A DNA stretch of 64,000 bases from Euglena gracilis (Eukaryota). The first letter of the stretch is position 1; every line of letters starts with the position of its first letter. The translations under genes were made by a program, and so were the position numbers. Positions 1 to 64,000 of this stretch are shown here, piece by piece. Below the pieces are notes generated by a model. It was not told where the DNA came from. It was given only the letters and a program-made list of their open reading frames with translations, and searched no databases. Location of the stretch: contig CP154954.1 of NCBI GenBank assembly GCA_039621445.1, positions 15,518,140 to 15,582,139 on the forward strand, in the 5' to 3' direction.

Positions 1-13371
<13,371 letters not shown>

Positions 13372-14689
13372 GGAGGGTCTGCCCCTCAGCCCGCCCCCAC
13401 CACAGAGACTCCCCTCTATCAGGCTTCTGCAGGCCGGGACCGCTCGCGCACAAAGCAAGACACACACGCACACACACACACACACACACATACAGACAGA
13501 CACGCGCGCACGCACACAACACACACAGCACTCACAACACACACAACACATAGCACACACAACACACACATACGCAGCACACGCACGTCTAATTCATATG
13601 GGCAGTGTCTGTGACTTGCCTGTGGAGACCTGCCAAAGGGCAAGCAAATGGAGAAGGGATTTGTTGTTCATGCCCCCCATCGTGGTCTCCGGAATTAGTT
13701 AACCCCTTTATGACCTCGCTTCGGCTCTCCTGGGGTGGCAGTGCATCCAGGGTCTTCCTGGTCGCTTGGGTGGTTTATGAATCTATGGCGCGTCCTTTGG
13801 AACAGCGCCCTTCCTCCACCCCCCCCCCCAAGGGGCTACCTGCAACGCACACGGTCTCTTCCAGACCCCCCCCCGCCGCACGCGAATGTGTGGCCGGCCC
13901 TCCCCCTCGTTTCGAAACCAGAGGCCTGGCTCTCAGCTGCCACACTGTCTGGCGTGGGCCCCCTGCGCCGCCCTCTCTCCGTTGGGGACCTCAGGAGGCC
14001 CAGCCCTCCCCCTCGCCGCAAACCCCGTTGGCTGGGCTGCCACCCGGTTGGGGGGGCCGATTGCGCGGGGGGGGGGGGGGGTCCGGATCGCCCAGCCCCG
14101 CCCGAGACGAACGTTGCCTGACACAGCGGTTGGCTTCGCAACACCGCTTTGCGTTGGTGTTGTGTCGAAGCAAGCCCTGTCCAAGCACCAGCACCAGGCA
14201 CTTGGACGGGGCCTTTGTTTATATATTACCTCTGGTTCTTGGCCCGTATTTTGGCGCAAGCGACACCCCCCGGTTCTTTCCCATCTTTTCCAGTTCTTAA
14301 ACAAGGGGGAGGTACGTGGTATTCCCTTTCTCCAGTGGTGGCATCCATTCTCCTGTGGTGGAGGGCAAGCACCTCCAGCCGCAAATCTCGACAATCCTCC
14401 CCCCCCATTCGAGATGCACACATCGCTGCTGTTCCCTGGCCCATTTCCCTCTGCCCTACCCTGCCCACCCCACAGACACCTCTGCTGCCATTGTCGTCAC
14501 ACCAATGCCATGCCATCAGAGCCCCTCCAAACGTTCAAACGGACAACGGAATGGAAAAGAGCGAGTGTAAAAGCCCTTAGACAACGTCACAGAACTCGAA
14601 AGGAAGGCGTGCTGTCTACAGTTCAAGTCCAAAAGTTGACCATGCCGTGGAAGGCAATGGGCAGAAACCCAACGCAGCAAAACACACTC

Positions 14690-14718
14690 AACCACGCGCA
14701 CAACCACACACACCCACC

Positions 14719-14749
<31 letters not shown>

Positions 14750-14806
14750 ACACACACACACACACGCACGCACGCGCGCACGCGCGCGCACACACACACA
14801 CACGCA

Positions 14807-14881
<75 letters not shown>
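14690..14881. repeat. (CA)n/(CG)n microsatellite
   Basis: Directly visible; similar tracts at 9440-9570 and 13455-13590. Confidence 0.95.
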
Positions 14882-14884
<3 letters not shown>

Positions 14885-17800
14885 CTGTTTGGAATGGCAA
14901 AATCTCCCAAAGTGTTTTGGGGGCAGCGGGTTCTCCATCGAGGCACCTTTGCGAGAGTCGCCATATCAGAATGAAAGGATGCGTGGAAAAACGCCGGCCT
15001 GTGTATTTAACACAAGTATTCCGCGCATTCATCCCACATTGGGGCGTCTACTGCACAGGGGCGACTGTGTGATTGGTTTTTCAAGCGTGGCCGTGCGGGA
15101 CATTTCGGGAACGGTCGACTCCCCTGAGGTGGCACAGAGCAGAATTTTTGGGCTTTTGAGTGTTGGAAAAAGGTCCATGGTGCGATTAGAGAGTGTGTTT
15201 TGTCAAAAACAATAATCAGGGGTGGTCAGAGGCAGAGTGGGTGGTCCCATGCTGATATCCTCTGGATGAGAGGCAGTGGTTTGTTTTGTGGTCTGCCGGG
15301 GAGGATACCCCCCCCATTCTCCCTGCAAAGCGCCACGTTTTTTTGGCGTCCCTGGCCCCCGAGGGGGTGGGAGGGGGGGCGGGTGCTGTACCGTGAGGAT
15401 GGCTTCATTCCGTCGTCCGTGGGCCGCCTGGTGCCGTGCGACCGGAGTCCTACCCCGGTCTCGTGCCAGGATGCCACCTCCCCGTGCCGTGTGCAGCAAC
15501 TCCCGCGTGACTGACCGGGCTGCCTTGTGGCCCGGATGTGTTCCCGCGGGGCAGGCGGCGCAGGCCGCCCCGCCGTGGCGTTGCTGTTGCCCGCGGCGTT
15601 CCCGTTAGCGCATGGGTCGGATTTGCGAAAATCGGAAATCTCCATATTCTGCGTTGAATGGGAGTTCAGCAAACAAGACCATTTTGACCTTTTTGATCTT
15701 TTTGGGGGGAAAATGTCGGGTTAGTAAATTTTCCACGTGGAACATTGACACAATGCGCCAAAGAAAATTTTGGGCAACTCAGAATTTTGTTTTACTTTCC
15801 TGGGACAAATCTTGGATGGATGCTTAGAACACCTGGAAAAAATCTATTTATTCAACAGCGTTTCCTCTCGTCCAGGTTTCTTCCCCCTCCCAGTGCCCTG
15901 CCTTGATTCCAACATTGGGAAGACCACAACTGGCGAAGCAAGGCATTGCATCGAGATTCATTCTTGGTAAATCGTTGGATGTATCTTAAGGCAGCACCTA
16001 AATTTTTCTCACCAGTCTACCTACCCCCCCACCCCCTCCAGGAAACTGTCACTTGCCAGGTTGGCCAGTGCCACGGACACTGACAGGTTCTCAGACATGA
16101 CAGTTTCACGTGGGAGGGGAGTAATAGTCGTGGGAAGAACACTGTTCATAAATATCTCGCGGAACCATTTTCTCAAGGATGCTCCAACTCCGGAGTGCTT
16201 TAGGCCAGCCAATGTGCTTCCAAAACATATATCTGCTCGCCGAAGGTTGAGTCTGGAGATTCCTGAGCTCATTCCTCCCCCCAGCACCCACCCACCCACT
16301 TACCAACCTGCCACTGACCCACCATTTTTGGGGTGTGAGGGCTTGCCTGCTACTCGAATATGGTCCGAAATCGCCCCTGCTGGGTTCAAATTCAAGTGTC
16401 CAGCTCCCCCCACCCACCGCTTTCCGCTGCCACACCCGCCTCCCGTGCCGTTGATTTGCATCCCTCTTTGCCCCCGCCCTTTTCCTTGACAACCTCCGCC
16501 CCCTCCCGAAACCGCTCCCTCTGACCTCCCCCTGACTTGCCATCCCCCCACCCAATACCTGTCTTTGGTTTCAGTGCCTGGCCTTCCGGCGGCTGTGCTT
16601 GTTTGGCCATTTGGCGCTACAGTGCCGTGTGATGCAATTTGAACCCCCCATGGGGCTTTGTCTTTCCTGGCGTGCTGGAGCATGTGGATAGTCATGGGTC
16701 TGATGTGCAGAGTCGCTGACGCCAGAGCTCCCGCGAGGGATGTCCAGCTGCTTATTCACCTCCAACTTTTGATTCCTGATGCTTTCTTATTTTTGTTTAC
16801 TGTTTTATTTTTGATAATATTTTTTTGCCTTTTAAGTGGGTCAACGTGGGCCAAGAATGGGCAGATTTTGCATGGAAGATTTTTTTGTTACCGTGTATTT
16901 CTTTTTGGTTGGTTCACACCAAACCCAGCCCATGCCACCTGAGACCAGGACTGTACGAGAATTCCTGAAGTCCCATAAGTGGTGGGTTCGGGGTGGAGGG
17001 AGTCAGACAAATATTGGCCAAAAAAGTGACCAATAATTGCATGATTTGCTGTTTTATAAACATTTTTGCAGTTTTCATTTTTTCGGTACCCAATTCCATT
17101 CTAGGTCGGGCCCAGTTCCAGCCCAGGAACCCTATGGGGGGGGCAGGAGTTGGCCAGCAGCCTTTTCTCGGATCCAAAAATTTCCAGCCTCTAAGCTGGA
17201 CCGGCCCCCCAACCCTGGGGTTATCAACACCCCGCCTAGGGTCTGTCAAGCAACGTTTTGATTGCTTTGATCTGATGCCTTTCATTTGGGCGACCAAAGT
17301 TGCCGTCAACTGCTAGCTTTTACGTGGTGTCGCCCAATGTGCATGCACATTTTCACCACGTTACTCACCAGTCAAGGTTCAATAGCTTAAAAAAGAGGAT
17401 CTCAGGAATCGGTTTGGTTTGGATCTCGTCAAGCATTCACAGAATGGCATTATGTGCGGGTTGAATCCCCAATTATTAAAGAATGAGCTAGAACACCCAC
17501 CAAAATGACTGTGGTTTTACATGTTGTGGATTTGGTAATGCCCATGGATTCACTTAACACCATGTGACGGTACTTCCTGGGGGGTTTGTGAGTGAAAGGG
17601 TGGTCTGGGCCTTTGGATCCCCCCAGGGGAGGTAACCCCCCCCCCCCCGGGGCTGTTGGTGCCAACTTGGCCAAGACCACCGACCTGGGCAGCAGTGGCG
17701 GGGGGGGGAGGGGGGCTTCTTGTCCCCACCCCAATGGATCGGCTCTTTGATGTGCCCCAAGGTGGTCCTCCGCCATTCCGCCTGCGCCTCACCACCGGGA

Positions 17801-18089
17801 GCTTCCCAAACTTTCGTCGCCCCTTCCCACTTCTAGGGCACAAATGCAGCCAGCAGCCGCCGCCGTTGCTAGGCCAGCCGTTGCCCCCCCCATCCATTAT
17901 GGCCACTGTGCTATGTGGCAACAACGCTCCCGTCCATCGGGTTTGCCTGGCTGTGCTGTAGAGCCAACGGACCACAACAAACGAGCTGAGAAACAGAGAA
18001 CAGAAAACCTGTTCATTTGCTGCCCACTCACACGCAGATAAAGATACAGATACACACGTGTATGACAGTCCAGACGGGGGACGTTACGT

Positions 18090-18130
18090 ACGTACATGTA
18101 TGTGTATACATATACGTGTACATATACATG

Positions 18131-18161
<31 letters not shown>

Positions 18162-18252
18162 GCATGTACATTTTCATATACATATGCGTATACATATACA
18201 TATACACATACACATACATACACATATACATATACATATACATATACATATG

Positions 18253-18330
<78 letters not shown>

Positions 18331-18420
18331 TATATATATATACATATACATATACATATACGTATACATATACATATACATTTGCACATATATATATATA
18401 TATTATATATATATACATAC
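18090..18420. repeat. (TACATA)n microsatellite
   Basis: Directly visible; resumes at 19290-19430 after a (GACAGA)n tract at 19096-19290. Confidence 0.95.
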
Positions 18421-18445
18421 AGTGTGGCAAGTAAATTTTCAGACC

Positions 18446-19095
18446 CAAGTGCCAGGTAAATTTTCAGACCCTGAAAAAATCAAAAAATGATGGCACCCCA
18501 CCCCACAGAACCCATCCCAATCGCCCCCCCAGAGCTGAGAGCACTGGTGGAGGGGTGTTTCAGTGCCTGGTGGCACCACCAAAGACCTTTTGGCAAAATC
18601 ATTTTGGAAAAAGACGGCTTTTGCAAAACCGCATTCACTGCAATCAGGCTTGCTCCAGTGTATAAAGAACATTCCGTGTACAATTCCCTGTCCGGGCGGG
18701 GTGACAGGGGACAGCTTGAAATGGGCTCCCCAGTCATTTTTTTTCCTTCGGGGCTGTTCACAGTGGATAGGGTCAACAGTTTCACCAGACTCTTCATGTG
18801 AGAGAGGTCCATTGAAATTCACCAAAGGCCATCCATTTCATTGTCCTTGTTTTGCTTGTGCAAGCCTGTGCAACAGCAAATTTTACATCTATATCGCTCG
18901 GAGCCAAATTGTATTTCTGCTGTCCTGCAACACTGCAGTGGTGCCACCAGGCACTGGGCAGTCACAATCACCTGTCAAAACACCCCTCCACCAGTGCTCT
19001 CAGCTCTGGGGGGCGATTGGGATGGGTTCTGTGGAGTGTGGGGTGCCATCATTTTTTTTGATTTTTTCAGGGTCTGAAAATTTACTTGGCACTTG
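18446..19095. mobile_element. Foldback/MITE with long TIRs (>110 bp)
   Basis: CAAGTGCCA(G/A)GTAAATTTTCAGACCCTGAAAAAATC...GGAGGGGTGTTT occurs inverted at both ends; a partial extra left end lies at ~18420-18445. Confidence 0.88.
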
Positions 19096-19288
19096 CATAG
19101 ACAGAGACATATACAGAGACAGAGAACAGAGACAGAGACAGAGACATACATATAAAGAGACCTACAGAGACAGAGACAGTAGAGACAGAGACAGAGACAG
19201 AGACAGAGACATAGACAGAGACAGAGACAAGGACAGAACAGAGACATAGACAGAATATAGAGACAGAGACATACAGAGACATAGACAG

Positions 19289-19407
<119 letters not shown>

Positions 19408-22400
19408 CACATATATACATACACATAATAGTATACATAACGTATCTGTGCACAGATGTACGTATGCATACACCTAAACATGTTTTACACATTTATCCAC
19501 TCAAGGGGCAAAATATAACAAATACACCCTGCCAAACTCGTTCACTGGGGATTCTGCGCAGTCAGGCGGGCCAAAGGCAGCCCTAGCGATGGTGTCGCTT
19601 GGCGCAGCGATATATTCCCCCGCCAGTTAGCAACCACCCAAACCTCCCCCGCTGCTGTTACCACGCTTGGGGATACTTATCCGTTTCGCTGCTGGCACGA
19701 ATGGCGTTCCGTTCACTGCAATACTCAAGAGGTATGTTTTCCAACCCCGTCCAGGAAACTGTCAAGTGGTATGCTTTCCAACCCCGTCCAGGAAACTGTC
19801 CCCCCCGGGAAAGTGTGTGATATTTTGTATCGCTTTGTATCACTAAAAAACTTTTGTTTATCACGTGAAAACAGAAGGAAATTGCATGTATTTTTCCATT
19901 TTCTCTGTATTTGCCAGTTTTTGTGTCACTGCTTTTCCCCCTGGTTTTTTGAGTTTTGTTGAAAAATGTTTTCCAGAATAAAATTTGCACATTTTGGATT
20001 TGATTTGTCCCCTGGCACCCAAATTTCTGCCATGTTTATCCTTTGGGTTTTAGGGCTATTTTTTCTTGATTCTCTAGGCAGAACGCCATGCTGAATATGT
20101 GGTAAAGTGGGAGCAATATTATAATCGCTCATGTGTTGGAATTTTATTGGTAGGGAATCTGCCAAAGGAAATAAAGATGCATTCCTTTGTGCTTGTCGCA
20201 TTTTTTTTGAGCCCCTTGCAGAATTTTGCAGCAGGTTTCAAAAAATCACCCAGAAACAAGAACGCAGTTTTTTTTGTGTGTCCCCCCCTCAACTTTTAGC
20301 CAGCGAATTACATGGTTTTAGAATCTCCAAAACCTTGATGGTTATGTTTTTTAAGGCGTTTTTGAGGCAAAATTTTTGTGACAGCTATCAAATTTTTGCT
20401 TAAATTATTTCTTGTCAGTCAACTGGGTCCAGATTCATCCTCCTGTATATTGACCTGTTGAGATCTCTCTTCACTGAGACACACAATATTCCTCTGAGAG
20501 TCACCGTGAAGTCCTTGCCTCGGTTTGAGTTGGACCTCCTCCGTGCTCTTCCACCAATGGTTTGTGTTTGGGCGCCCTCCCCTCCGGGATGACAGACCGT
20601 TTTACTTTTGGAAGGCTGGCCCTGTGTTACCTTGGGTTTGTCGTTCAGCAGAGGACTCCGTTCACCCTCCAACTGTTATTAATGCATTAATTTGGCACCC
20701 TGCATAATCGCAGGGGGCCCAATGTCGAGTATCAAAGTTTGGTGTGCGAAGTGTTCAAGCTGTCATCCCAGAACAGCTTGCAATTTTGCCCCCTCCCCAC
20801 CTAATTTTCGGGCTTCCAATGCCTTTGCGACCAAGGAAATTTAGGGATGCACCTACAGGGGGTTTCCTTAAAGTCTGTTGGCCTAATCCCCCCATCCCAT
20901 CCCTAAGCTCATTGACGGCACTAACCCTGCAAGCCCGGTTGTTGCATTTTTCCGCCCAGCTGGAATCAAAGTGTTTATTTCAATTTAGTTTTGTTTTTTA
21001 TACAATTTTTATGATTTATTTTGAAGTATTTATTTTTGGTGTACTTCTGGTTTATTTTGATTTATTTCGCTTTATTTTGGTATATATATTTTTATTTTTT
21101 TGAGGAGCGGACACCCCACGGTATTCCGCCACTCCTCGGTGGGTTTGGTCGTTTGGCCGCCGACTGTCCTCCCCGCCAGCCCCGGTGTGCAGGTCCACCG
21201 GAGGGGGCGGACGTGCCCCGACAAGCCATCGGCCCCGCGACTATTCGTTCGCTCTGTGTGGCTGCGGACCGCTTTATTGTGCCCCGCTGCATCCTTGGAG
21301 GCTCTCTCTGTGGGCCCTTGGCCATGGCCCTCTGCGTGCAGTCAACCCAGCGCCTGCCCAGGAATTTGGTTGGTGCCGACAATTATACCCGGCAGTGTAT
21401 TTTGTCCAGAACTGTTTGGGACAGTTGAGGCTGAGCCCCAAACCAAACTTGCCACTTTTTCTTTTTGAAAATTTGCAGGTCCGCTTGCACAGTTGCACAC
21501 AGGTGAACTACTTACACAATTGTGCGAACGGGCCAGACCGACGATGTATTTGCACAATTGTCCGAAGATTTCCACGTGTTAAATTATTAGACTTCCTTCC
21601 TGTATGTGCCCCCTGTCCTTTCTCCACAGTTTTTTTTTTACGCAGGCACACTGGCACGGGGAGATCAGCATGACAGGATTCCCTGGGTTGAGCCGGACCA
21701 AGCCCCTTCTCCGCCTGGTCACTGGCCCCCGCTTCGTTCCCTCCCCCCACGCAGGCCATGTCGGCCGCGGGACGGCCACTGGGTTGCCCCCAACCTAGTG
21801 CTGGCTAGCTGGCCGGCAGGAGTGGGTTGGGGGTGGGGGTGGGGGCTGTGGTTTGAGGGGCAGGCCTTTCCCACTGCAGGCCTCCCCTTTTTTTTGTCCC
21901 AACTTGACCAGGGGGTGCATGCCTTCAGATCCAGGGCATCCCTCCCTTCTGGGAGAAGTACCCCGTTGCAAAGCCGCATGCCGCACCACACAACTCCAAG
22001 CCGGCTGGTATGGGAGGTGCTTTGTCTGTTTTTGAATCTCACACGTGCCATCCTGTGGTTGGTGGAGGCGGATAAAGTGTGAAGGCTGGCAGAGCAAAAC
22101 CTGGATTTAGTCAGAATCAGATTTGCACAATTGGGCAACTTCCCTTAACCAGCTTCCCTGCCAAATTGCCACCCCCAAAGTCCCAAAGTCCCAACACCTG
22201 GCTCCAAAACTGAGACATGATGGTAGGAAGTGCAGACCACGTATCACCTTGCTTTCCCGGGGGGGGGTAGGTATGTCCAACGACTCCCCTATGTCCAATG
22301 ATCCCCGGTCAGAGGACAACTTTTCGGAGGTTAGGCCAAATTTTGGTCCCGGCGCGAAGGGTTGGGCCGAAAATTTTTGCGCCCAAAATCTGCCAAAATT

Positions 22401-25400
22401 GACCAAAATGCCGTCTTTTGGCATTTTTTGAGCAAATTTTTGTTAAAGTTGCCCAAAAATTTCGGCGCAAAGCGCCTGAAGGAAAATTTTGGCCTTTTTG
22501 GGCGGGTGGGGTACCGGGTACCCGCCAATTTTTTTTGACCCCTTGTCCGACGACCCCCCCCCCCCCGGTCGGAGGACACCTTTCTGGTCACAACCCTATG
22601 TCCAACAACCCCCCCCCCCCGGTCGGAAGACAGAGGTTACCGCTCGTTGGACATGGGGGGAATGAAAGAAAAGTCAAAATGTGGTGGATGAATAATGGAA
22701 ATAACATAAAAATAAGTGAGATTATAGTACTATACAAAATTAGTACAAATACTGAAATAAAAAAAAATGAAAAAAATGATCCCAAAATGGGCTGAAGAGT
22801 CCCATCTTCAGGATTTTATTTCAGGAAGCTGGACATGTCTTTTGCTCCCCCACCATTTTTCATTTCATTTTTTTTGAAATTAAATCGATTTAAAATCAAT
22901 TTTTTAATCAATAATCGCCGAAAATGGTTTCAGCCGAAAGCCTGCGGCACCGTTGATGGACCCAAGTCCAAAAAAAAACAACCAACCGTGTAACAACAAA
23001 AACTGGGCCCAAGCGGTGCGCGTTGGAAATCTCTCCTGTGCGCACGAGAAATAAAAATTCCCAATGGCAAAACTACGGCCCTTGGACCATCCAAGTTTGA
23101 GTTCCCCCAACTCCGGATTTTTTATTTTGGGTCGGTAGTCGGTTCATGCCAAGACTCCATGATTCGCCAAAATGGCCCTGTCTAGGGCGTTTTGGACCCC
23201 TCCTTCCCCCCGGGTTAGCTTCGCCCTCACCCATAAAAGGATAACCCTTAGCGGCTCCCTGCCTCCCTTCCCATAAAACAGCTGAACTTAAAATTTTGGT
23301 AAAATTCTTCAATGCAAAATTTGGATGTGCAATTGTTCGCAGTGGCGGGGGCTCCCCTTCTTGAACCCCTTAAAACCTAAAATAACAGGCTCCATGAAAT
23401 TCACAAATACCCCCTTTCCACCCCTCACCCCCCTGTCATTGCAATATGTGCCAAACGCCCAACGGTTTATTTGTAGTGTGGTCAACCAGGCACAGATACC
23501 TAAAGATATCATTGAAAATTATAAAAAGATATCAATAATAAAAGAAAGATATCATTGAGCACAGCCCAATAACTGGTTCATAAACATGGGTCGTTGAGAG
23601 GAGTAAGGACCAGTGATATGGAGCCCCACAGCAAACCCCCGTTTTGACTTTTTGAATATTTGTTGGATCATTGACATAATCGCACAAAATCGCCCCGTGG
23701 GGTTGCCCACTGGAACTGGTTTTGGCCTGGGTCGAGATGGAACCAAAAAACAAATGAAACTGCAAAAGGGCCCCAGAATCAGCGCATTGTCATGATCCTT
23801 GGCCCCCCCAAAAGAGCCAGGCAGCCCATTTTCTGTACTGTCAAGCCCCCCTTGAACTGGCGTCGTTTGAAAAGTTATTGGCCAGTCCAAGGGTATTGAG
23901 GCAGTGTCCCCCAGAAGAGACACCTCCCCCCTCCTGTAATGTCAAGATATTACGCAATGGCTGCCCCCCCCCCCCCGCAGCCGTCCAGTGGTCTTTCCAC
24001 TTCACAGACGCCTTTCTGTTGGTAACTGGGCTGGGGCTGACACAGTCCAGCTGTTTTTTTTTGCCGCAAAAAGGGGGCCCCCTCCCCTCCGACCTGTCGG
24101 TGTGCCGTGCCCCGCCCCGCCTCCACCCGTCAGTCTGCAGTGTCCGGGGCGCCGAACCCCCCCCCCCCCGGCGGCCGGCAGACTGGCCGGCTGAGTCCCG
24201 GGAGAGACTACCTGTCTTCGCCCTCTGGCGTCTGGTGGTCCTCCTTGACCAGTTAAGGTGATTACCACGCTTGGCCTGGCCTGGATTTGTGCCCAACCTT
24301 CAACTGACCCGCTGGGGGAACCCACACGTGTACCCTGACCATGACCTCCAAAATGCGCCTGGCGGGTCAATGACCTCCCTGCCAAAATTAACTTCCATTG
24401 TGCCAACTTTTTACAAAGCATTTCGCCCAGAGTTCATTGGTCCAGGCTGTTGGACCCGAAAGTTGACAACGCAAATTTGTACCTAGGAACCCCTGGCAAC
24501 CTCCCAACAAGTTGCACACAAAATATGTGTGCTTGGCCGATAACCAGTAAAACACACAAAAAATCTGCGAAAGTTGCAAAAATCCCCCCCCCCCCCCGCT
24601 GTACCCTCCGCTCTCTGGCCTTAGCCCTGGCTGGGACGCTCAGCCTGAGGGGAATAATGGGAAAAGACTCAAGTTGAGCCTTTTGACAATTGTTCAGGGC
24701 GTTTTATCTTTAGAAGCCTCAAAGAAAATGGACGAACAATAACCCTTGCCCCTCAATATGCACCGCATCACACAGATCATCCAACAGGTCATTCATTCCG
24801 GTCCAGTAACAGAAACTCCTCCAAAATGGTACTTTCTTGGCGCAACTCTAACCGTCAGCTGTCCACTGTCAGTTGTCAGGTAGGATTGTTGGCCCCAATG
24901 TTGCCCCCCAATGGCAAACATCATCGTGCCTCTCTCAGCAAGGAGCCTCCATTCCCCCCATCGCTAGCCTGATGTGTTGGTGCACCCCTGCTCATGTGTG
25001 TCTCCCTCCCTCTGTCCTCTGTGGTTGCCCCCTGCCGCAGACACCCCCCGGTGCCGCCTTGGGACTCTACATGGCAGGGTCATTGCCAGTTGTCACCAAC
25101 TGACTATTTGACCCTGACTATTTGGGGCCTTGGAGGCTTGGAGACAGGCAGCAGGCGACGAAGGTATGCCCAGTCCAGGCGCTTGTATTGTGTTTTGGTG
25201 CTTAGTGCGCCATTTACAAAGCGCTGGTGTGGGGTTTGGAAATTTCGGGTTTTTGTTTGCACCATTTCATTTCTTGTATACAGAAATATGGACCTGACAT
25301 ACCGTACTATCGCACACAAAGGCCTTGCATTTGCACCCCCAATACGCACACAGGCGGTCATATTTGCACATGGATGTGCACGTCCACAACATGACCCACC

Positions 25401-27199
25401 ACACACCACTGAAAGTTCACGATTTCGGGGCTGAGCCATGAAGCACCATTGCCGGCGGCTCATGTTTCAGCAAAGCCACGGGGGGCATGTTTCTCGATTT
25501 CCACACTTGATTCACATTGCTTTATTTCAAGGCAGCTGCTTCCCACCAGATGCCGAGTTCCATTTGTGCTTGGGCTGGCCCCAGCACCCCGCCCACCCAT
25601 GCACTCAGTCCACCCACCCCCCTGCCTTTGCGCCCTCGTTCCCTCTGCCACCCCACGCGCCCCATGTGGGTGTCCGCGGGGTGTGTGCCCCCGTGCGTCC
25701 CCCACGAGCGGATTCGGTGGCTGCAAAGCCGCTGCCCTAACCCGAAGGCTCCAGCCCAGTGCTGCACCACTCCGGTGCCTCTTGGCCCTTCCGGACGCTT
25801 TCAGCGGGGACCCGTTCTGGCGCCAGCGCGCTGTCATATTTCCACAGGTGTACACATGGCGCTGGTGATGTGTACACATGTACGCTGCATGTACAGGACA
25901 CATGCATACCCAAGTTATATCCCAATGTGCATGCCCAGTACGCATGGGCGTGCACAAACTTCCCGGAGGGGCTTCCCGGACGGGCTGTGTTGTTCCCAAA
26001 TTGAATTGACTCCCAGCCCTGCTCTGAGATGGTCCCGTAATCCCCCGAGGTCTCAAACAGAGATCGAATGCAAGTGGCCCAATCTCAAGTTGCGGAGTGT
26101 GCACATTGGTTGGTTGTGTACCTGCATACCCCCGTGATGTTGGCTTTGAGGTTTTAGCCTTCTGGTCTGTTTTTTTTTATGTGCAAATGAGCTGCGCATT
26201 TTATGCACAGAAATTGACCATTGGACGACATCCTTTGTCAGAATAGCTCTTCGGAGTTGAGCAATCCAGGGGGTTGTGTGTCTCTGGCTGTGTTTTCTGT
26301 GGCACAAGAGGACATTGCCGGTGGTTGGAATGCCGATGGTTTTCGTACGCACCCCCCCAAGTTGAGACCTTGGGACCTCCCAGCCCCTCCCTATTGGTCT
26401 CCCAGGCAGAAGCTGAGCCGGGCTTGCTGTTCCCCCTAAACTTCTCCCCCACCCCACCGGCGTGGACCCAGACTGACCGGTATTTGTCCACGGTTTGGTC
26501 CACGGGCCTGCATTGTGCCAAAGATTGGATTCCTGATCCGGCCTTTTTCTGAGACACCGAGGGTGGGCAGTGAGTGACTGGTTTCAAAAGTGACTGCCTG
26601 GGCTTTTGAAACGGAAATTGACCCCCGGGGGTGCGGGCGGGCTTGGTTTCGCAGTGGTGTCGTCCTGCCAAACACAAACGTCTCCGCCCAGTGGTCCTGT
26701 CAGCCACCCGGATGCTGCCTCTGTATATTGTCCTCCCGCCCCCTCCGCCCACCCCTGCCGGTTCAGCCCTGCCACGGCCCCTGCCTCGTTCGCCCCACGG
26801 GGGCTTGTCTGTGTTGCTTTCCTCTGCCTTGCGAATTGGCTGCCCTGCTTGCCATTGCGGGCGTTTTCCTCTGCCTTGCGCCTTGGCTTCCTTGCTTGCG
26901 ATTGCGTGCCCCGCTTCATCAACTGAGGACATGAACTTCCCCCCTGACGTGAACTGCCCCCCATACGGTGTGGCAGCGGAAAGGGAGTGTGCTCCGCGCG
27001 CGCAGTTCTCACAGCTTCTCGGCCCAGTCTCCATAGTTCAGTCTCCTTTTCCTGCGCACAGCGTGGGGTCATCTCGCTGGAAAGTTTTGCATCAGGCTTT
27101 TCTGTGGATGGAGGAGTAGGTTTAGCGTGGATGTTTTTCTTTTTGCACTGCCCAGTTGGATTTAGTGCAAAAGAAACCCAAATTACACGGCGGAATACC

Positions 27200-30100
27200 A
27201 AGTTACAAGCACCATACATTTATACCCCCTGTCCAGGGTATTTTGGCACTGCTTCCAGTGCCGTTATGAATTAATGACTCAAAAGGGCTTTCAGGCCAGA
27301 CCATTCCGGCTGCGCACACTCTGGGAGTGACGTCCTGCTTCTTTTGCCGGCTTGTTGTGTCGTTGTTTTTTGGCGGGTTCTTTCTTACTGCTTTTTGTTG
27401 CCGGAGTTGGCGGATCATAATCGTCCTTCGAGCGCCAAAAAGAGTTTCACAATGCTGTATTTACTATCTGGAGACAAAGCAAAGTGACACCTCGGGCTCC
27501 GCACTTTGCCCTTGTGAGGCCATGCCTTGCTCGCCGGCGAAAAAAGGTCACACACACAAGGTCTTTGTGCTTCGCCCTCGGTGTCCCTTCCTCCCTTGTC
27601 GGTTTTCCTCGAGGGAGCACGAACAGCAGTGCATTGCGCATTTTCTTGCTGCTGTTTGAGAAAAGCGAGAGAGCTGGAGAGTGTGCCTTCAGGCTGGCCG
27701 CGACGTGGACATACGCTGCTGGAAGGCGCCACCGCCGAGACGCAGGGGAAGCAGAAGGCCGCGACAAGCGCTGCGATGGCAGAGGACGACGAGGAGGACG
27801 AGGAGTAGGGGGCGGCGGAGACAACAGCTGAGCGGCTCCCCTGGCAAGAGGATCTGACCCTACTTCCCCAGGAGTTGTCGGCCTGCCTCAAGCAGGCGGC
27901 GGTAGGTACAAGATTACGCTGGAAACACGCCCTGAACGAGTGGCCGAAATTCGAGGACATAAAAACGCGAGCTGAGGACAACAACCACAACCAGGACACC
28001 ACGGCCCCCATTGACAAGACGCTCAAAGGGGTACAACAAAAGGTAATCCATTTGATGAGGATGATGGCCACCAACTACAGTCAAGTGGATGCATTCCCAG
28101 AGGACTATCGAGTCCTCTCCCAGCAACTCTTCTTCGCCATGGCGGAGTTAGAACTAGGCCTTCTATGAGAACGGAAGCATCGAAGTATATCTGGAGCAAA
28201 TGTTCTTTTTCAAAAAAGATCTCCAGGTGGAGAGGACTCAGAGCAGCTGCACAGTGCTGGTATGAACACACCAGTGGGTAGGGTGGAATGGTGGCAATTT
28301 ACCACACCCACAGGAAGCCGAGGCTGGAAATTGAAAGGAGGATTTAAGTGGTTCAAAGGAGGATTCAAGGGTGGAACAGGAGGCTATGGCAGCCAAGTCT
28401 AGAGAAGTCCCTGGACATCCAAAGGGTATGACACACAGTGAAGTCTCATTCTTCCCTCCTGGTCCATTACAGAACAAAGGGCAGAGGGAAGCCCTGACAT
28501 CCAGGCCCCTGGAGGGGGTACAATTCAGCCCCCAGTTTGGGGTGAACAGAAGTCAAGCCACCCTGCTGGGGAAGGAGCAAGATGCTCCTACCCCACGTTC
28601 AACATCAACCAGCCCCAACCAGGAGGCCCAAGGCCCCAACCTGCAGCAGCAGCCAGGGGAGTGGGAGAAAAGGATGCTAAAGATTATCCTGAGTTAGGAA
28701 GATATATGGAAGGGGTCCCGTCTCTTTCAGAGGTTGGGGGGATGTCTCCCCTTGTGGAAAACCCATGCTCACCCCAAAGTGTTGCAAATGGTTCACTTTC
28801 TACCTACCCCAGCAAAAGAACAAGCCAGAAATTTCATTGGCCACACAAATTTTGGAGGATTGACAAAAATTCAAGAGCTATCAGAGTAGTGACAGATCCA
28901 CAAAAAAACACCAAACATCTGGTGACATGGTTTGTGTTGCCCAAACCGGAAGGGGGGGGGTGAAACATCGTGTCATTGCAGACCGAAGGTAACTCAATCT
29001 TTATTGTTCCCCAGACAGGTTTACCCTGGAAAAATATCCACCATTTTTCCCCTCCTCATGCAACGTTGGTATGCTTCAAAGCTGGATCTCAAGGATGCTT
29101 ACTTCCACCTGGACGTTCAAGAAAAGTTCAAACTATTTGTAAGGATGGAGGTAGGAGGAAAACTGTGGGAGTTTCAAGGTGCGTCTTTTGGTCTAGGCAC
29201 TCTCCCAAAACTTTTCATGTCCCTCATGAAAGTACTCCAAAAATTTTGGAGATCAAAGGGGCTCATGGCCTTCGTTTATTTGGACGAACATCATCCTAAG
29301 TGGTTCCTCAGAATGTTGGGTAAAAAAGCAAATGGCCAAAATCTTTGTTCTGCAGGTTTCTAAATAAAGCTCAAGAAATCCATTCTCTCCCCCACTCAAA
29401 AGCTGCAGCACCTGGGGTTCATCATCAATCTGCAGGAGGGGCTTCAGTGGGACAGTCTCCCCCTTTTTTACAAAAGCTTTTACATTGTTTACTGCAACAG
29501 CCAATTCCTTTACATTTATGCGGAGCAAACTTTGCTCCCTCCAAAAATCTTGAATGAACAACTTTTTTGTGCTTTCCACTCCACACCAGGCCCATGTTGA
29601 TGAACTTGAGTGCAGCACATGTTTGGGTATTTTTAAAAAGGGTCGACCTGCCGCTGGCACCAGAAAATCTTTTAGGTTCTTGATTTCCATTTTCAGCTGG
29701 GGGGTATTGGTACTGGACTCATGGCGGTGTTTAACTTGCTCAGTTTTAGTAATTCTTGTGTGACCAGCCTGAAAAAAGGACGGGCAGGGGTGTATGATCG
29801 CATATGCCCTACGACTTTCCTTAGTTCCTTTCTGATGATTATCAATTTTCCGGCAGACACCTGAACGTGGACAATCAGGTATCACTCATCTGCCTGCAGA
29901 AATGGGAATGAAGGAAAGAGCACCTAAACAGAATTTTACACCCCCTTTCAAGTGGTTCTTGGAAAACAAACTTGAACTCCAAGTCCCAGTGGGTCCCCTC
30001 AGAAAAAATGGTGGCAGACCTCCTTGACAAGGTGCTCACAAGACAGGGGGGATTATACCCTAAACCCCATTATCTTTCAGAAAAATTGCAGATTTTTTCA

Positions 30101-30727
30101 AGAACACATCACCCCCTCAGTGGAAATGTTTGCATCCACAGAACACACTAAGTTCTCAAAATTTTGCTCCAGATGCACCCACCACCAGGCCTTTCTGCTG
30201 GATGATCTGAACTGCAACCTGGATGGGGTGCGGGAGGTGTATGCAAACCCCCCCTGGAAGGCCATAATGCCCTGGATCACCAAACTTTCCATGAACAAAC
30301 AGGTAAAATGTCCTTTAATAACCCACATGTGGGTTTCAAGTGCAGTGGATCCTATTAACAAAAATGTCCAAACCTGGGGTGAAAATGTTAGTGGTTCCTC
30401 CCTGCCAAGGGAAGTTCACAAACTGTTTGGGGGTAATCAATGCCTGGGCCAAAATAGTCCCTGGCCTGCAGCATTGTTTCAGGTTCCGTTTTGAACAGCA
30501 AAAAAATGTGAAATTCACAAATTGACATTATCTTAAAAAGTACCTCCACATTAATGAGGTATGTCAGAGCCCTCAGAAAATTGTACGTGCTGCTGCAGGA
30601 AAAGGGTCTGGACCCCCTGCAAGTAACCACTTTGGACATTGTGTCCAGCATCCTGGAGCTGCACAAGATGTCGAGTGCTGAGGCCAGAAACGCTTTTTTT
30701 GCTGTCACATCTCTCCCTGGTTTCTAC
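27200..30727 (+). mobile_element. Decayed DIRS-like (tyrosine-recombinase) retrotransposon
   Basis: Gag-like region ~27650-28400; RT LDLKDAYFH...FGLGTLPKLF...VYLDE (29040-29290); RNase H motifs (INVKEL on the minus strand; VDNQV and ADLL on the plus strand); MTase EMFAS...YANPPW (30050-30350); helical region like a recombinase N-terminus (30530-30725), then truncated. Many frameshifts; 5' end approximate. Confidence 0.88.
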
Positions 30728-31655
30728 CATGTCGGGCGGTGGGCTGTCCACGGGGTGACGCTAGTCCAGGCGTCTGGCGGAGAAGGACAGAGAGAGGAAG
30801 CACGGTGACGGTGAGTGACCCCCGTCACGGAAGTCCGACTCCACGGAGGCGCCGCGGAGGAGAGGCAGGGCGGCGTTGTTGGCCAGGATGAGGTCGATCC
30901 AGGGGGCAGCCACCTGGCCGGACAGCTGCGGGGAGTGGAAGGTCACCGGGAGGGGCTCGGGAAGGAGTGCTGCATGGGCATTAGTCCACGGGGCTCCGGC
31001 ACCCGTGAGGTTGGCCAGCAGGGGGCAGGTGGTACGCTGGCGACCGCTGCGACTGCTGTAATCTCGGGAGGGCAGCACGGAGCCGTTCCAGTCCCCCAGC
31101 AGCAGTGTGGGTACCTGCATGTCGATGGATTGGGAGAGTTCGCGGAAGGCGAGGTCGAAGCTGACGTGCTCCCCACCGCCTGCCTACGAGTTCGTGAAGG
31201 TGGTGCACCTTCGTGGCACTCTCGCCGAGCTGCACTGGCTGGAGCGCCAGACTGCCCGCCCGCCCTCCACCGTCCCATGGCCCTGGCCATGGGTCCGCTT
31301 GCTGGATTACCTCGCCGCCCGCGGGGTCCATCTCCCCCGTACGACCGTCCCTGCCCTCCACAGCGCCATCTCTGCAGCGTCCGCCTCCCGCCGCTCCGCC
31401 CTGGACAGCGCCCTCCAATCCCACCGCCGCGCCCGCCATACCCGGTGGCGGGACGCTCTCCCCCAGCTGTGGCATGAGCGCCCCGCAGTGATCTTCCGCT
31501 GGCTCAAAGCGGAAGCACCTCCCTTTGGCGCTCGGCCAATCCTCGACGCCTCCGGCTACCATTGCATGACCCATGCCGCCGTCCTTCTGGGTGGATAGTG
31601 TACTATGGCCCTGCGGCACCACCCTCTGTCCTCGGCTGACGCGGTACACTTCCTG
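30728..31655. mobile_element. APE-type LINE fragment with inverted 5' part
   Basis: Minus strand 31120-30761 reads LLLGDWN...IDLILAN (APE endonuclease motifs); plus strand 31125-31650 reads an ORF2-like linker (RWRDALPQLWHERPAVIFRWL). Confidence 0.75.
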
Positions 31656-32227
31656 GAGCTGGGGTATCCACGGCCAGCCAGATACCGGCGAGACCCCCTC
31701 CTCCTCTTTTTTCCACCAGCCACCAGCCAGACCTCCTCCTCCCCATTTCGCCCATCCACCAGCCAAGGATAGCCGTGGCTGGCCGCAGCTGGGGATCCTC
31801 CCCCTTTTTTGTGCCTACCGGAGAGTGCCAAAAATAAAAGTAAGGCAAAAGTCACCACGGCGCCACCTCGGTGTTTATTATTACGCTCGACGGCTGCGCT
31901 CGCCAGGTTTAATCGCAGCATCCATGCCGGCGGATGTGTCAACGGCGAACAGAAGGAACCGCGGTCATTGGTACTGGAAGTGCTTCTCTGCCGGGATAAC
32001 ACAGTAAGACGAGACTATTTTCACGTTGGACAAACATTTTTAGGAACTTATTTCACGGCAGCACCATGACCACGCCGGAAGAAGGCGAGCAGAGAAAAAA
32101 CAACCGGGCGGCACAGAAAAGCCCCCCAAACAACACAACTTATGCCAAAAAAAACACAAACAAAACGCCTTTCCAACAGAATCCCAAAGAAGTCCTTCCT
32201 GAGAGAAGCCTGTGGCCCAAAACTGGC

Positions 32228-32405
32228 CATCTATCTGCTTTGCGGACGATGCCGCCCTCATCGGCGGCTACCGGGAGGAGCTCGCCGCGCTGGTGTCCGC
32301 CTATCTCGAGTGGAGCACCCTGCTGGGGGTCGAGGTGACCAAATCCAGGTGTGGACTTCCCTGGGGGATGGCACGCCCTTCCAGGCAGGCTCGTTCTCCA
32401 CAGCT
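32228..32405 (+). pseudogene. Non-LTR reverse transcriptase fragment
   Basis: ICFADDAALIG...YLEWSTLLGVEV, an FADD catalytic motif followed by the GxxV segment. Confidence 0.7.
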
Positions 32406-32409
32406 TCCC

Positions 32410-32552
32410 TGCCACCACATCTGGCCCAAAACTGGCCACCACATCTGTCCCAAAACTAGCCACCACATCTGTCCCAAAACTGGCCATGAGCTGTGGCCCA
32501 AAACTGGCCACTACATCTGGCCCAAAACTGGCCACCACATCTGGCCCAAAAT
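32410..32552. repeat. 24-bp tandem repeat (TGGCCCAAAACTGGCCACCACATC), about 6 copies
   Basis: Directly visible; one further copy at ~32213 before the RT fragment. Confidence 0.9.
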
Positions 32553-33229
32553 GGCAACAAGATGTAAATCAAACCAATGAAAAGAAAATCAGAATGAACC
32601 AGAATACCATGACATTGCAAAAAAAAGTGAAATGCAAGATTTTGGGGCCCAAAATTTGCATTTCACTTTTTTTGCAAAATTTGGGCCGTTTGCCAGATTG
32701 AAAAACTTTTTCCCCAAATTTTGGTTTCCTTGGGCAATAAAATTTGTTGAACAAGAAGTAAAGAAAGCAAGAAACAAAAATAAGCCAGCATCTAGGGATA
32801 CAATGTCTGTGAAATCTGCCTTCAGACTTGAAACTTGTAATCCCACAGCCAGTAGCTTAAAAAGTAGCCTCACCAAGGGCCTGTCACCATGTTGCTGGAT
32901 CGAGTGTGGATTTTTTCAGAGCAAAGGCCTGAGTGGACTGTATGTGGTGATACTAAGCCTCTTTCCACAACACAATAAGTTCCAATACGTTCCTGTATTT
33001 CCACTTCATTTCAGCACCCTGTGCTTTCATCACAATTGTCCCACACCGCTTCCACTCGAAATGGCATTGCGACACTGAAGGAGGCGAACCGATTCCACCG
33101 ACCAGTGGCACAGCCTACTGGATTTGAGTGTTCAGGGGAGTCGGAGACTATGTACAGATGCGGCAACCCCATGGAAAGACCGAGGTGACATGTCTGCGAG
33201 AGGACAACGGGCGAGAACCATCTTCCATG

Positions 33230-36200
33230 CAAGGCGCGGGGGGAGGGCAGGGCGGTGCTTCACAGTGTCTGGATTGGTCGTCAGCGGGAGTGGGAGAGGG
33301 GGGCGGGCGGTTGGTTGTTGTCTTTCTTTCTTCTCTTCTTTCTTTCTCTCGTCTTCGTTTCTTCTTCTCTTTTTTTGTTTTGTTTTGTTTTAACGCATTA
33401 GGTGCTTGGGTTGTAGGAGGTGGAAAACCTCACGTAGCAGGGCGATGGCTACGTTCTGGTAGATTTCCGCCTCCTTGACTTCGCGCTCAGCGCCCTGTTG
33501 CCAGGGTGAGGCACGGTTGGCCACTCTGCTCAGTGTCTTGGCCGTTTCGGGACCCATGCCGCCCCATGTCCCTAGGGCGAACAGCGTGAAGCCCCACCCT
33601 GCTTGCTTGCAGGGGATGGTGTATTTCTGCTTTTTGGCCTCCTCCCTTCTCTTCAGGAAGGGTCTCCAGCGTTCGCGGGTTGCAGTGTGTTCTGTGGCCT
33701 GCCAGCCGTGGCAGACGGTGACGTCCAGAGCTGTTGGCTTCCCCTCAGACCAGCAGTCAAGTAGGAGGTCCGCCGGGCGGAGGTGACTGTCTCGGGCCGT
33801 CGGCAGAGAAACTTCCTTCTGCACCCGCTGACCGCTGTTGGACAAGGTTTGAAATAGTGCGTCCTGTACAGTGTTGTGGCGGGTTGCGAAGTTGTTCCTC
33901 CGGCAGCAGAGGAGGTGGTCACCCTCCCTGTCCAGGGGTTGGCCGCAGCCTGTGCACGGTTGGCTGATGTCCGTCAACACCGGGAGGCCCAACCACCATT
34001 TTAGTCCCAGGGTATAGACTTCACTGGAGAAGGTGGTGTGAGAGTTGTTCGAGGGGGCGGCCGCCATCCAGCCGTGTTCAAAACCCGTGGCCTGTTCGAG
34101 CAAGCGGTTCTGGTCCCGGGGCCGTGCCTGGTCCACCAGGTCGTCCATTTCCTTTTTGTCCAGCTCATGGTTCCACCACTTTTGTTTCCGAGGTTCTTCG
34201 TCCGCGGACGCGATTCATTGTGGATTGTTCAGGAAGGTGGTCACGGTGGCATGGTTGGCTCCGAGCCTGCCCCTGAGGTCATCTAATACGGGCGTGACAA
34301 GGGATAGCTGCGGGCTGACTGCGTAGTCGGGCACTCCCACCCGCCGGGCCCCGTCTGAGTAGAAGTCTGCGAGGCAGGAAATCCTTGCCGCGGGTTGAGT
34401 GTACGACGGTATGCGGAGGCTGCAGCCGCCACTGGACAGGGGCAGCGAGGCCTGTGTCCGCTGTTGCGAGTTTAGCGCCGTGCCCAGTACGTCCTCGAAG
34501 GCGTTCAGGATCACTTCCGAGCAGCTTCTCACCTGGTCTTGGCTGCCATAGGAGTTGGACGCACGTAGGAGGTGCTTCACCTTGCAGCCGTCCAGGCAGC
34601 CCCGAAGCAGATGATGCGCTACCTGGGCGTCGGTCAGGGAAGTCATTGTGGAAGCAGCCTTCTCGATTTTGGCGGCCGCGTCTTCACACGCAGTCTTGGT
34701 GGCGTCTGAAAATGCTGGGTGGTTAACTGGGATACCGAGGATAGTAATGCCTTCCCCTGGTGTCCAAGGGACAACTTGCAATCTGTCGCAGCTGGGTGTA
34801 CTCTTTGCTCGCGGGCCCCACATGACGCATTTTTGCAGGTTCAGGCCAAGACCTACCCGGTGGGACTCTTGCAGCAGGAATCGTAGACAGTGTTCAATCA
34901 TGTCCGGGGTGCCGACCAATTGGCCGTCGTCCAGGTACCAGCTGTTCCCCAGTAGCTGGCCGTCCCTCGTAATCTGTTCTAGTAGGGGCTGTAGCGCCAG
35001 GGCAAACCCAATGGGGCCCAGAGGACAGCCTTGGTGTGTCCCCCTTTGTGATAGGATTGACCGGCCGCCGCAAAAGAGGGGTACAGGTCCGCTGTAGGCA
35101 AACCTCAGAAAATTGAACAGGCTGGGGGTGCGTGTCTCAGCCTCTGTGAGGATCGCTCCGCGGTCCACTGTGTTAAAAGCGTTGGAGTAATCCACCTGGA
35201 GTGATACCCAGGGCGAGGTGTCCCCCAGCCGACTGACGAGGTGTTGCATGCCAGGGCGACGGCTTCAGCCGCGTTTCGTACCCCTACTTCGACCTGTGTG
35301 GGGCGAGTGTTGCGACCTCCGATCGTGCATTTGGCGTCTGGAGCAGCGCCTTTCCGACCAGGCGTCGAATGGTCTCCCCCACCGCCACCGGCCGCACCCC
35401 GTTGTCCTTCTTGTGAAGGGGTGTCAGGTTTGCGCAGCACCAGGCCGCAGGGTGGTGCGGAGGTAGCTGGCCGTGAACCCAGACCTGGGTCAGCCGTGCA
35501 AGGGCTGTGATCAGCTTCGCTCCCCGGCCCGGTCTACGCAGACAGTCTTGGAGGTGGCTGGGCCGTAAACCTGACGGTCCTGGTTCGGAACCGCGCGGAA
35601 GCGGCAGATGGCGTCCTTCAGTCTGTCCACCCATTCCGGGTTGTGGTTCTCTGGGAATGGTCGCACTTGCCGTGGGTGGCGGTTGGTATCGACATTTCTG
35701 CCGTCAGGATGCAACTTCTCCAGGGCGGCCCAGCCCTCCGGGTAGTCCGGCTGATGTGCGCCCTCGGAGAGCAGTATCTAGACCGCCTTGGCGGACGCCC
35801 CTTCGCCGGTGAGGGTGCGTACAAGTCTCATCATTGCCTCACTGAGGGCGGACGGCTGAGGTCTGGAGCGCTTCTCCGCCCTGGTTTCCAAGATAGAGTG
35901 TCGTGTCAGCGTGTCCTTCAGTGCCTCCGACAGGAGGGTGGCGTAATATTCCTCGCGGAAAAGTTTGGTGCGCCTCAGCAGGATGGACTTCAGCTCAGCT
36001 GCCGGTGGCGGCGTAGTGGTTGCTGCTGGTCGCAGGACGAGCTTTGGGAAGGAGATTACCCTGAACAATGCTGCGTCTGAGGGTGCGTCGGCATAGGTAT
36101 TGATGGCATCAGCCAGGGTGTCGAAGACAGGTTGTTGGCAGGCCGCAGGTAGGTGAAGGAGGGTCGGGATTTTTTGCTGTTGGACGTGGGTGATGTCGCA

Positions 36201-38000
36201 AGCGGGGGTGCCCACGACGAGGATGTGCGCGGACTGTCCTCTGAGACTGGACTCCTGCCCCGCGCTGTCGATGACCACTGCGGCGTCGCGTTCTGGGTGA
36301 GCAAGGTCCAACAACAGGTCCTGGTACCGTGAAGTTGCCACATCCGGTGCGGCACGGGGTGACGCGGTGGCTGGTCTGGGGTTCTCCTTCACGTCCCCAC
36401 ATGTGAGGAGGCTTCCACGTCCGCGGTTTGCCCCTCTTGTGCGGACGTCACCTGTGGGTGGACTGCGGCGGCAATGCCTACCCAGCCCGACGTTCGGGGA
36501 GTGCGTGTTGTGCCTGCACTACCCCCCGCCCGAGGAACCGGATGACGCCACAGTATCACCGTCCACGCCCCGCCCAAATCCCGTATATCAGGGCCACGGA
36601 TCTGCCGCCCCCCGAGGAATGGGTCGCCCTTGACTGCGCCAAAGGATCCTTCCGGCTCGTTCCGTTCGCCTCACGCCTCTTCCTAATGCGCAACGGGCAC
36701 CTGTGGGACATTCGCCTACCGCCACCAGAGCAGTGCCCACATTGTGGCCAAAATCACTGGCCGTGAGATTGCCACACCCTCATCCGCCTGATTGGCCCGC
36801 TCCAACGTGCCCAATCAGGCCCGCCTGCTTTTCAGAATACGAGTGGGGTAAGCCCCAAAACCCCCTGCCAGGGTAGAGGAGATCTGCTCTCTAGCGGAGA
36901 CGTCCTCAGTCACCCTCGGCCAGCACAACACTCCAAACCAGGCATTCCCCATGTGGACCATGAAGGTGGTTCCAAAAGGAGCTTCCCCTGGGCGCGATAT
37001 AATGGAGTTCCAGTCGGCAATTGAAACGCGGTTCCTGCCATCAGCAGGAGATGTTGCAGTTCTGGCCGCGCGGATGGACACAGGAGAAGGACATGTCCCC
37101 CTTCTGTCTTGTGTTTGTTCAGAATCTTGGGTATCAGGTGCCACGGCGGGTTCATCCACACCGGGTCTTTCCGATTCCAGTCCTGTTGCAGCGCATCTGT
37201 GCTCATGTCCCAGTAGCGAGGGTAATGTGTGTTGTGTGCTGCCGCGAAGGCGTCAATCTCGGGTTCCAGTTCTGGGCTCAGCCTTTGGACAACTTTCCGT
37301 TGCCATGGGGCGTCCAGCATGTAGTCTCCGTCAACCGAAGGGAGTCTGGCCCCGGATCCTCCTCCACACAGCCCCCTGCGGTTGCCGTCCCCCGTCCAAG
37401 CGACTCAAAATCCTCCGCTTCCTTTAGGAACTGTGTTGTGCATACGAAATAGTGTTGATCCAGTGTTTTGGTTTGCTGAGCAGTAGGCGATGGCAGAGTC
37501 CACAACGCACCCTGAAGTGCCCGATCGTACGGTCTTTTTGGAAGAGGAAACGTTGTTCCCGATTGCACCATATCGTGAAGCGTGAGAGTTCCTTCCGTCT
37601 TTTCCTGAGATGGAAAAGCACCGTTTTAGGTGGTTCCGCCCTTCCTTGTATTCTCTTGGTTCGCCTCTCTGGGGGGGTTGCCTCTGGGGTGCGCGCACTG
37701 GCGGGATACTCTTCACCGGTCTATGAGTCCGTCTACTGCCAGTAGGAGGGTGAGAGGAGCTGACCGCCAAAACCGATGGGGATGCTAATGTGGAGAGGGT
37801 CAGCCCACTTCCTGGGAAAATATTTCCATAGGGGGGGGAGGGTTAGCGTTCGGTTCGGCGCGATTCTTCTTTTCGGCCTGGTGGTGGTTGGCCGGTGGCC
37901 TTCTTCCGGGGGGGGGGGGGGCGGTGTGCACTGTGTGCCCATTTCCCTGAGGTCTGTCACTGTGGGGCTTTGTGGTGGTGGTTTGGGCCTTGGGTGTCCC
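33230..38000 (-). mobile_element. CRE/SLACS-like non-LTR retrotransposon (RT plus restriction-like endonuclease), frameshifted
   Basis: LTPLHKKDNGVRPVAVGETIRRLVGK; DYSNAFN; GTHQGCPLGP; WYLDDG; CTGC...DHLLCC; RHN; LRPAD; ALDVT; K..KY; GTWGGMG; stop at 33390. The 5' limit is approximate. Confidence 0.92.
36910..37330 (-). pseudogene. N6-adenine DNA methyltransferase domain (DIRS/phage Dam-like)
   Basis: DYML...EIDAFAAAHN...YW...DALQQDW...VWMNPPWHLIPKILNK...VLLLCP; motif order parallels the DIRS MTase at 30050-30350. Confidence 0.82.
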
Positions 38001-38319
38001 CACGTCGGGTGGGCTGTGGTGGCGGCTTGATATATGCTGGGGTCTCCCTGGTACCCCCCTGTGGGTGGTCTCTGTGAGCAACCTCTTGGGCTGCCCCCGC
38101 CCCCCGAGGATTAAGATCCCCGGTACGGGTGCTGGTGGGAGGGGTGGGGGTTGGAAGGGCTTTGGGGAACATTTGGAGAACTTCAAATCCAAACATCTCC
38201 CCATGTGTTCCCACTTCTGTTTTTTTTCTGTGAGTTTTTGCCTTAAAATGTCCCCCAGGGGTCTGACCCATGGTGTTGACCATCGTTTTTGTCTTAATTT
38301 TCAAAAAAATTCCAGTGTC

Positions 38320-39140
38320 CCCTTTTGGGGGCTTCCCTCTCTGGAGGGGGGGGGGGGCTCCTGGGAACCAACTGTGAAATCAGCTGACTTCATGATTTCA
38401 TCCCCCAGGGTGTTGTAAGTGGGGGTTGGAAGTTTGAAGATGGAACTTTTTTGGTGCTTACTGATGGGGTGTTTTTTTAATTTGGGAGCAAGGCAAACAG
38501 ATACCACTGTGGAGAGAATATGGGCTAGGCTTGTTCCAGTTACTCCCAGATCTTCAGTCACTTCTGCAGCAAAACATTCAGGGCCTGCAAGGTCTGCAGC
38601 AATTGCTGCTCCTCTTGTTGATTCTGGTTGCTGTGATTCTGTTTGCTTTGAAAAAAACTGTTCCAGATTTGCTGAGTGGGGCAAGGTGTGGTATATCATT
38701 GGCAGGGGGGGGGCACACTTGAGGTGCTTGTGGATTTCTGCTTGGGTTGGGATTCGAACCTGAGCTTGGGGCCACTGGTGCCCATTGATTCATGACCATT
38801 GTTGGTCTTGATTCAGGGGCCTGGGCCCATTGATGCTGGGGCCCTGGGGCCACTATGCTGCTGGATGCTGCTGCTGTGTGCAGGACATTCGGACGTCTCC
38901 TTTGCCAGGGTTGTACATGCTTGTCACCCCAGCGCTGCTTCAGCCAGTCTTCATGGCTTTGACTTTCTTGCCAACTTCTGGCTCTCTTCTCAGCTGGTCT
39001 GGGTCTGGGTGGCGGTGTCGGGTCAGTCTGCAGTTTGGCAACTACTACTGCGGCGGTCAGGGCGGGAAGCAACTCGTCTAACAACTTCTTCTGCATGTCG
39101 GGGACTTCGGGACTGCTGGCAGTGGGCTTGTTCCCGACAC
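38320..39140 (-). pseudogene. ORF-like remnant inside the TIR element, unknown product
   Basis: CTCCTTCAG acceptor at ~39141, then overlapping ORFs 39096-38578 and 38699-38301; no recognisable motif. Confidence 0.3.
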
Positions 39141-39359
39141 TGAAGGAGAAGGATTAGGAACGCAAGCAATTTTTTTTGTATATGGGTGAATCATAATTTT
39201 TTGATAAATTACATCGCGGCCAGCCAGACCAGCCTCAAAGCTGAATCAAGCCAAACCTCCTCCTCCTCTAAAACCCCTCAGCCAGCCGTGGCTGGTCATG
39301 GCTGGCCAGACGTCCTCCTTTTTTTTGCCACTTAGCCAGCCGCGGCTAGCCGAGCTCCC

Positions 39360-41266
39360 CAGCTCCCCTGAGCCGCCTTCACGTGGCGTTGGCCGAGCGC
39401 CTCCCCGAGCTGCTCAGCCGCCGTTACACCCTCGTGCTGGCGGATCCCTCACCCGGGCCTGCCCCCCCCCCCAGCCCATCGGCTCCCTGCCTCCATCGTC
39501 CATGCCCGCTCCCCGCCTCACGCCAGCCCACCCTCCCCACCCTCCGCTGGTGGGAGATCTCCGAAATTGCAGCCCCCCGCCCCCCTCCAGGCCTCGCACC
39601 TACCTCGCCGCATGGCGAAACCCGTCGGCTGTGGCTGCGCCCCCGCCTCGACGAGCTCCTTCGCGATGAGATGTGGCCTGCCCGGCCGCCTCCGGCTGCT
39701 CAGCAGTCGCCGTCCTGGCCCTCTCCGACTCCACCACCGGATAGCCCTTCACCGCCTCCCCTGGAACACTGGTCAAGGACCGTGTGTCGGTTGTGGCCCG
39801 CGTGCTGAGCAACTTGCTGGCCGAGTCTGCCCCGTGCCCCCAAGGCCTCGCTCGACGCGGACCGGTGGAGACGCCACACCCAGGCCCGCGAGGCCCCCCA
39901 CCCCCGCAGCCGCCCTCAACCACCGGATGACCTCTGCACCTCCACCTTCGTCTCGTGGATCCGCGATCACCGCTCCCTCACCCCCATCCGTACCCCCGGA
40001 CCGGTGCGAGTGCAGCATGGCCCTGTTGCTGCTGTGGGAGATCGACCACGACCGCACCCTTCCCCTCCACCGGCGCCATCCTGTCGGGCTTCACCCGCCG
40101 CCTCCAGACCCGCGTGCGGCAGACCCCCGACCTGGACTTCTTCCACAAGGAGTTCTTCCACAAGGACGTCTACCTCCCCCTCGCCCGGGGACTCCCGTGC
40201 TCCCACCACGTTCGCTGGTCGGTGCAGGTGGTGGAGCACACAGTCGGAGCGGGCGCCGCATGGTACGCGCCGGAGCACCACGTACATAAACGGTGCACGC
40301 CGGTTATATCCGCACACTGCCTCACGAACTGTATAAATCAAAAAAATTCTTTCTCAGGATCCCCTTCATAAGTATGGCACTGGGAGGGGGGTATATCTGT
40401 CCTGGGGGGGTGTTGTGGGGCGACCCTAGGACCGGCCCACGGTCGCCAATGGTCGCTAAAGGTCGCCGTGGTCGCCAAAGGTCGATGTCAAAAACTGTGC
40501 TCCAGGGCAAATTTTCGCAACTTACACACAAAACGAGTTACACACACAAGGGTTTTTGTTATTTTAGGGCCGCCGAACAGTTGCCTACGGCGCTACAATG
40601 CAAAAAAGACTGAGTAGGAAATACCCATAGCGACCTTTGGTGTCCGTGGGCCGACCCTAGGGTCGGCCCACAACCCCCCCCCCCCCCAGGTCAGATCCGG
40701 GTGCCGCAGTAGGAAGTTGCCGACTGGTCGGTGGGAATCGTCCTGCTCAACTGGAATGGGAACATTTTTTTTCTCCAATCCACCACAATGTGCGATTCGT
40801 GGAACATTGGCAGCTGTACCTCCGCAGCTTGCTGGCCCCCGCCCTCCCACCGGTGACCCCGGAAGCCCCGATGTCCTTGCTCATCCCGGCGCCATCGTCA
40901 TCGCCCCCTCCATACCTAGCGTCCGGGACCGTGACAGTGCCGGCCGTCTCAGCGAATGCCCCCGCACCGGCAGATGCAGACCCTGCCAGCCTGCACGACC
41001 CATCCGCGCGGCAGCATCGTGCAGCCCCAAAACGTCGTGCGGTCTCCTCCGAACGCCGGCCTCCAACCCCGGCTCTCTCCGGCCATCGACCGCCTATCTC
41101 TCACAGCCCCCTAGCCGCGGATGTCAACTCCTCAGCACGTCGCCCCGCCCCGCTGCCGGCCAACCCACCCCCTTGGAAGAAGCATGCCACCTTGGCCGAC
41201 TGGATGCAGCACGCTCGTCCCCGGCCGCCTCCCCATGGGCGTGCCACGGAGGGCCCGACTACCTAG
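39360..41266 (+). mobile_element. Probable C-terminal part of LINE ORF2, interrupted by a MITE
   Basis: Frameshifted GC-rich coding-like segments ending ...PPPHGRATEGPTT*; lies directly beyond the right TIR in the same orientation as the LINE part at 31125-31655. Confidence 0.4.
40378..40710. mobile_element. MITE (GACCCTAGGGTC family)
   Basis: Inverted ends; a related copy lies in the opposite orientation at ~46800-47598. Confidence 0.8.
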
Positions 41267-41541
41267 CCCGGTGTGTAGGGGCGCGGGAATCGCCTCGTGG
41301 GTTCGCGCCTGGGCCGTTGAGCCCACTCAGCGCCCGGTGATGGACAGCTCCATCGCCAACCGAGCCCCCTCCCCGCTCTGTGGACCCGAGACCAAGTGCA
41401 ATGGAAAGGTTCCAGCCCAGGAGTGCAACCAGTCCACAGGGTGGGAGGAGTTCCGAAGGAATAAGCGTCTTTCTTGACTGCTTCGGGGGAATGGGCCAGG
41501 ATGGTCGAACTCTGATGTCCACCCTCCTCAATATCAAGTAC

Positions 41542-41619
41542 TGCGTCTTAAACGAAGACTCTGACCTGATTATGCGTTTCGAAACAGAGACTCATGTCAG
41601 AGTCTGCGTTTAAGACGCA
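41542..41619. repeat. 78-bp hairpin / mini-MITE
   Basis: TGCGTCTTAAACG.AGACTCTGAC ... GTCAGAGTCT.CGTTTAAGACGCA. Confidence 0.85.
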
Positions 41620-41623
41620 TTTA

Positions 41624-42983
41624 CAGGGCTGGGCCTAAATCTCGTGGGCATTGATTTCGGTTGGACGAAAAACCTCGAGGGAATTATATCCGGTCAAATT
41701 CCTAGACTGTCAGGTGGTCCACGGAGTTAATTCCCTCGAGTATTACTTACCTGAAATAGCGAAAGCATACGTGTCCTTTTATCCCCCCCACAGTTGCAAA
41801 CATGGTCAGAAACCGATGGAGAAAATTTTGATACCCAACTGATAAGAAGGCGAAGCCTGAAGCGGTGCAAGCATTGGTCATAGCTGCTGAAGAAGTTCAT
41901 CACAGATAGGTTTACGTCCCTTACCAAAAATTATTTTTTTCCTCACACTCAAGGGCTCCCAAGACTGTAGGCAGAAAAACTTATGGGAAGAAGTAGCAAT
42001 GGTCAATTTTAAAGATAACTAACTTCACAGTTGAAGGTATGTACCTGTCGCTTGTTCTGCTGAACTGCTCATTTCAGTGAAAGTCGGCTGTGTTGATCTT
42101 TTCCACTGTTAGCCTGGCAAAATTAACTTTATGAGCGGTTGTTACAGCAATGACACGGCATTCCAGCTCCTTCTGCGCAAGGTCGATGGCTTCCAAAAGC
42201 CTTTGGGCCAGCCATTCCGCAGTATGTGGTTGACCAGTGGTGTCCTCGGCAGACAATAGGTAGCATGACCCCTCAACTTGAATGCTTGTAACCAAAGTTG
42301 GGTCATTTGCAGGGCTCGTCCATCCATCCATCTGCAGGGTTGCAAACTTCCCTTTCAGCCGGGAGTTCAAAACATTGAATTGTTTGATAAAAATGCGGTC
42401 CAGCAGCTCATTACTCAAGGAACGGCGTTCTGCCAACCTATAACCCGGCCTACACATCTCCATCAAACGGCGGAATTCTGGGTGGTTCACACAGCTGAAA
42501 GGCAAGTTGGCAGCCACCACGAACCGGCACAACTGTTCGTCCAAGGCCTGCTTCGTCTCCTTGTCGGTCACGACCGGCTGCAACAACGCCTGCTTCGGCC
42601 GTTTCCTTGGCTCTGCAATCTCCAGCACGGCATCTTCCACAGAAGACGAAGACGACGATACTTCTTCTGTAAGTCCAGCACGTATCAGTCCCCTGCACCG
42701 TTGTGCATGGTTCCACATCCGCTGGACCAGGGGGACCATCTCTGCGTCGCACCCCCTACAAGTAGCACGAGTGCGCCCATCACACAGTTGATGTCACGAA
42801 GTAATGCCAAACACCATGTGTCGGTCTTCCACCAGGCATTGTGCTGAAAAAGGATAAACATAAGACACAGGAGTTAGGAATCGGCCTGCCTTTCGCGACC
42901 TGAATGGTTGGAAACTGTTTAAATCTGGTTTAATACAGTTTTTTTGTATTTATCTCCTCCGAGGTGTTTAAATTCCAACCCTG
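41624..42983 (-). mobile_element. Internally deleted hAT transposon with BED finger and transposase N-terminal half
   Basis: ATG at 42839: MPGGRPTHGVWHYF, then a frameshift, ATCRGC...RMWNHAQRC; LPFSCVNHPEF; LQMDGWT; HTAEWLA; VIAVTT. Ends are CAGGGCTGG / CAGGGTTGG. Confidence 0.9.
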
Positions 42984-43064
42984 CAGTATATAGTACAGTA
43001 TATAGTACAGTATACAGTACAGTATATAGTACGGTACATAGTACAGTATATAGTACAGTATACA

Positions 43065-43752
43065 CAGTCCCTGGGCGTAAATCCCCCCCCCCCCCTAGGG
43101 AGGGTTTTTTGGGCTCTTGACCAGGGGGGGGGGAATTTTCGGCTGTTTCGGGCACTTTGTCCCGTCCCTTCTATTCTTTGAAGCCATGAAGCCGACTGGG
43201 ATTGGGAATTCATTTGCCGTATGTTGTGGGGTTGTTATGGTAACGTGACCCCCCCCCCCTATATGGCACCCCCCTGGGAGCGTTTTGACCCCCCTGGCGA
43301 CTATTAGGGGGGGGGTGACAATTAGGGGGGGTTACTCAATTCACCCCACATTTCCATGGGTCCATGGGTAACCCCCCCCCCCTAATTGTCGCCCCCCAAG
43401 GGGGGGGCGACTATTAGGGGGGGGGTGACAAATAGGGGGAGGTCACGTTATATTCCCGAACACCTCTGTTCAGGGCGGTGGGTCTTATTGATAGATACAT
43501 ACCGGGGATGGTTCAATGGACAAAAATCCCAAAAGATGCCAAGTCCTCGACCCAGGGGCCGTGCAAGTGGCGAAGCTGTGCTGCCCTTGCATGTGCAAAA
43601 AAAAGTCCCAACCCACCTGCCTTAGCTTTTCCTCTGGGGCTGAAGGGGGGGGGGGGTTTCGCCTGTTTCGGAGCCTTTTGCAAAACAAGGAAAATTCCCA
43701 AATTTCAGGGGGGGAAATTTTCGGGGGGGGGACAATTTACGCAGAGGGACTG
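43065..43752. mobile_element. MITE with a nested MITE at 43243-43448
   Basis: TIR CAGTCCCT..GCGTAAAT; nested element TA-ACGTGACC...GGTCACGT-TA. Confidence 0.85.
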
Positions 43753-43807
43753 CAGTACAGTATATAGTACAGTATATAGTATAGTATATAGTATAGTATA
43801 TAGTATA

Positions 43808-45299
43808 CCGGGGACCGATAATTACCGCGGGTGGGTAATTGCTGCGACGACAATTACCGCGGGGTTTTATAACGCTCCACCCCCGGGGCCCGCGGGGACA
43901 AACAACGCGCCCCTTCTGCGCTGCCCGTAAAGCGGATGTCCGCATCCCGCTGATGGCCGAGCTCATATCCCATGGACTGCCCAGCCGGTCCCGAAGCCCC
44001 GCGGCGGGTTGTTGCTTTAACGGAAACACCATCCCCGTTTCCCCCCCCAAAAAATTTCGCCTGCTAGGTGCCGGCTTCGGCGTAATGGTTCAGTACCACC
44101 ACCGGGGGGGGGGGGGGGGGGCTGGACTGCAGCTAGCAATTTTCAGCTAGTGTGATTTCTTTCCCGCCCACCCCTGTGGCGCACAGCCGGAGGAAAAATT
44201 TTTTCCAGTGCGGGACCCCCCAGACCCACCCCGGTGACCCACCCCGGGGGGGAGGGGCGGCCCAGCTCATTCCATTTTTTCGAGTGTCTAGCGCACTGGC
44301 TAGCCAGTGCCCCTCGGCGGTCCTTAACGGTACAACTAGAATATTTTTAAAAAAAATCTGGCGGTGTGCTTTTTTTTGGTGTACAGTTCGTTTCCAAGAA
44401 AAAACATTGCAGGGGCTCAACCGACTAAAAAGACAAACTTTTCTTGAAAAGACAGAGTGCCCCCCAAAAAAGTTTTTCAGAAAAAGTTTCATTTTGGGAA
44501 AAGAATCCATTCTGAGTTGAATAGAGATGTGCGAACTGAGTCAGATGTTGCACGAATGATGTCACAGAAATATCCAGAAGAAAACATTCACAGGATTTGT
44601 TGGAATAGTGTCTTGAAAAACTTGTGAACACATGCCACAGACAAATGAAACGATGCAAAATGAAGCCACAGATGCGTGGAGGCATGTCACATCAAGTGAC
44701 CAAGTGGTCCCAAACCTAAGAAAAAAAGATTACCATTACATTGCAACAAAATAGACAAACAAAAAACCTTCAAGTTTCTAGGCACAGCAACAGGAATCAG
44801 AAGACACACACAACAACAAAAACAACAACAACATGGAGCAGTTTAGCAGGGACATGCTCAGGTCCTGATTAGCATCTTCCAATAAAGTTCATTCCACCTC
44901 AAGCTAAGTCAGGTTGGGGAAATTCTTGAAAACAGTCTGTTCCTCAGCTTGGCGTTGGCCTTGAATTGTAACTTGAATTTGAAACTTGATCTTGATAACA
45001 TAAACTTCAGAAACACATCCTTGTAACTTGAACCCCTCCGAGTTTCACTCCTCAGACATGTGCTGTGAAAAACGCTTCTTTACCAGGGCACGTTGCCTGC
45101 CTGCGGCAGTTGGAGCATTCCTAAAGAAAAATAAGGAATGGGGATTGTTACCGCGATTTGGGTAACATCGCGGGGTTTATTAACGCGGGGTTTATTAGCG
45201 CGCTTCGGCCGTGGAGCGCGCGGTAATACAGCGCGCCTAAAATGGCCGCGTTTAAGCCCGAGCAGGAATTACCCACCCGCGGTAGTTGTCGGTCCCCGG
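43808..45299. mobile_element. TA-flanked TIR element
   Basis: TIR CCGGGGACCGA(T/C)AA(T/C)TACCGCGGGTGGGTAATT. Confidence 0.9.
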
Positions 45300-45362
45300 T
45301 AGTATATAGTATAGTATATGGTATAGTATATAGTATATGGTAACAGTATATAGTCTAGTATA

Positions 45363-46547
45363 CAGGCGGGCGTTTAAAAGCGACAGGCACTTAATACGTC
45401 GGCATTAAAAGCGACAGGCATTAAATCCGTTTTCGTCTCGGAAATCGGGGGTTTAAATCCGCCTCGGCCGGGCGAAAAAAAACTTTCTTCTCTCAGATTC
45501 AGTAAAAAAAACTTTGATCTCCTGTGAGTATTTCCAGAAAATTTTTTGGAGCTTCTGCGTTTGCCAAACCGACTGGTACAACAAAAAATGTTTCACCACC
45601 CCAAAAAAAATAAAACCCGTTTTTGGACTCTCCCCTTCCCAACCCCGGGGGAGACCCCTGGCCGAAAAAACAAAGATGGACCCCACTTTTTACCCCGCAT
45701 AAAAAAAAACCTGACCCATCTGTTGTTCAAGCTGGGACACAACACTGAACCCAAGATGGGCATCCCCAAAATGGGTCCACCCAGGATACCAGAAAACTGA
45801 CCCAAAATGTTTCCTGCAGCCAAATTATGGCATCGAAATGTTGGCCCCACCTGCGGCACCAAACTTCCCCCAAGATGAGCACCAGACTAGCCCCAAAATG
45901 TGGCCCACCTCTGTGGCAAAGATCTGGCATCAAACTGCAAATGTTTCCCCCTTCTGTGGTCAATGTGGACCCAAAATTTTGGCACCAGGGCAGGGGGTGA
46001 ATATTGCATTTGCCTGGGTTGACAAAAAAATTGTTTAAAGGAGCTTTTTTTCAGGGCAAGGCAAAACAGCTGAAACATGAAAGGAGTCGACTTACTTCTG
46101 AAGCACAGCATGATGAATATCTTCAGCAGCACCTGAAAACTTCACTCACTTCTCTCTTGACTCAGCTGACTTTCAATCAAACAACTTGGCAGACCTTGAA
46201 ACACTTGACTTGTTGTATTTGCACTTCTTCTGAAATTTGGAGGGAAAATGCACAGGAGAGGATCAAATTCATACTTGTTCTATGCCACTGTCTCAGCATG
46301 TTCCACAGTTGACCCCAGGTGTTCCTCGCGGTATTTCTCTGAAAGGAGAAACAGTCAACTAGGGCAGACACATTGGCACCAACAAGGGAAATTAGGAGCT
46401 TGTTCATTGCGCAATTCCGAAGTGGTTAAATGTCGCGGGGATTAAATCCGCCGAGGGTCCAACCTCGTGGGATTAAATCCGATTTAATGCCTAGCGATTT
46501 AAATGTCAAAACAAATTTACTGCCCTACGCGTTTAAACGGCTGCCTG
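45363..46547. mobile_element. TA-flanked TIR element
   Basis: TIR CAGGC(G/A)G(G/C)CGTTTAAA; subterminal (G/C)ATTAAAT repeats; internal minus-strand GT-AG introns. Confidence 0.85.
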
Positions 46548-46682
46548 TATAGTATAGTAGAGTATAGTACATATTATATATATTATATAGTACAGTATAT
46601 AGTATAGTATAGTATAGTATAGTATAGTATAGTATAGTATAGTATATAGTATAGTATAGTATATAGTATAGTGTAGTGTATA

Positions 46683-47808
46683 GGGGGTGTATGAGTCGCG
46701 GGAGGGGGTCGCGGGGGGGTCGCGGGGGGGGGTCGCGGGGGGAACGTGGAAGTTTTGACGGGTCACGCGTGACAAGTGTGACCTTTCATACAACGTCGCA
46801 TGGGGCTCCCGGATCTGGCCGGGGGGGGGGGGGTTGTGGGCAGACCCTAGGGTCTGCCCACGGTCGCCAAAGGTCGCCAAAGGTCGCTATGGGTATTTCC
46901 TACTCAGTCTTTTTTGCATTGTAGCGGCGTAGGCAACTGTTCCAGGGCCCTAAAAAAAAAAATCCCTTGTGTGTGCAACACCTTTTGTGTGTATGTTGCG
47001 CTAATTTGCCGTGGAGCGCATTTTTTGACATCGACCTGCCCACGACCTTTGGCGACCATGGCGACCTTTGGCGACCCTAGGGAGGCTAGGCACAGCGGGG
47101 GGGGGGGGGCGGGGGGGCGAGCGGGGGGGGGGCGGGGCGGGGGGGGGGGGAGGGGGTGGAGAGGGTTCCGAGGGCCGCCGAGCAGGCGGAACGCATCCTA
47201 AAATCGGGGATTTTTGGGTCCAAAAAGTGGTCATTTTTGGCCATTTTTGGGCCATTTTTGACCAAAAAAGTGCTTTTTTGGCCTCGCGCAGAGCGCGCGG
47301 CCCCCAAATTTGCCATTTTGTGTCCGAAAATGGTCATTTTTGGTCATTTTTGGGCCTCAAAAAAGTCGCGATTTTTCACCAAATTTTTTTTTCTTGGCTA
47401 TGCTAGGCACAGGGGGGGAGGGGGGGGGCCCAGGGGGGGGGGGGGGCGAGCGGCCCGCGCGGGCGGCCGCGCAGGGGCCGCGCGGGGGGGGGGGGGGGAG
47501 GGAGGGGGGGGTCCCGGACCCCCCCGAGCGGCGCGCCTAGCCTCCTAGGGTCTGCCCACAACCCCCCCCCCCCCAGGCCAAATCTACCCCCCGTCGCATG
47601 GGACCTATTTTTAGAACTTTTGGGTCCAAAAATAGCTCCAATTAGGAATTTGTCACACATTTTTGGCAATTTTGATTCCTAATTTGAGAACAAATTAGGA
47701 ATTAGGGGCGATTTTTTGGCTCCTACTAGGATGTGGAAACCCTCCATGTGTGGGTCGCGGGGGGGTCGCGGGGGGGTCGCGGGGGGGGGTCGCGGGGGAT
47801 ACACCCCC
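46683..47808. mobile_element. Three-level nested MITEs
   Basis: Outer TIR GGGGGTGTAT; middle element ~46800-47598; inner element 47081-47545 with TIR GGAGGCTAGG inserted into CCCTAGGG. Confidence 0.8.
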
Positions 47809-47966
47809 ATAGTATAGTATAGTATATAGTATAGTATAGTATATAGTATAGTATAGTATAGTATGGTATGGTATGGTATAGTATAGTATAGTATAGTATA
47901 GTATAGTATCGTATAGTATAGTATGGTATAGTATAGCATAGCATAGTACAGTATAGTATAGTACAG

Positions 47967-48903
47967 TAACGTGACCCCCCCCCCTATTTGTCCCCCCCCC
48001 AATTGGCCAGAGCCCAGGTGGCCAATTAGGGGGGGGGGTTACTCATTGCAAGGGGAAATGCCTCTATTCGGGTGTTTACGGGGGTTCGCGGCTTTGAAGG
48101 ACGGGGTCCAGGTGGCCAATTAGGGGGGGGGTTAGGGATAACCCCCCCTAATTGTCCCCCCCCCCTAATTGGCCAGAAGGGGGGTCCGGGCCGCCCGGAG
48201 GGCGGCCAAATAGGGGGGGGGGGGTGTTGGTATACAGTACAGCATAGTATAGTATAGTATAGTATAGTATAGTATAGTATAGTATAGTATAGTATAGTAT
48301 AGTATAGTATAGTATAGTATAGTATAGTATAGGATACCATGCCCCCCCCCCATATTGTACCCCCCCCATAATGTACCCCCCCCTCCGCCCCCCCGAAAAA
48401 TTTTGACCAAAAACTGGCCGCCGAAGGCGGCCGGAAGATTTTTTCGGGTCGGTGAAAATTTGGCGGATGTTATATTTCCGGCCGCCATCGGCGGACACAA
48501 GAAAATGGGCTAAAAAATCTCTGTACCCCCCCACTCTGAGGGACCCCCCCATAATGTACCCCCCCCATAATGTACCCCCCCCTCGAAAATGGCTCCTAGG
48601 GGGGGGTACAATATGGGGGGGGCATGGTAGTATAGTATAGTATAGTATAGTATTGTATAGTGTAGTATAGTGTAATATAGTATAGTGTAGTGTAGTGTAG
48701 TGTAGTGTAGTATAGTATCGTATAGTATAGTATACCCCCCCCCCCTTATTGTCCCCACCCCTTATTGTCCCTGGGCCCCGGCCGACGGGGGATTTTTTGG
48801 CCCGGCCAATGAAAATTCCTTTGGTACCCCCTTATTGTCCCCCCCCCCTTATTGTCCGGTCGGGCCTCCCGGGGAGAGGTCGGTGGGACAATAAGGGGGG
48901 GGG
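47967..48903. mobile_element. Three small MITEs (47967-48232, 48337-48627, 48735-48903) separated by (TATAG)n
   Basis: Each has inverted ends: CCCCCCTATTTG, CCATGCCCCCC..CATATTGTAC and CCCCCCTTATTGTCCC respectively. Confidence 0.85.
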
Positions 48904-49126
48904 TAGTATAGTATGGTATAGTGTTGTATAGTATAGTATCGTATAGTATAGTATAGTATAGTATAGTATAGTATAGTATAGTATAGTATAGTATAGTATA
49001 GTATAGTATAGTATAGTATAGTATAGTATAGTATAGTATAGTATAGTATAGCATGTAGTATAGTACAGTATAGTATAGTATAGTATAGTATAGCATGTAG
49101 TATAGTATATATTATAGTATACAGTA

Positions 49127-52100
49127 CAGGGGGTAGTTTAAACGCGCCGGGTACTTAATACGTAGGGATTAAAGGCGCTCGGATTAAATTCGGTTTCGGA
49201 ACCAAACCTCGGCGGATTAAATTCGGTCCGGGCCAAGGAAGACTGGTAAATGTCAAGGGGGCGACGTTTTTTTGCAACTCTTTTCAGTCAAACGAACAGG
49301 CTGCACTTGATACTCGCTGCCAGGGGGAAACAGTTTGCACCTCCAAAACATCAAAAAAATTTGGAATCCCCAGAAAAAACGAAAAAGTGCAAAAAAGATT
49401 CAGTTCAATTGATGATTTACCCACAGTGCGCCCAAGGCCTTTTCAAAAAACAAGCCAGCCTGGACAAAGCCCGCCCGAAAGAACATTTTGCCAAACACCA
49501 TTGAAAAGAAGGTTCACAGGAAATTAAAACACAAATTTGCGCAAAAACACAACCCACTGAAACTGAAACAAACAGCGCTATATCAGGGTTGGGCGGCAAA
49601 TTTGCGGGGTAATTTTGCAGCGCAAATTTGCCGTAATTTTCCCCTTACCCCGTAAAATTTTTTTCCATCGCTTACGGTATACGGCCAGACACGAGAAAGG
49701 CTCTCAGCATCCCGAAGAAAGGATCTTTTTTTAGAAAAGGGTGCTAAAAACATGAATACCAGGGTTTTCGTCCGCCAGTGGGCGTTTGCACTTTTGTGCT
49801 TGTGGTGGACCCCCGCGGCCGCTGGCGGACAGGACCGAGTGACAAAAAGGGGGTCGCTTGCGAGTTTTCATGACGAATCATCTTTACACCTGCGATCAGG
49901 TGTTGGCCCCATTTTTCCAACCTGGCGCATTCAAAATCTCCCAAACCCCCTGGCTGAAGGAAAAACGGGCAGTTTCCGTGTGTCGTTCCCCCCCCCCCCC
50001 CCGGAAAAATAAAATCACCCTTGCCGGTTAAAAAATTGCCGTTTAAGCTAAAACTTTGCAATTTTCAGTTTTTTGGTCTTGAAAAAATTACACTGCCCAC
50101 AAAAAATTGGACAACACCGAGATCACCACCACCTCCTGGTTGCAATGTGGAAAGACAGTGTGCTGAAAAACAAATGCATGCTGAAAAACAAATGCAAACA
50201 GTGAAAACAGTGAAACAGAAGGAAATGTGACCAATTAATCGAAGGAGACACCAGAACGGATAACATCAGATGCTGTCGTCCAAAAACTTGAGTTCGCCTT
50301 CACCTTCACGAACAGCTCCTGTGGTGGGAGGGTAGGGTTTGTACGGTACAACATAAGGACAGATGAGGGCATTTCCCCAACAAAATGTCGACACTCGCTG
50401 GGGGGGGGTGGCCCTGGATCTCCTTACTTCACAGACATCGGTGAGTGAAATGACAAAAAAATTCTGTGGAGGGGAGCAAAAACACCTTTGTTCGGCTGTC
50501 AGCTGCTCACGGCCATGTGCATCATGCCCACCTGAACAGGCGCTCCAGCGTGATGTTGCTCAAACTTGCATCAGCGTCTCCAGCATTAGTGCACCTGAGC
50601 CCAACGTGCATCACCCGGATGGCTGAGGAGAATGGCTCCTGCCACAAGCCTCATCTGCAGTATGTACGGCATTCTGTGATTGGCCTCGGTACATCCAAAA
50701 TCCAAGTTCGTGTGCTTCTGAAAATGAGCCGCATTCGGGTGGTACTGGCACTGAAACCAGAACACTGCTCGAAGAAAGTAAACCAGATGAGCAGCACTCT
50801 GTGCATGACACCAGTCGCAGAAGCGACACTTTGCCACCTTCCAAACAGCGTCCCGAGTGACAGGCCTGGAAGAAGAAGTTCAGAATAGGGGGGAAAATAA
50901 GATTTTGTCCGAACCTGAAATGCCGCTCCAGTTCCGCCACATGACTGTTGAAGGCCGGCGTCCTCCACTATTGCACAAAGGGATCCCAACATTATGACCA
51001 AGAGCCAGGGGATGAACCAGACTTGTCAGCCATGTCCTCCATATGGGCAGCCTGAAAACAGAACAAATAGGAAACACCTTCCCTTCGCGCTTTGGTTTTT
51101 TGCGAAAATTCCGTTTTTTTGCGAATTTTCCTTTTTTTCGCAAAAAACGAGAAAAAATTGTCTGCGGAGTCCAAGTTGCCCATCCCTGCGCTATATTACA
51201 AAAAACTGCAACCGTTGAAAACGACTTTACTTTCACCCTGGGCCCCCCGGGGTCTTTAAAAACCAGACTGGAAGGAGGTCCCTCAAATTTGGAAAAAAAA
51301 GAAAAAATTCCGGATAAGTAAACATTTTTTCCAAAATCACCCAATGTGTCTGGTACAAAAATTTTGTCCATTGAACTGAAAACAGAAATGCTCGTGCAAA
51401 TAAACTGCAGTTCGATCAGTAGTTTAAATCTCAACTTCGGTCCACAACTCCCTGACGAATAACCTGGTGATGCCAGGACCATCACTTCCAGGGTTTGACA
51501 GCGTCCACGGCTGTAGACATATTCGGGGGGGGGGACTCAAAGCAGGAACTCATGTCGGGGGGGGGGGCAGATCGGGACTTTCTGGAGGGCAGAACTGGGG
51601 TAAAAACGGGACTTGGTTCGGGGGGGGGGGTGAACGGGACTATCCGGGAGGACAAACAAAAACACCTGTGGGAATTTGCTTGGCAAATACTGAGTCCTGA
51701 TTGTTCCCCACGGAAGGCCCAAGTCAATCTTCGTCTGGATGATGAACTTGCAGGTAATGTGGCACTCCAGCACGGGGGCATAACCGTTGACAATCTGATC
51801 GTGTACTTCAGAATGATGAACTGAAGAAACATGAATGTGAAAAGGAACAAAACAGCCGACAGACAAGAAACAAGCCAGACAGAGAAACATTGAAGAGAGG
51901 CTTACCTGGGTAGTGAAGTCAGCAGCCTCCTTGGTGTCGAGGCCACATAACCACGGTGAATATCCTTGACAGACACGTTCTTCACGTTGAAACCAAGGTT
52001 GTCGTCAGGGACAGCTTCCCTCAGAGCCTCGTGGTCTCCATAGACTTGACTTCAGTGGTCAAGTTGTTGGGTGCAAAAGTGACCACATCACATCAGTTCC

Positions 52101-52357
52101 AATACCTAAAAGTTCAAAAAGGGTGTCGTGCATCAGACTTTTAAAAAGAACCTTTTAAACCGCTTTTAAACACTCCCCTTTATGGTACCTTGCTCCAAGC
52201 TGTCTCTTGCAAATTAGGAGTTACCTCGATAGCGGTTTCACTCGCTGGATTAAATCTGGTCTGAAACCCGAACCTCGCTGGATTAAAACGGATTTAATCC
52301 AGACCGAGTTAAATGTCAAACCGAATTAAGTGTCCTACAATTTAAAGCTACCCCCTG
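49127..52357. mobile_element. 3.2 kb hAT-like non-autonomous element with a captured gene fragment
   Basis: TIR CAGGGGGTAG(C)TTTAAA; GGATTAAA subterminal repeats; minus-strand remnants AKCRFCDW...AHL and HPGDARW. Confidence 0.85.
51720..52105 (-). pseudogene. EEF1A: Elongation factor 1-alpha fragment (two exons and an intron)
   Basis: [54 protein letters not shown] / FIIL..QIVNGYAPVLECHITCKFIIQTKID; GTAAG...TTCAG intron at 51905-51821; contains indels. Confidence 0.92.
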
Positions 52358-53162
52358 TATAGTATATAGTATAGTATATAGTATAGGATATAGTATATAG
52401 TATAGTATAGTATAGTATTGTATAGTACAGTATAGTATAGTATAGTATAGTATAGTATAGTATAGTATAGTATAGTATAGTATAGTATAGTATAGTATAG
52501 TATAGTATAGTATAGTATAGTATAGTATAGTATAGTATAGTATAGTATAGTATAGTATAGTATAGTATAGTATAGTATAGTATAGTATAGTATAGTATAG
52601 TATAGTATAGTATAGTATAGTCTAGTATAGTATAGTATAGTATAGTATAGTATAGTATAGTATAGTATAGTATAGCATAGCATAGCATAGTATAGTATAG
52701 TATAGTATAGTATAGTATAGTATAGTATAGTATAGCATAGCATAGCATAGTATAGTATAGTATAGTATAGTATAGTATAGTAGTATAGTATAGTATAGTA
52801 TAGTATAGTATAGTATAGTATAGTATAGTATAGTATAGTATAGTATAGTATAGTATAGTATAGTATAGTATAGTATAGTATAGTATAGTATAGTACAGTA
52901 TAGTATAGTATAGTATAGTATAGTATAGTATAGTATAGTATAGTAGTATAGTATAGTATAGTATAGTATAGTATAGTATAGTATAGTATAGTATAGTAGT
53001 ATAGTATAGTATAGTATAGTATAGTATAGTATAGTATAGTATAGTATAGTATAGTATAGTATAGTATAGTATAGTATAGTATAGTATAGTATAGTATAGT
53101 ATAGTATAGTATAGTATAGTATAGTATAGTATAGTATAGTATAGTATAGTATAGTATAGCAT
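52358..53162. repeat. (TATAG)n microsatellite, longest tract
   Basis: Directly visible; other tracts lie between the elements from 42984 to 56770. Confidence 0.97.
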
Positions 53163-54388
53163 AGGTGTCACAAGGGGGGTCGGGAGGGGCGGCCGCCCCC
53201 CCCCCCCCCGGGATTTTGGAAAGAAAATTTTTTTTGCAACATGAATGTGATATTTTGGTTTGTAATGCCATGTTCAATGGTTCAAAGGGCGTTACCGTCT
53301 CGGCTGCCTTCGGCAGCCACCTTGCCAGTTAAAAGCACATTTTTGGAGAATGAAATTGCAAATCCATTGCCGTCTCGGCCGCCTTTGGCGGCCGAAATAA
53401 AAATCCTTGAAAAAACCCCACGGCACTTCTTGGTGTTTAAACCGGCGTTTGAGACGCCGGGGTCAGGACATAACCGGCGTCCCCCGCTACGGGTTTTCCG
53501 GACGCCGGTTCTGTCCTAAAACCCAGCGCCAGGAACGCCGGTTCTGTCCAAAACCCAGCGTCCGGTTTGGATCTTGGCCACAAACCGACTTTTTTCCCCT
53601 CCTTTGGTGCTAATTGTTTTTTGGGACCCCACAAACCACTTTCACCTTGGCTGTTTGAATACAAATTGGTATCCCCATATGTTCTTGACCAACCGAGTTT
53701 GGGGGAAACTCTTCGGGTCAACGAAAAAAATGATTTTGCGCAAAGTGAAAAAAATGGCTTCTTCACCCCCCCCCCCAGGTTGCGAAGTCGACAGTTGGAC
53801 ATGATTTCGCTTTCTAGCTCAAGTTTTTGGAGCATTAGACTTCAAAAAAGTCGTTAGCGTCTCAGCCCCTTCGGGGCCAGGGGGACAGAAAAAAATACAT
53901 TTTTGTTGTGCCATGAAAAAAATTTTCCTTGGCGCTTCGCGCCGGGAAAAAATGGATTTGTCCAAATTTTGTCGGTTCCTCGCCCCCCCCGGGAAAAAAT
54001 TGTTCCGACACCGCTGTAGTATAGTATAGTATAGTATAGTATAGTATAGTATAGTATAGTATAGTATAGTATAGTATAGTATAGTATAGTATAGTATAGT
54101 ATAGTATAGTATAGTATAGTATAGTATAGTATAGTATAGTATAGTATAGTATAGTATAGTATAGTATAGTATAGTATAGTATAGTATAGTATAGTATGGT
54201 ATAGTATAGTATAGTTTAGTATAGTATAGTAAATAGTATAGTATAGTATAGTATATATTTTTGTGTATAGTATGGTATATAGTACAATATAAGTATATGG
54301 TATAGTATAGTATATAGTATATAGTATAGTAAAGTATATAGTTATAGTAGATGGTATAGTATAGTATATAGTATAGCATAGTATAGTA

Positions 54389-54826
54389 TGGGAGGTTAGG
54401 CAGGGGTGGGGGGGGGGCTGTGGACACCCCGGTGAAGTTCACCGGTGAACATTCACCGGGGGGGGGTACGTTCGGCGGTGAAGTTCACCGGTGAAGTTCA
54501 CCGGTGAACTTCACCGTTTTGATGGTTGGGGGTGAAATTTTCATGGGTAAAAATTTGCTCCTTTCCTCTCAAAATGGTCATTTTGAGGTTGATGCTTCAT
54601 GGAATTTTATCGAAATTTCCGAAAACTTGCCCAAAATGCCATTTTGGCCATTTTTGGCCAAAAAAGTACTCTCTTGGTGAACTTCACTGGTGAAGTTCAC
54701 CGATGGGTTAGGCAGAGGGGGGGGGGAGGGGGTCCGGGACCCCCGGTGAACTTTCAAACGGTGAACTTCACCATAGGGGGGGGGAGGGGGTCAAAATGAC
54801 CAAAGTTTACTGCCTGATCTCCATGG
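54389..54826. mobile_element. MITE with repeated near-palindromic GGTGAAGTTCACC motifs
   Basis: Imperfect TIR GGAG(G/A)T(T/C)AGGCAG; TATAG tracts on both sides. Confidence 0.7.
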
Positions 54827-55682
54827 TATAGTACAATATGTATGGTATGGTATGTATAGTATAGTATGGTATGGTATGGTATAGTATAGTATAGTATAGT
54901 ATAGTATAGTATAGTATAGTATAGTATAGTATAGTATAGTATAGTATAGTATAGTATAGTATAGTATAGCATAATATGGTATAGTCTAGTATAGTCTAGT
55001 CTAGTATGGTCTAGTCTAGTATAGTATAGTATAGTATAGTATAGTATAGTATAGTATAGTATAGTATAGTATAGTATAGTTTTGTATAGTATAGTATAGT
55101 ATAGTATAGTATAGTATAGTATAGTATAGTATAGTATAGTATAGTATAGTATAGCATAGGATAGCATAGCATAGCATAGTATAGTATAGTATAGTATAGT
55201 ATAGTATAGTATAGTCCAGTCTAGTCTAGTCTAGTCTAGTCTAGTCTAGTATAGTATAGTATAGTATAGTATAGTATAGTATAGTATAGTATAGTATAGT
55301 ATAGTATAGTATAGTATAGTATAGTATAGTATAGTATAGTATAGTATAGTATAGTATAGTGGAGCTTTGGCAGGGGGGAGGGGGTGTCCAGAGGTCAGTT
55401 TTTTTTGCATTTTTGGCACTTTTTGCTGTACTGTCTCAACACACGGGGGGGAGGGTACTGGTGTCCCAACTGTACTGCCAACCCCCCCTCAAAAATTGGC
55501 AAAAAAACTGGTGCCGAAGGCGCCGGAAAAAAATTTTAGGGCCTTTTTTGGTGTCAAAATTTTCATCTGTCTCGGGGGGGTCGGCACTAGGGGGGGGGGT
55601 CCCAAAAATCCCAACTGTACAGGGGGGGAGAGGGGGGGGGGTCCCCAAAAAACCCCAACTGTACTGCTGTCGCCCCAGTATA

Positions 55683-56546
55683 CCATGCCCCCCCCCCCAT
55701 ATGGTACCCCCCATAATGTACCATACTTGTAGTTAGTGCAACCGGAAAAAATGTTTCCGTGCGCCGCGACCACCGCGTAAAATTTTTTTGTAACTGGCAG
55801 CGCCACGGCAAAAATTTTTCTATGCGCCGCGAATGCGGCGGCACCAGTTTATGTGTGCGCCGCGACGGCCGCAGAAACTTTTTGAGGTTTGTGCCGCGAC
55901 CACCGCGGCAATTGTCTTTTTAAATTGTGTCCCACATATACTTCCTTTTGGCCCCTTCCCTTGCCTGGCCTCTTTGATATTTTTTTTTGTGCAAGCGTTC
56001 TTGTTTGTTTTCATAGATCAGCTTTCACCATCTATTAATCTAATTGTTTCCACCCAAAAAATGTTGGGTGTTGTGTTGCTGCCAATACGTTCTTGAGCGG
56101 GCAGAATTTTTTTTTTGCGCCGCAACCATTACGGAAAAAATTTCTCCTTGCGCCGCGACCACCGCGGCAATAAATTTTGCTTGTGCTGTGACAGCCGCGG
56201 CAAAAATCTTTCTGTGCGCTGCGACCACCGCGGAAACAAATTTTCTGCGCCACGGCATGAGCGCCGCGGCGCACTAACTACAAGTATGTAATGTACCCCC
56301 CCCAATTTCCTCATGAAGAAAATTAAAGGTCTTTTTTTTTGACGGTTCACGGGTCTGCATATTGTACCCCCCCCATAATGTACCTCCCCCACCCCCCCAC
56401 CCCCCATTGGATTGACTGTGTATGGTTTCGATCGGAGTGACCATGGACCATGACCTTGCCCCCCCCCCCCATATTGTACCCCCCCCCATAATGTACCTCC
56501 CCCCAGAGAATGGCTCCCAGGGGGGGTACAATATGGGGGGGCATGT
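55683..56546. mobile_element. MITE of the 48337-48627 family with a nested element at 55726-56284
   Basis: CCATGCCCCCC ends; nested perfect inverted repeat CATACTTGTAGTTAGTGC / GCACTAACTACAAGTATG with internal GCCGCGACCACCGCG repeats. Confidence 0.85.
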
Positions 56547-56683
56547 TAGTATAGTATAGTGTAGTATAGTTGTATAGTATAGTATAGTATAGTATAGTAT
56601 AGTATAGTATAGTATAGTATAGTATAGTCTAGTATAGTTTTTTTTTTTTTATTTTTTTTTTTTTTTTTTTTTTTTTTTGTATA

Positions 56684-56718
<35 letters not shown>

Positions 56719-56767
56719 GTATAGTATAGTATAGTATAGTATAGTATAGTATAGTATAGTATAGTAT

Positions 56768-56818
<51 letters not shown>

Positions 56819-56895
56819 TTTTTTTGTTTGTTTTTTTTTGTAGTGTAGTGTAGTGTAGTGTAGTGTAGTGTAGTGTAGTGTAGTGTGGTGTGGTG

Positions 56896-58418
56896 TAGGG
56901 CGCAAGGCGGTAGACTGGGGGGGGGGGTAGTGGGTAGTCGGCCGACTAGTCGGCCGACTACCCAATTGGTCCACCGACTAGTCCTAGTCGGTAGCTAGTC
57001 GGCGAGACAGGGGGGGGGGGGTAGTGGGTAGTCGGCCAACTAGTCGGCCGACTACCCACTCTAATGTACTAACGGGTCAAAACCGCCGACTTTTAAGCCC
57101 CCCCCCATGAACAAAATCCAATGCAATCTAGTCGGTGGCTAGTCGGCGGTCATAAAAATGGTCTGTGGCGGGCCCAAATCACCCGGAAATGGTCCGGATG
57201 GGTCCAAATAAGTGTCTTACGCCTAAATAAACACCCCCAGATGGAAATCTTTGGTCAGTGGGGGGTCGGTGGGCCCTTGGTGGGGGTCCGGAGGGGTAAA
57301 AAACCAATGATGAAACAGGGATTACATTAAAATCCTTTAGAAATGCAATCTGCAATCTGCGTTTTGCATCACGAGAGGCAGAAAACTCCCCCCTCCACCC
57401 CAATCCGAGACTCAAATAACAAAATCCCTTCTGTGTTGGCAACGTACTCGGGGGCTAAGTCGTTTTTGTGGCTCACTTTGGCATAGGCGGGGGGGGGCTC
57501 CGCCCCCCCCGCACCCCCCCCCTCAAATAACAAAATCCCTTCTGTGTTGGCAACATACTCGGGGGCTAAGTCGTTTTTGTGGCTCACTTTGGCATAGGCG
57601 GGGGGGGGCTCCGCCCCCCCCGCACCCCCCCCCTCAAATAACAAAATCCCTTCTCTGTTGGCAACATACTCGGGGGCTAAGTCGTTTTTGTGGCTCACTT
57701 TGGCATAGGCGGGGGGGGCTCCGCCCCCCCCGCACCCCCCCCCTCAAATAACAAAATCCCTTCTCTGTTGGCAACATATTCGGGGGGTAAGTCGTTTTGT
57801 GTGGCTCACTTTGGCATAGGCGGGGGGGGCTCCGCCCCCCCCGCACCCCCCCCCCTCAAATAACAAAATCCCTTCTGTGTTGGCAACATACTCGGGGGCT
57901 AAGTCGTTTTTGTGGCTTACTTTGGCATAGGCGGGGGGGGGCTCCGCCCCCCCCGCACCCCCCCCCCCTCAAATAACAAAATCCCTTCTATGTTGGCTAT
58001 AGACTTGGGGGATAAGAACCTTTTTTTGTGCAAATTTTGACTTATACTGAAAATTCAATGGGGAGAGGTGTACTTTTGTCAAAAGTGGCCCAAAATGGAC
58101 ATTTTCCCCCAATTTTTTTGCATATTCACCCCCGATTGGGGGGTTCTGGAGCCATTTGGGTCGGTTTTGACCGGCGTTGAGGTGATTTAGACATTTTTTT
58201 TTACCAGGGGGGGGGCTTAAAAGTCGGCGGTTTTGACCCGTTAGTACATTAGAGTGGGTAGTCGGCCGACTAGTCGGCCGACTACCCACTACCCCCCCGC
58301 CGACTAGCCACCGACCAATTAGTCGGCCGACTAGTCGGTGGACCAATTGGGTAGTCGGCCGACTAGTCGGCCGACTACCCACTACCCCCCCCCCCCCCCA
58401 GTCTACCGTTTGGCACTG
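56896..58418. mobile_element. Foldback element with ~200-bp TIRs
   Basis: 56908-57105 is inverted relative to 58207-58408 and is built from TAGTCGGCCGACTA palindromes. Confidence 0.9.
57411..58000. repeat. ~111-bp tandem repeat, 5 full copies plus a partial copy
   Basis: Units start at 57411, 57522, 57633, 57743, 57855 and 57968. Confidence 0.95.
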
Positions 58419-59038
58419 TGGTGTAGTGTGGTGTAGTGTAGTGTAGTATAGTATACATATAAGTTACAGTGTAGTGTAATTCGTGGGGCACCTAGGTCCC
58501 ACCTCGAGCTGTCCCCCCCCTCCCCCGCACTGTTCCCATTGAGACGTAAAGGTTCTTGGGACAGGAATAGCTCAGGGCTCGATGGGGGGGGTATGGTATG
58601 TTTGTATATACTATGCACATATGCATAATATTTTAGAGATATATATCTTCCTCTTTTATGTGGGAAACACACAAATGCATTTGAGGAATGCTGAGGGCGG
58701 ATGGGGTTTGCAGGTATTCAGACCATACTTTCAGCTATTATACAGCAAAACACATGTTTCTTTTAACCTTGATATGTGCGGTTCAGGGAGCTTAAAGCTG
58801 GTGAGGACCCTGACCCTATCGGGGATCCAATCAGCCAACAACAACTACCAGCGGGGGGGGGGGTCCGGCAAAGCTATGTCGGGTTGGACCGACGTTTATT
58901 TTAAAAGGGGACTGAAAGGGCCAAAATGATCGTTCTGAGTATTTTTTGGGGTGATTTCAGCTCAAAGTATTTTGGGGGCGAGAATTTTTCAACCGAGCTG
59001 GGTTTGGGCTTCAGCCAGGTGGCCGGTAGCCACCCCCT

Positions 59039-59421
59039 ACCCTCACCCCCCCCCCCCTATTTGGCTAATGGCCGGGCTCCTTCAGACCCCCAATTAGTTA
59101 GCCAATTAGGGGGGGGGGACAATTAGGTGGGGGGCTCGAGGACCCCGACCCCATAATTTTTGACGTGTGCAAAATTGGTCGATTTTTTGAGCATTTTTGG
59201 ATTGGTTATGACTTTTTCTTATCCGGCAATTTTTAACATTTTCGAAACGGACAATTTTGGAGGTTTTCTGAGCCCTTGCCGAAATTGGCCAAAGTTGGCC
59301 AAGGGACCGTCCATTGGCCAATTGGGCAACCCCCCCCCCCCTAATTGGCTAATGGACCTCCCTTAAGGACCCCCCAATTAGCCAATTGGGGGGGGGGGGC
59401 AATTAGGGGGGGGGTGAGGGT
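59039..59421. mobile_element. MITE
   Basis: TA-CCCTCACCCCCCC ... GGGGGGTGAGGG-TA; CCAATTAG repeats shared with 47967-48232. Confidence 0.8.
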
Positions 59422-59856
59422 AGTTGGCTCTGTCAGGGTTGACATTTTTTTTGCACCTGTTGAGTCGGATCATATGGCACCTCGACAAACAATTGTGTTC
59501 TCAATTGAGCATTTTGGGAGATTGGTTCCAAACGTGGAGAATTTTTGACCGTGGTTTTGGAGATGGAAAAGACAATGGGGGTTTTTTGGGCTTGGGACCC
59601 CATTGGGGGCCCCCCCCCAATTGACCCCCCCAATTTGGCTAGGGGACATTGGGGGGGGGCAACCCCCAATTAGGGGGGGGGGGGCAGGGGGGGGGGGGGG
59701 GGACATGACTGGGAGTCGGATCATTGGCACAGACAAACAATTGTGGGGATCCTGTTTTGGCCTGTTTCCAATGTTGGCAGGGACATTCCCAAATGGAGAA
59801 TTTCTTGAGGAACCCAGTGGGGAGATGGGTCCAGCAAGCCAACTGGAAACAGGTCC

Positions 59857-60135
59857 CAGAGGGCTTTTTTTTTAGTCTTGGACCCCCTCCCCCCGGGGGG
59901 AAGGGGGGTAGGGTGGGTGGGTCTCTTGGACCCCCTGGTAGGTATAACCTTTTCGGTGCCGAAGGTGCCTTAATTTTGAAAAGGGTGCTATTTTTAGCAT
60001 TTTGGCCATTTTCGGGCAAAAGTGGCTGGGTCCCCTGGGACCCCCCCCCCCCGGGGGGGGGGGGCCCACCCCAGGGGGGGTGGGTGGGTGCCGACCCCCT
60101 GCCCCCCTCCCCCCCCTGTCTTAAAAAAAACCCTG
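59857..60135. mobile_element. hAT-like MITE with TSD
   Basis: Direct repeat AACAGGTCC at 59848-59856 and 60136-60144; right end CTTAAAAAAAACCCTG. Confidence 0.8.
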
Positions 60136-61834
60136 AACAGGTCCTGGCTGGAAAAAAGGTGTTGCCGTGGAGCCTCCTCCACGTCATCAATTTTCATCAT
60201 CAACAAAATCTTTTTTTTGATGATGATCAGAATCTGAAAACAGTTTGTGATCATTTGAAGGAATGGGGGGTTCAGAATTCAAGCCCACAGTTGAATTTTT
60301 TCCGAAGAGCATTGTTATATTTGCCTTGACAGGGTCAGCAACATGGGGTGACCCGAGTGGGGCGGTTTTGGTGGTCGACCCGATGGCCACCCACTTTCTC
60401 TGCAGGGAGGTTCTCTGCTGCATGGAGATCCGCATCCCGTTCACCTTTGTACTGACCCTTGTGCCCTGGCAGGGTCTCCAATTCCCCAGCCCATGAACTG
60501 GATTTTTCTGTTGATTCGCAGCAGGTTTTCTCCGCGACCCTGGGAGCACCTGTTGGAGGTAGTCAACAGTGGGGCCTCCATCTCTCTATTTGGGGGCGTC
60601 CTTTGTATTGTCTGTTGTGCCATACTTGCACCTGTTATTTCTTATGCAAATGTGCCCAGGAACAGCACAGTGTCTTTGTCATCCACAGCGTTCCCCTTGG
60701 GTCTTATCCTGAGCTCGAATGGACCCTTTTGCCCGAGTAATTTTTTTTGGAATTCGGACAGTTTGCGGACAGCTACTTCCCATGCAGACAGGCAACGCTG
60801 CCAAGTGTCAACCCTCGCCCTATCGCTGGTGCCGGCCATCGTCATCTGGGTGGTATTTATGGACCTCATGACGTCCTCTGTGGACCTGCTGCGAGGCACC
60901 ACGCAGGACTCCATGGACTCAATGGTCCAGAACATCGTGGGTGTGTTGATGTCCAGGTTGAGGTGGATCCCCCCAGACATTCAACAGAGGGCAGGAGGGA
61001 AAATTATGTTGTTTCATAAATTGGTTTATTTTTGAACAATTCAAGAAAATATGTATCTGGGAGAATTTTCTTTTTTTGCATAATCTCTTTTCGACCTCAC
61101 AATTTTTGAAAAGAATATGAATCTCCAACAGAAATCTGCTCCTTAGGGATTCCGTTCCCTTAGTTTTTTGTTCTTTATTTTAGTATTGTGCAGCATAGCA
61201 TTATTGCAATTTTGCTGCTTTGAAAAGCATGCCGCAATTTGCTGTAAATTATGCAAGTTAAAAGTTGTATCATGATATGCAGGGTATCGAAATGACATGC
61301 ATTGCAACCATTTTTTGGTATTCCATCCTGTTCTTTTTTCTATGCATTCTTGCATTTATTTGATTTTTTATGGGATGTAAGTATGCAGGCTTTTTTACCC
61401 AAAAGAGATTGAGATTTTTTTTGTTGAAGTTTCGGAAGGTTTCTCCAGAATTTCATTCAGAACTTGCATTTCTGGCTTTGCATGATTTTTGCATGTTTTT
61501 GCATACCAACCTGCTTTGCCTTTTTGTCCCTCCGCTGCCTCCCCTGCTCACAAACTGGCCTCCCCAATGCCCTATCCCCACCCTGGAATCGAACCAATCG
61601 ATTGACCGGTTCGATGCATTACTTGCGGAGGGCGAGAGTGAGAACACGGAGCTGTCGTTGATGGTGCAGGGCAGTGGGGTGCTGGCCTATGGCCAGGCGC
61701 CTGCTGGCGTCCTGGGTTACACATGTGTTTTTTTTTGGAAGATGTGGTCCATGCGGGCAATGACCCTGAACATGTTCCTGATCCCTCTGCTTTTCTTCTT
61801 TGACAAAGAAAAGGTGTTTTTGCAGGATGGTGGG

Positions 61835-62130
61835 CAGGCTTCTTTTTAAGTCACCTGACTCCCCCCCCCCCCCCCGGGGGGAGGGGGGTGGGTGTGTGGT
61901 CCCGGGCCGGACGCCCCCGGGGGGGGGGGGTCCCGCGCCGGAGGCGCTGGGTATACCTTTTCGGCGCGAAGCGCCGAAAATTTTTGAAAATTGCCTTTAA
62001 CGGGCCCGATTTTGGGGGGGTCCCCGGACCCCCCCCCCCCCCCCCCCCCCCCCGGGGGGGTCCCGCGCCACCCTGGGTGGGTGGGGGGGGACCCCCCCTC
62101 CCCCCCCCGGGGGTCTTAAAAAGAAGCCTG
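61835..62130. mobile_element. hAT-type MITE with perfect 16-bp TIR and 8-bp TSD
   Basis: TIR CAGGCTTCTTTTTAAG; TSD ATGGTGGG at 61827-61834 and 62131-62138. Related ends occur at 62147 and 63058-63212. Confidence 0.93.
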
Positions 62131-64000
62131 ATGGTGGGATTGGGCACAGGCTTCTTTTTAAGTCAAAGACCCCCCTGGGGGGGGATGGGTCTGGGGCTGG
62201 ACCCCGCGGGGGGGGGTCCTGGGCCAGATGCCTGGTTATGGGTTTCGGCACGAAGTGCCAGAAATTCTTTGGGAAATGGCCTCAGACGGCGCGGTTTTTG
62301 GGAGCCCCCCTCCCGCCTGGATTTGTATCGACCATGCGGCAACGTTTGGGCAGCCACTGGCTCGTGGTTCTTGCGTGGACCCCTTTTCCAGGACGGAATT
62401 TTGGTTGATTTTGGGGTTGCGAAGAAAGAACTTATTGGCCCTGACCACCAGCCCGGGGCAAATGCAACAAAATCGCATTGAGAGCGCAGGGCCCTGGCAA
62501 CGACCTTCGCCCGCCGCGATTCGATATCCCACGGCTGGGTCTGCCCACTTCTGCCCCTGGTGGCAATGGGATTGGAAAGTCCCTGTGTCCTGGACTCAGA
62601 CTGGTCAGCCGCATGGCCCAGCAATGTTCTTACTGTGTTATTATTTTTCAATCTTTTATTATGTTAGTTCATAATTATTATATTTTACATCATTATTGCA
62701 TCATAGCATTATATTATTAATTATTATCCTAATATAATATCAGATTTTTTATTTTATTTTAGTATCATATTCTTTATTTCCAACCCTGAACCGAAATCCC
62801 TGTTGTTGTTTTTTTTTCTGACAAACTTGTGACAAAAGTCTCTTCAAACTTCATGGTAAAGTTGTGATTCCATTTGGTTTCGCCTGAAATACTTTTCCCG
62901 ACCAACATCATTGCATGTTTTCTTGCAAATTTCCGTTTACACCATTCGAAGCCGAAGGGAGTTATATGACTTGCACCGTGGAATAACCCCCCCCCCACCA
63001 GTCATAAACCCTCTCCGCTCCCTTTTTGTTCAAACCCAATCGAGGAAGATTACTTGGCAGGCTACTTGTCCAGTCAGAAGACCCCCAGGGTGGGGGGGAT
63101 GGGGGGGGTCCAGGGCCGGACCCCCCCCCCCCCCCGCCTGGCGGGGTCCTGCACCGGGCTGAATGGGTGGGGTGTGGGCCCCCCCTCCCCAGGGGTATTA
63201 AAAAGATGTCTGGTATTTGGCCCGTCTCTGATGTGGGCGGAGACATGGTTGTTTTTTTCGTTCTCTTCTCCAGCATGAGTTGTATTGGGACTTAGTGCCA
63301 TTTCAGGTGGCCATGTCCTGATGGTTCGGGAGTGGATACCATGTTTGTGTGTGCCAGTGCTGTCTTTGCCTGTGTCTGGAAGAGGGCAGGGGTGCCAGGC
63401 AGCCGCTTTCACTGGCCAGACTTTCACCGTAATGCAAGGCCACCCGGTGTTCTCCCAGGTGTCGGTGATCGGCAGTTTCCAGGACCCCACGGATGACCAG
63501 GCGCGATTTCCTCTTTTGATGAACGTCTCCGCAACCTTTCACACCTTCTTCTTTCAGGTGTGGAATTCGCCCTTTAACTGGTGATTTTTCGAATGGTGTT
63601 TGCAAATGCGTGTGTACCTGTCCCATCTTGAGGTTGCCATTTTTCCTGCTGGGGAGGTGTCACATGGTCCCTCTGACGTGCAAGGTGAGGTAGGTATAGT
63701 TGCATTCAGGTGTCAAAGTCAAGTTGACCACCTGGAGAATAAAAGCTGGGTCTCATTGGCGGGTCATATTGCGAGGGTGGGATGCAAACTCATTTCGTTT
63801 TTTGTGTTTTTGATATTGCCAAAATTTGTGGATTTTTTTGTATTCTTTCCCCTCTGGTTTATTGATTTTGAGAAATTCTGCACTTTGGCCCCGATTTTCC
63901 CCCTAGTTTTGTTAAAGCTTTGTCATTTGTGGCTTTTGCCCTCAAATTGCACATCTTTCGATCCAGGATGCTCCCAAAATCTACATAAAAAATGCATGAT

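What the first reader, a model, noticed from the sequence alone, without database searches (positions are those of the whole stretch)
33390..37600. CRE-like non-LTR retrotransposon apparently carrying an N6-adenine DNA methyltransferase
Seen: an IDAFA...N...NPPW MTase domain (37330-36910) lies on the same strand about 0.5 kb upstream of the frameshifted ORF leading into RT and RLE. Unlike the DIRS copy at 30050, it has no RNase H before it and no recombinase after it. Known: this MTase family is a normal passenger of DIRS1-type elements, and cytosine MTases have been reported in dinoflagellate retrotransposons. I know of no CRE/SLACS element with an adenine MTase. Inference: a retrotransposon lineage that acquired a 6mA writer, possibly to mark its own cDNA or insertion site.
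Basis: partly seen in the sequence, partly recalled or inferred. Interest (0 to 1): 0.85.

Follow-up and report, generated by a model that had tools for sequence, protein, structure and literature searches.

The report
LINE-type retrotransposon carrying an adenine methyltransferase
A broken copy of a LINE-like jumping gene whose family encodes its own adenine methyltransferase, set apart from the copying enzyme by 2A "skip" peptides, which would add a third class of retrotransposon to those known to carry this enzyme.

Summary
On the minus strand, 37404-36910 is an open 164-codon frame. It matches Pfam Dam (E 2.6e-9) and keeps the IDAFA and NPPW motifs. Downstream lie a frameshifted reverse transcriptase (RT) and a restriction-like endonuclease (RLE), ending at 33390 in an A-rich tail.

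The methyltransferase (MT) is not a stray DIRS fragment. Seven clusters of uninterrupted 1273-2053 aa proteins from other contigs carry MT, 2A peptide(s), RT and RLE in one frame. P0005 maps colinearly onto the window. Of the 150 best MT relatives, 43 carry 2A motifs. In the tree the window MT groups with these (UFBoot 79 / SH-aLRT 89), apart from LTR/DIRS-linked copies. No RNase H, integrase or recombinase lies within about 3 kb.

The RT-RLE profile is closest to R2 proteins (E 8.8e-31). The "CRE-like" label could not be tested.

The window copy is dead:
- two in-frame stops and three frame changes;
- three degenerate 2A motifs;
- the spacer+2A segment (36566-36934) inverted.

A May 2026 preprint reports Dam in DIRS and Ty3/Gypsy elements. 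Its main text describes no non-LTR lineage, so I rate this a new variant of a known kind. Methyltransferase activity and its substrate are inferred, not shown.

The parts
37572..37700 (-). Probable 5' untranslated end of the repeat unit (boundary approximate)
   Evidence: Summed contig depth falls from 588 (bin 37382-37538) and 231 (37539-37695) to 47 (37696-37852) in run X1. No homology to relatives lies upstream of about 37360.
37347..37571 (-). Short leader peptide (Met at 37571-37569) ending in the degenerate 2A-like motif GRGTATAGGCVEEDPGP (37397-37347). It is in a different frame from the MT.
   Evidence: Translation and coordinates. Relatives P0021, P0008, P0047 and P0058 have a 2A directly before the MT. 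In X1, 130.8 of 183 depth units have one more base after 37345.
36943..37320 (-). Dam-like adenine-N6 methyltransferase core (open frame 37404-36910); IDAFA at 37257-37243, NPPW at 37152-37141
   Evidence: Pfam Dam E 2.6e-9. 42% identical to P0005 residues 1-122. AF2 model pLDDT 86.7. Fold matches: PCIF1 Z 9.4, T4 Dam Z 8.2, EcoDam Z 8.0.
36566..36934 (+). Inverted segment: spacer with a small Cys-rich domain (CPHCGQNHWP at 36734-36763) plus the degenerate 2A-like motif GRGDLLSSGDVLSHPRP (36872-36922). It is encoded on the strand opposite to the rest of the element.
   Evidence: P0005 residues 172-286 map to the + strand at 36638-36934, E 3.6e-9. P0034, P0037, P0038 and P0168 do the same. An X1 contig of 223 nt covers 36844-37066 with no differences and so spans the junction with the MT.
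36372..36422 (-). 2A-like motif GRGSLLTCGDVKENPRP (Arg where canonical 2A has Gly)
   Evidence: It aligns with the canonical ...NPGP motifs of P0005, P0006, P0008 and P0021.
35598..36371 (-). Conserved N-terminal extension of the RT protein, with an in-frame TAG at 35780-35778
   Evidence: P0005 residues 265-557 map to 36422-35598 in one frame that reads through the stop.
34218..35595 (-). Reverse transcriptase: GPSGLRP at 35580-35560, NAFN at 35183-35172, YLDD at 34937-34926. The frame changes near 35600 and near 35270.
   Evidence: RVT_1 E 1.9e-10. 47-68% identical to P0005, P0006 and P0021. All depth in X1 (4608 of 4608) has one more base after 35250.
33393..34214 (-). Linker, CCHC motif (33956-33903) and restriction-like endonuclease (RHN 33881-33861, RPAD 33779-33759, DVTV 33728-33708, K 33635-33621). 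An in-frame TGA at 34217-34215 precedes it.
   Evidence: The profile of 20 relatives matches the RLE of R2 protein 9nl3_A in a second stretch, i-E 4.5e-5. The invariant columns C, C, H, C, H, E, R, D, K are all present in the window frame.
33310..33392 (-). Stop codon TAA (33392-33390) followed directly by an A-rich / GA-rich tail
   Evidence: Read from the sequence. Read laying skipped 33300-33398 as a repeat.

Best explanation
Window 37.7-33.3 kb (minus strand) holds a dead, nearly full-length copy of a non-LTR retrotransposon of the restriction-like-endonuclease (RLE) type.

Intact members of the family encode one long polyprotein. In order it holds a short leader and/or a small Cys-rich domain, a 2A peptide, a compact Dam-like adenine-N6 methyltransferase, one or more 2A peptides, an N-terminal extension, the RT, a CCHC motif and the RLE. 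The methyltransferase is an inherited module of this lineage, not a neighbour.

Shown:
- the domain order in one frame in seven independent protein clusters;
- the MT clade tied to 2A peptides and to this RT family;
- conserved Asn-Pro-Pro-aromatic motif and methyltransferase fold;
- many similar copies in the host.

Inferred:
- The 2A sites make the ribosome skip a peptide bond. The methyltransferase (in the P0005-like subfamily, together with its Cys-rich tail) would then be released as a separate protein from the same mRNA as RT-RLE. It would fill the slot an ORF1 product fills in other LINEs.
- The enzyme would then methylate adenines on the element's own nucleic acid during target-primed reverse transcription: new cDNA, the RNA:DNA hybrid, or the target site. 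This could affect how the host treats the new copy.

This particular copy cannot do any of this. It has two in-frame stops, three frame changes, three degenerate 2A motifs and an inverted 0.37-kb internal segment.
For: 1. RT-seeded search. 33 long relatives were found. Precomputed Pfam shows RVT_1 plus Dam in 3 of them, and hmmscan adds P0008. The sequences show MT, 2A, RT and RLE in one frame.
2. MT-seeded search over 1.84 billion representatives. P0005 and P0006 are among the 7 best hits. 43 of the 150 best hits carry a 2A motif. Nine reach into this RT family.
3. A further search with the MT part of P0005 found P0190, P0191 and P0192. Each has 2A, MT, 2A and RT (the first two also RLE), though their RT is only 35-39% identical to the window's.
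4. P0005 maps onto the window over its whole length. The exceptions are residues 123-171 and 658-673 and the orientation of one segment.
5. MT tree, careful search, 126 rows. A 51-row split (UFBoot 79 / SH-aLRT 89) holds the window MT, all 9 rows linked to this RT family and 27 of 31 other 2A-flanked rows. It holds none of the 6 rows with LTR, DIRS-like, RT-downstream or C5-MTase context.
6. RT tree. The window RT sits in a 6-row clade (SH-aLRT 98) with MT-bearing P0005. MT-bearing rows are spread over the tree, including distant P0049.
7. The family profile is closest to R2 proteins: E 8.8e-31, with both RT and RLE stretches.
8. The flanks hold no RNase H, integrase or recombinase and no long terminal repeats.
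9. Depth in DNA runs X1 and X2, given as X1/X2:
   - single-copy-like flank bin: about 47 / 78;
   - over the MT: 588-796 / 1097-1511;
   - over RT/RLE: 1868-15749 / 2571-39443 (X1 values exclude the low bins 35655-35968).
   A rise towards the 3' end is the pattern expected of 5'-truncated LINE copies. The tool warns that depth is not copy number.
10. Clusters P0006 and P0008 contain 2 and 4 full-length (1273-1810 aa) open-frame members on separate contigs.
Against: - No second copy lies in the window and no genome is held. MT-RT linkage in this host therefore rests on this one rearranged locus plus the depth profile.
- Some relatives lack the MT: P0009 has 2A, Cys-rich domain, 2A, RT and RLE only. 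P0007 is nearly identical to P0005 in RT but has other sequence upstream.
- Deep nodes of the MT tree are weak. The smallest split holding the window plus all 9 linked rows has UFBoot 10 / SH-aLRT 40. The window's subclade with P0005 has UFBoot 38 / SH-aLRT 97, and in one quick tree it moved elsewhere.
- The two 2A-bearing stretches that overlap on P0005 (residues 265-286) share no DNA similarity. So the MT+inverted part and the RT part may not derive from one RNA.
- No target-site duplication was found.
- All three 2A motifs in the window depart from NPGP.
- Activity is not shown. The preprint 10.64898/2026.05.21.726589 (section 9, read) reports that DIRS and LTR Dam proteins expressed in Dam-deficient E. 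coli did not raise 6mA.
- The relatives are unnamed metagenome proteins, so their hosts are unknown.
Confidence: 0.85

Rival explanations
1. The MT part (37571-36943, perhaps with the inverted segment) and the 2A-RT-RLE part (36520-33390) are two separate insertions of the same family lying side by side. On this reading they are not one copy that later suffered an inversion. The lineage-level claim would still stand, but this locus alone would not show linkage.
For: - The two stretches that both match P0005 residues 265-286 share no DNA similarity (best match 9 nt) and are only 44% identical as protein over 39 residues.
- Summed depth dips at both junction bins in X1: 99-164 at 36283-36596 and 112 at 36911-37067, against 506 and 796 beside them. 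This suggests the joints are peculiar to this locus.
Against: - The window's RT sits in a well-supported clade with P0005 (RT tree SH-aLRT 98). Its MT grouped with P0005 in two of three trees, with mixed support (SH-aLRT 94; UFBoot 38 / SH-aLRT 97).
- Relatives such as P0021 and P0006 carry two different 2A peptides in a row or close together. A simple inversion of [spacer+first 2A] in such an ancestor gives the observed order without any duplication.
- The three pieces abut within about 50 bp and together cover P0005 in order.
Confidence: 0.3
2. The MT is a leftover of a DIRS-type or Ty3/Gypsy element next to which the non-LTR element inserted.
For: - Dam domains are normal in DIRS elements, and a DIRS-like copy lies 7 kb away (RVT_1 at 28926-29363, weak Dam at 29976-30494).
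- Other Dam relatives sit in Ty3-type (P0143, P0176) and RT-RNase H (P0117, P0149) proteins.
Against: - No RNase H, integrase or recombinase lies in 35 flanking frames.
- The window MT groups with 2A/RLE-linked MTs and apart from all 6 rows of other contexts.
- The window's own DIRS MT shares no tblastn match with it at E<=0.01.
- A 2A-like motif directly precedes the MT, and a spacer typical of P0005-like polyproteins follows it.
Confidence: 0.03
3. The module is a real part of the element, but it no longer methylates DNA. It may be catalytically inert and serve as a nucleic-acid-binding, ORF1-like protein, or it may act on RNA.
For: - The domain is only about 125 residues. Against T4 Dam and EcoDam it aligns across chain residues 6-259 / 11-270 with only 107-109 aligned positions, so the target-recognition part is missing.
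- The preprint says eukaryotic Dam lacks CD-1 and TR-1 and gave no 6mA in E. coli.
- The best structural match is the RNA cap adenosine methyltransferase PCIF1 (Foldseek E 4.7e-5; Z 9.4), followed by the rRNA adenine methyltransferases Erm and KsgA.
Against: - Asn-Pro-Pro is invariant or nearly so across 60 aligned relatives, as are the DxFA Asp/Phe/Ala and two Trp. That is hard to explain without catalysis.
- Z scores for PCIF1, Erm, T4 Dam and EcoDam lie within about 1.4 of each other, so the fold does not settle the substrate.
Confidence: 0.2
4. The MT-RT-RLE polyproteins are artefacts of metagenome assembly or gene calling that fuse unrelated neighbours.
For: All of them come from unnamed short contigs (3.1-8.2 kb). 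P0007 and P0187 clearly include doubtful low-complexity sequence at the N-terminus.
Against: - Seven clusters with RT identities down to 30-35% keep the same order in one open frame.
- In-frame canonical 2A motifs sit at the joints.
- The MT and RT trees agree on the pair P0006+P0008 and place P0049 outside the window's subclade in both.
- The window shows the same order in an independent assembly.
Confidence: 0.03

Closest known systems
Dam-like methyltransferase of DIRS1-type retrotransposons (recalled: Goodwin & Poulter; cited as prior knowledge in PMC5890265 and in preprint 10.64898/2026.05.21.726589, passages read)
   Same: Same Pfam family (PF05869), the same short core with the DxFA...NPP-aromatic motifs, and carried by a retrotransposon.
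   Different: DIRS elements have the order RT - RNase H - MT and a tyrosine recombinase. Here the MT lies N-terminal to an R2-like RT with an RLE, is bounded by 2A peptides, and has no RNase H or recombinase. In the tree the MT separates from DIRS/LTR-linked ones.
DAM-LTR elements (Ty3/Gypsy elements with Dam), preprint 10.64898/2026.05.21.726589, May 2026
   Same: Capture of the eukaryotic retrotransposon Dam by another retrotransposon class. I also met such proteins: P0143 and P0176, and P0091 with Dam plus a C5 methylase.
   Different: Those are LTR elements with an integrase. In the main text 'non-LTR' occurs once, in the introduction. LINE-like RTs are mentioned only for Euglena 'DAM-LTRs', as possible chimeras. 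The figures and supplements, which could list further classes, were not seen.
SymbioLINE-Dnmt (PMC5890265, passages read)
   Same: A LINE that carries a DNA-methyltransferase-type gene upstream of its RT.
   Different: That element has a cytosine-C5 DNMT in a separate ORF1, an APE-type endonuclease (Exo_endo_phos) and no poly-A. Here there is an adenine MT, one polyprotein with 2A peptides, and an RLE.
R2 and other RLE-type non-LTR retrotransposons
   Same: RT followed by a CCHC motif and a PD-(D/E)xK-type endonuclease. Best solved relatives are 9nl3_A at E 8.8e-31, 9dou_A at 1.6e-30 and 8gh6_A at 1.2e-15.
   Different: Pfam finds no N-terminal zinc-finger or Myb domain at E<=0.01 in 16 relatives, apart from a PHD finger in P0029. 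No rRNA, SL or snRNA gene lies at the insertion. The family has extra 2A-bounded modules. P0005 alone finds no solved structure, so the family is distant from R2.
2A peptides in non-LTR retrotransposons (L1Tc/Ingi and APE-type clades: PMC3708506, listing and abstract only; DUB modules before ORF2p, including Dualen/RandI: PMC13405545, passages read)
   Same: 2A peptides placed N-terminal to the RT protein. In the 2026 preprint they also set off accessory domains.
   Different: The reported cases are APE-type or Dualen elements with deubiquitinase or other modules. 'Methyltransferase' occurs 0 times in PMC13405545. Here up to three or four 2A sites string together a Cys-rich domain, an MT and RT-RLE.

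Membership tests
RLE-type (R2-like, early-branching) non-LTR retrotransposon | LINE-type reverse transcriptase | tested here: met
   RVT_1 E 1.9e-10. The family profile matches R2 proteins at E 8.8e-31 and LINE-1 ORF2p at about 1e-12, ahead of group II intron RTs.
RLE-type (R2-like, early-branching) non-LTR retrotransposon | C-terminal CCHC motif plus PD-(D/E)xK restriction-like endonuclease | tested here: met
   A second stretch of the profile aligns to the RLE of 9nl3_A, i-E 4.5e-5. The invariant C, C, H, C, H, E, R, D, K columns are all present in window frame 34214-33393.
RLE-type (R2-like, early-branching) non-LTR retrotransposon | No LTRs, integrase, recombinase or APE endonuclease | tested here: met
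   No long direct repeats in 33000-39500. No such Pfam family in the element's frames, in the flanks or in 16 relatives.
RLE-type (R2-like, early-branching) non-LTR retrotransposon | Marks of target-primed reverse transcription: 3' tail, 5' truncation, target-site duplication | tested here: inconclusive
   An A-rich tail starts right after the stop and depth rises towards the 3' end. No target-site duplication was found.
CRE clade (CRE1/2, SLACS, CZAR) | RT groups with CRE reference sequences in a phylogeny | not testable with these tools
   No CRE, NeSL, R4, Hero or Utopia reference sequences were available. Only R2 and LINE-1 are among the solved structures.
CRE clade (CRE1/2, SLACS, CZAR) | Site-specific insertion in spliced-leader RNA genes (recalled) | tested here: inconclusive
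   No Rfam family at all in the window and no dinoflagellate-type SL sequence. The host and its SL, if it has one, are unknown.
Eukaryotic retrotransposon Dam family (Pfam PF05869) | Match to the Dam profile above Pfam's cut-off | tested here: met
   37.4 bits against 28.1, E 2.6e-9, covering profile positions 30-77 of 169 only.
Eukaryotic retrotransposon Dam family (Pfam PF05869) | Catalytic Asn-Pro-Pro plus aromatic residue (as described in the preprint, section 9) | tested here: met
   NPPW at 37152-37141. N is invariant and both P nearly invariant in 60 relatives. The motif aligns with NPPY of the bacterial-type P0180.
Eukaryotic retrotransposon Dam family (Pfam PF05869) | Class I methyltransferase fold | tested here: met
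   AF2 pLDDT 86.7, about 96 over residues 30-150. PCIF1 Z 9.4, Erm 8.3-8.4, T4 Dam 8.2, EcoDam 8.0. Foldseek PCIF1 E 4.7e-5.
Eukaryotic retrotransposon Dam family (Pfam PF05869) | Adenine-N6 methylation of DNA | not testable with these tools
The preprint's E. coli test of DIRS and LTR Dam proteins was negative.
DIRS1-type element | RT - RNase H - MT order with a tyrosine recombinase nearby | tested here: not met
   No RNase H or Phage_integrase in the element or its flanks. The MT lies upstream of an R2-like RT.
2A / StopGo peptide | C-terminal D(V/I)ExNPGP motif | tested here: not met
   The window copy has ...DVKENPRP...DVLSHPRP and ...VEEDPGP, none of them canonical. Intact relatives carry canonical motifs such as GDIESNPGP and GDVEANPGP. 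The feature is therefore met for the family but lost in this copy. Skipping activity is not testable here.

The most novel reading that the evidence does not exclude
The enzyme may not be a genomic 6mA writer at all. It may be an RNA or RNA:DNA-hybrid adenine methyltransferase. Released by 2A skipping beside the RT, it would mark the element's own transcript (PCIF1-like cap-adjacent or internal m6A) or the hybrid formed during target-primed reverse transcription. That could raise translation or stability, or hide the intermediate from host sensors. The idea would also explain why retrotransposon Dam proteins gave no 6mA on E. coli DNA.
Probability: 0.2. Interest if true: 0.85.

Novelty: new variant of a known kind. 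Interest (0 to 1): 0.6.

Why it matters
Retrotransposon-borne Dam enzymes were long known only from DIRS elements. A 2026 preprint added Ty3/Gypsy elements. This finding would add the third major class, non-LTR elements, which copy themselves directly at the target site and have no free cDNA stage.

That narrows what the enzyme can act on: nascent cDNA or the RNA:DNA hybrid at the nick, the target DNA, or the RNA. It gives a clean system for asking why mobile elements carry adenine methyltransferases.

The 2A-bounded, cassette-like polyprotein (Cys-rich domain, MT, RT-RLE) also shows how a single-ORF LINE can gain and express extra proteins without a second ORF.

The association is old: it persists across RTs only 30-35% identical. 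The family also looks abundant in this host. Together these suggest the module is kept by selection.

Tried and rejected
- Whole-genome search and download: none held.
- MT frame against longer proteins by word search: 382 candidates, none significant. The HMMER search and the RT-seeded search succeeded instead.
- Self-comparison of the window: no second copy of any part.
- P0005 alone against solved structures: 0 hits at E<=1. The profile was needed.
- Protein Atlas for the RLE and MT frames: only unnamed clusters with mixed taxa, no use for host or family.
- Metagenome locus scan. The first alignment was too diverse (error). The smaller alignment gave 10 loci with 27-33% identity over 66-96 residues. 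These are probably unrelated Dam genes and were not examined further.
- Cluster look-up: no names or organisms.
- Sequencing runs: no RNA holder listed.
- RNA runs laid: X21 gave 4 reads at 95-99% likeness in 33614-34084, and X24 gave none. This is too little to speak on expression.
- Target-site duplication: only low-complexity 7-10 nt matches.
- Dinoflagellate spliced-leader motif (recalled): 0 matches with up to 3 mismatches.
- Rfam and tRNA scans of the window: nothing.
- Pfam on 22 long frames elsewhere in the window: only the DIRS-like RT, so the host could not be placed.
- Twin priming as the cause of the inversion: rejected, because a direct MT segment lies 5' of the inverted piece and the overlapping parts are not alike in DNA.
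- Alternative genetic code to explain the in-frame TAG and TGA: not pursued, since frame changes are also present and relatives are open under the standard code.

Full report
**What is there**

The window is eukaryotic DNA rich in mobile-element debris. No genome is held for it. The finding's region reads on the minus strand as follows.

- **Leader and first 2A.** A frame at 37625-37278 contains a Met (37571). It ends in GRGTATAGGCVEEDPGP (37397-37347), a degenerate 2A-like motif.
- **Methyltransferase (MT).** Shifted by one frame, the 164-codon open frame 37404-36910 matches Pfam Dam (PF05869, E 2.6e-9, 37.4 bits against a cut-off of 28.1). IDAFA lies at 37257-37243 and NPPW at 37152-37141.
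- **Second minus-strand 2A (third in all).** A frame from 36518 holds GRGSLLTCGDVKENPRP (36422-36372).
- **RT.** A conserved N-terminal extension follows, then RT motifs in two frames (35703-35284 and 35264-34215; RVT_1 E 1.9e-10).
- **RLE.** After an in-frame TGA comes a CCHC motif and a restriction-like endonuclease (34214-33393).
- **3' end.** TAA at 33392-33390 runs straight into an A-rich tail.

**Is the methyltransferase part of the element?**

Two independent searches say yes for the lineage.

*RT-seeded search.* Searching longer proteins with the RT frame gave 33 relatives.
- P0005 (1294 aa), P0006 (1273), P0008 (1601) and P0021 (1481) are single uninterrupted frames.
- Each holds a Dam domain, one to four canonical 2A motifs (for example GDIESNPGP, GDVEANPGP), the N-terminal extension, RT and RLE.

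*MT-seeded search.* Searching 1.84 billion representatives with the MT frame alone gave 498 hits at E<=1e-3.
- P0005 and P0006 are among the best seven.
- 43 of the best 150 carry a 2A motif.
- Nine extend into this RT family.

*Third search.* The MT part of P0005 found P0190, P0191 and P0192.
- P0190 (1736 aa) and P0191 (2053 aa) have 2A, 2A, MT, 2A, RT and RLE. P0192 (991 aa) ends within the RT.
- Their RT is only 35-39% identical to the window's.

*Count.* Seven 90%-identity clusters carry the full order. Five more clusters reach from MT into the RT before the sequence ends (P0038, P0044, P0064/P0189, P0079, P0192). Clusters P0006 and P0008 contain several full-length (1273-1810 aa) open-frame members on separate contigs.

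**Colinearity with the window**

P0005 maps onto the window as follows.

| P0005 residues | Window coordinates | Strand |
|---|---|---|
| 1-122 | 37320-36952 | - |
| 172-286 | 36638-36934 | + (E 3.6e-9) |
| 265-557 | 36422-35598 | - |
| 559-657 | 35595-35299 | - |
| 674-1293 | 35252-33396 | - |

P0034, P0037, P0038 and P0168 also place their post-MT spacer on the plus strand at 36560-36931. That spacer is a small Cys-rich domain (window: CPHCGQNHWP).

So the window holds every part of a P0005-like element in order, but the spacer plus its 2A (GRGDLLSSGDVLSHPRP, 36872-36922) is inverted.

**Trees**

*MT tree* (careful IQ-TREE search, 126 rows; the long-branched DIRS MT of the window was left out).
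- A 51-row split (UFBoot 79 / SH-aLRT 89) holds the window MT, all nine rows tied to this RT family, 27 of 31 other 2A-flanked rows and 14 unlabelled rows.
- It holds none of the six rows with Ty3-type, RT-RNase H, RT-downstream or C5-methylase context.
- Support deeper inside is poor. The smallest split with the window and all nine linked rows has 10/40.
- The window's 13-row group with P0005 and P0038 has 38/97. One interim quick tree placed the window elsewhere in the large clade.
- A first quick tree gave the same large clade at SH-aLRT 91. It set the window's own DIRS MT, weakly, beside RT-RNase H-linked P0117.

*RT tree* (34 rows, quick search).
- The window RT sits in a 6-row clade (SH-aLRT 98) with MT-bearing P0005.
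- MT-bearing rows are scattered through the tree, out to distant P0049.
- This speaks for an old association with later losses. An example is P0009, which keeps 2A, a Cys-rich domain, 2A, RT and RLE but has no MT.

**What kind of element**

- A profile of 20 relatives is closest to R2 proteins among solved structures (9nl3_A E 8.8e-31, 9dou_A 1.6e-30). Separate stretches match the RT and the RLE (i-E 4.5e-5). LINE-1 ORF2p comes next (about 1e-12) and group II intron RTs after that.
- The invariant C, C, H, C, H, E, R, D, K columns of the RLE region are all present in the window frame.
- No APE, RNase H, integrase or recombinase domain is found in the element, in 35 flanking frames or in 16 relatives. 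No long terminal repeats are found either.
- It is thus an RLE-type non-LTR element.
- Whether it is 'CRE-like' could not be tested, because no CRE references were at hand. No RNA gene lies at the insertion.

**State of this copy**

It is dead.
- In-frame TAG at 35780-35778 and in-frame TGA at 34217-34215.
- Frame changes near 37345, near 35600 and near 35270.
- The inverted segment.
- Three 2A motifs that all depart from NPGP.

Laying contigs of two DNA runs showed three things.
- *Other copies.* All depth has one more base after 35250 (4608 of 4608 in X1). Most depth has one more base after 37345 (130.8 of 183). These two frame changes are therefore private to this copy.
- *Depth.* Summed depth is about 47 (X1) in a single-copy-like flank bin, 588-796 over the MT, and 1868-15749 over most RT/RLE bins. 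It dips at both inversion junctions.
  - The tool warns that depth is not copy number.
  - The 3'-heavy profile is nevertheless what 5'-truncated LINE families give, and it shows the MT segment is itself repeated.
- *Junction.* A 223-nt X1 contig with no differences spans 36844-37066, which is the MT/inverted-segment joint. X1 may, however, be the sample behind the window.

The two stretches that both match P0005 residues 265-286 have no DNA similarity. There are two possible explanations:
- An ancestor with two different 2A peptides in a row (as in P0021) suffered a simple inversion.
- The MT part and the RT part are separate insertions of the same family.

I give the second 0.3.

**The enzyme**

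- An AF2 model built on 60 relatives is confident (pLDDT 86.7, about 96 over residues 30-150).
- Foldseek's best match is the RNA cap adenosine N6-methyltransferase PCIF1 (6irw_B, E 4.7e-5, TM 0.53). KsgA, Dim1 and Erm follow.
- The Foldseek-independent search gives PCIF1 Z 9.4, Erm 8.3-8.4, T4 Dam 8.2 and EcoDam 8.0. The Dam chains align over only 107-109 positions, so the target-recognition part is absent.
- The Asn of NPP is invariant. Both Pro and the DxFA residues are nearly invariant in the 60 relatives.
- It is a minimal adenine-N6 methyltransferase core. The fold does not say whether it acts on DNA, hybrid or RNA.

**How it probably works** (inferred)

1. One mRNA is translated.
2. The ribosome skips at each 2A and releases a Cys-rich protein, the MT and RT-RLE as separate products.
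3. RT-RLE nicks the target and copies the RNA.
4. The MT methylates adenines on the nascent cDNA, the hybrid or the target.

The preprint proposes a similar model for LTR elements: 6mA on RNA-DNA intermediates that then recruits host AMT1 (discussion read). It also reports no 6mA gain in E. coli (section 9).

**Comparison with print**

- *Preprint 10.64898/2026.05.21.726589.* I read the abstract, sections 5-7, 9, 11 and 13, and term passages. I did not see the figures or supplements.
  - It describes Dam in DIRS and Ty3/Gypsy elements and one hepadnavirus-like element.
  - 'Non-LTR' occurs once, in the introduction.
  - LINE-like RTs are mentioned only for Euglena, as possible chimeras.
  - The stated shares (30.9% + 21.3% LTR, 19.8% DIRS) leave about 28% of DAM-TEs unnamed in the text. 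Elements like this one may sit in its supplementary tables.
- *SymbioLINE-Dnmt.* This is an APE-type LINE with a C5 DNMT in ORF1 (PMC5890265, passages).
- *2A peptides in non-LTR elements.* They are known ahead of non-LTR proteins (PMC3708506, listing and abstract only). They are also known ahead of deubiquitinase modules (PMC13405545, passages; 'methyltransferase' 0 times).
- *Searches.* Searches found no paper describing a Dam-bearing non-LTR element.

**Verdict**

I rate it a new variant of a known kind. Activity, substrate, clade name and host remain open.

Noticed in passing
window 28442-30494 (+): DIRS-like copy: RVT_1 in frame 28926-29363 (E 3.4e-6) and a weak Dam match in 29976-30494 (E 0.0033, below Pfam's cut-off). 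Its MT is on a very long branch, weakly beside RT-RNase H-linked P0117. It shares no tblastn match with the 37-kb MT.
   Followed up: partly
window 30764-31183 (-) and 32203-32580 (+): By eye, the translations contain endonuclease-like (...LLLGDWNG...) and RT-like (...FADDAALIG...) strings, suggesting fragments of another, APE-type LINE. Pfam gave no family at E<=0.01 for these frames.
   Followed up: partly
window about 32300-32570: The translations show a short tandem repeat on both strands (for example ...GPKLATTS... repeated about 6 times), seen in the ORF list.
   Followed up: no
protein P0091 (719 aa): Dam domain (residues 74-126) and a C5 cytosine DNA methylase (362-461) in one protein. 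This resembles the dual-methylase 'EpiLTR' elements of the 2026 preprint.
   Followed up: no
proteins P0008/P0187, P0021, P0009, P0079, P0044, P0049: A recurring small Cys-rich module bounded by 2A peptides (such as ...C-x2-C...H-x-C, 'TCRWCKKVLFVRSAAPLIGHQC'). It lies before or after the MT and may stand in for an ORF1-type nucleic-acid-binding protein. It has no Pfam match.
   Followed up: partly
proteins P0029 and P0191: Distant RT-RLE relative P0029 has an N-terminal PHD finger (E 4.1e-5). P0191 carries a precomputed PF15247 hit besides RVT_1. Both are further accessory modules in this group of elements.
   Followed up: no
window 37853-38000: Depth rises again to 464 (X1) just beyond the single-copy-like bin 37696-37852. 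Another repeat therefore abuts the element's 5' side.
   Followed up: no
protein P0034 (483 aa): Two MT-like stretches in tandem (residues 11-101 and 176-302 both match the window MT), followed by the spacer domain.
   Followed up: no
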